In this document: in pieces, positions 1 through 64,000 of the stretch
How positions within the stretch are numbered: the stretch's first letter is position 1
Layout of the letters: every line of letters starts with the position of its first letter
Source: Candidatus Magasanikiibacteriota bacterium
GTDB lineage: Bacteria; Patescibacteriota; Patescibacteriia; Magasanikbacterales; UBA922
Length of the DNA stretch: 64,000 nucleotides
Assembly: GCA_049287025.1 (NCBI GenBank)
Contig: JBAQFA010000009.1
Span: 24,802 to 88,801 of the forward strand
Direction: 5' to 3'
Program-made: the position numbers and the translations under genes
The notes under the pieces: generated by a model
What the model was told of the DNA's origin: nothing
Databases searched by the model: none
Seen by the model: only the letters and a program-made list of their open reading frames with translations

Positions 1-1
1 T

Positions 2-226
2 ATTCATGTCCATGATGAAGAAACTGATGCGGAAATAAAAGTTATGGAAGCCATGTACGCTACCAACAAAGAATATTTGGACAAATTAAAACGCCCCGAA
101 GTCCGCGACACTATTGCCATGAGTTTACAAAATAGAAAAGTAATGGAATGGCTCACAGCCAAAGTAAAGGGTGAGGAAGTAGAGGAACACAAATGCGATC
201 ATGATCATAAACATGAAGACAAATAA
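2..226 (+). CDS. tig: Trigger factor, C-terminal fragment. The gene starts upstream of the window.
   Basis: The reading frame is open from base 2. The C-terminal residues (..RKVMEWLTAKVK..) and the acidic tail resemble Tig C-termini. Confidence 0.45.
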   Translation: MHVHDEETDAEIKVMEAMYATNKEYLDKLKRPEVRDTIAMSLQNRKVMEWLTAKVKGEEVEEHKCDHDHKHEDK

Positions 227-361
227 ACACTTTAACAGAACAACACCAAAACACTCCTACAAAAGGGGTGTTTTTTTACTTCCAAGCCTGCTATAATTAA
301 AATACTGTCATTTGTCATTCCTGCGAAAGCAGAAATCCACAATCACTTACACAAAAAAATT

Positions 362-592
362 ATGAAAAAAATAACTGTAAAAATTACTCCTCGTTCCAGC
401 AAAAATGAAATTGGCGAAACCATGTCTGATGGCACTATAAAAATAAAATTAAAAGCTCCCCCAGTTGATGGCGAAGCTAATAAAGAATTAATAAAATTTC
501 TAAGTGCTGAATGGAAAATCCCCAAATCAAAAATAAAAATTGTTAAAGGCCAAACTAGTAGAAATAAAATAATTGAAATTGATAAAAACTAA
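362..592 (+). CDS. DUF167/YggU family protein
   Basis: 76 aa. The KAPPVDGEAN...VKGQTSRNK pattern is typical of the YggU/UPF0235 family. Confidence 0.65.
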   Translation: MKKITVKITPRSSKNEIGETMSDGTIKIKLKAPPVDGEANKELIKFLSAEWKIPKSKIKIVKGQTSRNKIIEIDKN

Positions 593-722
593 AGTAATGA
601 AGTAATATAGTAAAAAAAATTTTGAGATTCTCTTTATTACTTCATTACTCTATTACTCTTTAATCAAAAATCCCAACAACTAGTCGGGATTATTTTTTTG
701 TTATCTGCTATCTGCACCATGA

Positions 723-1847
723 TTATTGACGAATAGGCATCACAATATACAAATACTCGTCTTTACCTTTGGGAGAAAACAAACATGGGGCGTCGCCACT
801 ATTTACTTTAAATTCTATCTCATCAGTTTCCATATGTTGGAGACCATCCAAAACATAGCGATGATTAAGTAAAATTGAATTTTCTTCGCCTTTTAGTTCA
901 ACATCAATTTCTGATGAGTGTTCACCAGTCTGAGTACTAGTAGATGAAACTCCGATTGTCCCCTCACCCACATTTAGATCAAATGAAACTGCGTTTACCC
1001 CCATAGTTGTAAAAAGACTAGCGGTTTTAATTTTATTTGTCATTTGGGCCACGGGAAAAACGGCTGTGGTTTTGAATTCACCAGGAATAATCTGGGCATA
1101 GTCTGGATATTTGCCATCAATCAATCGGGAAGTCATTTCAAAATCATCAAAGCGCAAAGCAATTTGATTTTCTGTGAGCCACAATCTTATTTTTGTTTCT
1201 CCACTCTTGGCTTTGGAAATTGTTATGAGTCTAATCATCTCATAAACTGTCCGAGCTGGTACAATAATTTTCATTTCATCACTTCCTTGTTCAATATTTA
1301 ATTTTTTTTCAGCCAAACGATAAGAATCAGTGGCTGCCATTACCAAACCTTTGTACCTATCAGCAAATAATCCAAAATAAACTCCAGCCAATTCTGGTCT
1401 GATTTCATTTTTGGCTGTGGCCACCACTACTTGACCCAAAGAATTTTTAAAATCTTCGGCATCCAAAACATAGGCATGTTGTTCTTCAATTTCTGGCATC
1501 ACTGGATATTCGTCAGCTGGTACGCCTTTTATTTTTGTGCTAGAAGAACCACAAGTAATTTTTATTTCATTTTCTACTAGTTCCATTTCTACTTGTTCGT
1601 CTGGCAAAAGATGAACAAAGTCAGTGAGAGTTTTGGCTGGCACCGTAAAACTGCCTGTATTTTCTACTTTGGCGCGCAAATTAACTTGAATGGCCATTTC
1701 CAAATTGGTTGTCATTAATTTTACTCCAGTGTCGTTTACCTGGATTAAAATATTTAACAAGATTGGTAAGTTAACTTGCTTACCCGCGACTCCACTAACC
1801 AAGTCTAGAGCATGTGATAAATTTTCTTTAGTACAAGTAAATTTCAT
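723..1847 (-). CDS. dnaN: DNA polymerase III beta sliding clamp
   Basis: About 374 aa with beta-clamp-like sequence throughout. It lies just downstream of dnaA. The start is taken at the internal MKFTC methionine. Confidence 0.9.
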   Translation of the reverse strand: MKFTCTKENLSHALDLVSGVAGKQVNLPILLNILIQVNDTGVKLMTTNLEMAIQVNLRAKVENTGSFTVPAKTLTDFVHLLPDEQVEMELVENEIKITCGSSSTKIKGVPADEYPVMPEIEEQHAYVLDAEDFKNSLGQVVVATAKNEIRPELAGVYFGLFADRYKGLVMAATDSYRLAEKKLNIEQGSDEMKIIVPARTVYEMIRLITISKAKSGETKIRLWLTENQIALRFDDFEMTSRLIDGKYPDYAQIIPGEFKTTAVFPVAQMTNKIKTASLFTTMGVNAVSFDLNVGEGTIGVSSTSTQTGEHSSEIDVELKGEENSILLNHRYVLDGLQHMETDEIEFKVNSGDAPCLFSPKGKDEYLYIVMPIRQ

Positions 1848-2144
1848 ATATTTGGACTTATGCACCTCACGTGCATTTTTTAAAATCCCCTCTGTTGTTT
1901 GTTATATATTTATATATTAAATTGATAATAGTAATAGGTGTTGTGGATAGTGTGCAAAAGTCGTTTTTTATTTTAGTTTTAGATAAATTTTGGTGTTAAT
2001 AATTTCTTAATAATTTTTTGTCTTCTTGTTGATAATTTTGGTTTTTATTTTTGCCCTGTTTATAACTCATTAATTATGAACAGTTTAAATTTTTATAATT
2101 ATATTCTTATCCCAAGCTTTATCCACCGTATTTGCAATTCTAGT

Positions 2145-3527
2145 TTAGATATTATCTACGTATAATCTTTGTTTGATCGCTTCAATTTCTTGTTTTAGTT
2201 TGGCGTCATTTTCAATCTCGGTTTTTATTTTGGTATGAGCGTGCATGGCTGTAGTGTGGTCGCGTCCGCCGAGTTCATTACCAATCGCCGGGTAAGACAT
2301 TTTTAATTCTTCACGTAGTAAGAACATAATAATTTGTCTGGGATTGGAAAGTCTTTTTTCTCGGCTCTTACCAGCAATATCATCAATCGCCACGTCATAA
2401 AATTCTGATACCACACTAGTTAACTCTTTTGGAGTAAGAGAGCGTTTCATACTTTGCGCTTCAAAACTTGATAAGACAGATTTTACGCTTTCTTTAGTTG
2501 GTTCAGTATTTTTTAATTCATGAAAAGCAATAATTTTATTTAGCGCGCCTTCTAGTTCCCGGATATTACTTTGGACAGTGGCCGCGATTAAATTTATCAG
2601 TTCATCGGACAAATTATATTTTTTCTCCTGAGCTTTTGATTTCAAAATGGCTGATCTCGTTTCCAAATCTGGCGCTGCGATATCTGCAATCATCCCCCAT
2701 TCAAATCTAGAGCGTAAACGATCTTCCAAAGCTGGGATGGCTTTTGGTGGGCGATCAGAAGTAAGCACGACTTGTTTGCCTTGTTGATGTAGTTCGTTGA
2801 AAGTGTGAAAAAATTCCTCCTGAGTTTGTTCTTTGCCACCAATGAATTGAATGTCGTCAATCAAGAGTAAATCAACATTGCGATAGCGATCTTTAAATTC
2901 TTTGGCTCGGCCTTCTTTTACTGAAGTGACAAATTCATTAGTAAATTTTTCTGAAGAAACATAGAGAATTTTTGTTTGCGGATTATTTTCTAGCATTTTG
3001 TGGCCAATCGCTTGCAGAAGATGAGTCTTGCCTAATCCGACCCCACCATAGATAAATAATGGGTTGTAGGCTTCTCCTGGTCGGTTAGCAGAGGCTTGGG
3101 CAGCAGCATGAGCGAGTTCATTGCCCTTACCAACAATAAAAGTGTCAAAAGTATATTTTATATTTAGACCAAATTTACTACCCAAAGATTGATTTTTTGG
3201 CGCCGAATAAATTGGCGTGGCTGCACTAGATACATTTGGTTCAGTGGACATGGTACATTCTTTTTCTTCAATCAATTTGGAATTTTCTACTTTATATTCT
3301 ACTTTTTTTACTGGCTTACCTGTCACTCGTTCCAAAATTTTTATAATTTCTGGATGATATTTTTTTTCCAGCCAGCTCTTGGTAAAAGTATTAGGCACAC
3401 AAATAATTACCTGACCAACTTCATATTGGCCAATACCAGTATTGCGGAACCAAGTAGTAAAATTAGCTTTGGAAACTTTTAATTCAAATTCAGCGAGAAC
3501 AGCTTGCCAGATTTCGTGATTTGTCAT
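2145..3527 (-). CDS. dnaA: Chromosomal replication initiator DnaA
   Basis: 460 aa. It has Walker A GGVGLGKTHL, the AAA+ core and a C-terminal DnaA-box binding domain (..TTAMHAHTKI..). Confidence 0.95.
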   Translation of the reverse strand: MTNHEIWQAVLAEFELKVSKANFTTWFRNTGIGQYEVGQVIICVPNTFTKSWLEKKYHPEIIKILERVTGKPVKKVEYKVENSKLIEEKECTMSTEPNVSSAATPIYSAPKNQSLGSKFGLNIKYTFDTFIVGKGNELAHAAAQASANRPGEAYNPLFIYGGVGLGKTHLLQAIGHKMLENNPQTKILYVSSEKFTNEFVTSVKEGRAKEFKDRYRNVDLLLIDDIQFIGGKEQTQEEFFHTFNELHQQGKQVVLTSDRPPKAIPALEDRLRSRFEWGMIADIAAPDLETRSAILKSKAQEKKYNLSDELINLIAATVQSNIRELEGALNKIIAFHELKNTEPTKESVKSVLSSFEAQSMKRSLTPKELTSVVSEFYDVAIDDIAGKSREKRLSNPRQIIMFLLREELKMSYPAIGNELGGRDHTTAMHAHTKIKTEIENDAKLKQEIEAIKQRLYVDNI

Positions 3528-3699
3528 AATTAGAATGATGCTAATATACGAATTGTACTAATGATACTAATAATAATTTGTATAGCATCGGTATAATTCG
3601 TATGAATTAGTATATTAGAATCGCATTATTTTTTAAAGTGAACCTATTTTAGCACATAATTATTTATTAAAAAATGGCTTAAAAAAGGCAAAAAGTGTA

Positions 3700-3730
3700 C
3701 ATAATGGGGACAAGCTGTGGATTGTGGGGA
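3700..3730. promoter_or_regulatory. DnaA-box cluster in the dnaA-rpmH divergent intergenic region
   Basis: TGTGGATtg and TGGGGATAA are each within 1-2 mismatches of TGTGGATAA. Further near-consensus boxes lie at 1938-1950 and 2117-2125. Confidence 0.5.
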
Positions 3731-3828
3731 TAAGTCATATTTGGGTGGTATGAATTGGAAGTATCTTTCTCTTGACAAAATTCCTCAAATCAATTATAAT
3801 CCTCTCACTAATTATAAATAATAATTTT

Positions 3829-4005
3829 ATGCCAAAAAGAACTTACCAACCAAAGAAACGTAAGAGAGCCAAATGTCATGGTTTTTTGTCTCGCATGGAA
3901 ACTAGCAATGGTAGAAATGTATTAAAGAGACGTAGAGACAAAGGCAGAAAAAAATTGACTGTTAGCGATGAGAAAAAAGGCAAGAGAACTAGAAAGACTC
4001 GCTAA
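3829..4005 (+). CDS. rpmH: 50S ribosomal protein L34, with an unusual ~13-aa basic C-terminal extension
   Basis: [45 protein letters not shown] is canonical L34. The ORF then continues ..[13 protein letters not shown]. Confidence 0.85.
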
Positions 4006-4026
4006 AATTAGCCAAAAATATTAATA

Positions 4027-4056
4027 AAGGCCTCGTACGTTCGAGGCTTTTGTGTT
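4027..4056 (+). terminator. Intrinsic terminator after rpmH
   Basis: GCCTCG tacgtt CGAGGC hairpin followed by TTTT. Confidence 0.55.
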
Positions 4057-4157
4057 ATACTTTAACTATACGGATATCCAGATAATCCAGATTTGCAGAT
4101 ACTGCGATCCGTCAATCTGGATTATCAGTATATCTGGATAGTAAAATCGCCCAAAAT

Positions 4158-4535
4158 ATGCTAAAACCAAATAACAGACTAACAAAAATGAAAGATTTTG
4201 AGATTCTCTTTAAAGAGGGTAAGTTTGTTAATGGCACTTTATCATCATTAAAGATTTGGAAAATTGAGCCAGAAAAGTATCCTAGACGTAAATACACCCA
4301 AGATGAATTAAGAATCGGTTTTGTGGTTAGTATTAAAATTAGTAAAAAAGCCGTAGACAGAAACAGAATCAAACGGCAAATGAGAGAAGTTGTCCGTCTT
4401 TTAATTAAGGATAATAAGATAAAATCCGGTTTTCATCTGGCTTTTATTACCAAACCAGAGGTCTTGGGTAAAGAATATAAGGAAATTGAAGACGATATTA
4501 TTAAATTATTACGCCGAGCTGATATAATGTTATGA
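4158..4535 (+). CDS. rnpA: RNase P protein component
   Basis: 125-aa basic protein in the conserved rpmH-rnpA-yidD arrangement. Confidence 0.8.
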
Positions 4536-4795
4536 AAAATTTAGTCTACAAAATAATTTATATTTTTAGATTACCATTTCTTTGGTTGATTCGTTTGTAT
4601 CAGAAAACATTTTCACCAGATCATGGACCTTTAAAACATTTTTATCCGCATGGTTATTGTAAGTATTATCCCACCTGTAGTCAGTATGGGTATGAAGTAA
4701 TAAAGAAACGTGGAATTATAGTTGGCGGTTTAAAAACAATATGGCGGATATTGCGATGTAATCCGTGGTCAAAGGGTGGAGTTGATTTACCTTAA
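4532..4795 (+). CDS. yidD: Membrane protein insertion efficiency factor YidD
   Basis: 87 aa. It has the ..[13 protein letters not shown]-terminus and the conserved Cys pattern of YidD. It overlaps the rnpA stop. Confidence 0.85.
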
Positions 4796-4814
4796 AAATG
4801 TACAGACTATTCTA

Positions 4815-4865
4815 TACAACTGTGGATAACTCTGGGGATAGAGTAACCAAAAAGTGGATAACATT
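4815..4865. promoter_or_regulatory. DnaA-box cluster. This is a candidate oriC sub-region downstream of yidD.
   Basis: It has a perfect TGTGGATAA at about 4821-4830, aGTGGATAA at about 4853-4862 and GGGGATAGA between them. Confidence 0.5.
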
Positions 4866-4970
4866 AGGTTTGAAAGCCTAATTTTTTATTTGTATAGGCT
4901 ACTCTATACATACTTATGCACAATTAAAATGGCTTATTTTAGCTAAATTTTGCTTATTTTAGCTAAACTA

Positions 4971-4999
4971 TTGACAAAAGTGGTATTTTATGCTATACT
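4971..4999 (+). promoter_or_regulatory. Consensus sigma70 promoter, TTGACA-17bp-TATACT
   Basis: Both hexamers are perfect and the spacing is 17 bp. There is no ORF downstream. Confidence 0.6.
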
Positions 5000-5005
5000 A
5001 TATTC

Positions 5006-5401
5006 AGTTCCTTCAAAATATAGATATGTTCGATTCGACTTTGTCGAATGGAGCATGTTTCCATCCACTGCTTTTTTACTAGGCTAACTCTTATGAATTT
5101 GTATAAAGTAATCTATACAAATTCCTTAAAACAAAAACAAAAGTTAAAAATGAGAGTAAAAGCTAGCCTAGACAGGTGACTCCCACCTTTCATGCATCAA
5201 GGGCTTCACAGCCACACTTGATGTCGGGAGCAAACACCGCCGAGTGGTGGAGGGAATTATACCGTCCCAGTATGACGGCTTGCCTAATCGGGCGTTCTAA
5301 GAGCTTAAAAATTTGAGATCTTGGATTGCCCGAGTGGCGCGTTTCTGGGATTTAAAGGTGGCACGCCACAAAATCACCGGGGCGATTGACCACCTTTTTT
5401 T
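5006..5401 (+). ncRNA. Candidate structured ncRNA of about 390 nt, possibly two consecutive RNAs. Identity is unresolved.
   Basis: A consensus promoter lies upstream. The GC-rich helical core at 5161-5395 contrasts with the AT-rich surroundings. A hairpin at 5036-5056 is followed by a U-run. At the 3' end is a nested stem (AAGGTGG..GTGGCacGCCAC..CCACCTT) followed by TTTTTTT. No ORF of 60 aa or more is present. Confidence 0.4.
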
Positions 5402-5560
5402 ATTGCAAAAATACAGACTTACAAATAATCCGACTTAACGGGTGCCAAGCCATATGGATTGGGTTGAGTATTTAAATGTTGACTTTTAATTAACATATGA
5501 TATAATGACGTTCTTATAAATATGTGGTAAAATAAAAGCATATTTTGATTAAATACATAT

Positions 5561-5947
5561 ATGACCAAGACTAAATTTACAAAGACTTTTTTGGATGAAA
5601 TAAAGAAAAATTTATTAGAAGAGAAAATTCATCTGGAATCAGAATTAGAAAAATTTGCCAAGAAAAATTCTCATGCTGAGAATGATTATGATACCACTTT
5701 TCCAGAGTACGGTGATGAAGAGGATGAAAATGCTCGCGAAGTAGCTGATTATACGGCCAATAAACCACTAGAAATTTCTTTGGAAAATACTTTGCGTGAT
5801 GTGGTCAAATCTTTAAAAAGATTGGAAGATAATACTTATGGTTTTTGTAAGTATTGTGATAATCCAATTGAAGAAAAAAGATTATTGGCTCGTCCGACTT
5901 CTAGCGCGTGTGTAAGTTGTAAAAAAACACTAACACAAGAGGCTTAA
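5561..5947 (+). CDS. DksA/TraR family C4-type zinc-finger protein
   Basis: 128 aa with an acidic coiled-coil N-terminus and a C-terminal CxxC-17-CxxC (CKYCDNPI...CVSCKK). Confidence 0.7.
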   Translation: MTKTKFTKTFLDEIKKNLLEEKIHLESELEKFAKKNSHAENDYDTTFPEYGDEEDENAREVADYTANKPLEISLENTLRDVVKSLKRLEDNTYGFCKYCDNPIEEKRLLARPTSSACVSCKKTLTQEA

Positions 5948-5997
5948 AGTAATCACGAATGCCATACGAATTAAACTAATTAATCACGAATTGTGAT

Positions 5998-6471
5998 TTG
6001 TATATGAAAAATAAAATCCACCTAACAATTTATATTGTAATCGGTGGATTTTTTTTATTGTTGGATCAGTTGTTAAAATATTTGGCGCGGACTAATTCTG
6101 ATTTTAGTTTTTATCTTTGGAAAAATTGGTTGGGCTGGGAATATTTCCCCAATCCTGGCATTGCTTTTTCTTTACCCGTACCAAATTGGTTAGTAGTTAT
6201 TTTTACGCCAATAATTTTATTAGGATTATTTATTTGGATAAGACGAACACATAACACATATCACATATCACATATCACAAGACAGTTATCACTATTTTTT
6301 ATTATTGCTGGGGCGGTTTCAAATTACATTGATCGCGTATTATTCGGTGTCACTATAGATTATATTCGTATTCTTACTGGGGTAATAAATTTGGCGGATG
6401 TGATGATTGTGGTGGGGGTAGGGTTGTTATTGTTGGATGAAAGATTGAAGAAAATTAATATTAAACTTTAA
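5998..6471 (+). CDS. lspA: Lipoprotein signal peptidase II
   Basis: The motifs NPGIAFSL and AVSNYIDRV and a multi-TM topology are present. An in-frame (ATCACAT)x3 micro-repeat lies at 6250-6285. Confidence 0.8.
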   Translation: MYMKNKIHLTIYIVIGGFFLLLDQLLKYLARTNSDFSFYLWKNWLGWEYFPNPGIAFSLPVPNWLVVIFTPIILLGLFIWIRRTHNTYHISHITRQLSLFFIIAGAVSNYIDRVLFGVTIDYIRILTGVINLADVMIVVGVGLLLLDERLKKINIKL

Positions 6472-6475
6472 TTAT

Positions 6476-7015
6476 ATGATAGAAAATAGTAAATTATTTT
6501 TTTTGATTTTAATTCTGTTTTTAGTTGGGGTTGGCTGCGTAAGTGTTCAGCAGAATACAATAGGTGAAGGTTCTGGTGGTAAAATGGATAACGAGATTGC
6601 AGAGACTAATGCACAGCTAGGAGGAAAAGAAGAGAGTGTTTCTTCTCTTCAAGATTATTCGTATGGTTGTAAAAAACGTTTAGGTGATAATAGTCATATG
6701 AATGAACAAACAGGAAAATGTGAGTGTGATGATGGACATGTCTTCAGTATCGAAGAACCTATTAAGTGTATATCAGCGAATGATTATTGCATATTTTTGA
6801 AAGGAAAGAATTCTATTTCTAATCTAAATGGAGAAAAATATGATTGTATGTGTAAGGATGGTTATAAGATAGATTTAAGTTTGTCACCGAAGTGTATTAT
6901 AGACTGTTCCCCAATAAATGGTGTGATTGCCACAGAAGATTTGTGTGCTTGTCCTAATAATTATGACTATGACTATGGTGTAAGCAAATGTATGCCGATT
7001 GATGATTTAAAATAG
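6476..7015 (+). CDS. Cys-rich lipoprotein, hypothetical
   Basis: Lipobox LVGVGC, followed by many paired Cys residues resembling EGF-like repeats. Confidence 0.5.
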   Translation: MIENSKLFFLILILFLVGVGCVSVQQNTIGEGSGGKMDNEIAETNAQLGGKEESVSSLQDYSYGCKKRLGDNSHMNEQTGKCECDDGHVFSIEEPIKCISANDYCIFLKGKNSISNLNGEKYDCMCKDGYKIDLSLSPKCIIDCSPINGVIATEDLCACPNNYDYDYGVSKCMPIDDLK

Positions 7016-7039
7016 GTTAATTGAGAAATTAAAAAATAA

Positions 7040-7066
7040 AATCACCTAGGTTCAGGTGATTTTTGT
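7040..7066 (+). terminator. Intrinsic terminator
   Basis: AATCACCTAGG ttc AGGTGATTTTTG. Confidence 0.5.
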
Positions 7067-7155
7067 TATCTGATATCTGCACAATGTGGTATAATAAATG
7101 TAATTTTTAATGTGGGCGAACGCAACTTGAAAAGGGATTCTTCGCTTCGCTCAGA

Positions 7156-8688
7156 ATGACAGACGATATGTTTACCAAAATAAATTCCGCGGCCACTCTG
7201 GGTTTGGAATGTGAACCAATAATTGTTGAAACAGATATTTCCCCGACTTTTCAAGGTTTCCAGATTATTGGGTTACCTGATATGGCGATCCAGGAAGCTA
7301 AAGAAAGAATTAGAACAGTATGGCGAAACAGTGGTCTTACTTTTCCCAATGGCCATCGCATTTTAGTTAATTTGGCGCCAGCGGATGTTCGCAAAGAAGG
7401 CTCGGCGTTTGATTTACCCATTGCCGTGGGTATGTTTACAGCCAAAGAAGGATTAGAAATAAATTTATCTGATTGTCTTTTTATTGGGGAATTGGCTCTA
7501 GATGGGAGTCTGCGTCATACCAATGGAATACTTCCTTTAGCAATTCACGCCAAAGATCGGGGTTATAAAAAAATCTTTGTGCCAGCGGTGAATGCGCGTG
7601 AAGCATCTCTCATAAAAGAAATTGAAGTTTATCCGGTAGAAAATTTTCAACAAATGATTGCGCATTTATTAGGTAATGAATTGATAATTAAACAAGAACC
7701 ACAACCTTTGACTGATTTATTTGTAGTTAGAGAAATAGAAATGGATATGGCTTATATCAAAGGCCAGGAATTTGCCAAGCGCGCTTTGGAAGTGGCCGCG
7801 AGTGGAGCACACAATATTTTATTAAATGGTCCGCCAGGGTCAGGCAAAACTTTATTGGCTAGAAGTTTACCATCAATTTTACCGCCCATGACAGAAGAGG
7901 AAGCCATTGAAGTGACCAAGATTTATTCGGTAGCGGGATTGTTGCCCCATGATCAGCCATTAATTACTGAACGGCCGTTTCGTTCACCGCATCATAGTGC
8001 GAGCGCCATGTCTCTGGTTGGTGGAGGAAAATTTCCTCGGCCAGGAGAAATTTCTTTGGCTCACCGCGGAGTTTTATTTCTTGATGAGTTTACCGAGTTT
8101 CCTAGAATTGTTTTGGAAAATTTACGCCAGCCGTTAGAAGATGGTTTTGTGACCATTGCTCGCGTGCAAAGTACGATTTCTTATCCCGCGCAATTTACTT
8201 TGGTGGCCTCACAAAATCCTTGTCCATGTGGTTATGCCACAGATCCAGATAAGCGGTGTATATGTAGCCCAATGCAAGTAGCCAATTATCAAAAGAAAAT
8301 TAGTGGGCCAATGCTTGATCGAATTGATCTTCATGTAGAAGTACCGCGCGTGGAATTTGAAAAGTTATCCAAAGATAGTTTAGCCGAGTCTTCGGCAGAA
8401 ATTCGCCTGCGAGTAGAAGAAGCCCGTGATCGACAAACTGTAAGGTTTAAAAATTGTTCAGCCAAGACAAATAGTGAAATGAAAAATAAAGAAATAAAAG
8501 AATTTTGTAAATTGGATGAACAATCACTTGATTTATTGCGTCAAGCAGTTCAGCATATGCATTTGTCAGCGCGGAGTTATCATCGGATTTTAAAATTAGC
8601 GCGAACGATTGCTGACCTGTCTAAAAGTGATAATATTTTACAAACGCATGTGGCCGAGGCTCTGCAATATCGGGCAAAAGTTGATTGA
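7156..8688 (+). CDS. comM: YifB/ComM family Mg-chelatase-like AAA+ ATPase
   Basis: 510 aa. It has an N-terminal Lon-like domain (GLPDMAIQEAKERI), Walker A GPPGSGKT, a C4 zinc motif and a C-terminal Mg_chelatase_C domain. Confidence 0.85.
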   Translation: MTDDMFTKINSAATLGLECEPIIVETDISPTFQGFQIIGLPDMAIQEAKERIRTVWRNSGLTFPNGHRILVNLAPADVRKEGSAFDLPIAVGMFTAKEGLEINLSDCLFIGELALDGSLRHTNGILPLAIHAKDRGYKKIFVPAVNAREASLIKEIEVYPVENFQQMIAHLLGNELIIKQEPQPLTDLFVVREIEMDMAYIKGQEFAKRALEVAASGAHNILLNGPPGSGKTLLARSLPSILPPMTEEEAIEVTKIYSVAGLLPHDQPLITERPFRSPHHSASAMSLVGGGKFPRPGEISLAHRGVLFLDEFTEFPRIVLENLRQPLEDGFVTIARVQSTISYPAQFTLVASQNPCPCGYATDPDKRCICSPMQVANYQKKISGPMLDRIDLHVEVPRVEFEKLSKDSLAESSAEIRLRVEEARDRQTVRFKNCSAKTNSEMKNKEIKEFCKLDEQSLDLLRQAVQHMHLSARSYHRILKLARTIADLSKSDNILQTHVAEALQYRAKVD

Positions 8689-8757
8689 CACATATCATGA
8701 ATCACATAACACATAACAAAAACACCAACTTGTCAGTTGGTGTTTGTTTGTAAATTA

Positions 8758-10122
8758 TTATTTTACATACTTCAATGGGTTCATTCTACTGCCGTTAATT
8801 CTCACTTCAAAGTGGATATGTGGACCAGTGGATCGGCCAGTAGAGCCCATGAGAGCAATGGTTTGTCCTTGAACAACTTCTTCACCAACAGACACAAACA
8901 ATCTAGAAGCATGTGCATAAACAGTTTGTATTCCACCGCCATTGTTTAGAATAATATAACAACCATAACCACTATTGTATCCGCATTGTGATTTTATAAC
9001 TGTACCAGCTTTGGTAGCATATAATGGTGTACCGACTGGACCAGCAATATCTAGACCAGTATGGCGCCAACTGTAGTATTGAGTAATTCTTCTGACTGAA
9101 GTTGGCCATAAGTAACCAGAGCCAATAGCCGTAGCTGAAGCAGGTGGAGCAGAAATATTACTCAATTGATTATATTGGCGAGTAGGTTGGGTGTAGGTAT
9201 AAACTGGTTGAGGCATTTTTCCTCCAGGAATCATAATTTCCTCACCAATTACCAAGTCAGATCCATCATCTTTTAATTTATTAAATTCTATAATTTTATC
9301 TGCTTCTGCACTGTAAGTTTTGGCAATTTTTGACAGAGTATCACCTTTTTTAATTTTATGAATAAGACCAGAAGTGGGTAAAATTTTTAATTTATCTCCC
9401 GGACGAATGTAAGAGCGGAGAGTTAGACTGTTTGACCATAATAAAGTATTGACATCAATATTATATTTTTCTGCGATAGTGCCAATTGTATCACCAGTTT
9501 CTACATTGTGAATAATAATTTCTTCTCGGCCAGTGTCATTACTACTATTTGTAATATTAGCGCCGGTAATGATATTTGGTTTGGTAATAGCTGTTCCACC
9601 CAAAGCAATACTCGCGATGTTAGTGGGTTGATTGGTAGTCTGTCCAGAAAGAGTTCGGGGTTGAATTTGAATAGCACCTTGTTGCCAGGAATTTTCCACT
9701 GGCTTGATTGTGACATTGGCAGAATCTATTGTTATTTCGGTCAAATCAAAATCTTGTTCTCCTGGTCCAACAATTTTATAAAGAATGGTGTCTCTGCCAG
9801 GGATTTTGGTGGTGTCACGAGCATAGAGACGAGTATGAGGAATAGCGATCACAAAAATAATAATAAAGAGAATAATTTGTAAAGTACCGCGTTTGCCAAA
9901 GAGCTCTATGGCTTTGCTGTTCCAAGGCATTTTTAAAATGCCCGCGTGTTTTTCTAGTTGAAATTTGGCTTTGTAAAAACGAAAGCCAATGGTATTACGA
10001 AACCAATTTAATATATAAAACAGACCATTGCCATTAATTCTTAAAAGCCAAAATAGGGCTTTTTTCAAATATGTTAGGCCACGTAGTATATAGAGGAGAA
10101 TTTTATAGCCAAGTCTTTGCAT
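8758..10122 (-). CDS. M23 family metallopeptidase with two LysM domains. The start is uncertain; an alternative Met lies at about 9933.
   Basis: There are two LysM repeats (GDTIGTIAEKYNI.., GDTLSKIAKTY..). The C-terminus is M23-type (GLDIAG..HIHFEVRINGSRMNPLKY). Confidence 0.8.
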   Translation of the reverse strand: MQRLGYKILLYILRGLTYLKKALFWLLRINGNGLFYILNWFRNTIGFRFYKAKFQLEKHAGILKMPWNSKAIELFGKRGTLQIILFIIIFVIAIPHTRLYARDTTKIPGRDTILYKIVGPGEQDFDLTEITIDSANVTIKPVENSWQQGAIQIQPRTLSGQTTNQPTNIASIALGGTAITKPNIITGANITNSSNDTGREEIIIHNVETGDTIGTIAEKYNIDVNTLLWSNSLTLRSYIRPGDKLKILPTSGLIHKIKKGDTLSKIAKTYSAEADKIIEFNKLKDDGSDLVIGEEIMIPGGKMPQPVYTYTQPTRQYNQLSNISAPPASATAIGSGYLWPTSVRRITQYYSWRHTGLDIAGPVGTPLYATKAGTVIKSQCGYNSGYGCYIILNNGGGIQTVYAHASRLFVSVGEEVVQGQTIALMGSTGRSTGPHIHFEVRINGSRMNPLKYVK

Positions 10123-10374
10123 AAAGTAGACAATATTATGCCTATAAAATGTGATTTTGTCAATTTTTTTATCGTTGTATAAGTGATTATTTTTGGCTAA
10201 TATAAGCTATTTTTTATTATTTTTAAGCTCGGGATAACTTTTTTAAAATATTGTTTTGGTTAGCTTTTTTTGGCTGTAGCAAAATTGACTTGTTTTGAAT
10301 TATTATATATAATAATGGCGCATAAAAAAGACGACAGAAAACGTCTTTATAATATTTATTCTTAATTATTTTCT

Positions 10375-12363
10375 ATGATTACGACATTGCTCGTACTTTT
10401 GCCAGCCTTGGCTGCCATACTTTATGGTGGAATTTTAATTGGCTGGATCAACAAACAGCCGGCCGGTTCAGAAAGAATGCAGGCCATTGCTAAGGCTATC
10501 CAAGAAGGCGCCAAAGCTTATCTCGGCAGACAATACAAGACTATTGCCATGGTGGCCGTAGTAGTATTTGTTTTGCTTTGGATTTTCTTAGGATTCAAAA
10601 CCGGTTTAGGTTTTGTGGTTGGGGCAACTTTTTCGGGAATTGCTGGTTATCTTGGTATGACTATTTCCGTCAAAGCCAATGTAAGGACAGCCGAAGCAGC
10701 CAAAAAAGGTTTTAAAGAAGCTTTGGACGTAGCCGTAAAAGGTGGTTCAATTACCGGCTTGTTAGTCGTGGGTTTGGGTTTGTTTGGAGTAGGAGCATTT
10801 TATTTAATTTTCAAAGATACTAATTCTTTAATTGGTTTAGCTTTTGGTGGTTCTCTAATTTCTATTTTTGCTCGTATTGGTGGCGGTATTTTTACCAAAG
10901 CCGCTGATGTTGGCGCTGACTTGGTCGGTAAAGTAGAAAAAGGTATTCCTGAAGATGATCCTCGCAATCCAGCGGTGATTGCTGATAATGTTGGCGACAA
11001 CGTCGGTGATTGTGCAGGTATGGCTGCTGACTTATTTGAAACTTATGCTGTGACAGCTGTAGCTGCTATGGTGCTTGGTGCCCTTACTTTTAAAGGTAAT
11101 GAAGAAGCAATTATTTTCCCATTAATCTTGGGTGGAATTTCTATTATTGGTTCAATCATCGGTACATTCTTTATTAGATTAGGCAAGACAAAAAATGTCA
11201 TGAATGCGCTTTATAAGGGTTTAGTTGTGTCGGGAGTTTTATCAATGATTGGTTTTTATTTTGCTAGTACAGTTTATAGTAAATATTTAAATTTAACAGT
11301 TAGTCAATTATTCTGGAGCGGTTTTATTGGTTTAGTTTTAACTGGTCTTATGGTTTGGATTACAGAGTATTATACCTCTACCAAATATGGTCCAGTAAAA
11401 AGTATTGCCAAAGCTTCTGAGACTGGTCATGGTACCAATGTGATTGCTGGTTTGGCTGTATCCATGAAAGCGACTGCTTTGCCAGTTCTATTCATTGCGG
11501 CTGCTATGCTTGGAGCTTATAGTTTGGCTGGTCTCTATGGTGTAGCTATTGCGGCTATGGCCATGTTGTCTATGACAGGAATTGTAGTGACAATTGATGC
11601 CTATGGTCCAATTACTGACAATGCTGGTGGTATTGCGGAAATGGCTGAGCTCGGTGATGAAGTGAGAGCAGTCACTGATCCATTAGATGCCGTTGGAAAT
11701 ACTACCAAAGCTGTGACAAAAGGTTATGCGATTGCCTCAGCTGCTCTGGCCGCTCTAGTTTTATTTGCCGATTACACTCACAAATTGGCTGAGAATGGTA
11801 TTTCTACAGTTTTTAGAATTGATGATCCAAAAGTTTTGGTTGGTTTGTTTATTGGTGGCTTACTGCCATATTTATTTGGTTCATTTTTAATGGAATCAGT
11901 TGGCAAGGTGGCGGGTAAAGTAGTAGAAGAAGTTCGTCGCCAGTTCAAAGAAATTGCGGGAATAATGGAAGGCAATGCCAAACCAGATTATGCCAAGTGT
12001 GTGGACATCGTAACCAAAGGAGCAATCGGTCAAATGGTTTTACCAGCTTTGATTCCAATAGTAGCACCGATTTTAGTTGGCCTAATTTTAGGACCAGCCG
12101 CTCTTGGTGGTTTATTGGTAGGTACAATCGTGACTGGTTTGTTTGTCGCAATTTCCATGACAGCGGGTGGTGGTGCTTGGGACAATGCCAAAAAATATAT
12201 TGAAAATGGTAATTACGGTGGCAAAGGATCTTTTGCTCACCAAGCGGCTGTTACAGGTGACACAGTTGGTGATCCATACAAAGATACTGCTGGTCCAGCC
12301 ATTAATCCGATGATTAAGGTGGCGAATATAGTTGCATTGTTGATTGTGGGGTTGTTGAAATAG
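10375..12363 (+). CDS. hppA: Membrane-bound H+/Na+-translocating pyrophosphatase
   Basis: 662 aa and polytopic. Diagnostic motifs [19 protein letters not shown] and [19 protein letters not shown] are present. Confidence 0.9.
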
Positions 12364-12424
12364 ACACGGATTATACGGAATTAAAGGATTATACGGAAAA
12401 TAAGAAAAATTAAAACACTCTGCT

Positions 12425-12458
12425 AAATTGGCAGGGTGTTTTTTTTGTTTAACACTTT
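12425..12458 (+). terminator. hppA terminator. Its tail is duplicated at 13731-13751 (see findings).
   Basis: CACtCTGC..GCAGGGTG stem followed by T8-G-TTT. Confidence 0.5.
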
Positions 12459-12616
12459 TTAAATCGTAAACTTGACTTATCATATAAAATATAGTATAAA
12501 TGTATGTCCGATAGACTTGTTGTCTGTCGTTTTGGTATATAAGGCAACTTTGCTTTGTTGTTGTGTGTGCTTGAGTGAACAACCATAATCCTTGGATGGG
12601 AGGTGAGACAGGGGAA

Positions 12617-13588
12617 ATGGCAAAGGATCTTTCGGAGAGAAAATTTCGAAGCACCGTGCGGTATGTGCGACGTCTATTGGGGGGTGGGACTGGTATTGTG
12701 ACTGCTCAACAGCTTCAGAAGGCTGGAAAACGAGCTCGCGGTCCTTTCTTTGACCCCAGAGACCATGGTCTGGTTCGTCCGTTCTTGGAGCGTGGAGCCG
12801 AAGAAGGACTCTGGGTGCTTGAGAACGGCGGTGGTCGGGCTGTCGTACCTGATGGTGTGTGGGAACAGTGGGATAGTCGTGGCGAGAGACGGCGTGAGGA
12901 ACGTCAGTCACAAGTTACGGCTCAAGCAGGAACCCGGCCAGCTTCAGTGCTGGCATCACTAGAGGAGGTCTCTATGACCGACGGTACGAAGAAGGGGGTG
13001 GGCGTATCCCCGAAAAATCCTATCTGGGTTTGGCTTCGGGCCAAGAAGGGTAGGTTGGGAGAGCTCATCGAGCTGTTCCAGGGGGTCCATGATGGTGCTC
13101 CGGTTCTCGCCAAGAAGGGTGGGGCTTTGAGTTTCCATTTTGCCCGCCCGCACCTAGTTCGGGGCCTGCAGAAGCTCGGGATGGAGCAGATCGACGATGG
13201 GTCAAAGATCCTGGCCACGGTCTTCTCCTACCTCGCCACGCCTGAGCAGGGGGTATTCGAGCGTGTGGGTTCTGGTGGGTACCCCCGCTACAAGCTCGGG
13301 CCGAAAGGGCAGAAGCTCTTGACCGAGGTCAGGAGCAGGGGCTCTGAGCCCATGCCACCGCCCGTTCCGTCCACGTCACCGACCGCTGCCCCCAGCCCGG
13401 GTGACCCGTTCGCCGAGGAGGAGGCCGCTCTCGTGGCCAAGCTCGAGGCGGTCCGTGCCAAACGCCGGCGCTTCATCGTGGTCGAGGACCTCGTGGTCAA
13501 GGCCATGAAGAAGGCCGGCATCGAGGGGACAGAGCAAGTTGAGTTCCTCAAGGCGCTCGTCAAAAAGCTCGGGGGTTCCTCCGAGTAG
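12617..13588 (+). CDS. Hypothetical protein encoded in a GC-rich foreign island
   Basis: About 323 aa. The segment is roughly 65-70% GC against roughly 38% in the flanks. A strong SD GGGAGGTGA precedes the ATG at 12617. The product has a basic N-terminus, a Pro/Ala-rich linker and a C-terminal helical domain. I recognise no domain. Confidence 0.5.
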   Translation: MAKDLSERKFRSTVRYVRRLLGGGTGIVTAQQLQKAGKRARGPFFDPRDHGLVRPFLERGAEEGLWVLENGGGRAVVPDGVWEQWDSRGERRREERQSQVTAQAGTRPASVLASLEEVSMTDGTKKGVGVSPKNPIWVWLRAKKGRLGELIELFQGVHDGAPVLAKKGGALSFHFARPHLVRGLQKLGMEQIDDGSKILATVFSYLATPEQGVFERVGSGGYPRYKLGPKGQKLLTEVRSRGSEPMPPPVPSTSPTAAPSPGDPFAEEEAALVAKLEAVRAKRRRFIVVEDLVVKAMKKAGIEGTEQVEFLKALVKKLGGSSE

Positions 13589-13795
13589 TCAAATCTCTAG
13601 GCAGTCTTGACTGCCTACGACATCGTTCTTTCAACCTGTCCCGTTCGGGACACCAAAGTCAGGGAAGTGAGTATCACTCCACATCGGAGCGTACCTTCCC
13701 TGGCGCTCCATCAAAAGAACATCTCTAGTTAGGTGTTTTTTTGTTTAACATTGATTTTACAGATTTTAAAAAAGATTTTATTTTATAAAAATTAT

Positions 13796-14527
13796 TTATT
13801 TCAAACTGTTCCACAACATCTCCCAAACAAGACGTTGGTTATCAGCATTGGCTTGGTCTTCAATAATGACTAGGATCATACTCTCCCAAGAAACAGTCAT
13901 TACTCGATTGCCATAAATAACAGTGTGACTTTTGAATGATTTACCTTCGGGTAAAAATTTTACTTCACGTAATTCTTCTGTGGCACGTCTAGCTTCTAAA
14001 ATACCGGATTTGGATTTTTCCACAATTATTTTTGCTTTAACCCCTAATGAAATTCGTTCGTTGGTTAATTTTTTATACTCTTCTGGAAAAGTTGTTAATA
14101 GTTTTTCTGATGAACCATATACCAAATTTTCTTTTAGATTTACTTTGTGTCTAATCCTGTCTAGATAAGCATTCCATACATTTTTTCTACCCTCAAAATA
14201 TAATACTTTTGGTTTGTTGGCACCTTTGTTTTGTAAAGCCTCAAGTTCTGGTATTAGATCAGCAAAAAGTTGCTCTTTGTAACGAAGTGAATCCAAAAAT
14301 TTTTCTGGTTCCATGGCCACAAAATATCTTTTTCTGCCTTTGTTAACCACATTCATTAAGCCTTTAAGAATTAATTTTTCTATAATGTCGTATGTAGTTA
14401 CTCTATGTATGCCGGCTTTTTGAGCAATTGTCTGGACTGAAGCATGACCAAGCTCTAAGGTGGCTAAGTAAATTTCGGCCTCTTTGGCATCTAGACCAAA
14501 TTGTTGTAATTGATTAGGTAAAATCAT
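13796..14527 (-). CDS. TrmB-family wHTH transcriptional regulator (paralog 1)
   Basis: The N-terminus FGLDAKEAEIYLATLELGHASVQTIAQKAGIHRVTTYDIIEKL is a canonical TrmB HTH. It is divergent from the ABC transporter operon. The start is chosen at MILPNQ. Confidence 0.75.
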   Translation of the reverse strand: MILPNQLQQFGLDAKEAEIYLATLELGHASVQTIAQKAGIHRVTTYDIIEKLILKGLMNVVNKGRKRYFVAMEPEKFLDSLRYKEQLFADLIPELEALQNKGANKPKVLYFEGRKNVWNAYLDRIRHKVNLKENLVYGSSEKLLTTFPEEYKKLTNERISLGVKAKIIVEKSKSGILEARRATEELREVKFLPEGKSFKSHTVIYGNRVMTVSWESMILVIIEDQANADNQRLVWEMLWNSLK

Positions 14528-14639
14528 AAAATGTTGTAGGAAAAGTTCTACATTTTTCATTATATCTATTTACAATAAATAAGTCAATCTGCTAATCTAA
14601 TGTAGTATATTATCGACATAATTAATTTAAAATAATACT

Positions 14640-15674
14640 ATGAGAAAAAAATATCTAATTTGGGCAGTTGTGGCAGTGGCCATAATAATGGTTGGCTATT
14701 TAACAATTAGTAGAATACAACAAAATTCAAATCAGTCCGTCAGCTCTAACCAAGAAAAAATACTAGATGTAAAATTAGGTTTAAGTATTCAGCCATCAAA
14801 TGGTTTGTTGTGGGTAGCAGTAGATAAAAATTTTTTTCTAGAAGAAGGTTTGAATGTACAAGTGCAAGAATTTGCCGCTGGAAAATTGGCTTTGCAAGCT
14901 ATGCTTGGTGGATCAGTGGATTTAACTACCCCGGCTGAATTTCCTGTGGTTTTGGCTAGCGTGAATGGAGAAAAACTTTCTATTCTAACCCAAGTCAATG
15001 AAACCAGCGGAGGGTTTCCTATGATTTTTCGCAAAGACAATGAGGAAACATTTAATACTTCTACTTATTTTATTAAAAAAAGAAAAATTGGCACGTCAGT
15101 TGGTGGTGGGCCAGAATATTTTACTCAAGATTTTTTTAATAAGTATCAGATTAAACCCAGCCAATATGAAATTGTCGGAATGAAACCTGAAGATTTACCT
15201 ATTGCTTTGGTAAATGGTAGTATAGATGCTATGGCAATTTTTGAACCCTTTACTCATTTTGCGATTGAACGCGCGGGAGCAGAAAATTTATTTGTTATTT
15301 ATGACGAAGATTTATATTCCGAAACCATTGTTTTAACAGGTAAAACTGATTGGGTCAAGACTCATAATGAAGAAGTGAACAGATTCATTCGGGCTTTAAA
15401 AAAGTCTTATGATTTTATTAAAAGTAATCCTGATGAGGCCATGACTTCAGTAGCACTTCATACCAAATTGGATTTGGCAACTGTAATAAGCATCTGGCCA
15501 ACTTTTACTTATGAACTTGGTTTACAGAAAAAATTAATTGCCTCTATGGAGAATGAAGCTAAGTGGGCTAGTGAAACAGGCAAAACAAAAAATGAGATAA
15601 GTGGCATAGATTTTCAGCAAATTTTATTTCCTGAACCTTTACAAGCATTGCTGCCAGGTTTGGTGAATTTATGA
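14640..15674 (+). CDS. ABC transporter substrate-binding protein, NMT1/SsuA-like
   Basis: It has a signal/TM segment and an SsuA/TauA/NMT1-like periplasmic binding fold. It is the first gene of a three-gene ABC operon. Confidence 0.65.
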   Translation: MRKKYLIWAVVAVAIIMVGYLTISRIQQNSNQSVSSNQEKILDVKLGLSIQPSNGLLWVAVDKNFFLEEGLNVQVQEFAAGKLALQAMLGGSVDLTTPAEFPVVLASVNGEKLSILTQVNETSGGFPMIFRKDNEETFNTSTYFIKKRKIGTSVGGGPEYFTQDFFNKYQIKPSQYEIVGMKPEDLPIALVNGSIDAMAIFEPFTHFAIERAGAENLFVIYDEDLYSETIVLTGKTDWVKTHNEEVNRFIRALKKSYDFIKSNPDEAMTSVALHTKLDLATVISIWPTFTYELGLQKKLIASMENEAKWASETGKTKNEISGIDFQQILFPEPLQALLPGLVNL

Positions 15675-16462
15675 AATTAAAGAAAATATTTTTATACATT
15701 TTACCCACTTTCATTTTTTTACTGTTTTGGGAGTGGGTCTCACGCAAAGGGCCTGTCAATCAGGTCCTTTTTCCTCCACCATCAGAAGTTGTCATTTCTT
15801 GGTTGAATTTAGTAAAAGATAATATTCTTTTACCAGATATTGAAGTAAGTTTGAAGCGTTTATTTTTTGGTTTGGTTATTGGTAGTACAGTTGCCATTAT
15901 TACTGGTTTATTAACTGGCAGAATAAAAAAAATTCATAATATTATCACACCTTTTATTCAAGCCATACGACCTTTGCCAGCCGTGGCCGTTATTCCTTTA
16001 GTAATTGTTTGGCTGGGTATTGGAGACACGGCAAAAATATTCACGATTGCCTTTGGATCATTTTTTCCTATTTGGTTAAATACTCATGTGGGTGCTGAAC
16101 AAATACCAAGGATATTTTTGTGGTCAGCCAGATTGTTAAATCTCTCCCCACTTAAACTATTTACGAAAGTGATTTTTCCAGCGGCGTTGCCCTTTATTTT
16201 AACAGGTGTTCGTACTGGGGCAGCCACAGCTTATGCTATGGTGTTTGTTTCAGAGTTGGCCGGTGCTTCCAGTGGTATTGGCTATAGAGTTGCCGTAGCT
16301 CAATTGGTTTATCGTACTGATCAGATGATGGCTGCTTTAGTTACCTTGGGAATTTTAGGAGCTTTAACTGATTTATTAATTGTTTTTATAAGCAAAAAAT
16401 TAACCCCTTGGATTAAAAATCATGAACATGAGCCAAATTATCATCAAAAATTTATCAGTTAA
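15671..16462 (+). CDS. ABC transporter permease, SsuC/TauC-like
   Basis: 263 aa with six TM segments and a binding-protein-dependent transport EAA-like loop. It overlaps its neighbours. Confidence 0.75.
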   Translation: MKLKKIFLYILPTFIFLLFWEWVSRKGPVNQVLFPPPSEVVISWLNLVKDNILLPDIEVSLKRLFFGLVIGSTVAIITGLLTGRIKKIHNIITPFIQAIRPLPAVAVIPLVIVWLGIGDTAKIFTIAFGSFFPIWLNTHVGAEQIPRIFLWSARLLNLSPLKLFTKVIFPAALPFILTGVRTGAATAYAMVFVSELAGASSGIGYRVAVAQLVYRTDQMMAALVTLGILGALTDLLIVFISKKLTPWIKNHEHEPNYHQKFIS

Positions 16463-17123
16463 ACGCGGAGAAAATTTTATTTTAAAAAATCTTGATTTGG
16501 CAATTCAAAAGGGTGAATTTGTGGCAATAGTTGGCAAGTCTGGCAGTGGCAAAACTACTTTTCTTCACACTTTGGCTGATTTTTTGCCTTTTTCTGGAGA
16601 TATTATTATCCCCTCTAATTTGGGAATGGTTTTTCAAGAGTATAGTATTTTTCCTTGGTTAACTGTGGAAAAAAATATTTCGCTTGGTTTGGATAAATAT
16701 CATCCTGATAAAAGAAAAGAAATAGTTGAAGAACATCTGGTTTTAACAGAACTGGAACACAAGCGTGATTCCTACTCAGCTGAACTTTCTGGTGGACAAA
16801 TTCAACGAGTAGCCATTGCCCGTTCACTAGCGCCCGATCCCGAGGTGTTATTAATGGATGAGCCATATAGTGCCTTAGATGCTCACACTAGATATAAAAT
16901 GCAAGAATGGCTTTTGGAAGTGTGGCAAAAGAAACAAAAAACCATAGTTTTTGTCACTCACAATATTGAGGAGGCGATATTTTTGGCTGATCGTATATTG
17001 GTTTTGAACCAGGGTAATTTTGTTCATGAATTTATTGTTCCATTTGTTAGGCCCAGGGTAGATGATATGAGATTTACAATGGAATTCAATTTACTAAATC
17101 AAAGGATTAAGTCTTTTTTGTAA
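16422..17123 (+). CDS. ABC transporter ATP-binding protein
   Basis: Walker A GKSGSGKTT, signature LSGGQIQRVAIARSL and Walker B LLMDEP. Confidence 0.85.
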   Translation: MNMSQIIIKNLSVKRGENFILKNLDLAIQKGEFVAIVGKSGSGKTTFLHTLADFLPFSGDIIIPSNLGMVFQEYSIFPWLTVEKNISLGLDKYHPDKRKEIVEEHLVLTELEHKRDSYSAELSGGQIQRVAIARSLAPDPEVLLMDEPYSALDAHTRYKMQEWLLEVWQKKQKTIVFVTHNIEEAIFLADRILVLNQGNFVHEFIVPFVRPRVDDMRFTMEFNLLNQRIKSFL

Positions 17124-17225
17124 TAAATGTAAAATGACATAAATAAACATTCTTATAAATGGGGTGTTTTTTTGTTTTCAAAAATGTGCTAGAATATAGG
17201 AGATAATTTTTATTAATCATTATAT

Positions 17226-19670
17226 ATGGGAAGACGAGGACGAGGGAGACAATCAAATTTAGACCCGGTTTTATCCCGGGGCATTTTAGCCATTGTAGTC
17301 GCGATTGCCGCCATTATTTTTGGGCTTAGTTTTTTTGGCAAAGCGGGCGCAGTGGGAATCATGCTTGATGAATATGTGTTAAGTTTTTTGTTTGGATCAA
17401 TCCGCTATACTGTACCATTTGTTATGTTGGTGCTTGCTTGGTATTTGGTGCGCGACACAGAATATAATTATCATCCTACTCACGGCATTGGCGCGATTTT
17501 ATTTTTTTTGAGTCTGGCCAGTTTTATGCATATCAAGTTTGAACCAAGTGAAATGTGGACGATGTCCCTGGATGGTTTTGGTGGTGGTATATTTGGTATG
17601 TTTGCTTGGCCACTCAAAATGTATTTGGGTGCGATTGCTGGTAAAGTAATTTTGGTCGGTATGGTGGCTGTTGGTTTCTTTTTAATTTTTAATACTTCGT
17701 TTGCGCATTTTGTTTTGATCAACAAAAAGATTTTTGCCGGCTTGGGCTGGGTTGGTAAATCAATTTTAAAATTATTTGGTTTATTTGTAGAAAAAAATAA
17801 AAAACATTTACAGGTTAACGGTGATTATGATGAAGATGGTGAAGATGTGGATGATTTGGCAGATAATGAAGACGAAGGAAACTCTTCGGCTAACGCTCAG
17901 AGTGAAGAAGAAAATATTGATGAAGATGAAAATACTAAAAAAGTTTTTGCCAAAAAAATTATTGGTTCAACTGATGATAATTCTTCTGATGAAAATAATT
18001 CTTCGGAAGACGCAAAGAGTGAAGAGGATGGTGTAGCAGCTTGGCAGAGAAATGTGGTAATAAAAAATTTACCTAATTATGATCTGTTAAATAGTAAGCG
18101 AAGTAAGCCAACGAGTGGAGACATCAAAGCTAATGCCCAAACTATTCATGATACTTTTCAAGAATTTAATATTGGCGTGGAAATGGGCGAAGTACGCGTG
18201 GGTCCGACCGTCACTCAGTATTCTCTCAAACCAGACAAAGGTATCAAACTAACTCGCATTACAACTTTGTCCAATGATTTATCTTTGGCTCTGGCCGCTC
18301 ATCCGATTAGAATTGAAGCACCAATTCCAGGCAAATCTTTAGTCGGGATTGAAGTGCCCAATTTTAAAGCTGCCATGGTGACACTCAAAGAACTTTTGGA
18401 AAGTAAAGAATTTGTAACTCGCGAACACAACTTAATGATTGCCCTGGGTAAAGATGTTTCAGGTAAAGTTTGGTTTGCGGATTTGCCCCGTATGCCTCAC
18501 CTGTTAGTAGCTGGTGCGACTGGTTCTGGTAAAACAGTATGTATCAATACAATTATCATGAGTTTACTTTATCAAAATACAGCCGAGACATTGCGTTTGA
18601 TCATGGTTGATCCAAAACGGGTAGAGTTAACACCATACAATGGTATTCCTCATTTACTTACCCCAGTCATTACCAATGTCCAAAAAACTGTTAACGCTCT
18701 CAAATGGTGTATTGGAGAAATGGATCGTCGGTTTGAATTATTTTCCAAATCCCATAGCCGTGATATTGGTTCATACAACAGCAAACATCCCAATGAAAAA
18801 ATACCTCATATTGTGTTTGTAATAGATGAACTAGCTGACTTAATGGCCTCCGCTGCGTCCGAAGTGGAAGCCGGGATTATTAGAATTGCCCAGATGGCTC
18901 GGGCAGTTGGAATTCACCTCATTGTCGCAACTCAACGCCCGTCAGTGGACATTATCACTGGTCTTATGAAGGCTAACATTCCAGCTAGAATTGCTTTTTC
19001 GGTAGCGTCTATTATTGATTCACGGACAATTTTGGATTGCCCTGGTGCAGACAAATTACTTGGCCGAGGTGATATGTTATTTTTAACTGCCGAGTTATCC
19101 AAGCCAGTGCGTGTTCAAGGAGCATTTGTTTCAGAACAAGAAGTTCATAATGTTGCGGATTATCTAAAAGGCGATGGTAAGGTAGAATATGATGAATCGA
19201 TTGTAGAAAAACCAACAGCCGGAACCATGAATATGTTTGGTGGTAGTTCTGATGACCAAGATCCTTTGTTTGAAGAATCCAGACAAGCCATTATTCAAGC
19301 TGGTAAAGCGAGTGCTTCATTTTTACAACGTCGTTTAAAAATTGGTTATGCTCGAGCCGCCAGAATTCTAGATGAATTAGAAGCAGCGGGAATTATTGGT
19401 CCAGGTGATGGCGCCAAACCACGAGAGATTTTGACCACCGAAGTTGAGGTGGAAAATAGTGATATGGGTATGGGACAAAAATTTAATGTTTTTGGTGGTA
19501 GTGAAGAAATCGTTGAAGAAACTAATAGTGATGAAGAGGTAGTTGAAGAAGAAAACAATCCAGATGAAGAAATTTTAGAAGATGGTGTTGAAAGTGAAGA
19601 AGAGAATGAAAATGATGAAGACATTGATGAGAACGAGGAAAAAAAGGAAGATGAAGTGGGGCTGTATTAA
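17226..19670 (+). CDS. ftsK: DNA translocase FtsK/SpoIIIE with an acidic low-complexity linker and an about 80-aa acidic C-terminal tail
   Basis: It has N-terminal TM segments, a motor domain (GATGSGKTVCINTII) and a gamma wHTH domain (LQRRLKIGYARAARILDELE). Confidence 0.9.
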   Translation: MGRRGRGRQSNLDPVLSRGILAIVVAIAAIIFGLSFFGKAGAVGIMLDEYVLSFLFGSIRYTVPFVMLVLAWYLVRDTEYNYHPTHGIGAILFFLSLASFMHIKFEPSEMWTMSLDGFGGGIFGMFAWPLKMYLGAIAGKVILVGMVAVGFFLIFNTSFAHFVLINKKIFAGLGWVGKSILKLFGLFVEKNKKHLQVNGDYDEDGEDVDDLADNEDEGNSSANAQSEEENIDEDENTKKVFAKKIIGSTDDNSSDENNSSEDAKSEEDGVAAWQRNVVIKNLPNYDLLNSKRSKPTSGDIKANAQTIHDTFQEFNIGVEMGEVRVGPTVTQYSLKPDKGIKLTRITTLSNDLSLALAAHPIRIEAPIPGKSLVGIEVPNFKAAMVTLKELLESKEFVTREHNLMIALGKDVSGKVWFADLPRMPHLLVAGATGSGKTVCINTIIMSLLYQNTAETLRLIMVDPKRVELTPYNGIPHLLTPVITNVQKTVNALKWCIGEMDRRFELFSKSHSRDIGSYNSKHPNEKIPHIVFVIDELADLMASAASEVEAGIIRIAQMARAVGIHLIVATQRPSVDIITGLMKANIPARIAFSVASIIDSRTILDCPGADKLLGRGDMLFLTAELSKPVRVQGAFVSEQEVHNVADYLKGDGKVEYDESIVEKPTAGTMNMFGGSSDDQDPLFEESRQAIIQAGKASASFLQRRLKIGYARAARILDELEAAGIIGPGDGAKPREILTTEVEVENSDMGMGQKFNVFGGSEEIVEETNSDEEVVEEENNPDEEILEDGVESEEENENDEDIDENEEKKEDEVGLY

Positions 19671-19689
19671 ATAAAATTGTAATTAGTAA

Positions 19690-19790
19690 TTAGTAAATAG
19701 TAATTGTGGTGTATTCGTATAGATTTTGGATTATATATAATAATTTGGAAATATAAAATTACTATTTACAATTTACTAATTACAAAACAA
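19690..19790. repeat. Large imperfect inverted repeat with arms of about 30 bp
   Basis: TTGTAATTAGTAATTAGTAAATAGTAATTGT ... AATTACTATTTACAATTTACTAATTACAA. Confidence 0.6.
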
Positions 19791-19818
19791 CTTCAATATA
19801 GAATTTTGTTTTGTAATT

Positions 19819-20493
19819 ATGACTTCAGTTTTTCACAAAAAGAAATTAACAACACCTCGTCGGGTGTGTTTGCGTTTAAAAGAAGCGAGAATAAAAGCTG
19901 ATATTAGTTTGGAAGAAATTTCTAGAAAAACAAAAATTGATAAAAAACATTTACAAGCTTTGGAAGAGTGTCGGTTTAGAGATTTACCAGAAGCAGTTAT
20001 TTACCAAAAGAATTTTGTAAAAAAATATATTGAAGCACTCGGATTAGATTCAACTCCTTTTTTGTCCCAATATGATAGTGAAGAAAAAGTTAATAAAAAG
20101 AAAAAACATCCTCACTGTGCTATTAAAGAAAATTTTTTATCGCAACTGCCAATGCTTGGAAAATATTTTGTTATGATTTTGGTGGTGGCGATTTTGGCAA
20201 TTTATTTAATTTTTCAAGTGCGAAATATTATTGAACCACCTTTGCTCGAAGTTTTTTCACCACAAGATGGCTATGTGACTAGTGACTCGGTACTACCTGT
20301 TCGAGGTAAGACTGATAAAGGAGTAGAAATTTACGTTAACGGTAAAATGATTGGAGTAAATGAACAGGGAAATTTTGAGGAAAAAATTGATTTGAATTTA
20401 GGTGTGAATACTTTTATTATTTCGGCAAAAAAGAAACATGGTAAAGTGACAGAAATAACTCGGTATGTGGTTTATAAAGATACAGGTAATTAA
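19819..20493 (+). CDS. RodZ-like HTH membrane protein
   Basis: It has an N-terminal XRE-type HTH (RLKEARIKADISLEEISRKTKI), one TM helix and a C-terminal beta-rich domain. Confidence 0.5.
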   Translation: MTSVFHKKKLTTPRRVCLRLKEARIKADISLEEISRKTKIDKKHLQALEECRFRDLPEAVIYQKNFVKKYIEALGLDSTPFLSQYDSEEKVNKKKKHPHCAIKENFLSQLPMLGKYFVMILVVAILAIYLIFQVRNIIEPPLLEVFSPQDGYVTSDSVLPVRGKTDKGVEIYVNGKMIGVNEQGNFEEKIDLNLGVNTFIISAKKKHGKVTEITRYVVYKDTGN

Positions 20494-20600
20494 TTATTGT
20501 TTGTTGAAGTGAATTAAAATGTAGAGGAGTAAGGAATTAGGATAAGAAGCGGGAAAATTTTCTCGCCTCTAATTCCCAATTCCTAAATCCTGGTAGTTGT

Positions 20601-20629
20601 TGACACTTGTTTTACAAACCGGTATTATA
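20601..20629 (+). promoter_or_regulatory. Consensus sigma70 promoter TTGACA-17-TATTAT upstream of recA
   Basis: Both hexamers and the spacing are consensus. Confidence 0.6.
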
Positions 20630-20632
20630 TAG

Positions 20633-20662
20633 GGTGAGGGAGGAAAAAACCTCACTTTTTTA
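20633..20662 (+). promoter_or_regulatory. Terminator-like hairpin plus T-run inside the recA 5' UTR. It could be an attenuator.
   Basis: GTGAGG gaggaaaaaa CCTCAC TTTTTT lies 5 nt before the recA ATG. Confidence 0.4.
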
Positions 20663-20666
20663 ATCA

Positions 20667-21737
20667 ATGAATAATAAAAATATGCCAAAAAAAGAAGAAG
20701 ATATTAAATTAGGGGCGGCTCAGACTGCGATTGACCAAATTAAAGAAAAATATGGTGATGGAGCGATTATGAGATTTAGTGAATCACGCGCTATGGATGT
20801 GCCAGCTGTCTCCACTGGTTCAATCTCTCTTGATATTGCTCTTGGTGTCGGTGGTATGCCTAGAGGTAGAATTATAGAAGTATTTGGTCCAGAAGCCAGT
20901 GGTAAGACTACACTAGCACAACACATTGTATCTGAAGTACAAAAATTGGGGGGAATTGCTGCTTTTGTGGATGCCGAACACGCTCTAGACCCAGATTATG
21001 CTAGAAAGATTGGGGTGGATGTGGATAATTTATTAATTTCCCAACCTGACACTGGTGAACAAGCTCTGGAAATCGTGGAAACATTGGTTCGTTCTAATGC
21101 TGTGGATATTGTGGTGATTGACTCTGTCGCCGCTCTTGTACCAAAAGCAGAAATAGAAGGAGAAATGGGAGACTCACACATGGGTTTACAAGCTCGTTTG
21201 ATGAGTCAAGCTTTGCGCAAGTTGACTGGGATTGTTAGTAAAACAAAAACAATTGTGATTTTTATTAATCAGATCAGACATAAGATTGGTGTGTTTTTTG
21301 GCAATCCAGAAACGACAACTGGTGGTAATGCTCTAAAATTTTATTGTTCTGTACGGGTAGAAGTGCGTCGAGCTGCTCAGATTAAACAAGGTGATAAAAT
21401 TATTGGCAATCGGGTAAAAGTAAAAGTCGTAAAAAATAAAGTAGCCGCTCCATTCCGCACCACTGAATTTGATATCATGTATAATGAAGGCATCTCTCTA
21501 TCTGGAGATTTATTAGATACTGGTGTATTGCACAGAGTGATTAGTAAATCTGGTAATAGTTATGCTTATGGTGAAGAAAAACTTGGTGTTGGTAGAGAAA
21601 AAGCTAAACAATATTTACGAGAAAAGCCAGAATTGATGACAGAGGTTAAAGCCAAGATTTGGGAAGTGGTAAAAGCTGGTGAAGCTCCAGATGAGGAACA
21701 AGGTAATATTACTGATGATGTGAGTGTGGAAGAATAA
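20667..21737 (+). CDS. recA: Recombinase RecA
   Basis: Walker [12 protein letters not shown], the L1/L2 loops and an acidic C-terminal tail. Confidence 0.95.
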
Positions 21738-21783
21738 ATTCATGAAGCATGAAGTATATAACATGTAACATAAAATAATTAAA

Positions 21784-21808
21784 AAGCGGGCTTAAACCCG
21801 CTTTTTGT
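21784..21808. terminator. Bidirectional terminator between recA and ychF
   Basis: AAAAAGCGGGCTTAAACCCGCTTTTT. Confidence 0.6.
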
Positions 21809-21836
21809 TATGTGATATGTGTCTCGTGTTATGTGT

Positions 21837-22913
21837 TTAAGTCGCCACATGGAAATATACCGTATCACCATCCTTAACAATATAATCTTTTCCTTCCAAT
21901 CTTAATTTTCCAGAAGTTTTGATTCCACTCCAACCACCATGTTCAACAAAATCTTTCCAATCACACACATCAGCTTTGATATAACCTTTTATAAAATCAG
22001 TATGAATCACCCCAGCCGCTTCTGGACCTTTGGCGCCAGACTTCACTGTCCAAGCTCTAGTTTCTGGTTCGCCACTGGTTAAAAATGTGACAAGGTTTAG
22101 TAATTTATAACTTTCAGTAATCAATTTATCCAAACCACTTTTTTCCATACCTAGCTCTTTCATATATTCTTTTAATTCTTCGCCATTCAGATCAGCTAGT
22201 TCTGCTTCCAATTTAGCACAGACAATAATTTGTGGAATACCTTCTTCTATCTGCGGAATTTGGGCATTCAAATTTGAAGTTTCATCTACATTTATTACAT
22301 AGAGCATGGGTTTCATAGTGAGCAAGTGCATGTCTTTCATTATGAGCATCTCATCTTCAGTGTATTCAAGCGCGCGCGCTGGTTTGCCAGCTTCTAGTTG
22401 TTTAAAAACTTTTTCTAAAACATCAATTTCTTTTTGCGCATCTTTCAAAGCTGTCCCCTTGGCGTTCTTTTTCGTTTTATCTAGGCGCTTACTCACAGTT
22501 TGCCAGTCGGCTAGGACTAATTCAAGATTTATTACCCCAGCATCTTCAGTTGGATCTACTTTGCCCGCCACGTGAATAATATTGTTATCAGTAAAATTTC
22601 TTACTACCTGAACAATAGCATCAGTTTCCCGAATGTGAGACAAAAATTGATTACCTAGGCCTTCACCTTCACTAGCGCCTTTGACTAGACCAGCAATATC
22701 ATAAAATTCTATGGCTGTTGGGATAATTTTTTTTGATTTAGAAACTTGAGCCAGTTTTTCCAACCGTTCATCTGGTACCTCAACAATCCCGATATTTGGT
22801 TCAATCGTACAAAAAGGATAATTTTGAGCATCAGCTTGTTTGCTACGAGTGAGAGCGTTGAATAGAGTAGATTTTCCTACATTGGGTAGGCCGACGATTC
22901 CAAGTGATAACAT
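21837..22913 (-). CDS. ychF: Ribosome-binding ATPase YchF
   Basis: G1 motif GLPNVGKST and a TGS domain at the C-terminus. Confidence 0.9.
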   Translation of the reverse strand: MLSLGIVGLPNVGKSTLFNALTRSKQADAQNYPFCTIEPNIGIVEVPDERLEKLAQVSKSKKIIPTAIEFYDIAGLVKGASEGEGLGNQFLSHIRETDAIVQVVRNFTDNNIIHVAGKVDPTEDAGVINLELVLADWQTVSKRLDKTKKNAKGTALKDAQKEIDVLEKVFKQLEAGKPARALEYTEDEMLIMKDMHLLTMKPMLYVINVDETSNLNAQIPQIEEGIPQIIVCAKLEAELADLNGEELKEYMKELGMEKSGLDKLITESYKLLNLVTFLTSGEPETRAWTVKSGAKGPEAAGVIHTDFIKGYIKADVCDWKDFVEHGGWSGIKTSGKLRLEGKDYIVKDGDTVYFHVAT

Positions 22914-22940
22914 AAATTTTATAATTATTTAAAAAATTTT

Positions 22941-23834
22941 TTATTTAGTTTTTGTAAGATAGTATTGCAATGGTGCTAGAATTACATTGGTAGCGACAAT
23001 ATATGCCACGACACCAAGCAAAGCCGTTGAATCAAAACTATTTAGGGCAAGTACCGTTGCCAAACCAGTATTTTTATAAAAATTAGTGATTGACCAGGTA
23101 ATTTTTTCTTCTTTGCTTCGGCCAAATAAATTTCCCAAAATGATTTGGATAATTGCAATCAATAAAATAATTAGTAATGCTATTAAAAAAGAATGATTTT
23201 GCCAGGAAATTAAATAAGCTACTGGCGCTATTCCACCCCAATTAAGCATCGCTACAAAAATGGTATTGGATGATGTAATATATTTTTCCAAAAATTTATT
23301 CCATTTAAAATATTTAATAATTTCTGCCAAAATAATCGGAATAATCACTAACTTAAACACCAACCAAAACATTGATAAAATATTTATATCAATTACTTTG
23401 TGCACAAAAAGCCAGACAGTTGCTGGTATCAAAATTGGTGCTAGTAAATGTGCCAATGTAGTCGTGATTAATGCTTTGGTTGGTTGACCTTTGAAGATTA
23501 TAGAAAAAGCGACTACCGAAATTCCACAAGGTAGAGCAGCCGTTAATATCAGACCGAGATAAATATCTGAATTAAGATGAAGAAATTTTTGACAGAGAAA
23601 AATTAAAAAAGTTGAAAATAAATAAATATTTATTAAAACTAAGACATAACGCCACCAATCATGTTTAAAATTTTTTAGTTCCTTCAAATCAATTTTAAGT
23701 GAACTTAAGGTCATCATGACCATAAGAATTATTGTCAGCCAATTTTTAAATATTAGACCCGGAGCCTGCCAAACATAGCCCAAAATTATTGAGAATAAAA
23801 TTATCAGCCAAAAATATTTTTGTGTAAAATTCAT
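22941..23834 (-). CDS. Polytopic membrane transporter, possibly of the BASS/SBF family
   Basis: 297 aa with about 9-10 TM helices. The family assignment is tentative. Confidence 0.4.
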   Translation of the reverse strand: MNFTQKYFWLIILFSIILGYVWQAPGLIFKNWLTIILMVMMTLSSLKIDLKELKNFKHDWWRYVLVLINIYLFSTFLIFLCQKFLHLNSDIYLGLILTAALPCGISVVAFSIIFKGQPTKALITTTLAHLLAPILIPATVWLFVHKVIDINILSMFWLVFKLVIIPIILAEIIKYFKWNKFLEKYITSSNTIFVAMLNWGGIAPVAYLISWQNHSFLIALLIILLIAIIQIILGNLFGRSKEEKITWSITNFYKNTGLATVLALNSFDSTALLGVVAYIVATNVILAPLQYYLTKTK

Positions 23835-23884
23835 AAGATAATAATATGGGCATATTTTAGGTCTTTTTTAATTAAAAGTCAAAC

Positions 23885-23925
23885 AAAAATCCCCCTCTTT
23901 TTTAAAAAAAGAGGGGGATTTAGGT
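23885..23925. terminator. Bidirectional terminator
   Basis: AAATCCCCCTCTTTTTTAAAAAAAGAGGGGGATTT. Confidence 0.6.
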
Positions 23926-23932
23926 AATATAA

Positions 23933-26299
23933 TTATTTTTCTAAGACGGGGTGTTGGCCAAACTGACCACGTAGAGCCGAGACTATTTGGCCAGTATAAT
24001 CTGGATTTTTCTGAGATTGCTTTCTAAATTTGAGTGATTCTTCAATTACTTTGGTCTTTATTTTCATGGCCTTGGCAGTTTTAATGGTCCACTCGCCTTC
24101 TCCAGAATGAGATACTTTACCACTAATTTTTTCTAAATTAGTACCGTAAGTATGAAAGGCTTCATGGAGCCAACCAACCAGACGGGATTCAATTACACTA
24201 CCCTCATTATATATGTCAGCAATGCGGTGTAGATCTAGTTTATAATCAGACTTTTTTAGAACATTAAATCCCTCGCCAATGGCTTGCATCATGCCATACT
24301 CAATTCCATTGTGAATCATTTTTACAAAGTGGCCAGCACCAGCGCCAGAAAAAAACTGATAACCATTCACTTGAGACATGTCTTTAAAAATTGGTTCACA
24401 ATGTTCAAATAATTTTTTCTCCCCGCCGATCATAATGCAGGCGCCATTTCTCGCTCCACCTGGACCACCCGATACCCCAGCATCGAGAAATTTAATACCC
24501 AGCTTTTTTAATTTATTGGCTCGAACAGTCGTATCTTTAAAATATGAATTACCGCCGTCAATAATGATGTCGCCTTTATCTAATTTTTTTACTATTCCTT
24601 CTTTACCAAACAAAGTCTCATCAATTGGTTTGCCATTGGGAAGCATGAGCCAGATAATGCGTGGGCTAGGTAATTTTTTTATCATGTCTTCTAATGAATA
24701 TACCGCGTTCAAATTTTCTTTGGCCATTTGTCTGGTCACTTCAGCGGTGCGATTATAACCAACTACATACCAACCCTTGTCAATTAATCTTCTGGCAAGA
24801 TTGCCACCCATTTTTCCTAAACCAATAATACCAATGCGTTTATTTAGTTTATGTTTTTCTTCTTCTAGAAAATTTTTCGCAGTTTTCGTAATTTCAAAAG
24901 TATCTGGTTTGTAAGTATGGAGTGGAGTTAAATTATTTTTCCAAGCATTAATAATTGGATCAACCACACGCCACATTTGAGCAATTTCGGCATTTCTCAT
25001 AAACCAAGTTTGATTACCAGCAATAGTGTCATGGAGTAATTTGGCGTATTCTTCTACATAGGGCAATTTGGTTTTATTTTTATGCAACATAAAAACAAAT
25101 TCTCGTTTTTCCAATTGCATATCAAAACCAGGTTTTCTTTGCCAAAATTGAATTTTTATTTCTTGCGTGGGGTGAAGTTTAAAAATTATTTTATTTTGCA
25201 CTGGACCAGCCGGTGGGCAAATGCAGGGTTCTGGGTGGCGGAAAGTGACGACAATTTCTTTTTTCACTTGTCCCATCCGTTTGCCACTTTCAATTGTAAT
25301 GGGTACGCCAGTCCAACGCGGTGAATCAAGTTCGGTCTGCCAACGGAAATATGTTTCCACATTAGAATTTTTATTTACCCCAGTAATATTTTTATAACCA
25401 TCATATTGGGCGCGGAAAGTTTTGGTTTTTATATCTTGCAAGCTAGGTTTAATTAATTGTTTCAAAACTTCTGCCCGAGCATTGCGCACTTCTTTGTCAG
25501 TATAGTTAATTGGATGCTCCATAGTTAAGAGCGCGAGAATAGACAGCAAATGGTTTTGTCCGACATCACGCAAAGCCCCGACACTTTCATAAAACGATCC
25601 TCTGGTTTCTACTCCAATTTCCTCCCACAGTTTCATACTAATTCTTTCAATATGCTTGTTGTTCCAAGCGTTTTCAAATAAGCCATTAGAAAAACGGAAA
25701 TTTAATATTCCCTGAACCATTTCTTTACCAAAATAGTGATCAATTCTATAAATTTGTTCACGTTTAAAAACTGATAAAGTTTTTTCTAATTCTTTGGCAG
25801 AGGCACCATCATCACCAAACGGTTTTTCTACAATCACTCTAGCCCAACCAGTACTGTCATCACAGGGCAGATTTAATTTGGTTTCTTTCAATCCCTTGGC
25901 AATCGGTTTGATCATGGCTGGTGGAACAGCTAAGTAATACAATTTGTTAGCACAAATCCCCCATTGATCCTGAATATTTTGAATGTGGCTTTTTAATTCA
26001 GTATAATCTTGCAATTGGGAAAAATCGCCTTGTTCATAATGAAAGAGTTTTAAAAATTTTTCAATTGGTTGTCGGGTTTTAACAAATTCTTTTTCTTTTA
26101 AAATATTAAAAACATGGGTTCTAAATTCTTCATCACTCATTGCTCGGCGGGCAAATCCTAAGACATCAAAATGAACTGGAAGTTTTTTTTGTTTGTATAA
26201 AAAATATAATGAAGGGACAATTTTTTTTGTCATAAGGTCGCCAGTGGCACCAAAAACAGTAAAAATTGTTGGAACATTATCAAAGTATGGTTGTTTCAT
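23933..26299 (-). CDS. Fused glucose-6-phosphate dehydrogenase (N-terminal) and short-type 6-phosphogluconate dehydrogenase (C-terminal)
   Basis: The N-terminal ~480 aa carry G6PD motifs (GATGDL..K, EKPFG, RIDHYFGKE). The C-terminal ~300 aa carry GIIGLGKMGGNLARRL and a GndA-like decarboxylating 6PGDH domain. This is a single uninterrupted 788-aa ORF. Confidence 0.8.
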   Translation of the reverse strand: MKQPYFDNVPTIFTVFGATGDLMTKKIVPSLYFLYKQKKLPVHFDVLGFARRAMSDEEFRTHVFNILKEKEFVKTRQPIEKFLKLFHYEQGDFSQLQDYTELKSHIQNIQDQWGICANKLYYLAVPPAMIKPIAKGLKETKLNLPCDDSTGWARVIVEKPFGDDGASAKELEKTLSVFKREQIYRIDHYFGKEMVQGILNFRFSNGLFENAWNNKHIERISMKLWEEIGVETRGSFYESVGALRDVGQNHLLSILALLTMEHPINYTDKEVRNARAEVLKQLIKPSLQDIKTKTFRAQYDGYKNITGVNKNSNVETYFRWQTELDSPRWTGVPITIESGKRMGQVKKEIVVTFRHPEPCICPPAGPVQNKIIFKLHPTQEIKIQFWQRKPGFDMQLEKREFVFMLHKNKTKLPYVEEYAKLLHDTIAGNQTWFMRNAEIAQMWRVVDPIINAWKNNLTPLHTYKPDTFEITKTAKNFLEEEKHKLNKRIGIIGLGKMGGNLARRLIDKGWYVVGYNRTAEVTRQMAKENLNAVYSLEDMIKKLPSPRIIWLMLPNGKPIDETLFGKEGIVKKLDKGDIIIDGGNSYFKDTTVRANKLKKLGIKFLDAGVSGGPGGARNGACIMIGGEKKLFEHCEPIFKDMSQVNGYQFFSGAGAGHFVKMIHNGIEYGMMQAIGEGFNVLKKSDYKLDLHRIADIYNEGSVIESRLVGWLHEAFHTYGTNLEKISGKVSHSGEGEWTIKTAKAMKIKTKVIEESLKFRKQSQKNPDYTGQIVSALRGQFGQHPVLEK

Positions 26300-26542
26300 A
26301 AATTAGTAATTAGGTTTTAGTAAAACATTCTAATATGGTATGTAATATTATACTTTTATTTTTATCTACAATCAATATGTGGATATGGCATTAGTTGTCC
26401 TTACTTTTTGTAACCAATCCCGATTTTATCGGGACAAACAGTTTCGCCCCCGGACCCCCTTGGTGAGTTTGCTTGGTTTTAATTAATAATAAACCTTACA
26501 AGGTTTATTATGTGTTTCGTGGTTTGTGGTTTGTGGTTTGTG

Positions 26543-27505
26543 TTATTCTACAATTGCTTTCATTTCTTTATTAAATACAGCACTAGCTCGTTTCATGTAA
26601 TCTTCTATATTATCAGCAAAGTATGGTGGATATTGACTTTGAATTTTTCCAATTACATAATAGACTACTGCCATGAGAGTGGCATAGTTGGCATTATTTG
26701 GTAATGGGAAATACAGACGATTTTTTTCTAAGCCGTAATGTTTGTTTTCAATACCAAAACTAATAAATAATTCCGTGTCAGACATAACAACATTTTTGGC
26801 GTGCATACTTTGATCTATAGTAAAAACCCTGCCAGACACTTTTGGTTGAAGGAGTTCATCAAACTTGGTTAAAAACATGTCGCGTATAGCATCAAACCTA
26901 CTCTCAACTAAAATATAGTAAGAATCAAACTTGGAAAAATTGTTAGGGATTAAAGGGTTAATTTTTGTTTTTAAAAAATTATAAATATCTTCAGCGCTTT
27001 CTCCAGTATGTCCTATGATCATCCCCATATAAGTGCTCGTGTTGTAAGTATAAGGTTCTTTGTTTTTCGGAAAGACAAATACTTTGTCGTCATCCAAATA
27101 TTCTTTGGCTGGAGCTTTTGGATTGTTTGTTAGGAGTCTGGTTTCAATATTTTTTTCTTTAAAAAATCTGGCCATCTCAATGGCATGTTTGTCACCAGAA
27201 GCCGAAATCAAAATTATTCCATCAATTCCTTTTATATTCTCAAATTTTTGTTTATAGTCACTCTCATTGGCAAGTATGGCATCACTATTTTCAAATAATA
27301 TTTTGCCAGTAAAAAAAGCATTCACACTACCCACTACCATTGGTCTTTTGTAATTACCCAGATTAAGCTTTGGTACACCTTGAGAGATGAATAATTCTAG
27401 TGCTCCCATGACTGCTACATCTAAATTCGGAATATTTTTTAAAGTAAAATTTTGCATGGTTTGTAAATTTGTCATATTTCTATATTTATTATTTAACCCT
27501 ACCAT
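26543..27505 (-). CDS. Hypothetical protein, possibly a SIS-domain sugar-phosphate isomerase
   Basis: A ..GIILISASGDKHAIEMA.. SIS-like segment is present, in a pentose-phosphate context. The call is weak. Confidence 0.3.
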   Translation of the reverse strand: MVGLNNKYRNMTNLQTMQNFTLKNIPNLDVAVMGALELFISQGVPKLNLGNYKRPMVVGSVNAFFTGKILFENSDAILANESDYKQKFENIKGIDGIILISASGDKHAIEMARFFKEKNIETRLLTNNPKAPAKEYLDDDKVFVFPKNKEPYTYNTSTYMGMIIGHTGESAEDIYNFLKTKINPLIPNNFSKFDSYYILVESRFDAIRDMFLTKFDELLQPKVSGRVFTIDQSMHAKNVVMSDTELFISFGIENKHYGLEKNRLYFPLPNNANYATLMAVVYYVIGKIQSQYPPYFADNIEDYMKRASAVFNKEMKAIVE

Positions 27506-27584
27506 TATATATCTTATAACTATATATGAAAAGTGTGGATACTTGATTTATTTTTTTATATATGGTATTATGTTTGTGATTTAT

Positions 27585-27661
27585 GGGCCGTTAGCTCAGC
27601 TGGCTAGAGCGCTTCCATGGCATGGAAGAGGTCGCAGGTTCAATTCCTGTACGGTCCACAA
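27585..27661 (+). tRNA. tRNA-Ala(GGC)
   Basis: The cloverleaf was folded by hand. The anticodon loop is ATGGCAT with the G3:U70 Ala identity pair. The T-loop is GGTTCAATTCC. CCA is not encoded. Confidence 0.75.
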
Positions 27662-28099
27662 TATGAGGGGGTATCTTTACTTTATTAGGAGCTGTAATTG
27701 TAAAAGACCTTTACTATCCACTAAATCACTTTTTATAGTGATTTTTTATTTAGGTTTATATATATTATTGTACGACGCATATATATAGCTTTAATTAGTG
27801 TAATAAAACTAAAATTACTACTTAACTACCTATTTTATCCCCTATTTGTTCTTTGTGGAACAATTTCAGTGAACAGTGGCCAGTATGCAGTATTCATAAA
27901 ATACTAAATTATAAAAAATACGTTAGTTTTATTGTAGACTGAAAATTTGGTGTTGTTGTTCTTGCGATCTGATTTGTTGGGAAGCATATTTATAATTAAT
28001 ATGTTCTATGTGGAACAATTATTTATGGTTTATACACAGATAGTGGCACTTATACACAAAAATATCCACTTTTGTGGATATTTGTATAGGATATTGTAG

Positions 28100-28176
28100 A
28101 CAATAATACAAAATACAATATACACGGAGCAAAATACAAAATCTATGTTGTTGTTTGTATATTGTATTTTGTTTTT
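28100..28176. repeat. Palindromic AT-rich element. A second copy lies at 53548-53628.
   Basis: AATACAAAATACAATATA ... TATATTGTATTTTGTTTTTGTGGAC. Its 24-nt right arm is nearly identical to 53603-53628. Confidence 0.55.
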
Positions 28177-28177
28177 G

Positions 28178-28249
28178 TGGACCTAGGCAGAATCGAACTG
28201 CCGTCTCAGCAATGCGAATGCTATATATTACCACTATACTATAGGCCCG
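28178..28249 (-). tRNA. tRNA-Ala(CGC)
   Basis: Anticodon loop TTCGCAT, G3:U70, T-arm GGCAGTTCGATTCTGCC. Confidence 0.7.
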
Positions 28250-28254
28250 CTTAG

Positions 28255-28326
28255 TGCCCCCAGCATGAATTGAACACACATCTTGTCCTTAGGACGGACC
28301 TGTTCTATCCGTTGAACTATGGGGGC
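28255..28326 (-). tRNA. tRNA-Arg(CCT)
   Basis: Acceptor GCCCCCA/TGGGGGC, anticodon loop GTCCTAA, T-loop TTCAATT. Confidence 0.65.
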
Positions 28327-28373
28327 ATAATTTGTTAGACAATCTTATCACTTCTTTTTCTTTTTGGCAAGCC

Positions 28374-29123
28374 TTATTTTATCTCTGGGCAATGATCCCA
28401 CATAAATTTAAACCAGGTTTTATAGCTAGTGGCCAGTGGACGACTAATATTTACAAAAATGGTAATATCGTCACTAATCTTTGTTATTCCGGCGCCAGTA
28501 AAAGACACAACATGATCACCAAAAATGTCTACCATTGAAGGCGTAGAATATTCTTTAGGTAGGTATTTGTAAGGTTTACCTACGGCTTTTGGTACATGAG
28601 GAGCTTGTTTTAGTACTTCAAAATCAAATAAATGTTTATATTTAATACCTCGACGATCCGCATCAACTAAAAATTTATCCAAAAAGGTATTGAGTCTTGG
28701 GTCGAACCAGGCTCCCTTGGCGCCAATACAATAAACATCTTCTTTAGTAGATAATACATCACGAAGAAAATTTTTAAATCCTTCCAGACCTTTATATATG
28801 TAGGCAGCCTCTAAAACAGGATGTTTTTGGTATTCGTGCATCAAGTGTGGCATTTCTTTTTCTAGCCTAGTACGTTTTTCATCAACCAGTTCCATTAGCT
28901 TGGCTGGTTCCACTGGTTTAAATAAAGTGTCGCCATGCCCAATAACTTGAAACACTAAACCTTTTTCAATTAAGCGATTCATTGAGTCATAAATATTCCG
29001 GCGATGAATTTTACTTTTTTTTGAAATATTAGAAACCGTAGTTTGTTTTTCTTGTAAAAGTGTTTCGTAAATTTTGGCTTCGTTTATTGACAATCCTAGT
29101 TCTGTTAAAATTTGGCTATACAT
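28374..29123 (-). CDS. TrmB-family regulator paralog A. Its C-terminus is divergent or truncated.
   Basis: N-terminus LGLSINEAKIYETLLQEKQTTVSNISKKSKIHRRNIYDSMNRLIEKGLV. The Lys-rich tail seen in paralogs B and C lies after an in-frame TAA stop. The gene is immediately adjacent to tRNA-Arg. Confidence 0.7.
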   Translation of the reverse strand: MYSQILTELGLSINEAKIYETLLQEKQTTVSNISKKSKIHRRNIYDSMNRLIEKGLVFQVIGHGDTLFKPVEPAKLMELVDEKRTRLEKEMPHLMHEYQKHPVLEAAYIYKGLEGFKNFLRDVLSTKEDVYCIGAKGAWFDPRLNTFLDKFLVDADRRGIKYKHLFDFEVLKQAPHVPKAVGKPYKYLPKEYSTPSMVDIFGDHVVSFTGAGITKISDDITIFVNISRPLATSYKTWFKFMWDHCPEIK

Positions 29124-29139
29124 AGCAAAAATATATTAA

Positions 29140-29170
29140 AGTGGTGTGAAGCCACACCACGTGGTGGTAT
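29140..29170. promoter_or_regulatory. Perfect palindrome in the TrmB-A/cassette-1 divergent region. It is a candidate operator.
   Basis: TGGTGTG aagc CACACCA. Confidence 0.4.
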
Positions 29171-29296
29171 TTGCCACTCTTTATATATTATATATAATGC
29201 CTTGTTACTTTGCAAGCCGCTGCTGTGCATAAAAGCTAGATGGTGAGCGGGTAATAAGGGGTTCTTTGATAAAACAATTTGAGAAGCGAGGGACAA

Positions 29297-29479
29297 ATGG
29301 AAACTGGAGAAAGGCAAGATGAAGTTACTTGTTTGAAGAAAGAGTTGGAACATGACAAAGATGAGATATATTATTTGCGTTTGGCTATCCTTAATTTGAA
29401 TAGGAAAAAGGAGTATGTCAGAATGCAAAGGATGTTCCGTGGTGGAGAAGCTGTTCTCGACATGTGGGCGCGCTATTAA
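29297..29479 (+). CDS. GC-rich cassette 1a: small helical hypothetical protein
   Basis: About 61 aa, GC-rich, same strand as 1b. Confidence 0.35.
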   Translation: METGERQDEVTCLKKELEHDKDEIYYLRLAILNLNRKKEYVRMQRMFRGGEAVLDMWARY

Positions 29480-29515
29480 CACGGGAGAGGGCTGAAAAAG
29501 CCTAAGGAGGACCTC

Positions 29516-30103
29516 ATGCGTACAATGTTAGTCGCGTTGCTGTCGCTGGTGCTGTTTTCAAGTATTGCTCAGGCCGAAACCTACAACACCAGGTTGCTCC
29601 TGCACGGTCACAAGACCGTCGGTGAGGGATTCGGAGTCGCGGGTTGGGTGATTGCGCCCAACATCACAAGCGTACCGAACAAGTGGGTAACCCTCGTCGG
29701 CCCGTGCTACGATGGACAGGGGTGGGGTGTAGAATTGTTGGCAGGAGCGGTTGTTTCTGGTGGCGAGAGCAAGTTTCTTGTAGATGTCAGAATAACGTTC
29801 ACTCCAAAATTCTTCGGCATCCCCTTGAACACCTGGCACAACTTCCAGTGGATTCGAACCGGAGGCTCTGGCACGGGTTACTGGTATGGACAGGTTGACT
29901 GGGTGTTGCCACTCGGACTTGGACTTCTCGGTACAGAAACCGAGAACACGTTCAACGTGAGTGGCAATGACTGGTCAGTCGCGCCTCACGTCGTGATCTC
30001 TTTCGGTGATCACTTCGCGCTAGTGTTCGCTCCACAAGCTCATTTCAATGCACGTGGCTACACTGGCACGCAAGCGTGGGTTCGTACGGTCGTGAGTCAC
30101 TAG
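29516..30103 (+). CDS. GC-rich cassette 1b: secreted beta-rich protein with a signal peptide
   Basis: A strong SD AAGGAGG precedes the ATG. The signal peptide is MRTMLVALLSLVLFSSIAQA. The rest shows alternating hydrophobic Gly/Trp-rich strands, like a small OMP or beta-barrel. The segment is about 60% GC or more. Confidence 0.6.
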   Translation: MRTMLVALLSLVLFSSIAQAETYNTRLLLHGHKTVGEGFGVAGWVIAPNITSVPNKWVTLVGPCYDGQGWGVELLAGAVVSGGESKFLVDVRITFTPKFFGIPLNTWHNFQWIRTGGSGTGYWYGQVDWVLPLGLGLLGTETENTFNVSGNDWSVAPHVVISFGDHFALVFAPQAHFNARGYTGTQAWVRTVVSH

Positions 30104-30175
30104 TCGTTCTTTTATAGGGGGGAGGACTTACTTGAGACTAGTCATCTCACGTGGACCGGCACGTAAAAATCCGGG

Positions 30176-30236
30176 ATTCTAGTTAGTACTAAGTAGATAT
30201 CAAAAAACCACGCCTCATCGGCGGGTTTTTTGTTTA
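30176..30236 (+). terminator. Conserved element T1 (copy a): ATTCTAGTTAGTACTAAGTAGATA box plus an intrinsic terminator
   Basis: AAAAAACCACGCC tcatc GGCGGGTTTTTTGTTT. A near-identical copy lies at 31839-31902. Confidence 0.65.
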
Positions 30237-30254
30237 CTTTGGGTAATTTATGAT

Positions 30255-31049
30255 TTATTTTTTCTTTTTGGCAAGTTGAGAGAGTGGTACGGCCGTATTC
30301 CAAGCTAGTTCATATAGCGCTTTTAGAATTTTTACCAAAGATGTACTTTCTATCATTACACCAATTTTGTGTGGTTTATGAGTGACGAAGACAATTTTTG
30401 ATTCAAAAATATTAATTTCACCAAAAAAGTCCTCAATTCCTGGTAGTTGATTAGGTTTAAGCCATTTAATATGAGTATAAGTCATTGATCCTTTATAATT
30501 CGTCATCCAAGTTCTAGCTGTAGGTGTATCCAAAGCAATAATACGTTCATGAATTTTACGTTTACTGCGTTCACGATTATAGCCTTCACCCCAAGTTTTG
30601 AATTCCGGCCAACTCCAGCCTTCAAAATCGGCAATAGAAAGAATTTCGGTTTTTGAATCTAAGCTCTCCCAATAAATATTTTTTAAACCCTGGGTACCTT
30701 CTTGATATTTGATAACTGGCTTTTCGGCAAACTTATAAATCGAAAATAATTTTGGTAAAACTTTTTCTACATTTAATAATTTATCTTCCCATTGCTTTTT
30801 TTTGTTTTTAATATGTTGAACCAGACGCCCTGGATTTTCCGAAGTATAAATCATTTTCGATCCTTTGCCAGTCGCGCGATCTACCAAACCATACCAACCT
30901 AACTTTTCCAAAGCATAATAACCAAGCGTTCGGTTGATACCAGCTTTTTTGGTTATCTCGGCTACAGTAGCAGGACCAAGTTCGAGCAAGGCTAAATATA
31001 CTTTGCCTTCGGTTTCATCTAAACCTAATTGACTGATTAAATCTTTCAT
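30255..31049 (-). CDS. TrmB-family regulator paralog B
   Basis: N-terminus LGLDETEGKVYLALLELGPATVAEITKKAGINRTLGYYALEKLGWYGLV. The C-terminus is ..ILKALYELAWNTA..LAKKKK. Confidence 0.75.
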   Translation of the reverse strand: MKDLISQLGLDETEGKVYLALLELGPATVAEITKKAGINRTLGYYALEKLGWYGLVDRATGKGSKMIYTSENPGRLVQHIKNKKKQWEDKLLNVEKVLPKLFSIYKFAEKPVIKYQEGTQGLKNIYWESLDSKTEILSIADFEGWSWPEFKTWGEGYNRERSKRKIHERIIALDTPTARTWMTNYKGSMTYTHIKWLKPNQLPGIEDFFGEINIFESKIVFVTHKPHKIGVMIESTSLVKILKALYELAWNTAVPLSQLAKKKK

Positions 31050-31164
31050 GTTTTTATTCTACTATATATTTGGAAATGTGTCAAATCTATTTAACAGAAA
31101 ATTATTTATATAGCAAAATACTTTATAATTAGCCAAATATTAATAATTAACTAATAAAACAATA

Positions 31165-31193
31165 TTGACAGTTATTGTAAAATGTGGAATAAT
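31165..31193 (+). promoter_or_regulatory. Sigma70 promoter TTGACA-17-AATAAT for cassette 2. Palindromes lie downstream.
   Basis: The hexamers and spacing fit sigma70. GTTCTAGAAtgaaaaTTCTgGAAC and GAGTGTctgaACACTC lie between the promoter and the SD. Confidence 0.5.
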
Positions 31194-31301
31194 AAGTAGT
31201 TCTAGAATGAAAATTCTGGAACCAAATTGATTGGGAGTGTCTGAACACTCTGTATATATGGTCTGGCGTTCTTTACACACGTGCTAGTTGGAGGGAACAT
31301 C

Positions 31302-31727
31302 ATGAAAAGGTGCATCAAGGCTCCGGGAATTAACGCTTTCAGTGGCGAGGGTGAAGTGGGGAAGTTAGAAGATGTCCCCGGAAAACAAGGTTGCCTTCCA
31401 TTTGATCCTAGTCCGGCCGTAGGGGGTTGGATGAAGGACGACAATTGTAAAGTGGAGGCACCACCAGAGGGGTGCACGCTCGAAGTGCCCGAAACGATCC
31501 TATGCCCCAATGGAAAAAACATCCCAGCTGGAAAGTACAAGGTGGGAAAACTGCCTGATGACAAGATTCTGCATCGCTATCATGATCACGTTCTGCCCCT
31601 CACCGATGAGAAGGGGGTCACCCGGCATTATTGCATTGAAAGTTCCGGTAGGCATGTCGACTGGTCGGGATGCGTCTGCATCTTGATTCGTGTGGAGACG
31701 CGCGAAGAGCGACTGCTGATTCAGTAG
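31302..31727 (+). CDS. GC-rich cassette 2: Cys-rich hypothetical protein
   Basis: SD GGAGGG. About 141 aa with about 11 Cys. The segment is GC-rich. Confidence 0.5.
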   Translation: MKRCIKAPGINAFSGEGEVGKLEDVPGKQGCLPFDPSPAVGGWMKDDNCKVEAPPEGCTLEVPETILCPNGKNIPAGKYKVGKLPDDKILHRYHDHVLPLTDEKGVTRHYCIESSGRHVDWSGCVCILIRVETREERLLIQ

Positions 31728-31781
31728 CCATAAATTAAGGGGGGCAAGACGTAGTCTGGATTCGTCAACCAGTCCACCTGC

Positions 31782-31808
31782 CGGAGAGGTAGGCGTAGGC
31801 CGGCGCGT
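31782..31808 (+). repeat. Box A, GGCGTAGGCCGGCGCGTGAGCTCGGCA, copy 1
   Basis: This 27-mer appears five times in the window, always 20-60 nt downstream of a GC-rich cassette. Confidence 0.7.
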
Positions 31809-31838
31809 GAGCTCGGCACCGTGCGCCCGACACATTCA

Positions 31839-31902
31839 AAACGGGCAAATTCTAGTTAGTACTAAGTAGATAACAAAAAACCACGCCCTATCAGCGCGGT
31901 TT
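31839..31902 (+). terminator. Conserved element T1 (copy b)
   Basis: ATTCTAGTTAGTACTAAGTAGATAACAAAAAACCACGCC ctatcagc GCGGTTTTTTGTTT. Confidence 0.65.
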
Positions 31903-31928
31903 TTTGTTTGTTTTGAATAATTTATAAA

Positions 31929-32732
31929 TTATTTTTTCTTTTTACTAGTTTTAGCAAGCGGTGTAGCTGTAATCCACGCCAGTTCAAAAATCGCTTTTAA
32001 AATATTAGATAAAGCCGTGCTTTCTATAATTATGCCAATAGGGATTGGTTTCTTGAATAAAGCCATCATTACTTTATTATCATAAATATTAATTTCACCA
32101 CCTAAATCTTTGATAGTTGGTACTTGTTCGGGTTTTATCCAGCGATAATTAATATATTTTTTTGATCCTTGATAATGTTTCATCCAATCTCTTCCTTCGG
32201 GTGTATCTAAAACCAAAACGCGTTCAGAAATTTTTCTTTTACTACGTTCGCGGGTATATTCTTTGCCCCATTTAAAAAGATTAAACTCTGGTGTATACCA
32301 AGCTTGCAAATCCAAGACTGATAAAATTTCTGATTTGGCTTCTAAAGTTTCCCAATAAATATTTTTGGCACCCTCAACACCTTCTTGAAATCTAACGCTG
32401 GGTTTTTCGGCCACGGTATAGAGTAAATAAAAATCTGGCAATTGTGATTCTAATTCTTTTTCTTTTCTTTCCCAAGTATTAATTTTTGATTTTACAAAAT
32501 GTTTTAAATTTTTGGGATCTTTGGCTACAAATTGAATGCGTTTCTTTTGTCCAGAAGAACGATTGACTAGGCCAAACCAACCAAGTTTTTCTAGGGCATG
32601 ATAACAAAGGGTGTGACCAATGCCAGCTTTGCGGGCAATGGCGCTGGCGCCAGAAGGTCCAAGTTGTAAAAGGGCAATATAGACTTTGGCTTCTGTTTCT
32701 TCAAAGCCAATGCTTTTAAGAATTTCTAACAT
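31929..32732 (-). CDS. TrmB-family regulator paralog C
   Basis: N-terminus IGFEETEAKVYIALLQLGPSGASAIARKAGIGHTLCYHALEKLGWFGLV. The C-terminus is ..ILKAIFELAWITA..KKKK. Confidence 0.75.
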   Translation of the reverse strand: MLEILKSIGFEETEAKVYIALLQLGPSGASAIARKAGIGHTLCYHALEKLGWFGLVNRSSGQKKRIQFVAKDPKNLKHFVKSKINTWERKEKELESQLPDFYLLYTVAEKPSVRFQEGVEGAKNIYWETLEAKSEILSVLDLQAWYTPEFNLFKWGKEYTRERSKRKISERVLVLDTPEGRDWMKHYQGSKKYINYRWIKPEQVPTIKDLGGEINIYDNKVMMALFKKPIPIGIIIESTALSNILKAIFELAWITATPLAKTSKKKK

Positions 32733-32865
32733 AGAATTTTATTTTAGAATTTATTAGATATATTTATTATAACACAAAAATAAATTTATTTCAATATCAA
32801 ATTGAAAATAATTACTAGATTGTAAATTTTTATTTAAAATAAGCCAAAAATGGTTTATTTATTTT

Positions 32866-32895
32866 AAATTGAGTATTGACATACTCCATAATCTA
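32866..32895 (+). promoter_or_regulatory. Sigma70 promoter for the cassette 3-5 array
   Basis: TTGACA, a 17-18 bp spacer, then cATAATt. Confidence 0.5.
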
Positions 32896-32896
32896 A

Positions 32897-32963
32897 TGCA
32901 TAATTACTTGTTCTGACGATCGAGGATTGGCCTTGAGAGTTGGACGCTAACTGGGAGGGCATC
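32897..32963 (+). promoter_or_regulatory. Conserved cassette leader, CTTGTTCTGACGATCGAGGATTGGCCTTGAGAGTTGGACG, with an SD
   Basis: The same leader, 34 of 39 nt identical, follows the minus-strand array promoter at 48712-48660. Diverged copies precede cassettes 4 and 7. Confidence 0.65.
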
Positions 32964-33311
32964 ATGGCCGAAGAGCACGAGGTACGGTGTGATAACTGCG
33001 CCCACCACCACGTAGGAAGCGGGGGTTGTTTCGGCAAAGTAGAGAGCAGGTTCCCCATGTACGATTTTCATAGAGGAGTAAAATACTGCATGTGGGGGGG
33101 GACCCCCAGCCGAATTGTGACCTTTTCTAGATTGAAGGGGTGCCCGCTGGGTGTGGAGTTTGTGCCACTCCGCTGGTGTGGTACCTGTGGCAACTTGGTC
33201 CAAACGGACCAAGGGTGTGCTCACCGGTTGGAGGGTTGCGAGGACCCCAGCTACAGGTGCTGGAAGATTCACCCCGACCTCAAGGAGGGTATGAGACAAC
33301 AGTACCTCTAG
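32964..33311 (+). CDS. GC-rich cassette 3: Cys/His-rich hypothetical protein
   Basis: SD GGGAGG. About 115 aa with CxxC pairs (CDNC, CGTC). Confidence 0.5.
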   Translation: MAEEHEVRCDNCAHHHVGSGGCFGKVESRFPMYDFHRGVKYCMWGGTPSRIVTFSRLKGCPLGVEFVPLRWCGTCGNLVQTDQGCAHRLEGCEDPSYRCWKIHPDLKEGMRQQYL

Positions 33312-33334
33312 ACTACCCACCTATGGGTTAAACA

Positions 33335-33480
33335 GGCGTAGGCCGACGCGTGAGCTCGGCATTCCATTTTTGTCCAAAATATTATTTTTTGCATAAAGAT
33401 GGAGGCGCTCTTTAAAAACAAACAATCCGCACTGGTGGTGTTGGTTGAAGAGATATAGTTCTGACTTAACGGAGGCTAGA
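33335..33480 (+). repeat. Inter-cassette element R, copy 1: box A, hairpin 1, box C, hairpin 2, leader-like with SD
   Basis: Box A spans 33335-33361. Hairpin 1 is CCATTTTTG..CATAAAGATGG at 33364-33402. Box C is GCGCTCTTTAAAAACAAACAA. Hairpin 2 is CaCTGGTGGTGttG. It is more than 85% identical to copy 2 at 34177-34339. Confidence 0.7.
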
Positions 33481-34149
33481 ATGGGATACGACCCAAACCA
33501 AATGGCCCAAAGGTATTTGAGGGTCGACTGGGCCGACGTGAAGGGCTATGCCGCTTACGCGGTAGAGTCCACGTTCGGGGACCAAGTACCACCACCCATA
33601 AAAAGGAGACTCGAGGTATTGGACGGTATAAGGGACAAGGAAGGTCCCGAAGCCGCCTGTCTCGAGGCAGCAAGGATCGAATGTGAATGCCAAGTCGTTC
33701 AGGAGAAAAGAACTGAACGACGGCAGTGGAGAACGGGAGACGACCCATACAAATATGGGTCTTCGTTCTCTTCGAAGTTTGTCATCATAGATTATAATGG
33801 TGAAAAAAGATTCTACATCGCTCATAATTGGCATATGCAGGCCGTTTTCGTTTTCGCCAAAATTCTGGTGGATAGAAATAAAAAAGTCGATTTTCACGTT
33901 CTGGGTGGGGGGTGGTTCCGTGCTAATCATCCCCTAACTGTTGGCGGTTTTAGCGGTGATTTTAGCTCGTTCAAAATCTCTGACTTGAGTGAGGCGTTGG
34001 GTGGGCTTGAATTCACCGACAAAGATCCCGGTGATTGGCGCACGAATTCCATGCGTGCCACCCATATTGATTGGGCTTTTATCGAAAAAGCCCGTGACTC
34101 CTCTGAGAAATACAGGGAGGTATGGAAACGGATCTTTGAGGAGGAATAA
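33481..34149 (+). CDS. GC-rich cassette 4: hypothetical protein
   Basis: SD GGAGG 7 nt upstream of the ATG (MGYDPNQ). About 222 aa, GC-rich, no recognised domain. Confidence 0.5.
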   Translation: MGYDPNQMAQRYLRVDWADVKGYAAYAVESTFGDQVPPPIKRRLEVLDGIRDKEGPEAACLEAARIECECQVVQEKRTERRQWRTGDDPYKYGSSFSSKFVIIDYNGEKRFYIAHNWHMQAVFVFAKILVDRNKKVDFHVLGGGWFRANHPLTVGGFSGDFSSFKISDLSEALGGLEFTDKDPGDWRTNSMRATHIDWAFIEKARDSSEKYREVWKRIFEEE

Positions 34150-34176
34150 TAGACGTAATCTGATTTCGTCAATCAG

Positions 34177-34339
34177 CGTAGGCCGGCGCGTTAGCTCGGC
34201 ATTCCATCTTTGTATAAAAATAATTTTATATAAAGATGGTTGTCGCTCTTTAAAAACAAACAACTAACACTGGTGGTGTTGGTTGGTGATATATAAAAAG
34301 GACTGGTGGCGGACACAACCCTTGGAGAAGGAGTTGAAA
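34177..34339 (+). repeat. Inter-cassette element R, copy 2
   Basis: Box A spans 34177-34202. Hairpin 1 is the perfect palindrome CCATCTTTGTATAAAAATAATTTTATATAAAGATGG at 34205-34240. Box C, hairpin 2 (CAACtAACACtggtgGTGTTgGTTG) and the SD GAAGGAG follow. Confidence 0.7.
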
Positions 34340-34759
34340 ATGAGTACTGTCAAGATACTCATCATCGACGACGGTGATGAGAAAGTCGATCGACTGAAAG
34401 GTTATGATCGACTTGGCCACCTCCATGGTGTGGAGGTGGTACGCCGATGGAATTTTAATTCGGCTCTTAAGGAAGGGCCGTACGCGTTTAATGATTTGGA
34501 GCAAACAAAGTTTGACGTGATTATTTTGGACTTTACACTGCCAATGGACAGATTCGGTCATGAGATCTTGGATAAAATTAGACACAGTCCCAGGTTTATT
34601 ATTAACGAAAGAACGGTAGTAATTGGCATTTCCACAGAGTGGAAACGTCTATTACAATATGATTTCGGTTTGAATCTTGCGATCTACAAGGAGGAAACGA
34701 TGGCTGACGAACTGGAAACAGCCATCAAGTCCTTCGTCGCCACTGGCAAAGTCAAATAA
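34340..34759 (+). CDS. GC-rich cassette 5: orphan CheY-like receiver-domain protein
   Basis: VKILIIDDGDEKVDRL...FDVIILDFTLPMDRFGHEILDKIR...T...K fits a receiver fold with an acidic pocket and a phospho-acceptor Asp. There is no output domain and no partner kinase nearby. Confidence 0.55.
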   Translation: MSTVKILIIDDGDEKVDRLKGYDRLGHLHGVEVVRRWNFNSALKEGPYAFNDLEQTKFDVIILDFTLPMDRFGHEILDKIRHSPRFIINERTVVIGISTEWKRLLQYDFGLNLAIYKEETMADELETAIKSFVATGKVK

Positions 34760-34799
34760 TTTGGGGAGGGAAAGACGAAGCTTGGGATTTGTCACCCAA

Positions 34800-34890
34800 C
34801 GTAGGCCGGCGCGTGAGCTCGGCAATCTCCTTTTTCGCGAAAGAAAGAGCAAAAAAGATCCAGTAAAACTGGGCTTTTTTGTTTGTGGAT
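34800..34890 (+). terminator. Box A (copy 4) followed by an intrinsic terminator. This is the end of the cassette array.
   Basis: CGTAGGCCGGCGCGTGAGCTCGGCA, then AAAACTGGGCTTTTTTGTTTG. Confidence 0.6.
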
Positions 34891-34897
34891 AAAATAG

Positions 34898-34926
34898 TTG
34901 ACAATGTGTCTAATATCGTGTATAGT
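34898..34926 (+). promoter_or_regulatory. Sigma70 promoter TTGACA-17-TATAGT
   Basis: Consensus hexamers upstream of the 34960 gene. Confidence 0.5.
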
Positions 34927-34959
34927 ATATAATATATTATAAACTATATACTATAAACT

Positions 34960-35460
34960 ATGAAAACAGACACTACTGACAAAATTTTAGAGTATATTAA
35001 AGAAAAAGGACAGGTTAAACCAAAAGATATAATTAATTATATTGGTTTTGGTGCGCCTGCTGTTTTTAGACAATTAAAAAAACTCATAAGTGAAGGTAAG
35101 ATAGAAAAAAGTGGCACTCCACCAATGGTTTATTATCATTTTCCGATTGACATAAAAGATATAGAGGTTAACGAAAAGAAAATTTTTGATATAAAAATAA
35201 ATTTAAAAGAATTTGGTATTCATCTTTCAGATAGAGAATCAGCCAAAAGATCGTTATTGTTTATTAAGATGAGGTATAAGAAAATTATTGATAATGTCAA
35301 TAAAATTGAAATTAATTTTGAGGATATAAAAGTACTAGGACCTGGCTGGGCTGACGAATTTATTTCTAATTTATCAAAAGAGTATCCAGGAAAGATAGTT
35401 TTGTTGCCTAGTAATAATGCTAGCATAAAAGCTTCGTTACAATTTATTAATATAAAATAA
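34960..35460 (+). CDS. Hypothetical wHTH protein with a possible STAS-like C-terminal domain
   Basis: 166 aa, AT-rich with native-like composition. The N-terminus is a winged-helix-like segment (ILEYIKEKGQVKPKDIINYIG). Confidence 0.35.
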   Translation: MKTDTTDKILEYIKEKGQVKPKDIINYIGFGAPAVFRQLKKLISEGKIEKSGTPPMVYYHFPIDIKDIEVNEKKIFDIKINLKEFGIHLSDRESAKRSLLFIKMRYKKIIDNVNKIEINFEDIKVLGPGWADEFISNLSKEYPGKIVLLPSNNASIKASLQFINIK

Positions 35461-35484
35461 TTTAACATAATTAATTGTTATTTT

Positions 35485-35799
35485 ATGAGCATTGTTTTTC
35501 TTGATGATGATGTGGAAAATTTTATTTATAGTCTAGAAAATAAAACAAAAGCTAAGGTTTTGCGAACGTTGGATTTGCTAGAAGAGTTTGGTTATAATCT
35601 GGGCATGCCACATACAAAAAAGATTAAAAATAATCTTTTTGAATTGAGAGTATTGGGTAGAAATCAGGTGCGATTATTTTATACATTTTTAAAACCAAAT
35701 ATAATTGTTTTGTGTGGCTTTAGAAAGAAGACTCAGAAAATTCCTAGTCATGAATTGGAGAAAGCCCTGCATAAATTAAAGTTGCTTGACAAGATATAA
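35485..35799 (+). CDS. higB: Type II toxin, RelE/HigB-like (Gp49/DUF891 type)
   Basis: 104 aa. ..LFELRV..RLFYTF..IVLCGFRKKTQKIPSHELEKA is typical of phage-derived HigB-like killers. An HTH antitoxin gene lies immediately downstream. Confidence 0.6.
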   Translation: MSIVFLDDDVENFIYSLENKTKAKVLRTLDLLEEFGYNLGMPHTKKIKNNLFELRVLGRNQVRLFYTFLKPNIIVLCGFRKKTQKIPSHELEKALHKLKLLDKI

Positions 35800-35822
35800 C
35801 ATATATGTTATATTATAAATGT

Positions 35823-36095
35823 ATGAAAAATTACAATAAAATTAAATCAGAAATATTAAAAGACCCTAAGTTCAAAAAAGTCTATGACGATCTTGAGCCA
35901 GAATTTGAATTGGCTCGGCAAATTATTAAAAAGCGTTTGGAATTAGGTTGGTCTCAGTCAGAATTGGCTAGAAAAATGGGTACCAAGCAGTCGGCTATTG
36001 CCAGGTTGGAGTCTGGCGGATATAATCCAAGTATGGCTTTTTTGCAAAAAACAGTTAAGGCATTAAAGGCCGATTTACAGATAATTATTAGTTAA
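35823..36095 (+). CDS. higA: HTH XRE-family antitoxin, HigA-like
   Basis: ..RLELGWSQSELARKMGTKQSAIARLESG.. is an XRE HTH. The gene is about 90 aa and positioned downstream of its toxin, as in higBA. Confidence 0.6.
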   Translation: MKNYNKIKSEILKDPKFKKVYDDLEPEFELARQIIKKRLELGWSQSELARKMGTKQSAIARLESGGYNPSMAFLQKTVKALKADLQIIIS

Positions 36096-36098
36096 ATT

Positions 36099-37187
36099 AT
36101 GCAAAATACATTACTTATAATCCTGGCTTTTTTATTACTCGGAGCCATTGCTCTAATATTTTTGTTATACAGAAAAATGGAAAAAGTTGGTCAGCCAAAA
36201 GAAGGTGAACAAAATATGTTCTTACTTTTGCAACAACAAATGCAAGAGCTGAACAAAACCATGGATCAGAAAATGTCTGACACTCACAAGGTCTTGGGAG
36301 AAAATCAGTTGAATATAAATAAAACAATGCAGACCCAATTTGCCCAAAGTAGCAAAATCATTACTGATATCACAGAAAAATTAACTAGTCTAGATAAAAC
36401 TAATCAACAAGTGATTGGATTTTCGGCACAACTATCAAATTTGGAAAAAGTTTTGAAATCACAAAAGCAAAGAGGAAATTTAGGTGAGGCAGGATTAAAA
36501 ATGGTTTTGGAAAATATGATGCCACCAGGCAGTTTTCAACTGCAATATGAATTTCCCGATGGTGATACAGTTGATGCCCTGATAATAACCAAGGAAGGGA
36601 ATATTCCAATAGATGCTAAGTTTTCTTTGGAAAATTATCAACGACTGATAGATTTGGTGGATGAATCTCAACGTGAAAAATTGGAAACAGAATTTAAAAA
36701 TGATTTGAAAAAAAGAATTGATGAAACTTCTAAATATATTAAACCAAAAGATGGCACTTTGGAATTTGCATTTATGTTTATCCCGAGTGAAGCCATATAT
36801 TATGACTTACTTGTTAATGAAGTGGGGGCGGTAAAAGTAAATACGCGAAATTTAATTGATTATGCTTTTAATGAACGCAAGGTCATTATTGTTTCACCCA
36901 CAACTTTTGCTGCTTATCTCCAAACAGTCTTACAAGGTCTGCGGGCTTTCAAAATAGAAGAAGGAGCCAAGGAAATTAAAAAGAATGTAGAAGTCTTAGG
37001 CAAGCATTTACTGGCTTATGAAGATTTTATGAAGAAATTGGGTGTAAGCATGACCACGACAGTTAATCATTATAATACGGCTTATAAAGAATTGGGGAAG
37101 ATTGACAAAGACGTGGTGAGGATTACTGAGGGTGAGAAAAAGATGGAGCCAGTATTACTTGATAAACCAAAGATTGAAAATGATTAA
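36099..37187 (+). CDS. rmuC: DNA recombination protein RmuC
   Basis: It has an N-terminal TM helix, coiled coils and the RmuC core (FAFMFIPSEAIYYDLL..RKVIIVSPTTFAAYLQTV). Confidence 0.75.
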   Translation: MQNTLLIILAFLLLGAIALIFLLYRKMEKVGQPKEGEQNMFLLLQQQMQELNKTMDQKMSDTHKVLGENQLNINKTMQTQFAQSSKIITDITEKLTSLDKTNQQVIGFSAQLSNLEKVLKSQKQRGNLGEAGLKMVLENMMPPGSFQLQYEFPDGDTVDALIITKEGNIPIDAKFSLENYQRLIDLVDESQREKLETEFKNDLKKRIDETSKYIKPKDGTLEFAFMFIPSEAIYYDLLVNEVGAVKVNTRNLIDYAFNERKVIIVSPTTFAAYLQTVLQGLRAFKIEEGAKEIKKNVEVLGKHLLAYEDFMKKLGVSMTTTVNHYNTAYKELGKIDKDVVRITEGEKKMEPVLLDKPKIEND

Positions 37188-37204
37188 TATTTAATTAATT
37201 TTTT

Positions 37205-37753
37205 ATGTCAGAAGAAAACAATCTTGAAGAAAAAAAAGAAGAAATTATAGTTCCACCAGTCGTGGTAGCTACAGAACAAAAAGTAGAGGAGAAAATTAAA
37301 AGTGGTGGTTTTTTAAATAGCGGTTGGTGGCCGTTTTTTAGTTGGTTATTATTTTTTGGAATTTTTTGGGGAGTATTTATTTATTTAAAACCAGTGGCCA
37401 GTGATATTGTAAATAGTAAGGCCTTGGAAATTTTTACAAAATATAGCCAATATGTCGGTGTCGTGTTTGGTTTATTATCCATGGTGATTATTTATATTTT
37501 ATTTGGTTTAAAAAAATTGATTTTAAAAGCCAGATTAAATTTTATTAATGCGATAATTTTGGCTTTGGCTTATTTACCTTGGTATTTATTTGCGCGATAT
37601 TTAATTTTATACGAAAAACGCTATACTGATATTGGTCGCGGAGTAATTACGTATGTGGCTGGACCATTAAAAATGGCAGTACTGGTTGTGTTCGTGTTGG
37701 CCGGGGTGTGGTTGATTATTAGTTTGTTATTAAATTTAAAAAAAAGTAAATAA
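37205..37753 (+). CDS. Hypothetical membrane protein
   Basis: 182 aa with four predicted TM helices. Confidence 0.4.
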   Translation: MSEENNLEEKKEEIIVPPVVVATEQKVEEKIKSGGFLNSGWWPFFSWLLFFGIFWGVFIYLKPVASDIVNSKALEIFTKYSQYVGVVFGLLSMVIIYILFGLKKLILKARLNFINAIILALAYLPWYLFARYLILYEKRYTDIGRGVITYVAGPLKMAVLVVFVLAGVWLIISLLLNLKKSK

Positions 37754-37754
37754 T

Positions 37755-39149
37755 ATGAAAAAAATATTTTTATATACCTTCATAATTATTGCGCCATTAT
37801 TTTTAACGGGGTGTGTAGGAGATTTACAATCACTGTTGTGTGATTTTTTACCAGATTCTGATCATTGTTTTCAATCGGCCGCGATTCAAGAAGGGCAAGT
37901 AGAAGAATGTGAAAAAGTATCAGGTGAAAATTTTAAAGACACTGGTTCTAATCCACCACGCGACAAATGTTATTTATTAATTGCTGAAAATACGGGCAAT
38001 CTTGATGCTTGTAAACAAATAAAAGGCGGACCAATGTCGTATACTCAAGAGGAATGTATCTTGGGTGCGAGTATAAAGAATGAAGATCCAGCTGGGTGTA
38101 AAATGTTGACTGGTTCTGCGGCGGCACAGTGTAGAAAAGAGCTTGGGGTTAAAATTGATGCTGTCAAAGTAATTGAAGTAGACAAACAAATTGAAGAAAT
38201 AAAAAATTATTTGAAAGATGGTTCGGATCCAGATTTGGAAAAACAACTTAAAGGTTTGGAACAAAGACGCGAAGATATGTTGGGGGTGTTAACCAAGGCC
38301 AATAAGGATGAGTATGAAAAATTATCAGACCCGATTAGTCAAGAAATAATTGGGGACTTTGCCGTGGGTGATATTGACTCAGCGACTAAAAATAAATTAT
38401 TAGAATTTAACAAAAAATTAAAAGATAGTGGGGTGAAAATGAGCACTGAACAATATGAATCTATTCGCGATTATTTGGCTTATGTAAATAATCCAGATAA
38501 TGATATTGAAAATATGGATGGTAGTGGTATGACGAAAGATCGTTGGAATGAAAAAGTGGGGAATGCGGTAGACAAATTAAAATTTTGGAAAACTAATCCC
38601 AGTGAAGCCGAGAAGGGTTGGGATGAACAATTGCGTTTTTATGAAAGAATGCTAGAAAGACAGGCTGCTATAAATCAAGGTATGACAGAGTTGCAGGAAG
38701 ATTTTAATCGTAATATGGGTATGGTGTATGACGCGGCTGGAAATAAAATAGTGGATGTGGCCAAGGATGCTTTTATTGAAAAGTTTTTTGGAGAAATTAC
38801 GGGCAAGACTGTAGGTTGGACAACAATGGTTGTGGGAGAAGCGATTGATACGGTGAAGGCCGAAGCCAAATCAATGGAATTTCGTGGTTTAGCCAGAGCC
38901 TATGATTTGGGCATGGCTGAAGAAGTTGGTAAATTTGGTGGTGATGTAGAAAAAGCTCATGCGGAAGTGGTAAAGAAAATGATGGCTAATCCATATGAAT
39001 ACGAAGATGGCAATCCTTATGCCAAATATGGTAATATTTTGGAAAACAAAGATTGTGATGGATCAAATCCTCATTGTGTGAATAAAGAAGTGTTTTGGAA
39101 AGCTATGAAGAAATCATATAAATATCAACATCAGAGTAGTGGTAGTTAA
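37755..39149 (+). CDS. Hypothetical lipoprotein
   Basis: Lipobox LTGCVG. The mature part is Cys-rich at its N-terminus and then a charged helical domain. Confidence 0.45.
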   Translation: MKKIFLYTFIIIAPLFLTGCVGDLQSLLCDFLPDSDHCFQSAAIQEGQVEECEKVSGENFKDTGSNPPRDKCYLLIAENTGNLDACKQIKGGPMSYTQEECILGASIKNEDPAGCKMLTGSAAAQCRKELGVKIDAVKVIEVDKQIEEIKNYLKDGSDPDLEKQLKGLEQRREDMLGVLTKANKDEYEKLSDPISQEIIGDFAVGDIDSATKNKLLEFNKKLKDSGVKMSTEQYESIRDYLAYVNNPDNDIENMDGSGMTKDRWNEKVGNAVDKLKFWKTNPSEAEKGWDEQLRFYERMLERQAAINQGMTELQEDFNRNMGMVYDAAGNKIVDVAKDAFIEKFFGEITGKTVGWTTMVVGEAIDTVKAEAKSMEFRGLARAYDLGMAEEVGKFGGDVEKAHAEVVKKMMANPYEYEDGNPYAKYGNILENKDCDGSNPHCVNKEVFWKAMKKSYKYQHQSSGS

Positions 39150-39279
39150 TTACCCAAACTTGACAATTAGCCTAGAATAATATATAATCCGAGCAATCTT
39201 AAATTATGGTTCTCAGCTGTAATTTAGGAAGGCTCTCAAATAATTAAAATTTATAATTTAAAATTGAAAATTTACAAGT

Positions 39280-39540
39280 ATGCCTAATAAACAATCAGCC
39301 AAAAAGGCTTTACGTCAAACAAAAAAGAGAACAGAATTGAATCTTAAAGTAAAAGATACTTATAAGAAAGCAGTCAAAACTATTAACAAAGCAGTGGAAG
39401 CTGGAGAAAAAGAATTGAAAGAACAATTGAGATTAGCGCAAAAAGCTCTTGATAAAGCAGCTAAACGTGGAGTGATTAAGAAAAATACCGCTGGTCGGAA
39501 ATTGAGTCGTTTGGCAAAGAAGGTAAAGAATGTAAAATAA
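39280..39540 (+). CDS. rpsT: 30S ribosomal protein S20
   Basis: MPNKQSAKKALRQTKKRTELN.. is canonical S20. Confidence 0.9.
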   Translation: MPNKQSAKKALRQTKKRTELNLKVKDTYKKAVKTINKAVEAGEKELKEQLRLAQKALDKAAKRGVIKKNTAGRKLSRLAKKVKNVK

Positions 39541-39544
39541 AACA

Positions 39545-39590
39545 TTAAAAAACAGTAGAGCCGTAGCAATGCTACGGCTCTACTGTTTTT
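39545..39590. terminator. Bidirectional terminator between rpsT and holA
   Basis: AAACAGTAGAGCCGTAGCAATGCTACGGCTCTACTGTTTTTT. Confidence 0.6.
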
Positions 39591-39602
39591 TAAATGGTTT
39601 GA

Positions 39603-40574
39603 TTAAATAGATAATCTTCCAACAAACAAATCTAATAATAAGTCTGCCTGACCCTGACCAGTTTTTATTTTTTTATCAAAATCTAATAGAGACTGGTAAA
39701 TATTTTTTAGGGTTTGAAGATTATATTTTTTTACAAATGGCAGAGATTTTTTTACTACAAACGGATGCAATTCTAATTTACTGGCCATAATATTGCTACC
39801 AATATTATCCTCGCGGTCAAACAAATCACGCATTTCCAAAAGAATTCTAAACTGACGTAAGACCATAGAAAAAACATAATGGGGATCTTTGCCAATTTTG
39901 TATTGCTCGCGAATCATTTTGTAAACTTGCTTGGATTGGCCAGCGACAATTGCATCTACTAGATTAAATATATTGTCATCAGCACTGGCTTCTAAAAATA
40001 AGTTGACATCTTCAGTTTGAATTTCTTCATTACCTTTGTAAGCTAGCAGTTGTTCAATTAGAGAATTTATTAGCCAAATGTCGCCTTTGGTATTTTGGAC
40101 TAAGAGTTGCAAAGCATGAGAACTGATTTTTCCATTTTTTTCTTTAATTTCAGTGTCAATCCAGGCAGATAATTTGGCGCCAATAAGAGCAGGAAATTCT
40201 TGAGCATATTTTTCTTTTTCTAAACGTTCATAAAATTCCTTGGCCACTTTAGTTTTTGGTTTGCCTTCACCTTCCCAAAAAATATAAACATTATCTTCGG
40301 GTAAGTTTTTTTCTTCCACTCGTTTGAGAATTTGTTCTTGTAGATCACCTTTTTTGGTAGCCGATAACAAATTTTCTAATACTACCATACGTTTTTCGGC
40401 CAAGAATGGCATGGACAAAATTTGTTCCATAATCAAACCCGGTTCTTCTTTTTCACAATCCAAAATTGTCACATTCAAACCTTGGGGGTCGCGATCAATT
40501 TTAAATTTTTCAATCATTTTTTTTAATTGTTTGCGACTGCGAAAAGTGTCAGCGCCGTACAAGAAGATTATCAT
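39603..40574 (-). CDS. holA: DNA polymerase III delta subunit
   Basis: 323 aa with HolA-like N-terminal and C-terminal domains. The start is MIIFLYGAD. Confidence 0.7.
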   Translation of the reverse strand: MIIFLYGADTFRSRKQLKKMIEKFKIDRDPQGLNVTILDCEKEEPGLIMEQILSMPFLAEKRMVVLENLLSATKKGDLQEQILKRVEEKNLPEDNVYIFWEGEGKPKTKVAKEFYERLEKEKYAQEFPALIGAKLSAWIDTEIKEKNGKISSHALQLLVQNTKGDIWLINSLIEQLLAYKGNEEIQTEDVNLFLEASADDNIFNLVDAIVAGQSKQVYKMIREQYKIGKDPHYVFSMVLRQFRILLEMRDLFDREDNIGSNIMASKLELHPFVVKKSLPFVKKYNLQTLKNIYQSLLDFDKKIKTGQGQADLLLDLFVGRLSI

Positions 40575-40753
40575 ATTTTTTTTGTAATCCCGATCCCGAC
40601 TAAGTCGGGAGAGGGATCCCTTTTTAATGCATTTTAACTTGTAATATAAAGAATTTTATTTAGTTAGATGTTTTTTGTTTTGAAAAGGGATTCTTCACTT
40701 CCTCTTCCACTTCATTTCACTCAGTGTCAGAGTCCGTTCAGAATGACAGACGG

Positions 40754-43429
40754 TTATTTAAGTTCTCCCCACCTAGTACCAATATCCACATGGACTTCGA
40801 CTGGGACATTTAATTTTACCACATTTTCCATAGCTTCTTTTACAATTTTACCTACATCTTCAGCCAAACTTTTTTCTACTTCCAAAACAATTTCATCATG
40901 AACTTGTAATATCATTTTTACCTTGTCTTTGGGAAACTGTGTACTTTGAGCGGTTAACTGTGAATCAATTTCTATCATGGCCATTTTCATCAAATCAGCG
41001 GCTGTACCCTGGATAGGCATATTAATAGCCATGCGTTCGCCAGCATTTCGCAATTGAAAATTATCTGATTGTAATTCTGGTACGTATCTTTTTCTGCCAA
41101 ACAAAGTCTCTACATAACCATCTTTATGAGCAAGTTTTAGAGTATCATCAAGATATTTTTTTACACCACTAAAATTTTCAAAATATTTTTTTATAAAATC
41201 TTTGGCTTCCCAATTGGTAATACCAGTCCGAGAAGCGAGACCAAACGCACCCATACCATAGAGAACACCAAAATTTACTTCCTTTGCTGCTCTCCTCATT
41301 TCTTTGGTCACTTTTTCCAGTTTAACTCCGTTGATAACAGCGGCGGTGGCAGTATGAATATCTTTGTTTTGTTTGAAAATTTCAATCATTTTTTCATCTC
41401 TGGCGAGTGAAGCCACAATACGAAGTTCAATTTGAGAATAATCAGCCACGACCAAGACATTGCCAGGCTCAGCAATAAAAGCATTGCGAATTTCTTTGCC
41501 AAGTTCGGTTCTAATCGGAATGTTTTGCAAATTTGGATCAGAACTAGATAGTCTGCCAGTAGTAGTGACAGCTTGATTAAAAGTAGTGTGGATGCGATTA
41601 GTTTTTGGATTGATTAATTTTGGTAAAACATCTACATAAGTACTCTGTAATTTGGCTAACTCGCGATGTTCACGAATCATATCAATAATGGGATGGATAC
41701 CAGATAATTTATCTAGTTCTGACTCGGCTGTGGAATAACCAGTCTTACCTTTTTTTATACCCTCAGCCGGTAGGCCCATTTTTTCAAACAAAATATCTCT
41801 GAGTTGAGTTGATGAGGCGACATTGAATTCTTCGCCAGCTTCCTTATAGATTTTTTTGGTGACTTTATCAATCGCTTTGGCCACGTCTTTGGAAAGTTGA
41901 TTTAAAACCGGGACATCAACGGCTATACCATTTAATTCCATGTCTGCTAATATGGGAATTAGTTTCATTTCTACGTTGTTAAATAAACCAATGTCACTTT
42001 CTTCTTCTAAAGCTTTTTTTTGTTTAGAATAAATTTGTAAAATAATATCTAGCTCTCTAGCTACTAGATTTGGATCCACTCCAAACAAACTGCTTTGGTC
42101 TGAACCAGTCGGTAAATCAATCCCAAGTTCACGTAGAGCAATGGAACGTAAATCATGATTGCGGTTGCTGGAGTTGATTAGATAGGAGGCGATCATGACA
42201 TCGAACAACACAGAAAACACATCAACAGAACAACACCTCAACACTTTAACCAATTGCTTCAAATCATGTCCAACTATAATTTTATTTTTATCTTGAAAAA
42301 TTTTAAAAATATCTCTGCTTGGTTTTTCTATATAATAATTATTTTTGGCAGTAGAAAAAACTATACCAACCAATTCTCCATCCAGAATATTTTTTCCATT
42401 CAAGACCTCTTTACAAGCAATAATATTTTCGTTTTCTAATTCTTTAATTATATTCTCAATATTATTCTTGTCAGCAACTACAAGCTTCTTGGCTTTTGTT
42501 TTTTTTATGTTGGTCTGTTGTTCTGTTGACGTGTCTTTTTGTGTATATCCAGGAATCCTTTTTAACATGGAAAAGAACTCAAACTTTTTGAATAAGTCAG
42601 CTACAGTATTGATATCAAATTCATGAGTAATACAGTTTTCTAATTTAAAATCTAGATCAGGGACGTCGCGGATAATTGTAGCTAATTCATGGCTCATAAA
42701 GGCGTTTGTTTCGTCTTCTTCTAATTTTTTTACCACACCAGGTTTTAGAGTGGAATCTTCTTTATAATTTTTGTAAATTTCATTTATTCCACCAAATTTG
42801 GTAATAAGTTCAACCGCGGTTTTTTCACCAATGCCATTAACCCCAGGGATATTATCTGAAGTGTCTCCGCGCAAAGCTTTATAATCTACAATTCTTTCCG
42901 GTCCAAAGCCATATTTTTTCTTTACTTCTTCACTGTCATACATAACAATGTCGCTCATACCTTTTCTCAAAGCATATACCTTTGTATTTTTACCAACAAT
43001 TTGTAACAAGTCCATGTCGCCAGTGACCACAATGTTTTCTATATCTGGATTTTTGTTTTCCAGGATTTTTGTAACCGTGCCTATTACATCATCAGCTTCA
43101 TAGCCTGGTTTAACATAAATAGGGATATTAAAAGCCTCAACGATTTTATAACAAAGCGGAATTTGGTCGTAAAGTTCTTGATCAGCTCTGACACGAGTTG
43201 CTTTATAATCTTTGTAAACCTTGTCACGAAAAGTGCCACCAGCCACATCAAAACTAACCGCGATATAATCTGGTTTCAAATCAGCCATGACTTTTAGAAG
43301 CATGGAAGTAAAACCATAAACAGCGTTGATCATAGTACCATCTTTGGCAGTCAATGGTGGTAGGGCGTGATAAGCACGGTGGACTATGGCGTTGCCGTCT
43401 ATTATTACAAATTTTTTTTCTCCGGACAT
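40754..43429 (-). CDS. polA: DNA polymerase I, full length
   Basis: 5'-3' exonuclease, 3'-5' exonuclease-like and polymerase domains are present. Motif A is DYSQIELR and motif B is RRAAKEVNFGVLYGMGAFGL. Confidence 0.95.
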   Translation of the reverse strand: MSGEKKFVIIDGNAIVHRAYHALPPLTAKDGTMINAVYGFTSMLLKVMADLKPDYIAVSFDVAGGTFRDKVYKDYKATRVRADQELYDQIPLCYKIVEAFNIPIYVKPGYEADDVIGTVTKILENKNPDIENIVVTGDMDLLQIVGKNTKVYALRKGMSDIVMYDSEEVKKKYGFGPERIVDYKALRGDTSDNIPGVNGIGEKTAVELITKFGGINEIYKNYKEDSTLKPGVVKKLEEDETNAFMSHELATIIRDVPDLDFKLENCITHEFDINTVADLFKKFEFFSMLKRIPGYTQKDTSTEQQTNIKKTKAKKLVVADKNNIENIIKELENENIIACKEVLNGKNILDGELVGIVFSTAKNNYYIEKPSRDIFKIFQDKNKIIVGHDLKQLVKVLRCCSVDVFSVLFDVMIASYLINSSNRNHDLRSIALRELGIDLPTGSDQSSLFGVDPNLVARELDIILQIYSKQKKALEEESDIGLFNNVEMKLIPILADMELNGIAVDVPVLNQLSKDVAKAIDKVTKKIYKEAGEEFNVASSTQLRDILFEKMGLPAEGIKKGKTGYSTAESELDKLSGIHPIIDMIREHRELAKLQSTYVDVLPKLINPKTNRIHTTFNQAVTTTGRLSSSDPNLQNIPIRTELGKEIRNAFIAEPGNVLVVADYSQIELRIVASLARDEKMIEIFKQNKDIHTATAAVINGVKLEKVTKEMRRAAKEVNFGVLYGMGAFGLASRTGITNWEAKDFIKKYFENFSGVKKYLDDTLKLAHKDGYVETLFGRKRYVPELQSDNFQLRNAGERMAINMPIQGTAADLMKMAMIEIDSQLTAQSTQFPKDKVKMILQVHDEIVLEVEKSLAEDVGKIVKEAMENVVKLNVPVEVHVDIGTRWGELK

Positions 43430-43616
43430 AAGAAGTAAGACTTAGGACATAGGATTATTATGGGAGTATTGTAGCATTAAAAGAGTAAGGAATAAAGAGT
43501 AAGGAATAAGGAATAAAAATTAAAGGCTTACTGGGCTCACAAAGCTGACAAGGCTTACTAAAATTAAACTAAAATGTGATATAAATTTAACAAAAATCCG
43601 CCGAAGAGGCGGATTG

Positions 43617-43688
43617 AGGTACCGGTGGGAATCGCACCCACGCATAGAGGTTTTGCAGACCTCTGCCTTACTGCTTGGCTACGGTACC
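43617..43688 (-). tRNA. tRNA-Cys(GCA)
   Basis: Acceptor GGTACCG/CGGTACC, anticodon loop CTGCAAA, T-arm GGGTGCGATTCCCAC, discriminator U. Confidence 0.75.
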
Positions 43689-43796
43689 GTATGTAAATTT
43701 TCAAAATGATTATAACAGGGTTTGTATTTTTTTTCAAGGGGTTAAAAACCCGCCTGTTGGCGGGTTGTTTAATGTTATTTGTTATCTGAATTCTGA

Positions 43797-44390
43797 TTAG
43801 AAGATTTCCATTTCAATTCTTTTCACGCCAAATTGTTTGGCTTCACTATATTCTGGTAACCAGACATCAACACGACCATGGCCATAGCGGGCGTTCATTC
43901 TATCGCGAACAATAAAAATTTTGTCGCCATAGATTTCAGGAAATTTGACCTGAGTACCCATAGGTAGGAAGTTGGCAGCAATTGTATTGCCAAAACCCTG
44001 TTCTTCGTATTGTTTACACAAATTATGACCATTGGCAGTAATACAAGGAGTTGAGTCAGTTTGTCCAACCAAACTATTATAAGCAGTGGCGACGACTTCT
44101 ACTGTTTTTACTGGTTTTTTGTCTTCAGCTATTGGAAAATTGACTGGTTCAGTAGAAGTATCAGACCTGAATATATCTATAAAAGGAGTAAGAATAGATT
44201 GAGCTTCTACAGTTTGAATAGGTAAAGCAGAGACAAAGACTGATATAGCTACCGCCACGGAGATTGACATCTTCAAAGTCTTATGATAAATTGTACTTTT
44301 GAAAATATTCATACTTGGATTAAAAAATCCTGAGGTTAACTCAGGAATTGAATTACGCGATATATTACCATGTTTTTGGTTATTTGTCAA
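43797..44390 (-). CDS. 3D-domain protein, with a YocH/MltA-like cell-wall-associated double-psi beta-barrel
   Basis: It has a signal/TM segment and a C-terminal 3D motif (..RYGHGRVDVWLPEYSEAKQFG). Confidence 0.6.
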   Translation of the reverse strand: MTNNQKHGNISRNSIPELTSGFFNPSMNIFKSTIYHKTLKMSISVAVAISVFVSALPIQTVEAQSILTPFIDIFRSDTSTEPVNFPIAEDKKPVKTVEVVATAYNSLVGQTDSTPCITANGHNLCKQYEEQGFGNTIAANFLPMGTQVKFPEIYGDKIFIVRDRMNARYGHGRVDVWLPEYSEAKQFGVKRIEMEIF

Positions 44391-44488
44391 CCCTATGAAT
44401 GGTGGGGTAAAATGTGGTATAATGTATTTAGACTTGTTTTTTTGCTAAAATAAGGTAAATTTATCATAAAAAGTTATACACACTAATT

Positions 44489-47476
44489 ATGTCTGAAATC
44501 AAACCAAAACGTCGAGTTTATGGTTATACCAATAATCATGATGAAAAAATTAACAAAATAGTTCATGGTTATAACAAACCTGTACAGACTAAAATTAATC
44601 ATCCTAATAATAAAAAATGGCTAAAAATAGCAGTTTTACCTTTTCTTGTTATTGGATGGATATTCAAATTTTTGTGGTTTTTGTGGACAAAAAGACCAAG
44701 ATTGTCTCAATCAATAAAGAAAAAACTGCGCGCTAAATTGGGCTGGGTGATTTTAACATGTATAGTAATAGGATTTTTATTAGCGACTATTTTGGTAGCT
44801 TGGGCAAGTAAAGATTTACCTGACCCAGACAAATTGACCGACAGAAAAGTGGCCCAGAGTACCAAAATTTATGATCGAACGGGGGAACATATCCTCTATG
44901 AGGTGTTTGCTGATCAAAAAAGAACCATGGTGACATTGGATAAGATTCCTAAAAATTTAGTTAATGGTGTAATTGCTACTGAAGACAGTCAATTTTATGA
45001 GCACCATGGCGTTAGAATTACTAGTTTTATTCGCGCAGTTGTATACGGTGTGTTTACTAGCAAACAAATTGGTGGGACTTCTACTCTTACTCAACAATTG
45101 GTAAAGAACGCGATTTTAACCACAGAAAGAAGTTATATAAGAAAGTTAAAAGAAATAATTTTGTCTTTGCGTTTGGAACAAAAATATAGTAAAGACCAAA
45201 TTTTACAGATTTATTTTAATGAAATTCCTTATGGTTCTACCAACTATGGTGTACAGTCAGCGGCGCATAGTTATTTTGGTAAAGATGTTTCAGAATTAAA
45301 TCTCCAAGAATGTGCTACTTTGGCTGGTTTGCCACAAGCCCCCTCTCGTTTTCTTGGTGATCCAGAAGCTTTAAAACAACGTCGAGATTTTGTTTTGGGT
45401 AGAATGTTTGCCGAAGGCTATATTACCGAAGAAGAAAAAAACAAGGCTCAAGCTGAACCAATAACTTTGGAAAAAAGATTTGGAGAAATTAAAGCGCCAC
45501 ATTTTGTTTTGTATGTACGTCAACAATTGGTAGATATGTATGGTGAACAGACCGTAGATACTGGTGGATTAAAAGTTTATACCACTTTGGATTGGGGAAA
45601 ACAAGAATCAGCCGAAAAAGCGGTGAAAGAACAATCAGAAAAATTATTTGAAGCGGCTAAAGCTAATAATGCGTCTTTGGTAGCACTAGATCCAAAGACT
45701 GGTCAAGTATTGGCCATGGTGGGCTCGCGTGATTTTTATGATGACAGTATTAGTGGACAGTTCAATGTTGCCACTTTGGGCAAGCGTCAGCCTGGGTCTT
45801 CATTCAAACCAATTATTTATACGGCCGCTTTTGAAAAAGGTTATACTCCAGATACTTTGTTGTGGGATGTAAAAACTAATTTTGCGGTGTCAGGTAATTC
45901 TTATGAACCACAAAATTATGATTTGAAAGAACGTGGACCAGTGAGAATGCGCGAAGCTTTGCAAGGTTCTTTGAACATCCCCGCTGTTCAAACCTTATAT
46001 TTAGTTGGCGCAAAAAAAGGCGTAGAGTTTGCCGAACGATTGGGTTACACCACCCTTAGTGAAGGTGAATTTGGTTTGTCTCTAGTCTTGGGTGGTGGTG
46101 AAGTAAAATTGATTGAACATACCAATGCTTTTGCTGTGTTTGCTAATAATGGTGTAAAACAGAATTATAATAGTATTATGAAAGTGGAGGACAATGACGG
46201 AGGAATTTTGTATGAATGGAAACAAAAAAAAGGTGAGCGGATTTTGGATGAAAAAATTTCAGCGACAATTTCTAATGTACTTAGTGATGATGAAGCTAGA
46301 GCATCTGTTTTTGGTGCGGGCGGAGTTCTTACTTTACCCGATAGAAAAGTAGCCGTAAAAACTGGTACGACAAATAACTATGTGGATGCTTGGACAGTTG
46401 GGTATACGCCAAATTTGGTTGCCGGAGTTTGGGTGGGTAGAACAGACAATAAACCAATGAATAAAGGTGATGGTGGTAGTAGATTGGCGGCGCCGATTTG
46501 GAAACAATTTATGGTGGATGCTTTGAAAGATATGCCTATAGAAAATTTTCCTGACATGCCAGCCAATGATGCCCAAAAACCAATTTTGCGTGGTTCAATT
46601 GGCGGGGGTATTACTTTGCCGATTGATAAAATTACGGGCAAGATTGCCACTAGTTCAACACCACAACAATATATTGTAGAGAGAAAATATTTACCAGCTC
46701 ATTCTATACTATATTATGTAAATAAAGATGACCCACGCGGAGATCCACCACAAAACCCTAGTGATGATCCACAATATGCCATTTGGGAACAGGCAATTCA
46801 AGATTGGGTAGCGAGAAAAAAAGCTGAGAATCCAGATTGGAGTATTAGTTTTGAAGAACCACCGACTGAATATGATGATCTTCATTCTTTGGAACAAGCG
46901 CCGACTTTGGAAATTATTTATCCACAAGTTAGTAGCACACTTTATTCTCGACAATTGGATACAGATATACGAGCGACAGCGGAGCGCGGAGTAAGTAAAG
47001 TGAGTTATAAAATTGATGATAAAAATATTGCCACGATAAAAGATTATCCATTTAATCTTAGTTATAATTTGCGCGAGTTTGCCCCGGGTTGGCATACTTT
47101 GACTGTGACAGTGGAAGATGATATTGGTAATCGACGACAAGAACAGGTGCCATTCAATCTAGATGCCGAAGAAGAACCACCAGCAATTTATTTTTCTGAA
47201 AAAGATATAACACTCCAGGCCAGTGATTTTCCTCGGACATTTTTTATGAACCATTTTCGGATTAATGAAATTAGCGCCGTGGCAATTTACAAAAGACAAA
47301 ATGACAATAATACTCTGATTGCTAGTGTAAATGATTTTTCTAATTTGTTTAATAATCAAGTAATGTTTAGATGGGACGAAACGCCAGCGCCAGGGGAGTA
47401 TGAATTAATTGCGGAAATAAAATTGAAAGATGGAAGTGTGAGGGAGAGTGGAAGACTCCACGTTGTTATTGAATAA
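44489..47476 (+). CDS. Class A penicillin-binding protein (bifunctional transglycosylase/transpeptidase) with a long C-terminal extension
   Basis: The GT51 motif is IATEDSQFYEHHGV. The transpeptidase motifs are GSSFKP, SGN and KTGTT. The extra C-terminal ~250 aa form a beta-rich domain. Confidence 0.9.
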   Translation: MSEIKPKRRVYGYTNNHDEKINKIVHGYNKPVQTKINHPNNKKWLKIAVLPFLVIGWIFKFLWFLWTKRPRLSQSIKKKLRAKLGWVILTCIVIGFLLATILVAWASKDLPDPDKLTDRKVAQSTKIYDRTGEHILYEVFADQKRTMVTLDKIPKNLVNGVIATEDSQFYEHHGVRITSFIRAVVYGVFTSKQIGGTSTLTQQLVKNAILTTERSYIRKLKEIILSLRLEQKYSKDQILQIYFNEIPYGSTNYGVQSAAHSYFGKDVSELNLQECATLAGLPQAPSRFLGDPEALKQRRDFVLGRMFAEGYITEEEKNKAQAEPITLEKRFGEIKAPHFVLYVRQQLVDMYGEQTVDTGGLKVYTTLDWGKQESAEKAVKEQSEKLFEAAKANNASLVALDPKTGQVLAMVGSRDFYDDSISGQFNVATLGKRQPGSSFKPIIYTAAFEKGYTPDTLLWDVKTNFAVSGNSYEPQNYDLKERGPVRMREALQGSLNIPAVQTLYLVGAKKGVEFAERLGYTTLSEGEFGLSLVLGGGEVKLIEHTNAFAVFANNGVKQNYNSIMKVEDNDGGILYEWKQKKGERILDEKISATISNVLSDDEARASVFGAGGVLTLPDRKVAVKTGTTNNYVDAWTVGYTPNLVAGVWVGRTDNKPMNKGDGGSRLAAPIWKQFMVDALKDMPIENFPDMPANDAQKPILRGSIGGGITLPIDKITGKIATSSTPQQYIVERKYLPAHSILYYVNKDDPRGDPPQNPSDDPQYAIWEQAIQDWVARKKAENPDWSISFEEPPTEYDDLHSLEQAPTLEIIYPQVSSTLYSRQLDTDIRATAERGVSKVSYKIDDKNIATIKDYPFNLSYNLREFAPGWHTLTVTVEDDIGNRRQEQVPFNLDAEEEPPAIYFSEKDITLQASDFPRTFFMNHFRINEISAVAIYKRQNDNNTLIASVNDFSNLFNNQVMFRWDETPAPGEYELIAEIKLKDGSVRESGRLHVVIE

Positions 47477-47596
47477 TTTTTGGTTTGATGACTGTTTACG
47501 TACTAATTACGAAACTTACGAATCTACGAAACTACCATTGTTAAATTGCCACATTGTTAAATTGTTAATGATACACACAGAAGAAAGTCTGTTAAT

Positions 47597-47625
47597 GTAA
47601 ATTTTACGGAAATTAAACAAAAAAT
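47597..47625. repeat. Left 27-bp direct repeat flanking the 47.6-49.8 kb module
   Basis: AAATTTTACGGAAATTAAACAAAAAAT. Its partner at 49779-49807 is AAATTTTACGAAAATTAAACAAAAATT, 26 of 27 nt identical. Confidence 0.65.
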
Positions 47626-47656
47626 CCCTTCCTAAATGGTTGGGATTTTTTTGTCT
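47620..47656. terminator. Bidirectional terminator
   Basis: AAAATCCCttcctaaatggttGGGATTTTTTT. Confidence 0.55.
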
Positions 47657-47677
47657 CGTTTGTCGACAAGTCGAGAT

Positions 47678-47704
47678 GCCGAGCTCACGCGCCGGCCTAC
47701 GCCT
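47678..47704 (-). repeat. Box A copy 5, on the minus strand, downstream of cassette 7
   Basis: The reverse complement reads GGCGTAGGCCGGCGCGTGAGCTCGGCA. A GTCGAC..GTCGAG mini-hairpin sits next to it. Confidence 0.7.
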
Positions 47705-47784
47705 ATTTAATCCATAGATGGAGTGCCACTTTTGAATGTGTGTGGCGCACAGTGAAGAGGTGTGGAACAAGCCGGCCATGTTTA

Positions 47785-48231
47785 TCAGATTTTGAATTCC
47801 TGATAAATCCTGGCCAGCACCTTTGCAGCCGTATGAACTCGTTCCAGGATGTTCGTGAGTGCGTCGGAGAATTCGTGCCACTCCCAGACAGTCTCTTCCC
47901 CGTCACTTTTCAGGTTGTAGCTACCCATCATGGCGGCAAACACTTGGTAGGCGTTAACGCTTCGGCCTGTTTTTTCCCCACGCAGTATACTGCCGTGTAT
48001 GTGTTGCGCGTAGTTTTCAAGCCACTCAACCAAATCTTCGTTCCCCTCTATTTTCTGTAGAAGCTGGTCTGCGATTTGATCAACGCTTTCCTTACAACAC
48101 TCTTCATCTGCGTCAAGTCGTAAGTACAGGCAAACGATGGCGATCAGATTGGGTGGAAGGTCATAGCATCCCTCAGGATAAGTCCTGAGCATAGGCTCGC
48201 CTTCTCCCCAGCTAGAAAGGTAGAGCATCAC
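47785..48231 (-). CDS. GC-rich cassette 7: hypothetical acidic protein
   Basis: SD AAGGAGGTGA. About 148 aa, GC-rich. Confidence 0.5.
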   Translation of the reverse strand: MMLYLSSWGEGEPMLRTYPEGCYDLPPNLIAIVCLYLRLDADEECCKESVDQIADQLLQKIEGNEDLVEWLENYAQHIHGSILRGEKTGRSVNAYQVFAAMMGSYNLKSDGEETVWEWHEFSDALTNILERVHTAAKVLARIYQEFKI

Positions 48232-48255
48232 TCACCTCCTTGTTTACAAAGAACG

Positions 48256-48370
48256 TTGTCCAACTTTCGAGGTACATCCTCGATTGTCAGAACTTCCTCC
48301 ATCTTTATACAAAAAATATTTTGGACAAAGATGGAAGGCCCGGCGCTTTGTTGACGCGCGGCCGGGCGAA
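48256..48370 (-). repeat. Inter-cassette element on the minus strand: diverged box A, hairpin 1, leader-like
   Basis: In reverse complement it reads ..GCCCGGCCGCGCGTCAAC.. (diverged box A), then CCATCTTTGTCCAAAATATTTTTTGTATAAAGATGG (hairpin 1), then TTCTGACAATCGAGGATGTACCTCGAAAGTTGGACAAC (leader-like). Confidence 0.65.
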
Positions 48371-48385
48371 GCGTGGCGGAGTGTG

Positions 48386-48652
48386 TTACTCCTTGGGTGT
48401 GGAGAGGTGGAGAAAGTGGCGGATTTTTTGCCAGAAGATTTTGTTGGCTTCTATTCCGGCTTCCTTTTTCGCTCGAGCCTCCCTGATGCCCTTGTTCCTT
48501 TCGAGGCCACACTGGGGGCAGTAGGACATGTGAGGTAAGAGTTCATTTCCACACAGGCATTGTGGAAGAGCAACTCTCTTTACACCACAATATTGACAGA
48601 ACTCTGAGTATCCCACGTGACTACACATCGGGCACAGCCTACTCTCAAGCAT
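48386..48652 (-). CDS. GC-rich cassette 6: double zinc-ribbon protein
   Basis: SD GGAGG 5 nt before the ATG (MLESRLCPMCS). It has CPMC..CQYC and CPQC motifs. About 88 aa. Confidence 0.5.
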   Translation of the reverse strand: MLESRLCPMCSHVGYSEFCQYCGVKRVALPQCLCGNELLPHMSYCPQCGLERNKGIREARAKKEAGIEANKIFWQKIRHFLHLSTPKE

Positions 48653-48659
48653 TTCTTCC

Positions 48660-48749
48660 TCCAGAGTGTAAGGAATTTCGTCCAACTTTCGAGGCCCATC
48701 CTCGATCGTCAGAACAAGGAATTGTAGATTATTTATGAGTAATTGTCAA
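48660..48749 (-). promoter_or_regulatory. Sigma70 promoter TTGACA-17-TACAAT plus the conserved cassette leader, on the minus strand
   Basis: The reverse complement of 48721-48749 is TTGACAattactcataaataatcTACAAT, followed by tCCTTGTTCTGACGATCGAGGATGGGCCTCGAAAGTTGGACG. Confidence 0.6.
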
Positions 48750-48974
48750 GATTAAGTAGTTCAAAAATGTATATAAAATAGGCTAAAATAAGCTAAATAA
48801 TTATTAACACATATAATTTTGTCGGGATGATTTGACATATATTGTTATATATGTTATATTAGTTATGGTTTAAAACATTATTTTGTTTGCTAAAGTGGTT
48901 AATTGTAGGAAAGATTCACCCTTCGGGTATCTTCGACCTCTCCGCCAGTCGGCGGATCGGAATGAACTAAAAAA

Positions 48975-49763
48975 ATGGAAAAAAATAATTTAGAAAAATT
49001 AATAGATTTGGGTCTACAAGAAAATGAAGCCAAAATATATTTGGCTTTGTTGGAATTGGGAAAAGGCAATGTGACCGAAATTAGTCGGCGCGCAGGATTG
49101 AACCGGACGACGGGTTATGATATTTTGGAACGTCTTGGTTTACATGGTATGGTGAACCGCGCCAGAGTGGGTAGTAAAAAAATTATTTATGTGGCCGAAC
49201 CGCCATCACATTTGCGTCAGTACTTGGAAGACAAAAAACGCGCCATGGAAAGACGGATGGAAGAATTAAATGATTTGTTGCCAGATTTGCAATCACTTTA
49301 TAAAACTGATATTAAACCAGTTATAAAATTTGCCGAAGGGAAAAGTGAAATGCAAAAATTGTATTTGAATGTTTTGGATGCGAAGAGTGAAGTTTATTCA
49401 ATTCTTAATTTAAAAGGTTATGCCGAAGTTTTTGATGAACTGGGTGCTTATCAATCCAAAGAACGACATAAAAAAGGCATAAAAGAAAAAGTTTTGGCTA
49501 TAAAAAATGATACCGCTCTGTGGTGGTATAATAAAACTTATAAAAATAAAACTGCCAAGGATAAAAAGTTAACCGAATATCGCTGGCTAGAAGATGCGGA
49601 AAAGTATTCTACCGCCGGAGAAGTAAATATTTTTGATGATAAAGTAATTGGTGTATTATCCAAACCAAGTGAAAATGTGGCATTTGAAATTCAATCACAG
49701 ACATTTGCGGATTTTTTGAAATTAGTTTTTGAAATGGCGTGGAAGAATAGTGAACAAAAATAA
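48975..49763 (+). CDS. TrmB-family regulator paralog D
   Basis: N-terminus LGLQENEAKIYLALLELGKGNVTEISRRAGLNRTTGYDILERLGLHGMV. The C-terminus is ..FLKLVFEMAWKNS. It is divergent from cassettes 6-7. Confidence 0.75.
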   Translation: MEKNNLEKLIDLGLQENEAKIYLALLELGKGNVTEISRRAGLNRTTGYDILERLGLHGMVNRARVGSKKIIYVAEPPSHLRQYLEDKKRAMERRMEELNDLLPDLQSLYKTDIKPVIKFAEGKSEMQKLYLNVLDAKSEVYSILNLKGYAEVFDELGAYQSKERHKKGIKEKVLAIKNDTALWWYNKTYKNKTAKDKKLTEYRWLEDAEKYSTAGEVNIFDDKVIGVLSKPSENVAFEIQSQTFADFLKLVFEMAWKNSEQK

Positions 49764-49778
49764 AATAATAATTGTACA

Positions 49779-49807
49779 TAAATTTTACGAAAATTAAACA
49801 AAAATTT
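49779..49807. repeat. Right 27-bp direct repeat of the 47.6-49.8 kb module
   Basis: See 47597-47625. Confidence 0.65.
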
Positions 49808-49908
49808 TACAAATCATTTTAACAAATTTATAAAATATTAATACAATTCTAAATATAAAAAAGATTAATTTGTTTTGTTAAATTTATTTTATTTTTAATT
49901 TAGGGGGT

Positions 49909-52900
49909 ATGAAATATAAAATGCCTGTCCGCAATGTATTTCGCATTTTAGCGAATAAAGGCGGGTCTGTCATAATATCCATATTTTTTGTTATGGGTAT
50001 TTTTTTAATTATCAATTTAGCACGATCGGAAAATACTGATATTGTGATAAATGAAATTTGCCCCACCGGTTGTGCCGTGTCTGGTCACCAGTGGATTGAA
50101 ATATATAATAAAGGGGATGTTGCGGTTGATTTGAGTGGTTGGAAATTTTGGGAAGGAGAAACAAACCATGGATTAGATATTTCATCATCTAGTTTGGAAC
50201 AAGATTTTTTAATTGAACCAGGAGAATATGCCATTATTGCCCAAAATGATTTGTATTTTTTTGAGGATCATCCAGATGTTACATCCACTATATTTGATAG
50301 TTCGTGGGGAACATTGAATAAGGGTGGGGAATTGATTGGAATGAAAGATAATAATGGTGATTTGTTAGAAGAATTTATATATAAAGCAATTAATAATTTT
50401 TCTTTAGAAAGAAAAGATGCTAATGAATTAATTACAGATGAAAATAATTGGCTAGAACATCCAGATAGTAATTCTGTGGGCCAAGTAAATTATTGGAGTG
50501 GGTACACGGATGACACAGGACACGGAGATACGGAAGATGAGGAGGACACGGAAGATGATGGAGATACAGAGGGCGATGATGAAACAACGACATCTACTCC
50601 ACCCATTGCCACTTCAACTGATGCGGTTTTAGTTATAAATGAATTTGTCAGTGATCCAGATGAAGGACAAAATGAGTGGATTGAATTATATAATATTGGC
50701 ACTTCTACTATTGATTTGGATGGTTGGACATTGTCTGATGGAGTTGGAGTGATATCTTCACCAACTGGTACGATTGATGCTAATGGATTTTTTGTGATTG
50801 AATTATCTTCAACCAAACTAAATAATTCTGGAGATATTATAATTTTAAAAAATTTAAATGAAGAAACAGTTGATCAGGTGTGTTTTGGTAATTGGATTGA
50901 AGGTTGTTTACCCGAAGCGACCAGTGCTCCAGACAAAGGCAATTCTATTGCTAGAATTGTTGACGGCGGGGATACAAATAATGATAAAAATGATTGGCAA
51001 GAAACAACTACGCTGACAAAGGGTTTAATTAATATAATTACTGCACCAGTGGTCAATCCACCGCCATCGGGTGGTGGTGGCGGAGGAGGTGGAACAGAAA
51101 TTGTTTATTATAATGCCGGGGAAATTATTATTAATGAAATTAATTCTGATCCAGGCGATGGTGAAGATGAATTTGTTGAATTGTATAATAAAACTAGTGA
51201 TAGTATTAGTTTGGACAATTGGTGGCTAGAAGATGGGAGCGAAACCAAAACAAAATTAAGTGGCAGTATTAATGCTCGTGGTTTTTTTGTAATAGAAAAA
51301 CCGAGTGGCAATCTAAACAATGCTGGAGATTTGTTAGCCTTATTTTCTCCAGATGGTAAAGAAATTGACAAAGTATCTTATGGTACATGGGATGATGGTA
51401 ATATAAATGATAACGCCCCAGCCCCAGAAGATCCATTAAGTCTAGTGCGTAAAGTGGATGGTCAGGATTCGGATAATGATTACTATGATTTTGTTTTAAC
51501 TTCATCTATTACCAAAGGCAAGAGTAATAAAATTTCTGCCGTGTTGGAAGATGGAGAAATTTTGGAACAAATAATTGGTTCTAGTAAAATTATTCTTAAT
51601 GAAATTTTTCCCAATCCAAAAGCGAGTGACAATGATGAAGAATTTATTGAATTAAAAAATATTGGAGAAGAAACAGTGAATCTAAAAGATTGGCAATTGA
51701 GTGATTCAACCGCTAGAAAATATAAAATTACCCAAGGCAGTATTCCGGCTGGTGGTTATATAGTTTTTAAACGCATTATGACGGGTATTGCTCTTAATAA
51801 TACTGGCGGGGAAGAAATAAAATTATTTTTACCTAGTGGTAGTTTGGTTGATAGTGTAAAATATTCTGGTAGTGCAGATGATAATATTTCTTATGCGCAA
51901 CTGGAAGATGGTGGTTGGAAATGGACTACAAAATTAACTCCAGGCAAGGATAATATTATTGAAGGTAAAGCAGCTTTGCCAATAATTTCGATTGATGTAG
52001 ATACAGAAGTGGCTGTAGGTGAGTCAGTGGTTTTTGATGCGTCAGACACGACTGATCCAGATGGTGAGAAGATGACTTTTGTTTGGAATTTTGGTGATGG
52101 CGAAGACGATACTGGTGATGTGGTGGAACATAGTTTTAATACCGAGGGAGTCTATACTGTAATTTTAAATGTGACAAATAAAAATGGAGCAATAGCAGAA
52201 AAGAAAATAATTATTACGGTAAAAAATAAATTAAGTTTTGTGGGTGGTTATTATCAAGCTGATGATGTAAGTAAGATTGAAATTTCAGAAATTTTACCCA
52301 ATCCTATAGGCAGTGATACTACGGAATTTGTTGAATTGTATAATCCGACTGATAAGGATATTGATTTGGGTGGAATAAAAATTGATGATGAAGAAGGTGG
52401 TTCACGTGCTTATACTATTCCAGATAAGACAATTATTCCTGCCGGTGTTTATCTAGTATTCGGTCGACAAGATACAAAACTAGCCTTGAATAATACGAGT
52501 GATTCAGTTCGTTTATTATATCCAGATGGGACAATTTTTAAAGAAGTAAGATTTGATGATGTGTCTGAAGGGGCAAGTTATATCCAAGATGAGAATGATA
52601 GTTGGCAATGGACAAGCGCAATTACTCCTGGTGAAGAAAATATTGATACTTTGGTAGTGGAAAAGGCAACTACTAGAACACTGAGTAAATCAAAAGGAAT
52701 AAAACCAATAATTAATACCACTTTGGAAAAATTGCGCGATGAAGATATTGGTGACAAAGTAAGAGTGACTGGGGTCGTGGCTGTAGAACCAGGAGTTTTG
52801 GCTTCACAGTATTTTTACATTGTCGGTTCACCAGGCGTACAGGTGTATATGTACAAAAAAGATTTCCCTGATTTAAAAGTGGGAGATAGGATTGAAATTA

Positions 52901-53469
52901 GTGGAGAAATTTCCGAGAGTTATGGTAATACCAGAATAAAATTAGCCAGCAAAGATGATATTAAAAAGATTGATCACCCGGGTGATCCAGAGCCATTGAT
53001 AGTGGAAGTGGCCGATGTGCAAGAACAGATGGAAGGCTGGCTCGTGCAAGTGAGTGGAGAAGTTACAGAAATAAAAGGTTCATATATGTATGTGGACGAT
53101 GGGACTGAGGAGGTACAAGTTTATTTTAAACGTGGAGCCAATATTAATAAAAAGATTTATCAAGTGGGGGATATAGTAAATGTAAAAGGTTTGGTGGCAC
53201 AAACAAAAGCGGGGTATCAGATTTTACCACGGTCGCAAAGTGATATAGAAAAAACAGGCGTAGCCGAAGATGCTGTGATCCAGATTGCGGCGAGTGAAGA
53301 AGAAGGAAAAAAAGAAGTAGCGGAAAAATATTTAACAGCTACGGCTGGTGGATTGACTTCACTTTTGTTTGGTTTGTTTGCCAAAGCACGAGGAAAAATG
53401 GCTTTGGGTTTTGTAAAAAAAGTTGGCGTGGTGGCAGTGGATGTCATAAAGAGGAGGACGAAAGGGTAA
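49909..53469 (+). CDS. Giant surface protein with an N-terminal TM anchor, about five lamin-tail-domain (LTD) repeats, a PKD domain, an OB-fold and a C-terminal TM anchor
   Basis: The repeated unit is INEI.P....EFIELYN.....DLSGW.L.D (LTD). The PKD segment is VVFDASDTTDPDGEKMTFVWNFGDG. An OB-fold-like region (KVRVTGVVAVEPGV) sits near the C-terminus. There is a poly-Gly run and an acidic TEDEEDTEDDGDTEGDDETT spacer. Confidence 0.75.
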   Translation: MKYKMPVRNVFRILANKGGSVIISIFFVMGIFLIINLARSENTDIVINEICPTGCAVSGHQWIEIYNKGDVAVDLSGWKFWEGETNHGLDISSSSLEQDFLIEPGEYAIIAQNDLYFFEDHPDVTSTIFDSSWGTLNKGGELIGMKDNNGDLLEEFIYKAINNFSLERKDANELITDENNWLEHPDSNSVGQVNYWSGYTDDTGHGDTEDEEDTEDDGDTEGDDETTTSTPPIATSTDAVLVINEFVSDPDEGQNEWIELYNIGTSTIDLDGWTLSDGVGVISSPTGTIDANGFFVIELSSTKLNNSGDIIILKNLNEETVDQVCFGNWIEGCLPEATSAPDKGNSIARIVDGGDTNNDKNDWQETTTLTKGLINIITAPVVNPPPSGGGGGGGGTEIVYYNAGEIIINEINSDPGDGEDEFVELYNKTSDSISLDNWWLEDGSETKTKLSGSINARGFFVIEKPSGNLNNAGDLLALFSPDGKEIDKVSYGTWDDGNINDNAPAPEDPLSLVRKVDGQDSDNDYYDFVLTSSITKGKSNKISAVLEDGEILEQIIGSSKIILNEIFPNPKASDNDEEFIELKNIGEETVNLKDWQLSDSTARKYKITQGSIPAGGYIVFKRIMTGIALNNTGGEEIKLFLPSGSLVDSVKYSGSADDNISYAQLEDGGWKWTTKLTPGKDNIIEGKAALPIISIDVDTEVAVGESVVFDASDTTDPDGEKMTFVWNFGDGEDDTGDVVEHSFNTEGVYTVILNVTNKNGAIAEKKIIITVKNKLSFVGGYYQADDVSKIEISEILPNPIGSDTTEFVELYNPTDKDIDLGGIKIDDEEGGSRAYTIPDKTIIPAGVYLVFGRQDTKLALNNTSDSVRLLYPDGTIFKEVRFDDVSEGASYIQDENDSWQWTSAITPGEENIDTLVVEKATTRTLSKSKGIKPIINTTLEKLRDEDIGDKVRVTGVVAVEPGVLASQYFYIVGSPGVQVYMYKKDFPDLKVGDRIEISGEISESYGNTRIKLASKDDIKKIDHPGDPEPLIVEVADVQEQMEGWLVQVSGEVTEIKGSYMYVDDGTEEVQVYFKRGANINKKIYQVGDIVNVKGLVAQTKAGYQILPRSQSDIEKTGVAEDAVIQIAASEEEGKKEVAEKYLTATAGGLTSLLFGLFAKARGKMALGFVKKVGVVAVDVIKRRTKG

Positions 53470-53547
53470 AAAACTCACCCCCTAACCCCCTCTCTTAAAA
53501 ATAGAGGGGGGAAAAAGACAAAATCAAAAAAATTTGCTATAATGTAA

Positions 53548-53628
53548 ACAATATACAAAATACAAATAATAATATTAAAAAATATTTTGTATTTTGTTAC
53601 GTGTATATTGTATTTTGTTTTTATGGAC
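53548..53628. repeat. Palindromic AT-rich element, copy 2, upstream of the kef start
   Basis: ATATACAAAATACAAATA ... GTGTATATTGTATTTTGTTTTTATGGAC. Confidence 0.55.
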
Positions 53629-55317
53629 AACATTTTTCTCCAAATTTCAGTCTTAATGGGAATCACAGTTAGTATTGCACTCATAATGCGTCTGCTTCGT
53701 CAGCCATTAATTGTCGCCTATATTATAGCTGGTCTAGTAGCTGGACCATTATTTTTAAATTTGCTTGGCCACAGTGAAGAATTTTTTAATACCTTTGCCA
53801 AGTTTGGGATTGTTCTCTTGTTGTTTTTGGTAGGTTTGAGTTTGAATTTTACTTATATAAAAAGAATGGGAAAGAAAGTTGTAATTGGTGGTGGTGTTCA
53901 ATTTATTTTGACTTCAATCATTGGAGTAGGGGTGGTAATGTTGTTAGGTTTTAGTTTTCAATCATCATTATTTTTATCAATCGCAGTCGCTTTTTCTAGC
54001 ACGATTATTGTAACCAAATTGTTGGCTGACAAAAAAGATTTGGAAACAGTTTATGGTCGCTATACTATTGGCGTGTTGTTGGTCCAAGACATTATTGCGG
54101 TTTTGTTAATGGTATTTTTTAATACTCCTGATGTCCAAGGCGATATTTGGTATAAGACTTTATTTATTATTTTGAGTAAGGGCTTTATTTTGTTGAGCGT
54201 GGTTTATATCATGGCAAAATTTTTATTACCAAAATTAATGGATCGAGTGGCGCGTAATGGTGAGTTATTATTTATTTTTACGATTGCTTGGTGTTTTGGG
54301 GTGGCGAGTATAGTTTATCTGGGTGGATTTAGTATAGAGATTGGAGCGATTATTGCGGGTATTTCTCTTGGCACTTCACCATATCAACCAGAGATTAGCA
54401 GTCGACTTCGTCCTTTGCGAGATTTTTTCTTAGTATTATTTTTTATTGTGCTTGGTAGCGAATTACAATTTAGTGATATTGGTCGGGCAATTTTTCCAGC
54501 GATTATTTTATCAATGTTTATTTTAATTATTGATCCGATTATTTTATTTTTTGCCATGAGGCGGATTAATTATACTAGACGCAATTCTTTTTTGGCCAGT
54601 ATTACGGCGGCTCAGGTAAGTGAGTTTGGATTTATTATAATTTTTACGGCTAGTGGACTAGGTTATTTACAAGGGGTAGAATTGGCAGTATTAACTTTGA
54701 CCGCTCTAATCACGATTATTGTTTCTTCATATCTTATTACTTACAATGAAAAAATTTATCAATGGCTTTTACCATTTTTTATTCTTTTTGGAAAAGATAA
54801 AGCCACTATGCAAGAAGAAGTAAAAGAAACTTACCAAGTATTTGTTTTTGGTTATCATCGGATTGGTTGGAAAGTATGTGAAGCTTTGGCACGTAAAAAA
54901 ATAAAATATGCGGTGATTGATTATAACCCAGACGCGATCACTCGACTCAAACAGCGTAATATTCCAGCTTTTTTTGGTGATGTGGCTGATGTAGAATTTT
55001 TATCAGAATTGCCATTAGAAAAAGCCGATATGATTATTTCTACTATTCCTACAGCCGATGATCAAATGACTATGATAAAACATATAAGAAAGATGACTAA
55101 TAAAACGGTTATTATTGCTAATCTATATTATAATGATCATTTGGATGATTTGTATGAAGCTGGGGCTAATTATGTGATGATGCCCCACCTACTTGGTGGA
55201 CAATGGATAGCCGAAGTTTTGCATAATCATGCTTGGAGCAAATCAACTTTTGAAAAATTAAAAAAAGAACAACGAGAGGAAATGAAGTTGAGATTTACAG
55301 TAGGGGTGCATGAATAG
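53623..55317 (+). CDS. CPA2-family cation:proton antiporter with a C-terminal RCK/TrkA-N domain (Kef-like)
   Basis: It has about 12 TM helices. The RCK segment is VFGYHRIGWKVCEALARKKIKYAVIDYNPDAI. The start is taken at MDNIFLQ. Confidence 0.8.
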   Translation: MDNIFLQISVLMGITVSIALIMRLLRQPLIVAYIIAGLVAGPLFLNLLGHSEEFFNTFAKFGIVLLLFLVGLSLNFTYIKRMGKKVVIGGGVQFILTSIIGVGVVMLLGFSFQSSLFLSIAVAFSSTIIVTKLLADKKDLETVYGRYTIGVLLVQDIIAVLLMVFFNTPDVQGDIWYKTLFIILSKGFILLSVVYIMAKFLLPKLMDRVARNGELLFIFTIAWCFGVASIVYLGGFSIEIGAIIAGISLGTSPYQPEISSRLRPLRDFFLVLFFIVLGSELQFSDIGRAIFPAIILSMFILIIDPIILFFAMRRINYTRRNSFLASITAAQVSEFGFIIIFTASGLGYLQGVELAVLTLTALITIIVSSYLITYNEKIYQWLLPFFILFGKDKATMQEEVKETYQVFVFGYHRIGWKVCEALARKKIKYAVIDYNPDAITRLKQRNIPAFFGDVADVEFLSELPLEKADMIISTIPTADDQMTMIKHIRKMTNKTVIIANLYYNDHLDDLYEAGANYVMMPHLLGGQWIAEVLHNHAWSKSTFEKLKKEQREEMKLRFTVGVHE

Positions 55318-55354
55318 AAAAGTTGTAAAGTTAAAAGTTATAAAGTTTCTAAAG

Positions 55355-55392
55355 TAAAAAAATTACCTCTAAACATAGAGGTAATTTTTTAT
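55355..55392 (+). terminator. Intrinsic terminator after kef
   Basis: AAAAAAATTACCTCTAAACATAGAGGTAATTTTTT. Confidence 0.6.
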
Positions 55393-55578
55393 TGACATTG
55401 TCGACCTGTAGATACTATACTTGAACTATATAATAATGTACTAAATAACTTGGAGTTGGTGACTAAATGGAATACTTCAGTTAAAGATTTTTGCAAACAA
55501 GAGATCAGGACTAACACACTTGCTTTTAGATAAAAAGTGGCTTAAAATAGGGTTATATAATGTTTAATCACTTAAAAT

Positions 55579-55761
55579 ATGAACTCACAAGACACTTATA
55601 GCCAAAAAGACAACCACACAGATGTTGCCGAAACACTACCAAATACTAACAACACACCAAGTGATAACCAACCAACAAACAGCCCAAACCAGCAAGTGGT
55701 GGCAAATGACGGAACTACTGTAACTTTAGGCCAAAATGGCCATTCTCATAAGACCAAATAA
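55579..55761 (+). CDS. Small hypothetical protein rich in Thr/Asn/Gln/Pro
   Basis: 60-aa ORF. Its A/C-rich codon composition is unlike its neighbours. Coding status is uncertain. Confidence 0.25.
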   Translation: MNSQDTYSQKDNHTDVAETLPNTNNTPSDNQPTNSPNQQVVANDGTTVTLGQNGHSHKTK

Positions 55762-55813
55762 CTATAGGGCGATTTTCATTGAACTGTAGTTAATATAATA
55801 ATACTATAGTTCT

Positions 55814-56224
55814 ATGATTGATAATCAAACAAAAGAGAAATTCATCGAATTAAGAGCACAAGGAAAAAGTTATAACACAATCTCTAAAGAGATTGGTGTA
55901 AGCAAACCCACACTTATTCAGTGGAGTAGAGAGTTTGTGGACGAAATTTCCAATCTTAAAGCAATAGAATTTGAAGATTTACAAGAAAAGTATTATATAC
56001 ACAAAAGAAAAAGAATAGAAATTTTTGGCACACAACTGGAAGCCATAAAGCAGGAACTTTCTTCAAGAGATCTAAAAACAATTTCAACTGAAAGGCTTTT
56101 GGATTTATTGGCTAAATTTACGACGGTATTGAAAGCAGAAGAAACAACTATAAACTTTACTACAAAAGTCAGTCCCGTTGATGATTATTTAGATCTATCA
56201 GTTGTAAAAAATTGGATTGGATAA
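55814..56224 (+). CDS. HTH protein, either transposase/terminase-small-subunit-like or a regulator
   Basis: ..GKSYNTISKEIGVSKPTLIQWSRE.. is an HTH_23-like motif. Confidence 0.4.
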   Translation: MIDNQTKEKFIELRAQGKSYNTISKEIGVSKPTLIQWSREFVDEISNLKAIEFEDLQEKYYIHKRKRIEIFGTQLEAIKQELSSRDLKTISTERLLDLLAKFTTVLKAEETTINFTTKVSPVDDYLDLSVVKNWIG

Positions 56225-56341
56225 AATATTACCAAAACTTTACTATTTTTTGACCGAGATATTCAAAGAAAGTATATATTGCTTTTATCTCGTTTTTATG
56301 ATAATATAGCGGTACTAAACATTCAGTAGACTTATAATTTT

Positions 56342-57085
56342 ATGAGTAATAAATATAACAAAAATTTCATTGGAAAGGTTGCTTTTCGTTTAGATTTCTC
56401 CGAAAATGTTGCAATTGGTTCATTGAAAGATCTTCATGAAGAAATAAATGATGTTTTTTCAATAAAAGAAGAAAAAGAGAGTGTGACAGGGTTTGTTCAA
56501 TTAGATTTTAAGAGCGGTGAAATGAGAAATGAAACTGAAAAAATGGCTTCTTGGTTATTTAGCAATACAGAAAAAAATAAAAGAATGGAAATAAATTCGA
56601 GATTTTTGTATTTAGAATATGATAAATACAATGAAAAAACTGAACTATTTGACGATATAAAAAATGTAGTTCAAAAATTCATATCAAAATATAATATAAA
56701 AACTTTTAATCGTATTGGTTTAAGATTTATAAACGAAATAAAGTTACAAGAAAGTGAGCAACTGGATTGGACTAAATATATTGACAAAAACCTAATTGCT
56801 AATCTTATTTTTGTTAAAGATCAAAATAAAAAATTAGCTCGTGCAATGAGTGCCTTAGTTTTCAAAGAAGAAAAAGGTGATATAAATTTTAATTTTGGTA
56901 TTTGGAATAGTGAGTATCCAAACGAGGTTAACAGAAAGGAATTTGTATTAGACTATGATTGTTTTTCAAATTTAGGAATTTCTGATGATGAAGTTTTAGA
57001 ACGCACAGAGCAGTTTCATTCATATATTGAAAAACTATTTGAAGCAAGTATAACGGAAGAATTTAGAGGATTGTTAAATAAATAA
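56342..57085 (+). CDS. Hypothetical protein
   Basis: 247-aa ORF with no recognised motif. Confidence 0.4.
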   Translation: MSNKYNKNFIGKVAFRLDFSENVAIGSLKDLHEEINDVFSIKEEKESVTGFVQLDFKSGEMRNETEKMASWLFSNTEKNKRMEINSRFLYLEYDKYNEKTELFDDIKNVVQKFISKYNIKTFNRIGLRFINEIKLQESEQLDWTKYIDKNLIANLIFVKDQNKKLARAMSALVFKEEKGDINFNFGIWNSEYPNEVNRKEFVLDYDCFSNLGISDDEVLERTEQFHSYIEKLFEASITEEFRGLLNK

Positions 57086-57088
57086 AAT

Positions 57089-57289
57089 ATGAATAATAAT
57101 TACTCGCAACAGTCTGCCCAGACAGCAGGTTCAAATGACTCTGGTTATTTTGCAAAACAAAATAATTCTACAGTAACGAGTGATTATATAACTAAAACCA
57201 AGGAAACAGCTGAATTTGTAGTTGTTAATGGTTCAGGTTATTCACAAAGACAGGCAAGAATTGTGAAAAGTAAATATGTTAGAAAGTAA
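57089..57289 (+). CDS. Small hypothetical protein
   Basis: 66 aa, tightly spaced with neighbours on both sides. Confidence 0.3.
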   Translation: MNNNYSQQSAQTAGSNDSGYFAKQNNSTVTSDYITKTKETAEFVVVNGSGYSQRQARIVKSKYVRK

Positions 57290-57854
57290 TATTAAATCTT
57301 TTTATAAAAAACACAGCAAGGAGCGATTTTGCCAAGGTGATATTTTGAGAGATGTAAAAGTTTCAATTGACATTCCAATCGAATGGCAACAATCAGAGGG
57401 TAATACCACAGATTATGATTTACCGTATTGTGTTATTATGACACAAGATTGTGACTTGGATAGAGATTTCGAAAGTAAAAAAGGTGAAAAACTCACAAAC
57501 AACGACAAACATTTACCGACAATTTTAGTTTGTCCAGCATATCGTGATCTTCCTTTTTATGAGGGTAAACATCTTGTAGGCTGGAAAATGCAGGAATACA
57601 AAGGCAAGGCATTAGAAAAAATACAAAAAAACGATGAAATAAACAGGTGCCACTTTCTAAAAGGTGACAGTACCTTACAAATACCAAATCTTGTAATTGA
57701 CTTCAAACATTTCTACACATTGCCAACAAGTATACTTTATGAACAATACAACGATATTTATTTAGCAACTATAAATGAATTATTCAGAGAGAGGCTATCA
57801 CAACGTTTCGCTAATTATTTATCGAGATTTGGTTTGCCAGAATTAAAATCATAG
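57276..57854 (+). CDS. Hypothetical protein
   Basis: 192 aa. It overlaps the upstream ORF, which suggests a three-gene operon. Confidence 0.4.
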   Translation: MLESNIKSFYKKHSKERFCQGDILRDVKVSIDIPIEWQQSEGNTTDYDLPYCVIMTQDCDLDRDFESKKGEKLTNNDKHLPTILVCPAYRDLPFYEGKHLVGWKMQEYKGKALEKIQKNDEINRCHFLKGDSTLQIPNLVIDFKHFYTLPTSILYEQYNDIYLATINELFRERLSQRFANYLSRFGLPELKS

Positions 57855-57910
57855 ATAAAGATTTTATAAAATACGATAATATATAACCAGCTGATAAAGC
57901 TGGTTTATTA

Positions 57911-58100
57911 TTGCTAAATAAACATCAGTATGGTAAAATCATAATGCTAACCCACAACTTAATATACACAAGAATGAATGAGGTTCTCCTCATCTTTTGT
58001 CCGTTTGCGACCAGAGATGGGGTAGCAACCTTCCACAAACGGGCATTCTTGTGTTCGCAAAGTGGGTTAGCAGGTATGCTATCCCTTTTTTGTTTTTAAT
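57911..58100 (+). ncRNA. Candidate small RNA inside the integrative element
   Basis: A TTGCTA-17-TAAAAT promoter spans 57911-57945. The downstream region is structured (CCGTTTG..CAAACGG) and ends in GTATGCTATCCCTTTTTTGTTTTT. The only ORF here (57911-58099) looks spurious. Confidence 0.3.
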
Positions 58101-58228
58101 TTAATAAAAGATTACACAGTCTTTTACAATTTTACACAAAAATTGGACAAAATTGGACAAAAATCATTCAAGTTCATACACAAATTACGGGTTTCACATT
58201 AACCCGACTAATTATTAACATAGATTAT

Positions 58229-58744
58229 ATGAAAAAATGTCAGTTTTGTGCTGAAGAAGTGCAAGATGAAGCCATAGTATGTAAACACTGTGGCAAAGAA
58301 TTAAATAAGCAGGCTGTAAAAAAGAAGGAGTATAATTGGACATTTCGCAAAATTAGTTGTGCGGTTATATTAGTCCCAGTAGTCTTGATTTTTGTAATTA
58401 CCATGGCGGGCGGATGCAATAATTCTAAATCAACCCCAACAGATAGTGCATTATCAAACGTGGGCGTTGGACAGGAAGGTTTCTTACGTACGAGTGATAC
58501 TGGTGCGGATGTTTTGTTAGCTACTTCAGAAAAATCATTTGATGATTTAATTAATGCATCGGTTGCAAAAGATACAATTGGTATGGCACAAATTGTCCTT
58601 AATGGTAATGCTTTTTACATCCCTTATAACACAAAAGTATTAGTGATCGAGTCTTCTTTTGCTAAAAGAAAAGTACGTATTTTGGAAGGTGAGAAAGTAG
58701 GCGAAACTGGTTGGATACCCTATGAGTTTGTTGTTGCAAAATAA
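58229..58744 (+). CDS. Zinc-ribbon membrane protein, hypothetical
   Basis: N-terminal CxxC-16-CxxC, one TM helix, and a C-terminal beta domain. Confidence 0.45.
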   Translation: MKKCQFCAEEVQDEAIVCKHCGKELNKQAVKKKEYNWTFRKISCAVILVPVVLIFVITMAGGCNNSKSTPTDSALSNVGVGQEGFLRTSDTGADVLLATSEKSFDDLINASVAKDTIGMAQIVLNGNAFYIPYNTKVLVIESSFAKRKVRILEGEKVGETGWIPYEFVVAK

Positions 58745-58804
58745 TGGAAAACAAACAAAAAACCTGCTATATTAATAGTAGGTTTTTTTATTAAAATAAA
58801 TATT

Positions 58805-60442
58805 ATGACAACCACACAAGATTTGTACAAAATGATCGGAACTGCACAACAGCAGGAAGAAGATAAGGATGACGTTTCAAAATATCGATACGTTATTTAT
58901 GCTCGAAAATCTACAGATGATAAAGAAAAACAAATCAGATCATTAGGTGATCAAATTAAAGAATGTAAGGATTATGCTGAAAGAAATGGACTTAGATGTT
59001 TACCGAAACCAATAACGGAGTCAGAGTCTGCCAAGGAACCAGACATAAGGCCAGAGTTTAAGAAATTAATTGATGACATTAAAAAAGCTAAATATGATGG
59101 TATTTTGGCTTGGCATCCAGACCGTTTGGCCAGAAATATGAAGGATGCTGGAGAGATAATAGATCTGTTGGATAAAAAGATAGTGAAAGACCTAAAATTC
59201 GTAACATTTACGTTTGAGAACAATACAATGGGTAAAATGTTGTTAGGGATGGCTTTCGTGCTGTCTAAGCAGTATTCTGACGCTTTAAGTGATAATGTAA
59301 AACGAGGAACAAGTAGAAGTATTGAAGAAGGTAGATGGTTGAACAAAGCTAAACATGGTTATTATAAAGATCGTAATCAAATACTGCATCCAGATGGTAG
59401 ATTTTTTAATCTGATTGAGAATATTTTTAGGATGAGAATAGATAATAAAAGTTTGGATGATATAGCTGATTATTTGAATGAAAATAGATATTGTTGTGCC
59501 CCACCTTCTAAGAATGAAGCTGACCGTAGCCCATTTCAAATGACCAAACAGATCGTCTCTAAAATTGTGAGAGACCCATTTTACACTGGCATTCTTAAGT
59601 ATGGAGAAAACAAGGTTGATTTAACTGAAATTTATGACTTTACTCCTGCTGTAAGTGTGGATGATTTTCTGAAAATAAACAACTTTTCTGATATTGAAAA
59701 AGCTCTAAAATTAACTGGAAAAATTTATAAAGACAACGCAATCAAGGCAGATTTGATGAGAGGAATGATAATTTGTGGTGAATGTGATGGAAGTATGACA
59801 TCTGGAATTACTCCTAAAAAAACAAAAAATGGTAAAACTAATTATTTTTATTACAGATGTGATAACCCTGTTTGTAAAAATAAAGGTAAGTCTATAAGGG
59901 CAAAAGTAATTATTGACTTTGCCTGTCAATATTTGGAAAAAAACAAATTTACCTCTCATTCTATATATGGGCATTATATCCAAGAAATGAAAAAAGTTGT
60001 AATGGAAAAAGAGAGGTCTCTCATACAAAAAATTCGTTCATTGACGGAGACCAGAGTACACAAAAAAAATCAATTTGAAAAGACAAAAAAATCTCTTATA
60101 CAAGAGACTGACGAAGACATCAAGGGTTTTTTTAAGGAAGATTTGAAACAATTAGAAAAGGACATCAATAATTTAGAAACCGAAATAGATGAATTGAAAG
60201 ATGAGAAAGAAAGAAATAATAGCGTCACGCTGACTTACTCAGAATACCTTGAACTGTTCAATAATTTAGCTGAGCGTATTAAAAAAATAGGCGTTATGGA
60301 AGACCTAAATTTTATAATGAAAAAAATCTTCTTGAACTTTACTATAAAAGAGGGAAAAGTGGCTCTATATACACTAAACTCCCCATTCGGGGAGTTCGTG
60401 AAAGACCGTATTGTCTTGACATGTCGGGGTGAAAGGACTTGA
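58805..60442 (+). CDS. Large serine recombinase with resolvase N-terminus, recombinase domain, zinc ribbon and coiled coil
   Basis: YVIYARKSTDDKEKQIRSLGDQI places the catalytic Ser in a resolvase-type N-terminal domain. The central recombinase domain has a Cys cluster (CGECDG..C..C). The C-terminal coiled coil is typical of phiC31/TnpX-type integrases. Confidence 0.85.
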   Translation: MTTTQDLYKMIGTAQQQEEDKDDVSKYRYVIYARKSTDDKEKQIRSLGDQIKECKDYAERNGLRCLPKPITESESAKEPDIRPEFKKLIDDIKKAKYDGILAWHPDRLARNMKDAGEIIDLLDKKIVKDLKFVTFTFENNTMGKMLLGMAFVLSKQYSDALSDNVKRGTSRSIEEGRWLNKAKHGYYKDRNQILHPDGRFFNLIENIFRMRIDNKSLDDIADYLNENRYCCAPPSKNEADRSPFQMTKQIVSKIVRDPFYTGILKYGENKVDLTEIYDFTPAVSVDDFLKINNFSDIEKALKLTGKIYKDNAIKADLMRGMIICGECDGSMTSGITPKKTKNGKTNYFYYRCDNPVCKNKGKSIRAKVIIDFACQYLEKNKFTSHSIYGHYIQEMKKVVMEKERSLIQKIRSLTETRVHKKNQFEKTKKSLIQETDEDIKGFFKEDLKQLEKDINNLETEIDELKDEKERNNSVTLTYSEYLELFNNLAERIKKIGVMEDLNFIMKKIFLNFTIKEGKVALYTLNSPFGEFVKDRIVLTCRGERT

Positions 60443-60497
60443 ACCTTCGGCCTCCTGGTCCCAAACCAGGCGCTCTAGCCAACTGAGCTACACCCCG
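60424..60497 (-). tRNA. tRNA-Pro(TGG)
   Basis: Acceptor CGGGGTG/CACCCCG, anticodon loop TTTGGGA, T-loop GGTTCAAGTCC. Its 3' end overlaps the recombinase stop region. Confidence 0.75.
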
Positions 60498-60542
60498 TTA
60501 AAGTTATAAAGTTGAAAGTTTTAAAGTTCAAAAAAATAACTT

Positions 60543-60616
60543 GGTGCCGAGGGCCAGGATCGAACTGGCGACACGTGGATTTTCAGTCCACTGCTCTACC
60601 ACTGAGCTACCTCGGC
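60543..60616 (-). tRNA. tRNA-Phe(GAA) with CCA encoded
   Basis: GCCGAGGTAGCTCAGTGGTAGAGC.., anticodon loop CTGAAAA, ..GTTCGATCCTGGCCCTCGGCACCA. Confidence 0.8.
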
Positions 60617-60624
60617 TTGTTTTG

Positions 60625-60698
60625 TGGACCTGAGGAGATTCGAACTCCTGACCCCCTGCTTGCAAAGCAGGTGCTCTAGCCAGCTGAGCTACAGGCCC
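60625..60698 (-). tRNA. tRNA-Ala(TGC)
   Basis: GGGCCTGTAGCTCAGCTGG.., anticodon loop TTTGCAA, G3:U70, discriminator A. Confidence 0.8.
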
Positions 60699-60825
60699 TT
60701 TTTTAAAAACCCAAAACAAAAGTGGGGATATTATAGCAACTAGTGATATTTTTGTCAATCTTATTCTCATTTATCAGTTTTTATGGTAAAATATAAACAA
60801 TTATTAATAAATTATAAAAATAATT

Positions 60826-61239
60826 ATGGAATATTTATATTTTACTTTACAGATTTTATTAGCCATAGTTTTGGGTGGAGTATTAGGTTGGCAAAGAGAA
60901 AAAATTGGTAAGCCTGCTGGTCCACGTACTTATGCTTTGGTGGCTGCTGGGTCAGCTTTGTTTACTCTTTTATCTCTTTCGGCTTTTGGCACAGTCAATA
61001 CAGTACAGGTGGCCGCACAAATTGTGACAGGTGTGGGTTTTCTTGGGGCGGGAATAATCATTCATCGCGATGGTGGAATTGTAGAGGGTCTCACTACAGC
61101 AGCTGGTTTTTGGGCAGCCGCTGCTATTGGTATGGCAGTGGGGGCTGGTTGGTTGATTCAAGCGGGGATAGCTACTTTATTATTACTAATTATTTTATCT
61201 ATTGATGATCATAAATTTTTAAGAAAGAAAAAGAGATAG
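60826..61239 (+). CDS. mgtC: MgtC/SapB family membrane protein
   Basis: ..LGGVLGWQREKIGKPAGPRTYALVAAGSALFTL.. is the conserved MgtC N-terminal domain. About 137 aa. Confidence 0.75.
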   Translation: MEYLYFTLQILLAIVLGGVLGWQREKIGKPAGPRTYALVAAGSALFTLLSLSAFGTVNTVQVAAQIVTGVGFLGAGIIIHRDGGIVEGLTTAAGFWAAAAIGMAVGAGWLIQAGIATLLLLIILSIDDHKFLRKKKR

Positions 61240-61312
61240 ATTTTAGCTTATTGACAAAAAGTGAACTTATTGTTAAAATAAATTCACTTTTTTATTTAAA
61301 CAAGCGGGTATC

Positions 61313-61586
61313 ACCCTCCTTCGTCCATCCTTCGCTAATGCTTCGGAGGACTACGGATGGGCAAGTATAACGGTTATTACCTGCCCGACATGCCTGATGG
61401 CAATCAAGGTAGGTGGGTCCGAGTTTTCTCCCGCCCCGAGGGCGGGATCCCTCTGTGGAGGGACAAACTCATGAAAGAAAATTAATTTTACAATTTAACA
61501 CGCGGGTATCATATATGTTCCATATATAATACTCCTCGTTCGGAAGAGCGAAAATAAATTTTCTCTCTTCACTCACTGCGGGTATC
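61313..61586 (+). repeat. Fragmentary duplications of the tRNA-Gly 5' half, interleaved with GC-rich hairpins
   Basis: GCGGGTATCA recurs at 61313, 61511 and 61587. ATAACGGTTATTA recurs at 61366 and 61601. TCCGAGTTTTC recurs at 61427 and 61611. Hairpins between them include CCATCC..GGATGG and CCCGCCCCGAGGGCGGG. Confidence 0.55.
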
Positions 61587-61658
61587 ATATAACGGTTATT
61601 ATCCGAGTTTTCCAAACTCGTGAAAGGAGTTCGACTCTCCTTACCCGCTCATTGTCAA
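61587..61658 (+). tRNA. tRNA-Gly(TCC)
   Basis: Acceptor GCGGGTA/TACCCGC, D-arm ATAT-AACGGTTA-TTAT, anticodon stem CGAGT/ACTCG, loop TTTCCAA, T-arm AGGAG-TTCGACT-CTCCT, discriminator U. Confidence 0.7.
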
Positions 61659-61706
61659 ACTTCGCTTAAACAGCGGAGTTTTTATATTTTTATCTATATG
61701 ATATAA

Positions 61707-62006
61707 TTGAATCAAATTAGTTTTATAAATATGAAAAAAATAATTTTACCAGTTTTTATCGTTATAATAATGCTTTCAGCAGTGGTAATATTAAACATTC
61801 ACGTAATTAAATATAATCGACACTTAGTTCCGGAACCACTATATAAATATTTTACAGATAGTAAACTTCGTGTAGAATATAAAAAATATAAAATTTGTGA
61901 TTCATATACCAGTAAAGAAATTTGCACCTCTCAGCCGAGTTGTACATGGGCCAATTTTTGGTTTGATGGAATGGAAAAAGCAGAAGAATATTGTTCGACC
62001 AAATAG
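61707..62006 (+). CDS. Small secreted or membrane Cys-containing hypothetical protein
   Basis: N-terminal TM/signal segment. The C-terminus has four Cys. Confidence 0.4.
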   Translation: MNQISFINMKKIILPVFIVIIMLSAVVILNIHVIKYNRHLVPEPLYKYFTDSKLRVEYKKYKICDSYTSKEICTSQPSCTWANFWFDGMEKAEEYCSTK

Positions 62007-62117
62007 ATTAAGTAACCATCATATAGGTTCTAACATCTTCTACCAAGGAACTTAAAAACAAAACAGGGTATTACTCCTGTTTTGTTGATTTTATAAATAA
62101 CTAAACCAATTATTTTT

Positions 62118-62651
62118 TTAAGCTGAGACAAAGAACACATCTTCATTTTTTTCAATTGTTTTTTCACAAACCAATGTTAGTGAATCAATTACTTTATCTA
62201 GGTCATTTAAGAATGTTTTATCCAGATTATTTAATAATTCTTTTAGTTTTTTTATTTCTTCTACTGTCCAATAACCAACCGTTGTTTCATATTGATCACC
62301 CATTTGGTGAAAGCGTTCGCCATCAGTCACGCGTCGGCCTTCTGTAATGTAACTTAGTAAATCAGTTAATTCTTGATCCACGTTTGGGTTAGAAATCAAT
62401 TTTTCTATTAGATCCCAATAAGCTTGGTTAGTCCAATTATCATCAATATTTTCATGATCTATAAATTCCAATAAATACGCTGGATAATAATCAATTCCGT
62501 CAATATTGCCCTCATCAATAATTTGGTCAATAAATTGACTACCTTCTGGATCATCGCCAATTAGTTTGTCCTTTACATCTTCTCTTTTTGAACCAATTAA
62601 AGATTTTAAATCATCTAATTTGAGAGAATAGAAACTAACGCTTGAGCTCAT
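62118..62651 (-). CDS. Acidic hypothetical protein
   Basis: 177 aa, very acidic, no recognised domain. Confidence 0.4.
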   Translation of the reverse strand: MSSSVSFYSLKLDDLKSLIGSKREDVKDKLIGDDPEGSQFIDQIIDEGNIDGIDYYPAYLLEFIDHENIDDNWTNQAYWDLIEKLISNPNVDQELTDLLSYITEGRRVTDGERFHQMGDQYETTVGYWTVEEIKKLKELLNNLDKTFLNDLDKVIDSLTLVCEKTIEKNEDVFFVSA

Positions 62652-62972
62652 ATGAATTAGTATTAAGAATAATATAGAATTATTATAACTTTTTAATGTA
62701 ATGTCGTCAATTTAGCGTAATTTTTTACTGTATAAAAATATCCCCTTTTAGATTGACAGGATATTTTTGTGGTCATATACTATTAATATATACTAAATTG
62801 GTATGAATTTAATCAATAATCTTTGTTTTGAAAAATGCTTATCATTTTTTAGGCCAAAGGTCGATGATAATTAACTAGACCGCTATATATCTAAAAATAA
62901 TAGAATAATTGTAATTTTTAATAAAACATGAGTAATAGAATATGGCGGTCTAAAATTAATAAATATAAACAT

Positions 62973-64000
62973 ATGAAAACAGAATTATTCAGGAAAGCCA
63001 AATTTTCCAGCTCATTGCTAAAAGTAGTTATGTCTCTTGTTTTAGTGGCATCTCCCTTTTCGTTAGTGGGTTCAGCTCTAGCCGCTCCAGTAGATAGCTC
63101 GGTGCCAGCCACATCAATAACAACGCCAACTAATAATAGTACGGTTTCTGGTGTAGTTGCTGTTTCAGCTTCAGCTACAGATGTTTATTCATCTTGTGTT
63201 GTTACGGTTTCTGGGCAATCGTACGATGTGTCATCATTAAAATCTGACCATTCTGGTGGTGATATTTTTGTTTGTGGAACAGATATGACAGCTGTTTACC
63301 AGGCAGTTCATGGTACAAGTGTAAGTCGTATAGCATCATTTTTGATTCCGTCAACCTATAATGGTGTTACACAAGTTGAGTTATATGTTGATAATAGTTT
63401 AGTATCAACTGATGTTTCTACCCCATACTCATTTTCTTTGGACACAACATCACTATCCAATGGCGTTCACGTACTTACCGCCAAGGCTTATGACCAGGCT
63501 GGTAATGTTGGTACTTCAACCAATGTTTCTGTCACAGTTAATAATGCAGTAGTCACACCAGTTTTAACAAGTGTTAGTTTGAATCCAGCAACATCATCGG
63601 TTGTAGTGGGAGGCACTCAACAATATACAGCTGTAGCTAAGGATCAAAATGGCGTAGCTTTATCACCTCAACCTACAATTACCTATACTTCTAGCGATAC
63701 AGCCAAAGCTACTGTTAATGCGAGTGGCTTAGCAACAGGCGTAGCAACTGGTACTGTGACTGTGATGGCTACTAGTGGTTCAGTTTCAAGTACAGCGAGT
63801 TTGACAGTGACATCTGCGCCACCAAATCGAGTTTTGACTACTGTTGTGGTGACACCAACAACTACAGGTTTATCAGTTGGAGATAGTCAACAATTGACAG
63901 TCACTGCACTTGATCAGTTTGGTGAACCAATTACGGTTGCTTTGTTATGGAGTTCAAGTAATCCTTCCGTAGCTACAGTTGATTCTAATGGTAGGGTGAC
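62973..64000 (+). CDS. Secreted protein with tandem bacterial Ig-like (Big_2-type) domains. It is 5'-partial and runs off the window end.
   Basis: The ATG at 62973 is followed by a signal peptide (..LVASPFSLVGSALAAP). Repeated ..LTSVSLNPATSSVVVGGTQQYTAVAKDQNG.. and ..VVVTPTTTGLSVGDSQQLTVTALDQFG.. units are Big_2-like. Confidence 0.65.
   Translation, partial: MKTELFRKAKFSSSLLKVVMSLVLVASPFSLVGSALAAPVDSSVPATSITTPTNNSTVSGVVAVSASATDVYSSCVVTVSGQSYDVSSLKSDHSGGDIFVCGTDMTAVYQAVHGTSVSRIASFLIPSTYNGVTQVELYVDNSLVSTDVSTPYSFSLDTTSLSNGVHVLTAKAYDQAGNVGTSTNVSVTVNNAVVTPVLTSVSLNPATSSVVVGGTQQYTAVAKDQNGVALSPQPTITYTSSDTAKATVNASGLATGVATGTVTVMATSGSVSSTASLTVTSAPPNRVLTTVVVTPTTTGLSVGDSQQLTVTALDQFGEPITVALLWSSSNPSVATVDSNGRV

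Follow-up and report, generated by a model that had tools for sequence, protein, structure and literature searches.

Minimal mobile elements, or hypervariable islets, were described in Neisseria and are exchanged by way of transformation and flanking homology. The morons of phages HK97 and HK022, as defined in 'The moron comes of age' (PMC3594210), serve here as a comparison system. Very little is known about gene gain and exchange in the reduced genomes of the CPR (Patescibacteria). One CPR lineage, the Saccharibacteria, has been shown to undergo natural transformation with homologous recombination, and the com genes are conserved across the CPR (PMC10633639). The literature searched contained no description of GC-rich cassettes in CPR genomes.

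The locus considered here is situated in a window of 64,000 nt (the whole stretch of DNA that was analysed) from the chromosome of a Candidatus Magasanikiibacteriota bacterium. The neighbourhood is of a housekeeping type, with dnaN, dnaA, a comM-like gene, LysM-M23, hppA, an ABC operon, ftsK and recA, and both RecA and the ComM-like protein are encoded in the window.

Between hppA and a TrmB-family gene lies a GC-rich island, which is interpreted here, with a probability of roughly 0.6, as a self-contained, single-gene, moron-like exchangeable cassette in a CPR chromosome. Like a moron, the island is a predicted independent transcription unit with a promoter and a terminator of its own, it is placed between genes that are adjacent in a relative (L006), its GC content is deviant (58.7% versus 36%), and the cargo of such units is variable and usually of unknown function. 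Unlike a moron, it resides in a housekeeping chromosome near dnaA and dnaN, with no phage or prophage and no match in PHROGs or the phage collection; the shift in composition is extreme and upward (59% versus 36%); and the cassettes have 5' leader and 3' UTR/terminator modules that are conserved from genome to genome, and they turn up repeatedly at the same chromosomal positions (rpiB-ileS, and after hppA). The likeness to minimal mobile elements consists in the different cargo between conserved flanks, the lack of a recombinase of its own, and a host group that is plausibly competent (PMC10633639). In contrast to those elements, part of the conserved flank (leader, 3' UTR and terminator) travels with the cargo between loci and genomes, and the cassette cargo pool has a base composition of its own.

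The first-pass annotation had described a GC island in low-GC surroundings, with a count of 70% GC at 13321-13380, and both observations are borne out. The island is sharply delimited (58.7% GC at 12563-13731, in a chromosome of about 36% GC), it constitutes the 1.17-kb GC maximum of the window (0.589; window mean 0.361, S. D. 0.046), and 13321-13380 (70.0%) is its peak. The value of 65-70% GC given for the whole of 12.48-13.72 kb was an overestimate; the measured value is 57.1%, and the promoter and leader stretch (12459-12562) has only 28.8% GC.

Two assemblies end at 12524-12582, which is the left edge of the GC rise, and long ORFs are present in several frames, given the high GC content. 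These two observations would suit chimerism of the MAG contig, or a structured RNA gene of high GC content in place of a protein gene, but such readings are largely refuted and their chance is negligible. The island is not an assembly artefact, because its sequence is 100% identical in four assemblies and L003 runs across both junctions at 100% identity; the same architecture also recurs in independent JGI, ENA and NCBI assemblies. A non-coding nature is contradicted by protein-level homology (E = 1.9e-23) and by codon-position GC contents typical of coding sequence. No Rfam family matches the island: only tRNAs and chance matches were obtained at gathering thresholds over the whole window, and likewise in permissive scans of 12300-13900 and 29000-35000.

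Table 1. Positions (in window coordinates) of the features of the island and its borders
Feature	Position	Strand	Basis or description
DNA without counterpart in L006, about 1.36 kb	12410-13773		blastn and pairwise alignments; bounds ± 10 bp
hppA intrinsic terminator	12412-12454	+	14-bp A/U-extended hairpin 12412-12442, then T-run and tail; -18.5 kcal/mol, z = -4.5
Left repeat copy, (G)GTG-T8-GTTTAACA	12435-12454	+	within the hppA terminator
Sigma70-like promoter, TTGACT-17 nt-TATAAA	12472-12500	+	read from sequence; stretch of 29% GC
5'-terminal stem-loop, CGAUAGAC-UUGUU-GUCUGUCG, then UUUUG	12509-12534	+	fold and alignment
ORF, 323 aa	12617-13588	+	alternative in-frame starts GTG 12575, ATG 12596
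Internal ATG start	12974	+	SD GAGGAGG 12962-12968; 204-aa product, the NCBI-annotated form
Conserved domain of about 118 aa, predicted winged-helix fold	12989-13351	+	ORF residues 125-245
Proline-rich linker, then three predicted helices (C-terminal tail)	13352-13585	+	alignment and AlphaFold2
Structured 3' UTR	13589-13711	+	predicted hairpins 13600-13615 and 13638-13651
Long 3' UTR hairpin, CAGGGAAG/CTTCCCTG	13660-13667/13695-13702	+	predicted fold
Cassette's own terminator	13712-13750	+	13-bp hairpin CAAAAGAACAUCU-CUAGUU-AGGUGUUUUUUUG 13712-13743 plus tail; -12.2 kcal/mol
Right repeat copy, (G)GTG-T7-GTTTAACA	13732-13750	+	within the cassette terminator
AT-rich stretch, ATTGATTTTAC...TTTAAAAAA	13751-13775	+	common to L014, missing in L006
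TrmB-family gene	13796-14560	-	convergent with the island ORF

Judged from its sequence features, the island has the make-up of a stand-alone transcription unit, in which a predicted sigma70-like promoter of its own and a 5' stem-loop precede the ORF, and a 3' UTR rich in hairpins and a terminator hairpin follow it (Table 1). Transcription is predicted to start at about 12507. The promoter can be aligned with those (TTGACA) that homologous cassettes have in L005, L036 and L044; it is not listed by the promoter scan, because the scan demands T at position 6 of the -10 hexamer. In the leader, GTCGTTTTG (12526-12534) is invariant in an alignment of four cassettes from four genomes.

The hairpins of the 3' UTR-like region fold as they had originally been described (z = -4.65 for 13606-13755), and the segment 13637-13746 is 85.6% identical to 3575-3682 of L014, with the differences located in loops. 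An overlapping pair, GGAGCG (13686-13691) and CGCTCC (13704-13709), could represent a pseudoknot or an alternative fold. Copies of ATCTCTAG, which had been reported at both ends of the 3' UTR, do occur there (13593-13600 and 13721-13728), but the pair is probably a matter of chance, because its conservation does not extend to the homologous 3' UTR of L014. Homologs of the cassette terminator form the cassette ends of L004, L014 and L005, the last with three copies that make up a 54-nt repeat family. The AT-rich stretch beyond it may be the remnant of a neighbouring unit, since its counterpart in L014 holds the -35 box of the next transcription unit.

The closest genome found, Candidatus Magasanikbacteria UBA11710 (L006; about 86% nucleotide identity), retains the order LysM-M23/hppA/TrmB/ABC, as determined by tblastn synteny, with hppA and TrmB separated by 87 bp and the island absent. 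The claim of inserted DNA thus agrees with the finding that the island is extra relative to the nearest relative. L006 holds 22 unrelated bases in place of 12410-13773, and these have no counterpart in the window. At the same hppA-linked place a third relative, L014, carries another gene, whose product is unrelated to the island protein; an ortholog of the ORF at this position, which would speak against insertion, is present in neither L006 nor L014. The left flank of the L014 locus, from hppA through its terminator, is 78.7% identical to the window at the nucleotide level, and its terminal 110 nt at the right end are homologous (85.6% identical). A further genome, L007, with a TrmB of 67% identity, lacks this synteny and was uninformative. 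Compared with L006, L014 is the more distant relative, and yet it has a cassette and the same hppA terminator. Therefore, a gain of the island here and the loss of an ancestral cassette locus in L006 may be regarded as equally parsimonious.

The ends of the island had been described as a 19-bp target duplication. The flanking repeat itself exists, with GTG-T8-GTTTAACA at 12436-12454, GTG-T7-GTTTAACA at 13733-13750 and a further G before each. The second copy, however, does not lack a preceding stem as had been stated, but is the 3' arm of the 13-bp hairpin formed by CAAAAGAACAUCU and AGGUGUUUUUUUG, and the duplication claim is weak in view of the lineage-generic nature of the terminator arm GGTG-T7-GT, the right copy being the terminator arm of the cassette family. 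In the window T6GTTT is found 19 times, with 3.2 occurrences expected, and GGTG-T7-GT also terminates the native ABC operon at 17164 and is found after tRNA genes in metagenome contigs. At least 13 bases of the repeat belong to this generic arm, and only its last 6 nt (TTAACA) are non-generic.

According to the duplication model, a mobile cassette was inserted in the hppA terminator tail by a staggered cut, which duplicated the 19-20 bp GGTG-T7/8-GTTTAACA; an intact unoccupied hppA terminator tail, ...GGTG-T7/8-GTTTAACATTGATTTT, is then expected. It is true that the two copies flank the unit exactly, that identity begins at GGTG though the 5' stem halves differ, and that TTAACA matches beyond the generic part. 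A shared 6-mer was seen in one of 496 pairs among 32 comparable terminators (about 0.2%); the presence of TTAACA after both terminators is unlikely by chance, and simple homologous exchange does not explain the match. Cassette 2 of L005 likewise lies between identical 19-mers, GTGTTTTTTTGTTGTAAAT, but these are accounted for by the paralogous 54-nt cassette ends. Moreover, L014 has no flanking repeat past GGTG-T7, both copies of the repeat are inside the stretch absent from L006, and neither a transposase nor convincing terminal inverted repeats are present. The arrangement proposed for related genomes, with hppA directly before TrmB/ABC and a single 19-mer between them, is found in L006 as regards the adjacency, but the terminator at this unoccupied site is a different, bidirectional one, whereas that of L014 is homologous to the hppA terminator of the window as far as the T-run. 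A duplication by staggered cut is therefore considered improbable, and transposition with a 19-bp target duplication less likely than recombination at shared ends.

A transposon or IS element was also considered and rejected: a transposase is absent, the single ORF encodes a predicted winged-helix protein, and the only end-to-end inverted repeat is an AT-rich 24-mer with 75% complementarity.

As originally noted, the island has a single long plus-strand ORF (12575/12617-13588), and the several long ORFs in other frames appear spurious. The GC contents at codon positions 1/2/3 are.73/.52/.44 for 12617-12973 and.66/.45/.78 for 12974-13585, compared with a GC3 of.25-.30 in host genes. Homologs align to ORF residues 116-321 only. 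The N-terminal 119 aa have no homolog and are left unannotated by NCBI, and they could not be detected as an internal duplicate of the domain (hhalign probability 0.1). The best-supported core of the ORF is the 204-aa form.

An exhaustive phmmer search was required to find relatives of the ORF; word-indexed protein searches with the ORF alone and with the domain profile returned the ORF itself only, the index being too coarse for this family. Among 1.84 billion proteins, phmmer retrieved only three matching proteins, including P0003 (E = 1.9e-23) and P0004 (E = 5.6e-16), and local HMM iterations brought in L042 (two copies) and L022. The ORF has no match in the Pfam, PHROGs, PADLOC and NCBIfam libraries, a sequence search of the PDB with the domain profile gave nothing significant, and tblastn against the phage and plasmid collections gave no match.

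The statement that the protein has no recognisable domain is consequently true of these libraries, but a conserved domain of about 118 aa is present. For this domain AlphaFold2 gave a pLDDT of 82-91 with a 3-sequence alignment (a single-sequence model was poor, with a pLDDT of 49), and the top Foldseek matches in the PDB were all winged-helix proteins, none of them significant (E at least 0.014). The conserved core is thus predicted to be a winged-helix domain on the basis of a 3-sequence alignment and non-significant Foldseek matches. The ORF fits a CPR family of winged-helix/coiled-coil cargo proteins (P0003, P0004, L022 and L042) in which the domain (about 118 aa) is followed by a Pro-rich linker and by helices at the C-terminus, and the linker-plus-helices layout may be seen by eye also in the cargo proteins of L022, L042, L020, L036 and L044. 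P0004, L036 and L044 are ECF sigma fusions, in which Sigma70_r2 and r4_2 at the N-terminus are followed by the island-ORF domain. These resemble ECF sigma factors with C-terminal extensions, whereas the island protein has no sigma domain; the island-type C-terminal modules (winged helix, Pro-rich linker and helices) match no Pfam or NCBIfam family. The ORF product would regulate transcription by binding DNA, probably as an oligomer.

The relatives of the ORF are found only in GC-rich islands of other low-GC CPR genomes, some of them fused to ECF sigma domains. That of P0004 is an island of 58-60% GC with three tandem promoter-ORF-terminator units in a Parcubacteria contig of 37-40% GC. With these CPR islands the present island shares the promoter-leader, including the invariant GTCGTTTTG, and the 3' end. 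The hairpin design of the cassette terminator was recovered at 41 metagenome loci, with complementary inner-stem changes by inspection; at 26 of the 41 the 150 bp upstream of the terminator have at least 50% GC (two of these 26 are tRNA genes), and the profiled contigs display discrete GC islands that end at the terminator motif. One contig of 65% GC with the terminator pattern (L030) appears to come from an unrelated organism of high GC content or to represent an array that was not resolved.

The loci at which such islands are found are conserved, while their cargo is not. Islands adjoin rpiB in five contigs and follow hppA in two lineages, and at the conserved rpiB-ileS island locus the flanks are 79% identical with cargo that is unalignable. 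Between L005 and L044, RpiB is 88% identical and the sigma fusions 34%; between L005 and L036, the values are 60% and 49%. Therefore, it appears that cargo is exchanged, because its similarity conflicts with that of the host genes. An MTAP-like cargo protein has no close donor, its best non-self matches being 38-39%. A pool of GC-rich cassettes in related genomes, apparently undescribed, may be recognised from these data.

That the ORF is foreign, as the first-pass annotation had it, fits its composition, but no high-GC donor taxon was found, and the relatives occur only in CPR islands. A one-off horizontal transfer from a high-GC bacterium (for example, the host of the epibiont), landing intergenically, would account for the difference in GC3 between the conserved part of the ORF (0.78) and the host genes (0.25-0.30), and a homolog (L004) does occur on a 778-bp contig of 63% GC. 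Against this, L004 has the same cassette-type 3' end, P0004 is situated in a GC island of a low-GC contig, the AT-rich promoter-leader is conserved from one genome to another, as is the terminator, the matches among 1.84 billion proteins number only three, and the phage and plasmid collections contain none. Such a transfer is considered quite improbable.

Alternatively, an ancestral cassette locus was lost in L006, and the GC-rich genes are residents that diverge very fast in place without having been imported, for example by hypermutation or gene conversion that is biased towards GC and restricted to the transcribed region. The high GC content begins just past the promoter and 5' hairpin and stops before the terminator, the same conserved loci are occupied, the cargo genes are orphan or very divergent, and GC3 is unequal between the two halves of the ORF, as this explanation would have it. 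However, the unrelated cargo of the window and L014 indicates replacement rather than divergence, the sigma-fusion similarity is incongruent with that of RpiB, the island homolog stands at hppA and its relatives at rpiB, and there is no strand-asymmetric base depletion. Divergence in place is accordingly held to be unlikely, and exchange of the cassette remains the preferred interpretation.

The window also contains TrmB-linked GC-rich cassettes at 29.4-34.9 kb and 47.6-48.7 kb, and the island had been taken as a solitary cassette of the same mobile kind, with a TrmB gene directly downstream as in those modules. It resembles them in general architecture, with a GC-rich ORF, an AT-rich sigma70 promoter before it, and a GC hairpin and terminator after it, and may likewise be viewed as an exchangeable GC-rich cassette, but it lacks their 5' and 3' motifs. 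The 25-nt 3' motif CGTAGGCCGG...CTCGGCA (CGTAGGCCGGCGCGTGAGCTCGGCA) is present five times in the window but is missing from the island even when up to 3 mismatches are allowed; in DNA scans of viral contigs, two chance terminators and no copy of this 25-mer were found. The 5' leader motif TTCTGACGATCGAGGAT..CCTCGAAAGTTGGAC is, by inspection, absent from the island, whose leader is of another type, GTCCGAYAG...GTCGTTTTG. The only shared motif is TCTAGTTAG, common to the island and two TrmB-linked cassettes, and the metagenome cassettes combine elements of both module types.

There is a TrmB-family gene downstream of the island, but it is convergent and forms part of the ABC operon. The TrmB genes of the other modules are upstream of the cassette and divergent from it, while the island has no such paralog directly upstream, its upstream gene being hppA on the same strand. 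The link of TrmB to the island is coincidental, because this TrmB pairs with a low-GC ABC operon, is conserved in L006 without the island, and has the opposite placement elsewhere.

The cassettes are similar to integron cassettes in being small, mostly single-gene orphan units, which are found singly or in same-strand tandem arrays (L005; 32.9-34.9 kb in the window), in having a conserved hairpin-forming end, and in the presence of other cargo at the same site in related genomes. They differ in that each CPR cassette has its own promoter and in that the terminal hairpin is also the ordinary terminator design of the lineage. No tyrosine recombinase was found by Pfam among 33 window ORFs, and none of the IntI type next to the arrays examined; the only recombinase in the window scans is a large serine recombinase, 45 kb from the island. 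An attC site (RYYYAAC ... GTTRRRY; R''/R' core) was considered and discarded, since by inspection GTTAGGT (13728-13734) precedes GTTTAAC (13743-13749), which is the reverse order.

Neither a recombinase nor a circular junction nor a polymorphic read was observed, and cassette mobility is therefore deduced from comparisons only. The cassette would be moved or swapped as a promoter-to-terminator block, the likely route being DNA uptake and then recombination within, or close beside, the shared end modules and the terminator hairpins, and such cassettes would make up a compositionally distinct gene pool exchanged among CPR bacteria. More tentatively, and with rather low likelihood, the CPR (Magasanikiibacteriota/Parcubacteria) might possess a dedicated, horizontally exchanged accessory pool of cassettes with portable adapters (5' leader and 3' hairpin), inserted at terminator hairpins or swapped between them by a trans-acting recombination system, of which the identical 19-20-nt arms in the window and in L005 would be the reaction scar. 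The cassette GC3 considered in this connection reaches 0.78, compared with 0.27 in the host; if such a pool were real, the high GC content would be due either to a GC-rich vehicle that has not been sampled or to a functional need of the cassettes.

The hppA locus permits a clean comparison of three states (empty, cargo A and cargo B), and from it dozens of similar units were reached in public metagenomes. Taken together, they suggest a recognisable class of cassettes that are GC-rich, self-expressed and rich in orphans, have end modules in common and recur at fixed chromosomal hot spots. In the curation of MAGs, such islets are easily taken for contamination or chimeras. That a gene pool is kept at 55-65% GC within genomes of 36-40% GC is an evolutionary puzzle. 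If confirmed, the class would provide a new handle on gene flow in the CPR and would be a source of CPR-specific regulators, namely winged-helix proteins and ECF-sigma fusions.

The GC-rich stretch between hppA and the TrmB/ABC operon (12563-13731; the island) has a GC content of 58.7%, rising to 69.5% at 13300-13499, in a window of 36.1% GC. No other 1.17-kb stretch of the window is as GC-rich; the island lies about 5 standard deviations over the mean. The first-pass annotation had assigned 65-70% GC to the span 12.48-13.72 kb. The island exists, and 13321-13380 is exactly 70% GC as counted there, but the value for the span is too high; it is 57.1% GC, and its opening 100 bp are only 29% GC.

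An assembly artefact is ruled out, because three other assemblies, a further NCBI MAG and two from Logan, match the sequence at 100% identity, and contig L003 runs across both island junctions. Two assemblies are broken at 12524-12582, on the left side, where the GC content starts to climb. Contigs of GCA_049304355.1 stop at 12524 and resume at 12582, and a Logan contig begins at 12567, all at the AT-to-GC transition. These breaks could reflect a coverage artefact or strain or population heterogeneity at the left edge of the cassette.

Judged from its sequence, the island reads as a complete transcription unit, from predicted promoter to terminator (see table). The other frames also contain several long ORFs beside the plus-strand one, as is expected at this GC content. 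Within the 323-aa frame, a very good Shine-Dalgarno sequence (GAGGAGG) lies 7 nt 5' of an ATG at 12974; a start there gives the 204-aa product of the NCBI annotation, and the Logan gene call is 330 aa long. The GC contents at codon positions 1/2/3 are.66/.45/.78 in the 204-aa part and.73/.52/.44 in the preceding 119 codons, and the GC3 of host genes is.25-.30. Both parts look coding, unlike each other in composition, and homologs exist for the 204-aa part only. The hairpins previously proposed for the 3' UTR do fold, and ATCTCTAG is indeed present at two places in the 3' region. At 13660-13709, the CAGGGAAG/CTTCCCTG stems interlock with GGAGCG/CGCTCC, as an H-type pseudoknot or alternative folds; in a related metagenome contig (L014), all four stem arms are identical, and the differences are confined to the loops.

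Coordinates of the island features and of related cassettes (window positions unless a contig is named)
Feature	Position	Strand	Remark
Near-consensus promoter TTGACT-17-TATAAA	12472-12500	+	Predicted; AT-rich DNA directly after hppA terminator
Leader stem-loop	12509-12529	+	Starts at about +1 (predicted); followed by UUUUG
ORF, 323 aa	12575 (GTG) or 12617 (ATG) to 13588	+	Reading frame
3' UTR		+	Three GC hairpins; one stem pair pseudoknot-like or alternative arrangement
Terminator hairpin, 13 bp, CAAAAGAACAUCU/AGGUGUUUUUUUG	UTR end	+	Fold -12.2 kcal/mol
Hot-spot loci	L005 5690-10590; L022 5070-7310; L036; L044 with L012; L020
Mini-ORF sites	L005 8203-8240; L005 9361-9400; L004 678-720
Further GC-rich units	29400-30240, 31200-31915, 32870-34890; 47610-48760	+; -	Each group behind AT-rich TTGACA promoter
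Low-GC TrmB paralogs	28374-29123, 30255-31049, 31929-32732, 48975-49763		Divergent from the GC-rich groups
CGTAGGCCGGCGCGTGAGCTCGGCA copies	31794, 33337, 34177, 34800; 47677	+; -
TrmB-type leader	32895-32945; 48690-48745, 48255-48300	+; -

The island ORF is without a match in Pfam, PHROGs, NCBIfam and PADLOC. When 1.84 billion representative proteins were searched exhaustively with phmmer, only two relatives came up, each matching residues 116-321 only: P0003, a fragment on a 778-bp contig of 63% GC that terminates in the same cassette-type 3' sequence as the island, and P0004 (626 aa), which is encoded in a Candidatus Parcubacteria MAG and carries an ECF sigma factor at its N-terminus. Iterating an HMM locally on the cargo ORFs of the metagenome loci added L042, with two copies of the domain, and L022. 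The AlphaFold2 model, from a three-sequence alignment, has a pLDDT of 82-91 across a domain of about 118 aa. The top PDB matches in Foldseek (MukF/E, Cdt1, TubR, RosR, MarR, PadR and STIV F93) are all winged-helix proteins, none of them significant (E ≥ 0.014). The island protein belongs to a rare family, predicted to be winged-helix, that was seen exclusively in GC-rich islands on CPR or CPR-like contigs. Its fold and architecture suggest a DNA-binding regulator, and its helical tail may mediate oligomerisation.

The closest relative, Candidatus Magasanikbacteria UBA11710 (L006), was found by a search with the adjacent TrmB protein. The gene order LysM-M23/hppA/TrmB/ABC is kept there, and the flanking DNA is 84-87% identical (hppA, 86.8% nt; HppA protein, 95.8%; TrmB protein, 94%). 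Only 87 bp separate the hppA stop from the TrmB stop in L006, with one shared bidirectional terminator and no island; the DNA peculiar to the window covers about 12410-13773, and its L006 counterpart is 22 unrelated bases. The contig L014 (identical to L010) encodes an HppA 88% identical to that of the window, with 78.7% nt identity from hppA through the terminator, which is homologous as far as the T-run. The cargo that follows is different, a 216-aa Cys-rich ORF of about 50% GC with a hydrophobic N-terminal segment. The stretch after this cargo is again 85.6% identical to window 13637-13746 (3' UTR end and terminator), and about 25 more nt past the terminator are common to both. The hppA-TrmB site is therefore empty in L006, and holds one cargo in the window and another in L014. 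As the first-pass annotation required of an insertion, no ortholog of the ORF occupies this position in either relative. Since L014 is the more distant genome, loss of an ancestral cassette locus in L006 would be as parsimonious as two separate gains. Directly 3' of the hppA stop, at 12368-12398, is a perfect 13-nt direct repeat, GGATTATACGGAA, in two copies 18 nt apart, which is kept in L006 and partly in L014.

The first-pass annotation also took the repeat flanking the island for a 19-bp duplication of the insertion target. The repeat is real: its left copy, 12435-12454, reads (G)GTG-T8-GTTTAACA, and its right copy, 13732-13750, reads (G)GTG-T7-GTTTAACA. The right copy was described as lacking a stem, but it does have one, being the 3' arm of the 13-bp terminator hairpin. 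T6GTTT is found 19 times in the window versus 3.2 expected, the native ABC operon also ends with GGTG-T7-GTTT (at 17164), and public metagenomes contain CAAAANNACATC-N8-9-GGTGTTTTTTTGT at 41 places, among them positions after tRNA genes and after low-GC genes. From these, the hairpin arm of the repeat is a terminator design typical of the lineage. The repeat is thus largely a generic terminator tail, which argues against duplication, but the TTAACA with which both window copies continue is not generic: among 32 distinct terminators of the same design, the next 6 nt are common to just 1 of 496 pairs. Cassette 2 of L005 (the contig of P0004) is likewise flanked by an identical 19-mer, but its two ends are paralogous over 54 nt; the two ends of the L014 cassette share nothing with each other past GGTG-T7. 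The TTAACA match and the L005 19-mer leave room for a mechanistic link. Even so, a real duplication of 19 bp of target is improbable, and the claim does not hold as made, the hairpin arm being generic and both copies lying within the DNA missing from L006.

Islands on L005, L044/L012, L036, L022 and L020 occupy one conserved locus, divergent from rpiB, and precede the ileS leader where the contig reaches far enough. At least four different CPR genomes have between one and three GC-rich cassettes at this rpiB-ileS hot spot. Among the proteins encoded there are ECF-sigma/winged-helix fusions (588-825 aa) and an MTA-phosphorylase-like protein that is very divergent. Between L005 and L044/L012, the flanks are 79% identical and the cargo is unalignable. 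The RpiB proteins of L005 and L044 are 88% identical and the sigma fusions 34%, whereas in the more distant pair, L005 and L036, the values are 60% and 49%. This incongruence indicates that the cargo has been exchanged and has not only diverged in place. No recent high-GC donor is visible for the MTAP-like cargo of L005; its closest relatives are 38-39% identical, the named ones among the best matches being from Chloroflexota.

The P0004 gene lies in a 4-kb island of 58-60% GC, in a contig of 37-40% GC, with three tandem units, in each of which a GC-rich ORF stands behind an AT-rich TTGAC promoter and is followed by a GC hairpin and the same terminator. The GC content is at least 50% in the 150 bp 5' of the terminator in 26 of the 41 metagenome loci (two of the 26 being tRNA genes). 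Many of the 22 loci with GC profiles have discrete islands of 0.5-2.5 kb whose end coincides exactly with the terminator, on contigs with a GC content of 30-45%. The promoter-leader of the island is alignable with those of L005, L036 and L044, in all of which GTCGTTTTG stands unchanged and equally far from the -35 box. Two hairpins, a GC stem and then an A/U terminator, are the common design of the 3' ends, and by inspection the stem sequences vary between loci yet stay complementary. In some cassettes the stop codon is directly followed by a conserved mini-ORF (MARSPPM*, MAREPPK*, MRARAPPV*) with a strong Shine-Dalgarno sequence; it could encode a small peptide or act as a regulatory element coupled to translation.

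The window contains seven more GC-rich ORF units (43-57% GC; GC3.51-.69), with orphan cargo except for a weak receiver-domain match and a zinc-ribbon match. The 25-nt motif CGTAGGCCGGCGCGTGAGCTCGGCA has five copies in the window versus 0 expected, always just past a cassette stop codon; its region has no matching Rfam family. Just 5' of three copies (31.76, 34.16 and 34.78 kb) is a hairpin with differing complementary stems (CUGAUU..AAUCAG, UUGGG..CCCAA), and a degenerate form of the motif, GTAGCCGA..TCGGCA, is present in metagenome cassettes L016, L024 and L028. The TrmB-linked cassettes also have a common 5' leader, TTCTGAC(G/A)ATCGAGGAT...CCT(C/T)GA(A/G)AGTTGGAC, which contains a small hairpin and is unlike that of the island. 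The earlier suggestion that the island is of the same kind is borne out by architecture, composition and the TCTAGTTAG before the terminator (three occurrences versus 0.3 expected, all at cassette ends), but not by the 25-nt motif, the leader (by inspection) or an upstream divergent TrmB. The association with the neighbouring TrmB does not stand in the form given, as that gene is part of the low-GC ABC operon, and L006 keeps it without the island. Since metagenome cassettes mix elements of both module types, we treat the island and the TrmB-linked cassettes as one superfamily with two sub-types.

The literature search gave no description of such GC-rich cassettes, and the closest concept is the phage moron, which has its own promoter and terminator, a deviant GC content, and a place between two genes that are neighbours in related genomes (PMC3594210). 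The island has the same traits, its promoter and terminator being predicted, but it has no phage context and lies in a chromosomal region near dnaA and dnaN. As these two genes stand at the window start (723-3527), the region likely adjoins the chromosomal replication origin. Integron cassettes resemble this class in their arrays, orphan cargo and terminal hairpins; this reading is rejected, because the defining features (attC core organisation, judged by inspection, IntI with attI, and promoter-less units) were not found, each unit here having its own promoter. No transposase or terminal inverted repeats, as in transposons or IS elements, were found at the island. Elsewhere in the window, a large serine recombinase (58805-60442; Resolvase, Recombinase and Zn-ribbon domains; XisF/CcrB-like) adjoins a tRNA-Pro/Phe/Ala cluster (60423-60698); the recombinase may mark where an integrated element ends, and no link with the cassettes emerged. 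A single 788-aa ORF (23933-26299, minus strand) fuses glucose-6-phosphate dehydrogenase with 6-phosphogluconate dehydrogenase domains.

The island is a real, moron-like, self-contained GC-rich cassette, missing from the closest relative and with other cargo in its place in another. Saccharibacteria have been shown to be naturally competent, and conservation of com genes extends across the CPR (PMC10633639); RecA and a ComM-like protein are encoded in the window. Exchange by transformation and homologous recombination in the shared flanks is plausible for the CPR group, and is proposed for the island locus.

What the first reader, a model, noticed from the sequence alone, without database searches (positions are those of the whole stretch)
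23933..26299. Zwf and Gnd fused in one 788-aa polypeptide
A single uninterrupted ORF carries a complete glucose-6-phosphate dehydrogenase (GATGDL, EKPFG, RIDHYFGKE) followed by a short-type 6-phosphogluconate dehydrogenase (GIIGLGKMGGNLARRL...). A fusion of the first and third oxidative pentose-phosphate enzymes is uncommon. If no separate 6-phosphogluconolactonase exists, it suggests a streamlined NADPH-generating module.
Basis: partly seen in the sequence, partly recalled or inferred. Interest (0 to 1): 0.5.

Follow-up and report, generated by a model that had tools for sequence, protein, structure and literature searches.

The report
Fused Zwf–Gnd enzyme of CPR bacteria
One gene in this tiny-genome (Patescibacteria/CPR) bacterium really does encode the first and third enzymes of the oxidative pentose-phosphate pathway as a single protein, but this fusion is typical of that bacterial group and has already been noted in print, so it is a tidy confirmation rather than a discovery.

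Summary
Window 23933..26299 (-) is one uninterrupted 788-aa ORF. Residues 11-485 pass the curated equivalog cut-off for Zwf (G6PDH). Residues 488-785 pass those for short-chain 6-phosphogluconate dehydrogenase. A variable linker of about 20 residues joins them.

It is not an assembly artefact. The identical protein is in NCBI (a Candidatus Magasanikiibacteriota MAG). At least 119 distinct full-length homologs (52-79 % identity) come from independent assemblies; the named ones are almost all CPR lineages, plus one DPANN archaeon. Every catalytic and substrate-binding residue checked is invariant or nearly so in both halves. The Gnd half carries the NADP-type N-R-T fingerprint and a free C-terminal RX2FGXH tail.

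Outside CPR, the same two genes are separate and in the opposite order (gnd→zwf→pgl). Unfused zwf→gnd(→pgl) operons exist in some CPR. No lactonase gene lies in the 64-kb window or near any fusion examined, but CPR-type Pgl genes exist elsewhere, so a lactonase-free pathway is unproven.

A 2024 paper (PMC11237513) already reports this G6pd-Pgd fusion in Diapherotrites and 60 candidate-phyla assemblies. A diatom analogue was described in 2011. Verdict: real, probably a bifunctional NADPH/ribulose-5-P-producing enzyme, biochemically uncharacterised, already known. Low-to-moderate interest.

The parts
23933..26299 (-). Complete zwf-gnd fusion ORF, 788 aa plus stop codon (23933-23935)
   Evidence: ORF. 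(identical to the NCBI protein 'MAG: glucose-6-phosphate dehydrogenase [Candidatus Magasanikiibacteriota bacterium]' on a 148,561-bp contig).
24905..26299 (-). Zwf (G6PDH) half, residues 1-465. Contains G6PD_N (res 15-196, nt 25712-26257) and G6PD_C (res 200-483). Key residues: GATGDL 17-22, R51, EKPFG 158-162, D187/H188/Y189/K192, H250, K340.
   Evidence: TIGR00871 above cut-off. (alignment to L. mesenteroides G6PD 1DPG). (residue conservation in 119 homologs). (Foldseek TM 0.90 to 1E77).
24839..24904 (-). Inter-enzyme linker, residues ~466-487. Poorly conserved and variable in length; predicted as a helix (469-480) followed by a short coil.
   Evidence: spacing between Y463 and G490 equivalents is 20-53 residues, mode 26-29. 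(AF2 secondary structure; pLDDT dips to ~78).
23936..24838 (-). Short-chain Gnd (6PGDH) half, residues 488-788. Contains NAD_binding_2 (488-643) and the single 6PGD helical hemi-domain (656-765). Key residues: GLGKMG 493-498, N516-R517-T518, N584/S585, K660/H663/N664/E667.
   Evidence: TIGR00872 and NF007161 above cut-off. (best PDB matches are the short-chain 6PGDHs 10GW/6XEQ, 6VPB, 8IHE, 4E21)..
23951..23971 (-). C-terminal RX2FGXH substrate-binding motif (R777, F780, G781, H783), five residues from the free C-terminus
   Evidence: R, F, G and H each 119/119. (the motif and its role in tetrameric short-chain 6PGDH, bioRxiv 10.64898/2026.01.21.700892).
26347..26375 (-). Sigma-70-like promoter candidate (TTGATT-17-TATAAT), ending ~48 nt upstream of the ATG
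   Evidence: This is a consensus match only.
23887..23921 (-). Intrinsic-terminator-like hairpin (16-bp stem, T-tract), starting 12 nt after the stop codon
   Evidence: This is a consensus match only.

Best explanation
The ORF encodes a genuine bifunctional enzyme of the oxidative pentose-phosphate pathway.

The N-terminal Zwf half oxidises glucose-6-phosphate to 6-phosphoglucono-delta-lactone and reduces NADP+. The lactone is then hydrolysed outside either active site, either spontaneously or by a separately encoded lactonase. The C-terminal short-chain Gnd half oxidatively decarboxylates 6-phosphogluconate to ribulose-5-phosphate plus CO2 and reduces a second NADP+.

The fusion therefore gives fixed 1:1 stoichiometry, co-expression from one small transcription unit, and co-localisation of the two NADPH-producing steps in a very small cell. 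It does not give direct channelling, because the two reactions are not consecutive.

Short-chain 6PGDHs work as tetramers in which a neighbour's free C-terminal helix and tail complete the active site. The Zwf-N / Gnd-C order keeps that tail free, and the holoenzyme is probably a tetramer (a dimer of Zwf-type dimers).

The gene belongs to a CPR-type zwf→gnd lineage. In that lineage, loss of the stop codon between adjacent same-direction genes produced the fusion once or a few times, and it then spread within CPR and into DPANN archaea.

Shown: the architecture, the intact catalytic residues, the NADP-type fingerprint, the distribution, and the gene-order contrast. Inferred: enzyme activities, cofactor preference, oligomeric state, how the lactone step is handled, and physiological role (NADPH for thiol-redox and reductive needs, and Ru5P entry into the non-oxidative PPP that CPR use).
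For: Architecture and family membership.

Both halves are under purifying selection. Zwf residues G17, T19, G20, E158, K159, P160, G162, H188, Y189, K192, D245, N249, H250, G339 and K340, and Gnd residues G493, L494, G495, G498, N584, D606, G608, S610-G612, H657, F658, K660, M661, H663, E667, R777, F780, G781 and H783, are each 119/119 (D187 is 118/119).

The residues map onto catalytic residues of L. mesenteroides G6PD and of solved short-chain 6PGDHs.

NADP-type fingerprint: N516 is 107/119, R517 is 92/119 plus K in 14, T/S518 is 106/119. The NAD+-dependent Gnd2 (8IHE) has D-H-D at this position.

Confident model: pLDDT 90.1, pTM 0.78, with TM 0.90 to 1E77.

No room for a third domain: only residues 1-14, 484-487 and 766-788 lie outside Pfam matches.

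The fusion is real and widespread: >=119 full-length homologs; ~14 full-length or near-full-length fusion representatives at 50 % clustering; independent contigs, including a 1.23-Mb chromosome and an archaeal contig.

Precursor state: L008 has zwf-TAA-12 nt-ATG-gnd in the same frame, followed by pgl. L091 has zwf/gnd overlapping by 4 nt within a full PPP operon.

Fused and unfused CPR-type genes form one clade that excludes non-CPR genes, and the two halves co-diverge with r = 0.62.

Own promoter-like and terminator-like sites. Prior report of the same fusion.
Against: No biochemical data exist for any member. Cofactor preference is inferred from a fingerprint only, and NCBIfam TIGR00872 is named 'NAD(+)-dependent'. 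About 10 % of fusions have Asp or another residue at the Asn position.

Oligomeric state and inter-domain geometry were not tested (a monomer model only, no PAE available).

Fusing enzymes 1 and 3 gives no obvious kinetic benefit unless the lactone step is fast, and the fate of the lactone is unknown.

The NJ analysis did not recover the fusions as an exclusive clade: 8 unfused Gnd and 24 stand-alone Zwf sequences (some probably fragments) fall inside it, with bootstrap 0/100 for strict monophyly. The number of fusion and fission events is therefore unresolved.
Confidence: 0.85

Rival explanations
1. Assembly or sequencing artefact: two adjacent genes (zwf, then gnd) were merged because a stop codon or frameshift at the junction was lost in this MAG.
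For: Unfused same-order, same-frame neighbours do exist in some CPR genomes, separated by only 12 nt (L008) or overlapping by 4 nt (L091). A single error could therefore mimic a fusion. The diatom G6PD-6PGD fusion was itself disputed by annotators.
Against: >=119 full-length fusions at 52-79 % identity come from independent assemblies and sources. These include a closed-looking 1.23-Mb contig and an archaeal contig. The linker varies in sequence and length but never carries a stop. No ATG equivalent to the L008 gnd start is present in the window protein.
Confidence: 0.01
2. Lactonase-free streamlined module. In genomes with the fusion there is no Pgl, and the bifunctional enzyme relies on spontaneous hydrolysis of the delta-lactone. 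Alternatively, the assembly itself promotes hydrolysis next to the Gnd site.
For: No PF01182-type Pgl was found in the 64-kb window or within 6-10 kb of the fusion in L001-L007, L009 and L087. By contrast, pgl is adjacent to zwf in 45 of the non-CPR loci (E <= 1e-10) and in both unfused CPR operons. None of the 120 best CPR-type Pgl hits lies on a contig whose length matches a long fusion-bearing contig; the one apparent match, P0510, turned out to be a different contig. The fusion is a stand-alone transcription unit.
Against: Only 64 kb of this genome was visible. Only the best 120 of 985 Pgl hits were listed. YbhE-type (beta-propeller) lactonases were checked only through Pfam scans of window ORFs of 150 aa or more. 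CPR genomes do encode DevB-type Pgl, and a patescibacterial preprint lists Pgl alongside G6PD. There is no extra domain or insertion in the fusion that could provide lactonase activity.
Confidence: 0.3
3. The enzyme is NAD+-linked or dual-cofactor. It would then serve catabolic NADH production, as in some short-chain 6PGDHs, rather than NADPH supply.
For: The best-scoring equivalog for the Gnd half besides NF007161 is TIGR00872, named 'NAD(+)-dependent'. The closest solved structures include NAD+-dependent Gnd2 (8IHE). The Zwf half has Thr in GATGDL, like the dual-specificity L. mesenteroides enzyme. Some fusions and many unfused relatives have Asp at the discriminating position.
Against: The window protein and ~90 % of fusions have Asn-Arg/Lys-Thr/Ser at the end of beta-2. 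This is the 2'-phosphate-binding triad of NADP-specific 6PGDH (Adams et al. 1994, cited; recalled knowledge). Enzymes labelled NAD-dependent have Asp there. Zwf R51, equivalent to L. mesenteroides Arg46, is conserved in 110/119.
Confidence: 0.15
4. One half is a non-catalytic, regulatory or structural remnant (a pseudo-enzyme), or the Gnd-like half is a different beta-hydroxyacid dehydrogenase.
For: The Gnd half also gives weak hits to tartronate semialdehyde reductase and HIBADH models. These share the fold.
Against: Those hits are far below their cut-offs (about 94 bits against 340), while both 6PGDH models are above theirs. The 6PG-specific RX2FGXH motif and the Lys/Asn/Glu catalytic set are invariant. 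All Zwf catalytic residues are invariant.
Confidence: 0.03

Closest known systems
G6pd-Pgd fusion reported in Diapherotrites (DPANN) and '60 bacterial candidate phyla assemblies' (mSystems 2024, PMC11237513, cluster 1367)
   Same: Same architecture and same family. The Diapherotrites protein recovered here (P0095, on an archaeal contig with fibrillarin, Nop and TFIIE-alpha) is 54 % identical over the full length to the window protein and up to 63 % identical to other fusions.
   Different: Nothing substantive; the window gene is another member. The paper gives one sentence. It offers no residue analysis, cofactor inference, gene-order comparison or biochemistry.
G6PD::6PGD fusion of the diatom Phaeodactylum tricornutum (Stover, Dixon & Cavalcanti 2011, PMC3148214)
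   Same: Same two enzymes, same N-to-C order, and a short in-frame junction (39 nt).
   Different: It is eukaryotic and restricted to one species and its close relatives. Its annotation is disputed, and that genome also has separate 6PGD copies and a 6PGL. Whether its 6PGD half is long- or short-chain is unknown to me.
G6PD::6PGL bifunctional enzymes (Plasmodium GluPho, Giardia/Trichomonas, metazoan H6PD)
   Same: A PPP fusion involving G6PD. The proposed benefit is co-expression and handling of the labile lactone. A bacterial-type Zwf-Pgl fusion also exists in the databases (P0259).
   Different: Those join consecutive steps 1 and 2. The window protein has no Glucosamine_iso/lactonase domain and instead joins steps 1 and 3.
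Stand-alone Zwf (e.g. L. mesenteroides G6PD, 1DPG/1E77) and stand-alone tetrameric short-chain 6PGDH (G. oxydans 10GW/6XEQ, G. diazotrophicus 6VPB, M. tuberculosis Gnd2 8IHE/9IJB, Geobacter 4E21)
   Same: Each half has the complete fold, motifs and catalytic residues of these enzymes.
   Different: The halves are covalently joined. The Gnd half lacks the ~20-residue insertion that the solved short-chain enzymes have after the Rossmann domain. It also has the NADP-type N-R-T where they have Asp.
Split zwf/gnd operons: CPR-type zwf→gnd(→tkt)→pgl (L008 Moraniibacteriota, L091 Patescibacteria), and gnd→zwf→pgl in Chloroflexota, Actinomycetota, Chlorobi/Ignavibacteria, Acidobacteriota, Binatia and Bacteroidota
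   Same: Homologous genes that are physically adjacent. The CPR-type split genes fall in the same clade as the fusions.
   Different: They are separate polypeptides with pgl in the operon. In non-CPR phyla the order is reversed, so read-through there would bury the Gnd C-terminal tail.

Membership tests
Glucose-6-phosphate dehydrogenase (Zwf; TIGR00871, Pfam G6PD_N + G6PD_C) | Scores above the curated equivalog/gathering cut-offs over the full model length | tested here: met
   TIGR00871 442.8 bits against cut-off 400.6, model positions 3-483 of 486. G6PD_N 188.5 bits, G6PD_C 257.4 bits.
Glucose-6-phosphate dehydrogenase (Zwf; TIGR00871, Pfam G6PD_N + G6PD_C) | GxxGDL dinucleotide fingerprint, EKPxG, the RIDHYLGKE active-site peptide (Asp177/His178/Lys182 of L. 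mesenteroides) and the catalytic His240 equivalent | tested here: met
   GATGDL 17-22, EKPFG 158-162, RIDHYFGKE 185-193, H250. Aligned to 1DPG and invariant or nearly so in 119 homologs.
Glucose-6-phosphate dehydrogenase (Zwf; TIGR00871, Pfam G6PD_N + G6PD_C) | Catalyses G6P + NAD(P)+ → 6-phosphogluconolactone + NAD(P)H | not testable with these tools
   Requires an enzyme assay.
Short-chain (tetrameric) 6-phosphogluconate dehydrogenase (TIGR00872 / NF007161) | Scores above the curated cut-offs. About 300 residues with a single helical hemi-domain, not the duplicated C-terminal domain of ~470-aa enzymes. | tested here: met
   TIGR00872 336.9 bits against 297.2; NF007161 352.9 against 271. The long-chain models TIGR00873 and NF006765 score far below their cut-offs. 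The Pfam 6PGD match covers only positions 1-116 of 290. The best PDB hits are the short-chain enzymes.
Short-chain (tetrameric) 6-phosphogluconate dehydrogenase (TIGR00872 / NF007161) | Catalytic Lys/Asn/Glu in GHFVKMVHNGIEYG, and the C-terminal RX2FGXH 6PG-binding motif near a free C-terminus | tested here: met
   K660, H663, E667, R777, F780, G781 and H783 are each 119/119, and N664 is 118/119. The motif is defined in bioRxiv 10.64898/2026.01.21.700892. H783 lies 5 residues from the C-terminus.
Short-chain (tetrameric) 6-phosphogluconate dehydrogenase (TIGR00872 / NF007161) | Homotetrameric assembly with the active site completed by a neighbouring subunit | not testable with these tools
   Only a monomer model was made. 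This needs SEC-MALS, cryo-EM or a multimer prediction.
CPR/DPANN G6pd-Pgd fusion family (PMC11237513) | A single ORF with Zwf at the N-terminus and short-chain Gnd at the C-terminus, orthologous to the Diapherotrites and candidate-phyla proteins | tested here: met
   Full-length 52-79 % identity to >=119 proteins with the same four Pfam domains, including the Diapherotrites protein P0095.
G6PD::6PGL bifunctional enzymes (GluPho / H6PD type) | Presence of a 6-phosphogluconolactonase (Glucosamine_iso, PF01182) domain fused to G6PD | tested here: not met
   No PF01182 hit in the protein. No unassigned segment is long enough to hold one. tblastn with a Pgl domain finds nothing in the window.
Diatom G6PD::6PGD fusion (Phaeodactylum) | Common descent with XP_002183714.1 | not tested
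No protein of that kind appeared among the best 150 representatives.

The most novel reading that the evidence does not exclude
In CPR genomes that carry the fusion, the oxidative pentose-phosphate branch runs without any dedicated lactonase. The fused tetramer itself would make this workable, for example by holding the delta-lactone near the Gnd sites long enough to hydrolyse, or through a latent lactone-hydrolysing or lactone-accepting activity. That would be a two-gene-to-one, three-step-to-one-protein pathway compaction specific to ultra-small cells.
Probability: 0.1. Interest if true: 0.6.

Novelty: already known. Interest (0 to 1): 0.27.

Why it matters
The practical value lies in annotation and metabolic reconstruction. 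Where a source gives a name, it is almost always just 'glucose-6-phosphate dehydrogenase' or 'hypothetical protein', so the 6PGDH activity is easily missed and the oxidative PPP of CPR bacteria can be scored as incomplete. One patescibacterial preprint lists G6PD twice and no 6PGDH, although I could not confirm that a fusion is the cause.

If the enzyme is active as inferred, a subset of CPR and DPANN organisms can make 2 NADPH plus ribulose-5-P from G6P with one gene. This feeds the non-oxidative PPP that CPR are thought to use around missing glycolytic steps.

The 1+3 'skip-step' fusion, the opposite gene order in other phyla and the free-tail requirement of short-chain 6PGDH together make a neat, testable case of how quaternary-structure constraints may dictate which gene orders can fuse. 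It is not a new kind of system.

Tried and rejected
1. The upstream 320-aa ORF (26543..27505) as a conserved partner or hidden lactonase/PGI. It shows no sequence similarity to the bact-PGI_C gene that precedes the fusion in L004. It is adjacent to the fusion only in Magasanikbacteria: L087 yes; P0272's contig and the Woesearchaeota locus L088 no. Its fold is double-SIS, not lactonase. I rejected it as part of the feature and logged it as a side observation.

2. Strict single origin of the fusion. NJ trees with 100 bootstraps did not recover exclusive monophyly. I claim only a shared CPR-type clade.

3. Exhaustive phylogenetic distribution from genome contigs. It was useful for the gene-order contrast but not for counting.

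4. Pgl on the same contigs as fusions, by matching contig lengths. The only apparent match (P0510, 17,969 bp) was a different contig with no fusion.

5. The Foldseek afdb50 library was unavailable. The first NJ attempt and the first MAFFT run timed out.

6. Maturana et al. 2021 on 6PGDH cofactor preference is not held in the library. The N-R-T determinant therefore rests on recalled knowledge plus the comparison.

7. The GC-rich island at 12.7-13.6 kb and the GC-rich gap in L001 share no similarity and have no Rfam match.

8. Early literature searches with CPR/zwf/gnd/fusion terms found nothing. The relevant sentence surfaced only with the 'oxidative branch' query.
Full report
**1. Observation**

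The window contains a single ATG-started ORF on the minus strand, 23933..26299, 788 aa, with no internal stop.

Pfam places G6PD_N at 15-196, G6PD_C at 200-483, NAD_binding_2 at 488-643 and the 6PGD helical domain at 656-765. The curated NCBIfam equivalog for Zwf (TIGR00871) is passed: 442.8 bits against a cut-off of 400.6, residues 11-485. Both short-chain 6PGDH models are passed for residues 488-785: TIGR00872 at 336.9 against 297.2, and NF007161 at 352.9 against 271. The long-chain Gnd models score far below their cut-offs.

**2. The fusion is not an artefact**

The identical protein is in NCBI as 'MAG: glucose-6-phosphate dehydrogenase [Candidatus Magasanikiibacteriota bacterium]' on a 148,561-bp contig. 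The 120 best database hits are, with one truncated exception, full-length proteins of 779-836 aa. They carry the same four Pfam domains at 52-79 % identity and come from NCBI, JGI, ENA and Logan assemblies.

Named sources include Magasanik-, Buchanan-, Peregrini-, Levy-, Harrison-, Kaiser-, Portnoy- and Taylor-bacteria, Parcubacteria and 'Patescibacteria group', plus one 'Diapherotrites archaeon'. Contexts fetched for several of them show ordinary CPR neighbourhoods, including a 1.23-Mb contig. The Diapherotrites protein sits on a genuinely archaeal contig with fibrillarin, Nop and TFIIE-alpha.

The rest of the window fits a CPR chromosome near its origin: dnaA, dnaN, H+-PPase, ftsK, recA, ychF, polA, five TrmB-type regulators, ~35 % GC. 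In an exhaustive search of 1.84 billion 50 %-identity representatives, about 14 full-length or near-full-length fusion representatives appear (P0121-P0124, P0126-P0129, P0131-P0133, P0139). They are followed by stand-alone Zwf (36-52 %) and stand-alone short Gnd (49-58 %). The family is therefore compact.

**3. Anatomy and inferred chemistry**

*Conservation.* Alignment of 119 fusions shows that every catalytic or substrate-binding residue I checked is invariant or nearly so in both halves.
- Zwf: the GATGDL fingerprint, R51 (equivalent to L. mesenteroides Arg46), EKPFG, D187/H188/Y189/K192, D245/N249/H250 and K340. These were mapped by alignment to L. mesenteroides G6PD.
- Gnd: GLGxMG, N584/S585, S610-G612, K660/H663/N664/E667, and the C-terminal R777-x-x-F780-G781-x-H783.

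*The C-terminal tail.* That last motif is the RX2FGXH element. It was recently shown to complete the active site of a neighbouring protomer in tetrameric short-chain 6PGDHs, with the His essential for catalysis. In the fusion it lies five residues from the free C-terminus.

*The linker.* Residues ~466-487 are poorly conserved and vary in length; the spacing between the Y463 and G490 equivalents is 20-53 residues. An AlphaFold2 model is confident (mean pLDDT 90.1, pTM 0.78) and predicts a linker helix at 469-480. The Zwf part superposes on 1E77 with TM 0.90. No segment is left that could hold a third (lactonase) domain.

*Cofactor.* The Gnd half has N516-R517-T518 at the end of beta-2. This N-R/K-T/S pattern is present in ~90 % of fusions. 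The solved short-chain enzymes have Asp there, including the one labelled NAD+-dependent (8IHE). Unfused relatives are mixed. From recalled knowledge (Adams et al. 1994, sheep 6PGDH Asn32/Arg33/Thr34), this triad binds the 2'-phosphate of NADP+, so NADP+ preference is the best inference but is untested.

**4. Mechanism**

The most likely function is a bifunctional G6PDH/6PGDH that makes two NADPH, CO2 and ribulose-5-phosphate per G6P. The two reactions are not consecutive, so the fusion cannot channel its own product. The delta-lactone must be hydrolysed in between, spontaneously or by a separate Pgl.

What the fusion does guarantee is 1:1 stoichiometry and co-expression. The gene has its own sigma-70-like promoter candidate ~48 nt upstream and a strong terminator-like hairpin 12 nt after the stop. 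These are consensus matches only.

Short-chain 6PGDHs need a free C-terminal tail and a tetrameric assembly. The Zwf-N/Gnd-C order is the one that leaves this tail free, so a tetrameric holoenzyme is plausible. This step is inference.

**5. Evolutionary context**

In Chloroflexota, Actinomycetota, Chlorobi/Ignavibacteria, Acidobacteriota, Binatia and Bacteroidota, the homologous genes are separate ORFs in the opposite order (gnd→zwf). A DevB-type pgl lies next to zwf in 45 such loci.

*Single-ORF fusions.* Zwf→Gnd fusions were found only in L001-L007 and L009. L007 is labelled 'uncultured Gammaproteobacteria' (53 % GC), but its protein is 52-54 % identical to CPR fusions. I could not verify its taxonomy.

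*Unfused CPR loci.* Two CPR loci show the unfused same-order state. L008 (Moraniibacteriota) has zwf-TAA, 12 nt, ATG-gnd in the same frame, followed by pgl. L091 has a complete operon, zwf-gnd (4-nt overlap)-tkt-LOG-pgl-tal-pgi.

*Trees.* In NJ trees of each half, fused and unfused CPR-type sequences share a clade that excludes all non-CPR sequences. The fusions are not exclusively monophyletic (0/100 bootstraps). Pairwise distances of the two halves among fusions are correlated (r = 0.62). This fits one or a few stop-loss fusions, and possibly fissions, within a CPR zwf→gnd lineage, followed by transfer into DPANN. The archaeal protein is up to 63 % identical to other fusions.

*Other PPP fusions.* Other PPP fusions exist in the databases: PGI-Gnd (P0218), Zwf-Pgl (P0259) and Gnd_N-Zwf (P0264).

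**6. The lactonase question**

No PF01182-like sequence occurs in the 64-kb window or within the flanks of any fusion locus, and Pfam scans of window ORFs of 150 aa or more show no lactonase family. However, CPR-type Pgl genes form a sizeable family (985 hits; Uhrbacteria, Paceibacterota and others). They are sometimes next to tal (L090) or within the split operon (L091). The remainder of this genome could not be searched. The 'lactonase-free streamlined module' is therefore possible (I give it ~0.3 for absence of Pgl, and ~0.1 for any special compensating property) but unproven.

In three relatives, thiol-redox or NADPH-related genes are nearby:
- L004: thioredoxin, glutaredoxin, peroxiredoxin, DsbD and a Pyr_redox_2 flavoprotein.
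- L001: NAD(P)HX epimerase and DsbD.
- L003: RibD_C.

The pattern is anecdotal, but it is consistent with an NADPH-supply role.

**7. Comparison with the literature**

Stover et al. 2011 (PMC3148214) described G6PD::6PGL fusions in several eukaryotes and a G6PD::6PGD fusion in Phaeodactylum tricornutum. At that time they found no other such fusion in nr.

[quoted passage not shown] That is this family.

I found no biochemical or structural characterisation, and no discussion of domain order, cofactor type or pgl context. A patescibacterial preprint lists 'glucose-6-phosphate dehydrogenase' twice and no 6PGDH. This may illustrate how the usual product name could hide the Gnd half.

**8. Verdict**

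The feature is real and almost certainly a functional bifunctional enzyme. It is typical of CPR/Patescibacteria, already deposited and already noted in print. Novelty: already known. Interest is low to moderate. The residual open points are the fate of the lactone, the oligomeric state, and why steps 1 and 3 are fused. All are testable but not surprising to a specialist.

Noticed in passing
window 26543-27505 (-); NCBI start gives 26543-27475, 310 aa: The gene immediately upstream of the fusion (243-nt gap, same strand) is a 'hypothetical protein' from a large, well-conserved family. The family has 881 hits, members of ~310 aa at 45-70 % identity, and occurs in CPR plus Woese-/Pacearchaeota. 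It has no Pfam or NCBIfam assignment. Its AF2 model (pLDDT 95, pTM 0.93) has a double-SIS phosphosugar isomerase/deaminase fold: best PDB matches are 2AML, the GlmS isomerase domain 1MOQ, and NagB-II 2CB0/3HBA, at 10-16 % identity. Invariant motifs include GS-N, SASG-K, EPYTYN-S-Y and K-F-E...H. Its substrate is unknown. It is adjacent to the fusion only in Magasanikbacteria (L087), not in P0272's contig or in Woesearchaeota (L088).
   Followed up: partly
window 12700-13600 (ORF 12575-13588, +): A sharp GC-rich island (58-65 % GC in a ~35 % GC genome), just downstream of the H+-PPase gene. It holds one 337-aa GTG-started ORF with ordinary protein-like composition and no Pfam hit. There is no Rfam match, even at E <= 1. 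The RNA fold z-score is -4.7, which is expected for GC-rich sequence. It is probably a horizontally acquired high-GC gene, or a chimeric assembly piece.
   Followed up: partly
window 13796-14560 (-), 28374-29123 (-), 30255-31049 (-), 31929-32732 (-), 48975-49763 (+): Five paralogous ~250-aa TrmB-family (sugar-specific transcriptional regulator) genes lie within 64 kb. Three are clustered at 28-33 kb, in a slightly GC-richer stretch with several ORFs that have no family match. TrmB genes also recur near the fusion or the hyp310 gene in relatives (L003, L088).
   Followed up: no
window 58805-60442 (+) and tRNAs at 60423-60698 (-): A 545-aa large serine recombinase (Resolvase + Recombinase + Zn_ribbon_recom) ends 20 nt inside a tRNA-Pro/Phe/Ala cluster. 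Just upstream are the lowest-GC stretch of the window (56-58 kb, 29 % GC) and several ORFs with no family match. This may be an integrated mobile element at a tRNA site.
   Followed up: no
L001 9000-9990: In the 1.23-Mb relative, a ~1-kb gene-less, GC-rich (52 % against 38 %) gap lies directly upstream of the fusion gene. It has no long ORF and no similarity to the window's GC island. It could be a structured RNA or a degraded insert, and it was not searched against Rfam.
   Followed up: partly
P0218, P0259, P0264, P0140: Other pentose-phosphate fusions exist in the protein universe: PGI-short Gnd (735 aa), Zwf-Pgl (768 aa), and Gnd NAD-binding domain-Zwf (606 aa). There is also a Zwf with an unassigned ~420-aa C-terminal extension (868 aa).
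   Followed up: partly
L004 4689-8474 and 12451-13947; L001 6781-8379; L003 12426-13031: Thiol-redox or NADPH-linked genes cluster around the fusion in some relatives. They include glutaredoxin, peroxiredoxin/thioredoxin, DsbD, a 498-aa pyridine-nucleotide disulfide oxidoreductase directly downstream, NAD(P)HX epimerase, and RibD_C reductase. The pattern is anecdotal but consistent with an NADPH-supply role.
   Followed up: no
L007 (CAYIQM010000003.1): A full-length fusion (808-aa ORF as listed by the ORF listing; 52-54 % identical to CPR fusions) sits on a 53 %-GC contig binned as 'uncultured Gammaproteobacteria bacterium', next to a P-type ATPase. It is either a mis-binned contig or a rare occurrence outside CPR.
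   Followed up: partly
bioRxiv 10.1101/2024.03.08.584096: [quoted passage not shown] This may be a consequence of fusion proteins being named only G6PD by annotation pipelines. I did not verify it.
   Followed up: no

Follow-up and report, generated by a model that had tools for sequence, protein, structure and literature searches.

Gene content of the locus

The window analyzed here is a 64,000-nucleotide stretch of a Candidatus Magasanikbacteria (CPR/Patescibacteria) chromosome. The original prediction placed the left end of the locus at a tRNA-Ala/tRNA-Arg cluster, and tRNA-Ala(CGC) (28177-28248) and tRNA-Arg(CCU) (28254-28326) were both detected on the minus strand by ARAGORN and Rfam. Together (28177..28326) they form a conserved left anchor. 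With tRNA-Ala(GGC) (27585-27659, plus strand) they make up a trio that also adjoins the orthologs of the first regulator gene in two relatives, L003 and L007; Arg-CCU and Ala-CGC are present in L001 as well.

Three modules follow, each with a TrmB-family regulator gene on the minus strand, as predicted. These are TrmB-A (28374..29123, 249 aa), a winged helix-turn-helix (wHTH) regulator, TrmB-B (30255..31049, 264 aa) and TrmB-C (31929..32732, 267 aa), which match PF01978 with E values of 6e-16, 2e-13 and 4e-15, respectively. TrmB and TrmBL1 profiles reach into the effector domain of the regulators. TrmB-B combines a wHTH and a long helix with a PLD-like domain that is non-catalytic and in which the HKD-type (PLD-type) His is not conserved, and its AF2 model (pLDDT 88) matched TrmBL2 in Foldseek (E 1e-14). 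The proposed 85% DNA identity of TrmB-B and TrmB-C with their terminators (T1) holds approximately for T1 (about 83%) but not for the genes, which are 67% identical in DNA and 49% in protein.

The products of the five cassette genes, all on the plus strand, are unrelated and mostly small. C1 (29516..30103; GC 54%, GC3 0.62) encodes a secreted all-beta protein with a signal peptide and a predicted KdgM-like beta-barrel. C2 (31302..31727; GC 53%, GC3 0.56) encodes a Cys-rich protein of 141 aa with 8 Cys, and C3 (32964..33311; GC 56%, GC3 0.68) a zinc-ribbon-like protein of 115 aa with 10 Cys. C4 (33481..34149; GC 49%, GC3 0.52) is a 222-aa ORFan without a Pfam, PDB or PHROG match. C5 (34340..34759; GC 43%, GC3 0.49), 139 aa, resembles a divergent CheY-like receiver; this likeness is weak, since the Pfam Response_reg match (E 3e-4) is below threshold and the PDB receiver matches are weak.

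Five TrmB paralogs were counted in the 64 kb, as had been claimed, and all five adjoin GC-rich ORFs. The two outside the region first flagged are TrmB-D (13796-14560, minus), convergent with G1 (12617-13588, plus; 60% GC, GC3 0.65) in a pair spanning 12617..14560, and TrmB-E (48975-49763, plus), which diverges from E1 (48386-48652, minus) and E2 (47785-48228, minus) in an array spanning 47618..49763. The recurring partnership is real and restricted to this clade. The coupling is not obligatory, since TrmB homologs at three other CPR loci stand beside partners of an ordinary kind. GC-rich ORFs without an adjacent TrmB gene also occur in relatives (a TSP3-repeat ORF in L003 and a 90-aa ORF in L005).

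Divergent control regions and leaders

Divergent spacers with sigma70 promoters had been proposed, and near-consensus promoters (11/12 matches) were found at +29171, +31165 and +32876; the region contains 37 promoter-like sites, against 14.8 expected. The proposed palindromic operator-like sites are likewise present, at 29141-29177 and 31199-31250. Control region A (29141..29215) holds P_C1 (29171-29198, plus, TTGCCA-16-TATAAT) and P_trmBA (29215..29187, minus), both overlapped by the palindromes GTGGTGTG-N4-CACACCAC and GTGGTGGTATTTGCCAC. The palindrome is kept upstream of the C1 orthologs in L003 and L005. The 310-nt C1 leader includes a small ORF (29297..29479, plus; 60 aa, GC3 0.43) that is absent in L003.

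Control region B (31056..31250) contains P_trmBB (31084..31056, minus), P_C2 (31165-31193, plus, TTGACA-17-AATAAT with TG) and leader hairpins (z -2.5) at 31199-31222 (10 bp, GAAA loop) and 31234-31250. Control region C (32766..32945) contains P_trmBC (32794..32766, minus), P_C3 (32876-32904, plus) and a conserved 5' stem-loop leader, GTTCTGACGATCGAGGATTGGCCTTGAGAGTTGGAC (32910-32945). The C3-type leader occurs twice in the TrmB-E array, where it fronts E1 (48680-48715, minus) and E2 (48258-48293, minus), and it also fronts unrelated ORFs in L001 and L018. The leaders fold as 5' stem-loops. Each cassette ORF has its own well-spaced GGAGG-type Shine-Dalgarno (SD) sequence, as the original prediction stated.

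A structured element downstream of the cassette genes

A conserved structured repeat had been reported at each cassette. The 24-nt repeat GTAGGCCGGCGCGTGAGCTCGGCA was found five times against 0 expected, each copy directly 3' of a GC-rich ORF; C1 has no more than a degenerate copy. The whole 3' element begins directly after the stop codon and consists of a G-run, two interleaved covarying helices, the 24-nt hairpin motif M1 and sometimes a second motif, M2. In the C1 3'UTR (30116..30233, plus), the G-run and a degenerate interleaved-helix element (30125-30176) are followed by the bidirectional terminator T1, with a T1 extension at 30177-30199. The C2 3'UTR (31739..31905, plus) comprises the G-run, interleaved helices with the invariant M1 24-mer (31748-31818), M2 (31821-31847) and T1, whose extension lies at 31850-31872.

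The C3-C4 spacer (33318..33457, plus) has a hairpin with M1 (33338-33361), an AU-rich spacer hairpin (33362-33402, z -5.2) and repeat D8 (33406-33447), and the C4-C5 spacer (34152..34295, plus) has interleaved helices with M1 (34152-34201), a spacer hairpin (34202-34239, z -8.4) and D8 (34244-34285). The C5 3'UTR (34764..34881, plus) contains the G-run, interleaved helices with M1 (34774-34824) and an intrinsic terminator (34860-34881). In the TrmB-E array, a spacer hairpin (48299-48336), M2 (47724-47750), M1 (47677-47700) and a terminator (47618-47647) were found. The transcripts share a modular RNA chassis: a 5'-terminal stem-loop leader, the 3' element and very stable AU hairpins between cistrons.

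In the alignment of the 3' element, 92.9% of cells are paired, 7 pairs show compensatory change, and G.U pairs are present on the sense strand, although the G.U evidence comes from a small set of 7-9 copies, some of which share descent. Among 500 shuffles, none reached the paired percentage or the covariation score and 2 reached the compensatory-pair count; slid controls collapse. The sense-strand fold, the G.U pairs and the compensatory changes indicate that the repeat works as RNA within the 3'UTR, as opposed to a recombination site in bottom-strand DNA. The leader and the 3' element could nevertheless act as sites at the DNA level instead.

These results bear on the integron-like capture originally proposed, in which the repeat would be a recombination site, a site-specific recombinase whose gene might lie elsewhere would bring cassettes in and cut them out, and the TrmB paralogs would add regulated expression. 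The layout does recall an integron: unrelated, same-facing and compositionally odd ORFs are each followed by a conserved repeat, relatives differ in cassette content within a conserved scaffold, and new promoter-proximal ORFs appear (in the window, the small ORF that precedes C1; in L001, L_148 ahead of the C2-like ORF). None of the machinery accompanies it. No IntI was found in the window, and a Pfam scan of 40 of its ORFs gave no tyrosine recombinase domain; the other ORFs are housekeeping genes recognized by eye or, for RmuC and the LTD protein, from the annotation of identical contigs. The one recombinase of the window is of the large serine type and unrelated; it lies 24 kb from the region, in an AT-rich island of its own, and no copy of the repeat is close to it. 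Inter-ORF spacers contain no attC R''/R' box pairs, the G.U pairs on the sense strand and the pseudoknot-like covariation of the repeat are typical of RNA, and dS is similar for regulator and first cassette, which co-diverge. Integrons, moreover, have a common Pc/attI, whereas each array here has its own promoter and regulator. The region is not an integron, and site-specific capture by a similar system is highly improbable.

Composition and coding status of the cassettes

The cassette ORFs had been estimated by eye at 60-70% GC. Measured values are lower, 43-56% (60% for G1, outside the region), but the contrast is clear at third codon positions: GC3 is 0.49-0.68 in 8 ORFs and 0.18-0.33 in all other genes. 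All 8 adjoin the five TrmB paralogs. The composition switches exactly at SD and stop boundaries, inside conserved native UTRs. Coding-region mRNAs of the cassettes fold with a mean z of -2.5, against -0.4 for native genes, reaching -5.9 in C4 and -5.3 in C5, although such scores can be inflated by compositional patchiness inside an ORF.

Abrupt switches of this kind may also arise when an assembly or binning error joins AT-rich CPR DNA to GC-rich DNA of another organism, and the breakpoints in another assembly from this organism, 31667, 48381 and 12567, all lie in or beside cassettes. The same junctions and architecture, however, recur in several relatives that different projects sampled independently (UBA11710, GW2011, ENA and JGI metagenomes), the AT-to-GC junctions are spanned by 100%-identical contigs in modules A and C, and the switches coincide with functional boundaries that have conserved motifs on either side. 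A chimera is effectively refuted and retains almost no probability.

GC-rich islands of AT-rich genomes are often structured RNAs, and the blocks might be non-coding, with ORFs that are by-products of low stop-codon frequency. The fold z-scores, the many overlapping antisense ORFs and the ORFan status of C4 are consistent with this reading. It is barely credible, however, given the absence of an Rfam match, the coding pattern GC1>GC2<GC3 in the called frames, the GGAGG at every ORF, the signal peptide, confidently predicted barrel and conserved protein alignment of C1, and the dN/dS values: 0.12-0.29 in C1, which indicates purifying selection, 0.34 in C3 and 0.38 in C2. The cassettes are genuine protein genes, for a secreted porin-like barrel, zinc-ribbon/Cys-rich proteins, a receiver-like protein and ORFans.

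Origin of the modules

The original prediction regarded the cassettes as foreign genes, perhaps from a high-GC donor. No donor was found. C1 has 12 relatives among 5.8 billion proteins, and those with a name are Magasanikbacteria; all four loci whose genomic context was read are AT-rich and paired with TrmB-A. C4 found only itself among the 5.8 billion, G1 had only 2 relatives when 1.84 billion representatives were searched exhaustively with HMMER, and no cassette relatives were found on viral contigs.

TrmB-A orthologs of 90, 70 and 50% identity are paired with C1 orthologs in every case, and the C1 orthologs have GC3 values of 0.81, 0.66 and 0.56 in genomes of 35-38% GC. C1 and TrmB-A have diverged together to the point of synonymous saturation (dS about 1), and C1 is GC3-rich in all four lineages. 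The dS values are 1.33 for C1 and 1.07 for TrmB-A, 1.66 for C2 and 0.90 for TrmB-B, and 1.27 for C3 and 0.98 for TrmB-C. These comparisons demonstrate that regulator and first cassette family have been inherited together. Syntenic orthologs in related genomes, the mark of native genes named in the original prediction, identify A/C1, B/C2 and C/C3 as native conserved units, contrary to the foreign origin first proposed. GC3 of 0.56-0.81 in every lineage indicates that the composition of C1 has been maintained and was not recently imported.

Ordinary recent transfer of GC-rich islands from a high-GC host or partner, not yet ameliorated, would fit the strongly atypical composition and codon usage, the neighboring tRNA genes, and the ORFan-like and variable content. 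It is nevertheless unlikely. The searches above identified no homolog outside Magasanikbacteria/CPR, several matches being without an organism name, and the composition changes at SD and stop boundaries within native UTRs. C1 orthologs in four lineages stand beside a co-diverging, AT-rich TrmB-A, and their high GC3 at dS of at least 1 is the opposite of amelioration. Although the genome is AT-rich, the cassettes have kept their high GC3 through a long evolutionary history.

Variation of cassette content

Cassette genes evolve several-fold faster than their regulators. C2 and its L001 counterpart (L_135) are 33% identical, though the paired regulators are 96% identical; C3 and L_110 of L001 are 48% identical, and TrmB-C is 79% identical in protein to its L001 ortholog and 90% to that of L016. 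The order, number and content of modules at the tRNA anchor differ between genomes (L001, L003), in agreement with the predicted variability. In the syntenic slot of G1/TrmB-D, L014 has a TrmB gene and a different GC-rich ORF with M2 and M1.

The predicted combination of conserved scaffold and variable content is found against L018, a close relative, where promoter, leader and 3' element are kept. Identity is 83% for TrmB-C, 78% for the leader and 83% for the 3'UTR but 54% for the ORF, equal to the shuffled expectation (0.549 +/- 0.015). The ORF at the C3 position in L018 appears unrelated and its boundaries are sharp. Both ORFs encode Cys-rich proteins of about 110 aa with a similar N-terminal CxxC, and the difference could reflect extreme divergence rather than replacement.

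The conserved boundaries coincide with transcript features: near +1 there is a 5' stem-loop, and on the 3' side a structured RNA that ends in ...GCUCGGCA. One leader and 3' element surround unrelated ORFs at different loci and in tandem within arrays, and the mRNAs are unusually structured. Turnover might be RNA-mediated: a reverse transcriptase with its gene elsewhere would copy a transcript from leader to 3' element, and recombination would put the copy back in place. In this reading the 3' element would serve as a priming or recognition structure, and GC-richness would reflect selection at the RNA level. This is unlikely, since the window contains no reverse transcriptase and shows no scars of retro-insertion such as poly-A-like tracts or target-site duplications, and the boundaries have a simpler explanation in homologous recombination.

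Implications for the evolution of the modules

The anatomy originally described is mostly real, and its interpretation is partly supported. The explanation we favor, with moderate confidence, is that the region comprises clustered expression modules, repressor-gated and specific to this clade, in which a conserved RNA chassis carries replaceable, highly folded mRNAs. Each module consists of a TrmB-family regulator (a wHTH, a dimerization helix and a non-catalytic PLD-like sensor domain) and a strong divergent promoter that drives one to three small genes. The regulator probably binds the palindromes overlapping both promoters and would thereby autoregulate and keep the cassette promoter repressed until it senses a ligand or signal. 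The RNA chassis may stabilize and/or process the folded cassette mRNAs. The conserved flanks may allow ORFs to be exchanged through ordinary homologous recombination, without a dedicated recombinase; RecA is encoded in the window (20667-21737). GC-richness may persist because folded, stable mRNAs are selected for, because gene conversion at a recombination-prone site is GC-biased, or for both reasons. In this AT-rich bacterium of the candidate phyla radiation, a member of the Magasanikbacteria, five TrmB-type regulators stand beside small, fast-evolving and persistently GC-rich genes.

Organization and base composition of the modules

The mean GC content of the window is 36%. In 200-nt windows, values climb to 0.50-0.59 over separate blocks lying between 28.3 and 35.0 kb. 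This region starts beside tRNA-Ala(CGC) and tRNA-Arg(CCU) (28177-28326, minus strand, ARAGORN) and contains three TrmB-family regulator genes on the minus strand, TrmB-A (28374-29123), TrmB-B (30255-31049), and TrmB-C (31929-32732), which match Pfam PF01978 with E-values of 6e-16, 2e-13, and 4e-15, respectively. Between each regulator gene and the plus-strand open reading frames (ORFs) lies an AT-rich spacer that carries divergent promoters close to consensus; on the plus strand these are TTGCCA-16-TATAAT at 29171 (module A), TTGACA-17-AATAAT at 31165 (module B), and TTGACA-17-CATAAT at 32876 (module C). Promoter-like sites number 37 in the region, against 14.8 expected.

The ORFs, called cassettes here, lie on the plus strand behind GGAGG-type Shine-Dalgarno (SD) sequences: C1 (29516-30103, 54% GC), C2 (31302-31727, 53%), C3 (32964-33311, 56%), C4 (33481-34149, 49%), and C5 (34340-34759, 43%). 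The original prediction had placed these ORFs at 60-70% GC; the contrast in composition is real, but the measured range is 43-56%. Third-position GC (GC3) is bimodal, at 0.49-0.68 in the cassettes and 0.18-0.33 in all other genes of the window. The DNA identity of about 85% reported earlier for TrmB-B and TrmB-C was likewise not reproduced: the genes are 67% identical as DNA and 49% as protein, and only the terminator T1 reaches about 83%.

The same architecture is found outside this region, where TrmB-E (48975-49763) has two GC-rich ORFs, E1 and E2, divergent on the minus strand. TrmB-D (13796-14560) adjoins another, G1, with 60% GC. All five TrmB paralogs of the window have a GC-rich ORF as neighbor, and all eight GC-rich ORFs have a TrmB neighbor. 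Exact matches to proteins of the window come from Candidatus Magasanikiibacteriota MAGs. Since the window carries core genes (dnaA/dnaN, recA, ftsK, polA, holA, rpsT, and hppA), the modules are chromosomal. The genes dnaN and dnaA stand at the window start (723-3527), followed by rnpA/yidD; the replication origin therefore adjoins the window, and the cassette modules lie approximately 10-50 kb from oriC.

Several further features of the locus were observed. G1 (12617-13588) is the most GC-rich ORF of the window, with 64% over one 500-nt segment; in public gene calls it begins at residue 120 (204 aa), so that its 5' third may represent a leader or a separate ORF. A second assembly of the same organism (GCA_049304355.1) and Logan contigs are 100% identical to the window, with one contig at 99.96%. 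These break at 12567, 31667, and 48381, inside or beside GC-rich cassettes, which could reflect a GC-bias coverage drop or population heterogeneity at those sites. Directly downstream of the arrays and a wHTH-DUF4325 gene (34960-35460) lie a Gp49/HigB-like toxin gene (PF05973, E 9e-22) and an HTH_3 antitoxin gene (35485-36095).

TrmB regulators and candidate operators

The PF01978 matches of TrmB-A, TrmB-B, and TrmB-C score 50-58 bits against a gathering cut-off of 25.6, and the domain is recorded on proteins identical to TrmB-D and TrmB-E. The AlphaFold (AF2) model of TrmB-B (pLDDT 88) gave a full-length Foldseek match to TrmBL2 (E 1e-14), and the C-terminal domain adopts a PLD-like fold, as is typical of the sensor domains of TrmB proteins. 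Members of this type combine a TrmB winged helix, a long dimerization helix, and a non-catalytic PLD-like effector domain. A role of the PLD-like domain as a nuclease mobilizing the modules was also considered. The HKD-type His, however, is H in only 19 of 36 homologs and K in 11; this reading was therefore rejected, and TrmB-B is regarded as a regulator.

Palindromes overlapping the cassette promoters are kept in orthologous loci, with the TrmB-A palindrome found upstream of C1 in two relatives (L003 and L005). These palindromes are predicted to be TrmB operators. A 42-nt repeat, D8 (33406-33447 and 34244-34285), precedes C4 and C5 and contains CACTGGTGGTGTTGG, similar to the TrmB-A operator half CACGTGGTGGTATTTG at 29158; C4 and C5 may have their own putative operator and be cross-regulated.

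In Thermococcus and Pyrococcus, TrmB controls an adjacent sugar ABC transporter operon. The present modules resemble the TrmB/TrmBL local regulators in the wHTH, coiled coil, and PLD-like sensor (a structural match obtained from Foldseek), in the palindromic sites at or overlapping the target promoter, and in the adjacent target operon. They differ in that the family has expanded in a bacterium (CPR), to five paralogs within 64 kb, and in their putative targets, which are small lineage-specific GC-rich ORFs and not sugar-metabolism genes. Members of the TrmB-B subfamily number more than 540 and are spread over CPR classes. One Buchananbacteria locus likewise has a divergent GC-rich partner (GC3 0.56 versus 0.34-0.44), and such a partner is absent from three other CPR loci examined; moreover, some GC-rich ORFs of relatives have no TrmB neighbor. 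Thus, the coupling of TrmB and GC-rich ORFs is clade-restricted and not absolute.

Cassette proteins and codon usage

Searches of all cassette proteins against Pfam, PHROGs, PADLOC, and NCBIfam gave no match above threshold. C1 has a signal peptide and an AxA site, both conserved, and ends in ...FWxRxVxNF/L. Its AF2 model (pLDDT 71) contains about 11 long antiparallel strands, and every top Foldseek match is an outer-membrane porin, the best being KdgM (TM 0.56/0.62), at weak E-values of 3e-3 or worse. C1 is predicted to be a KdgM-like barrel of the outer-membrane type with a beta-signal-like C-terminus. CPR bacteria are generally regarded as having no outer membrane. Such a modeled barrel would be unexpected in a CPR bacterium; insertion of C1 into a host membrane is one possibility.

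C2 and C3 are rich in Cys and resemble zinc ribbons, and C4 is an ORFan with zero relatives among 5.8 billion proteins. C5, a putative divergent receiver, scores 21.3 bits against PF00072, under the gathering cut-off of 30.2, and in the PDB finds only weak receiver matches (E 0.04-0.7); an acidic pocket (IIDDG) and an ILDFTLP motif can be seen in its sequence. Overall, Cys (2.5 versus 0.5%), Trp, Arg, His, and Gly are enriched in cassette proteins.

The codon AGG occurs 14.6 times per 1000 in cassettes and 1.7 times per 1000 in native genes, an 8.6-fold enrichment, and its cognate tRNA-Arg(CCU) is encoded at the locus in four genomes. Rare-codon gating is one candidate for what keeps the cassettes GC-rich. 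Regulons gated by rare codons or rare tRNAs include the Streptomyces bldA-TTA genes and the argU/leuX-dependent genes of E. coli; as in these, a small accessory gene set uses genome-rare codons. The present case, however, is a mirror image of such regulons, with GC-rich codons in an AT-rich genome, and all codon families as well as the amino-acid composition are shifted rather than one codon. No evidence was found that tRNA-Arg(CCU) is limiting or regulated.

The trio of tRNA-Ala(GGC), Ala(CGC), and Arg(CCU) genes (27585-27659 and 28177-28326 in the window; 4822-6972 in L003; 6473-6911 in a third relative, L007) stays beside TrmB-A/C1 in all three despite changes in the other neighbors. In another relative, L001 (5549-5726), Arg(CCU) and Ala(CGC) are kept, but a different TrmB paralog is present there.

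Inheritance and origin of the cassettes

Twelve relatives of C1 were found among 5.8 billion proteins, and all named ones belong to Magasanikbacteria; for G1, HMMER applied exhaustively to 1.84 billion representatives gave two relatives. Viral contigs searched for the C1 family, C3, and TrmB-B contained no relatives. Three more genomes carry a C1 ortholog that diverges from a TrmB-A ortholog, while the neighboring genes differ: RmuC/DUF4325 in L003, EF-P in L005, and bactofilin/NUDIX in L007. Identities to the window are 90, 70, and 50% for TrmB-A and 68, 57, and 36% for C1, whose dN/dS is 0.12-0.29. Synonymous distances are near saturation and similar within pairs (C1 1.33 versus TrmB-A 1.07; C3 1.27 versus TrmB-C 0.98; C2 1.66 versus TrmB-B 0.90). 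Cassette proteins evolve faster than their regulators; dN is 0.62 for C2 and 0.022 for TrmB-B.

The original prediction regarded the cassettes as foreign genes, with a high-GC organism as possible donor. No donor was found, and the C1 orthologs of four lineages have GC3 values of 0.62, 0.81, 0.66, and 0.56 at dS of 1 or more, while the genomes as a whole have 35-38% GC. Amelioration would be expected over such a distance, yet GC3 is still high; C1 is therefore not a recent import. A recently acquired genomic island was rejected likewise, with no compositionally matching donor and no decay of composition toward the host. The cassette ORFs are real genes, and their high GC is an equilibrium property, not the leftover of import. 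Avoidance of AT-rich cryptic promoters, allowing tight repression, is another candidate for the maintenance of this GC content.

Structured RNA elements

A 24-mer, GTAGGCCGGCGCGTGAGCTCGGCA (M1), occurs five times in the 64-kb window against zero expected, each time just 3' of a GC-rich ORF. It closes a larger 3' element, which in aligned copies begins directly after the stop codon and consists of a G-rich run, two short interleaved helices, sometimes an extra hairpin, and the 24-mer. The first helix is GACN/N'GUC; the second is CUGG/CCAG, CUGAU/AUCAG, UUGGG/CCCAA, CAGGA/UCCUG, or UGAGA/UCUCA. The 24-mer is invariant, with the fifth pair of its own hairpin varying among G.U, G-C, and A-U. Across seven copies of the element, 92.9% of cells are paired and seven pairs show compensatory changes. 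Among 500 shuffles, none matched the paired percentage or the covariation score and two matched the compensatory-pair count, while slid controls of the alignment dropped to 22-50%. The G.U pairs form only on the sense strand, as fits a 3'UTR RNA and not a bottom-strand DNA site of the attC type.

A second conserved 3'UTR motif, M2, reads GUGCGCC-CGACACAUUCA[optional hairpin]AAAACGGGCA and occurs in the window at 31821-31847 and 47724-47750 (minus strand), and at 4714 and 8322 of the related contigs L014 and L018. Its loop takes the optional inserted hairpin in relatives, and its GCGCC is able to pair with GGCGC of M1 in either order. The 3'UTR of G1 carries three different hairpins in place of M1. 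At the 5' side, the leader forms a stem-loop, GUUCUGAC..CGAGG-loop-CCUCG..GUUGGAC, and AU-rich hairpins stand between cistrons (z -8.4 and -5.2). Rfam 15 at gathering score returned only tRNAs from the whole window and its relatives, leaving the leader, the 3' element, M2, and the GC-rich blocks unmatched; a permissive scan of the module region gave terminator-driven noise only.

Exact-motif scans found the 24-mer in one of 185,579 species genomes, the Candidatus Magasanikbacteria MAG L001, and in no IMG/VR contig. Three true JGI metagenome contigs (L014, identical to L016, and L018) are Magasanikbacteria-like; other matches are chance occurrences in DNA of 58-65% GC.

The REP/BIME repeats are extragenic and dispersed in hundreds of copies, each with a GTAG head and a palindrome, and are associated with a RAYT transposase. 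Like these and the 3' mRNA stabilizer hairpins, the present repeats are conserved, structured, and extragenic, and they follow stop codons or lie between cistrons; M1 starts with GTAGGCCGG, as in the REP of E. coli. The REP/RAYT reading prompted by this GTAGGCCGG head was rejected on copy number, distribution, and structure: the five copies in 64 kb are all in cassette arrays and few related contigs carry the motif, the M1 element has a pseudoknot-like covarying part instead of a simple palindrome, and no RAYT transposase is present.

The coding regions of cassettes are themselves predicted to be about twice as stably folded per nucleotide as those of native genes. Against dinucleotide shuffles, the mean z is -2.5 for cassettes and -0.4 for native genes (C4 -5.9, C5 -5.3, C1 -3.4), although some of these values may be inflated by patchy composition. 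The GC content may be kept high by selection for folded, hyper-stable mRNAs; the z-scores, the 5' stem-loop, and the 3' structured element fit this explanation and give it indirect support.

In L003, a GC-rich unit of about 300 nt (5690-6000, minus strand) runs from a consensus promoter to a terminator, with no convincing ORF and no Rfam match, and may be a novel ncRNA. It adjoins a GC-rich secreted ORF (approximately 5030-5560, plus strand) with thrombospondin-type-3-like repeats, which has been called on the wrong strand.

Turnover of cassettes between relatives

The expectation that cassette content varies on a conserved platform was borne out by comparison of the window with L018, in which the scaffold is largely 78-83% identical and the ORF is at random identity. 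Nucleotide identity is 83% in the TrmB-C gene, 75% in the spacer, 78% in the leader, and 83% in the 3'UTR; in the ORF it is 54%, equal to the shuffled expectation (0.549 +/- 0.015). Conservation stops at ...AGTTGGAC just before the SD, restarts about 10 nt past the stop codon, and ends at ...GCTCGGCA. L001 is syntenic at the tRNA anchor, but another TrmB gene with two other ORFs stands in place of the A module, the order of modules B and C is exchanged, C4 and C5 are missing, and an additional ORF lies between the promoter and the C2-like gene. This ORF encodes 148 aa (521-967), and in the window a 60-aa sORF (29297-29479) precedes C1; therefore, new content seems to enter at the promoter-proximal position. 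An exact look-up of TrmB-C for within-species cassette variants returned the same strain only.

At least four unrelated ORFs (the C3 family, the L018 ORF, E1, and E2) have the same leader in front of them, and at least seven have the same 3' element behind them. Leader and 3' element thus form a conserved chassis, and the ORFs that they flank are replaceable. Exchange would most simply proceed by homologous recombination between these short flanks; a RecA gene lies at 20667-21737. Exchange by an RNA-templated route may be an alternative. GC-biased gene conversion at a recombination-prone slot would account for the persistent GC content in another way than folded-mRNA selection, and it too has indirect support, fitting both the ORF swapping and GC3 values of up to 0.81. 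Of the four candidates, such support exists for these two alone.

The minimal mobile elements of Neisseria are variable gene cassettes exchanged by transformation and homologous recombination. The window and L018 show a similar situation, in which different genes occupy one slot between conserved flanks with no recombinase or IS. Here, however, the flanks are short (a 38-nt leader and a 3' element of about 45-90 nt) and are regulatory/UTR modules that recur at several loci of a single genome. The cargo is GC-rich throughout, and every slot is tied to a paralogous regulator.

Relation to integrons and other mobile elements

The arrays resemble integrons in their unrelated, same-orientation small ORFs of atypical composition, in the conserved repeat after each, and in content variable between relatives. 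The reported absence of IntI was confirmed, as Pfam detected no tyrosine recombinase (PF00589) in the 40 window ORFs scanned. ORFs beyond these are housekeeping by eye (dnaA, dnaN, hppA, polA, and PBP1a), with RmuC and LTD known from annotation of identical contigs. The sole recombinase of the window is a large serine recombinase (58805-60442) with no 24-mer repeat nearby. Pairs of attC R'' (RYYYAAC) and R' (GTTRRRY) boxes spaced by 40-150 nt were found in none of seven spacers on either strand, and in place of a common Pc beside attI, each array comes with a near-consensus promoter, a leader, and a divergent regulator of its own. Sedentary chromosomal integrons carry near-identical attC repeats; the present arrays differ from integrons, including sedentary ones, in having no IntI, attI, or attC boxes, and in a first cassette family that is inherited stably together with its regulator. 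With no tyrosine recombinase among the ORFs scanned, no R''/R' pair, a repeat that behaves as a sense-strand RNA, and a promoter, leader, and regulator for each array, membership in the integron family was rejected.

The serine recombinase, with Resolvase, Recombinase, and Zn_ribbon_recom domains, lies in an AT-rich block (55814-60698, 25-33% GC) together with an HTH/transposase-like gene of 136 aa, unknown genes, and a zinc-ribbon protein gene. The block abuts tRNA-Pro/Phe/Ala (60423-60698) and is probably an integrated mobile element unrelated to the cassettes. Two other candidates were rejected for the cassette locus itself: diversification of the DGR type, with no template/variable repeat pairs found and no reverse transcriptase seen, and a tRNA-targeted integrative element, with no att duplication or integrase seen.

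Implications for CPR biology

The anatomy originally described is real; two of its numbers were overstated, and the integron and foreign-donor interpretation is unsupported. The locus is an undescribed clade-specific arrangement of modules with a common RNA chassis, persistently GC-rich and fast-turnover cargo, and putative gating by TrmB. Searches of the literature on TrmB in CPR/Patescibacteria, GC content of Magasanikbacteria, and GC islands in Patescibacteria found no prior description. Two kinds of known system are combined here, the local repressor with its target operon and the recombinase-free variable gene slot.

A joint reading, which we consider improbable in its entirety, is a recombinase-independent "plug-and-play" cassette system of a CPR clade. 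The promoter-leader stem-loop and the pseudoknotted 3' element would mark out exchangeable slots for expression, with a separate TrmB paralog controlling each. Frequent homologous or RNA-templated exchange through the chassis would make ORFs turn over or arise rapidly and would keep GC enriched, the enrichment coming from biased gene conversion, from selection for hyper-stable mRNAs, or from both. As cargo, porin-like barrels and Zn-ribbon proteins would serve the interaction of episymbiont and host.

Atypical composition need not mean recent horizontal transfer, as GC3 values of 0.5-0.8 have been held for long inside genomes of 33-38% GC. This persistence challenges composition-based island calling and calls for a mechanism, whether mRNA-structure selection, biased gene conversion, or codon gating. 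Gene slots turn over here without any dedicated recombinase in the window, and at least three undescribed conserved RNA motifs have covariation support: the 5' leader stem-loop, the 3' interleaved-helix element with its 24-mer, and M2. The poorly understood CPR bacteria gain a tractable regulon of five paralogous TrmB putative repressors with predicted operators, and the predicted outer-membrane-type beta-barrel cargo bears on how episymbionts contact their hosts.
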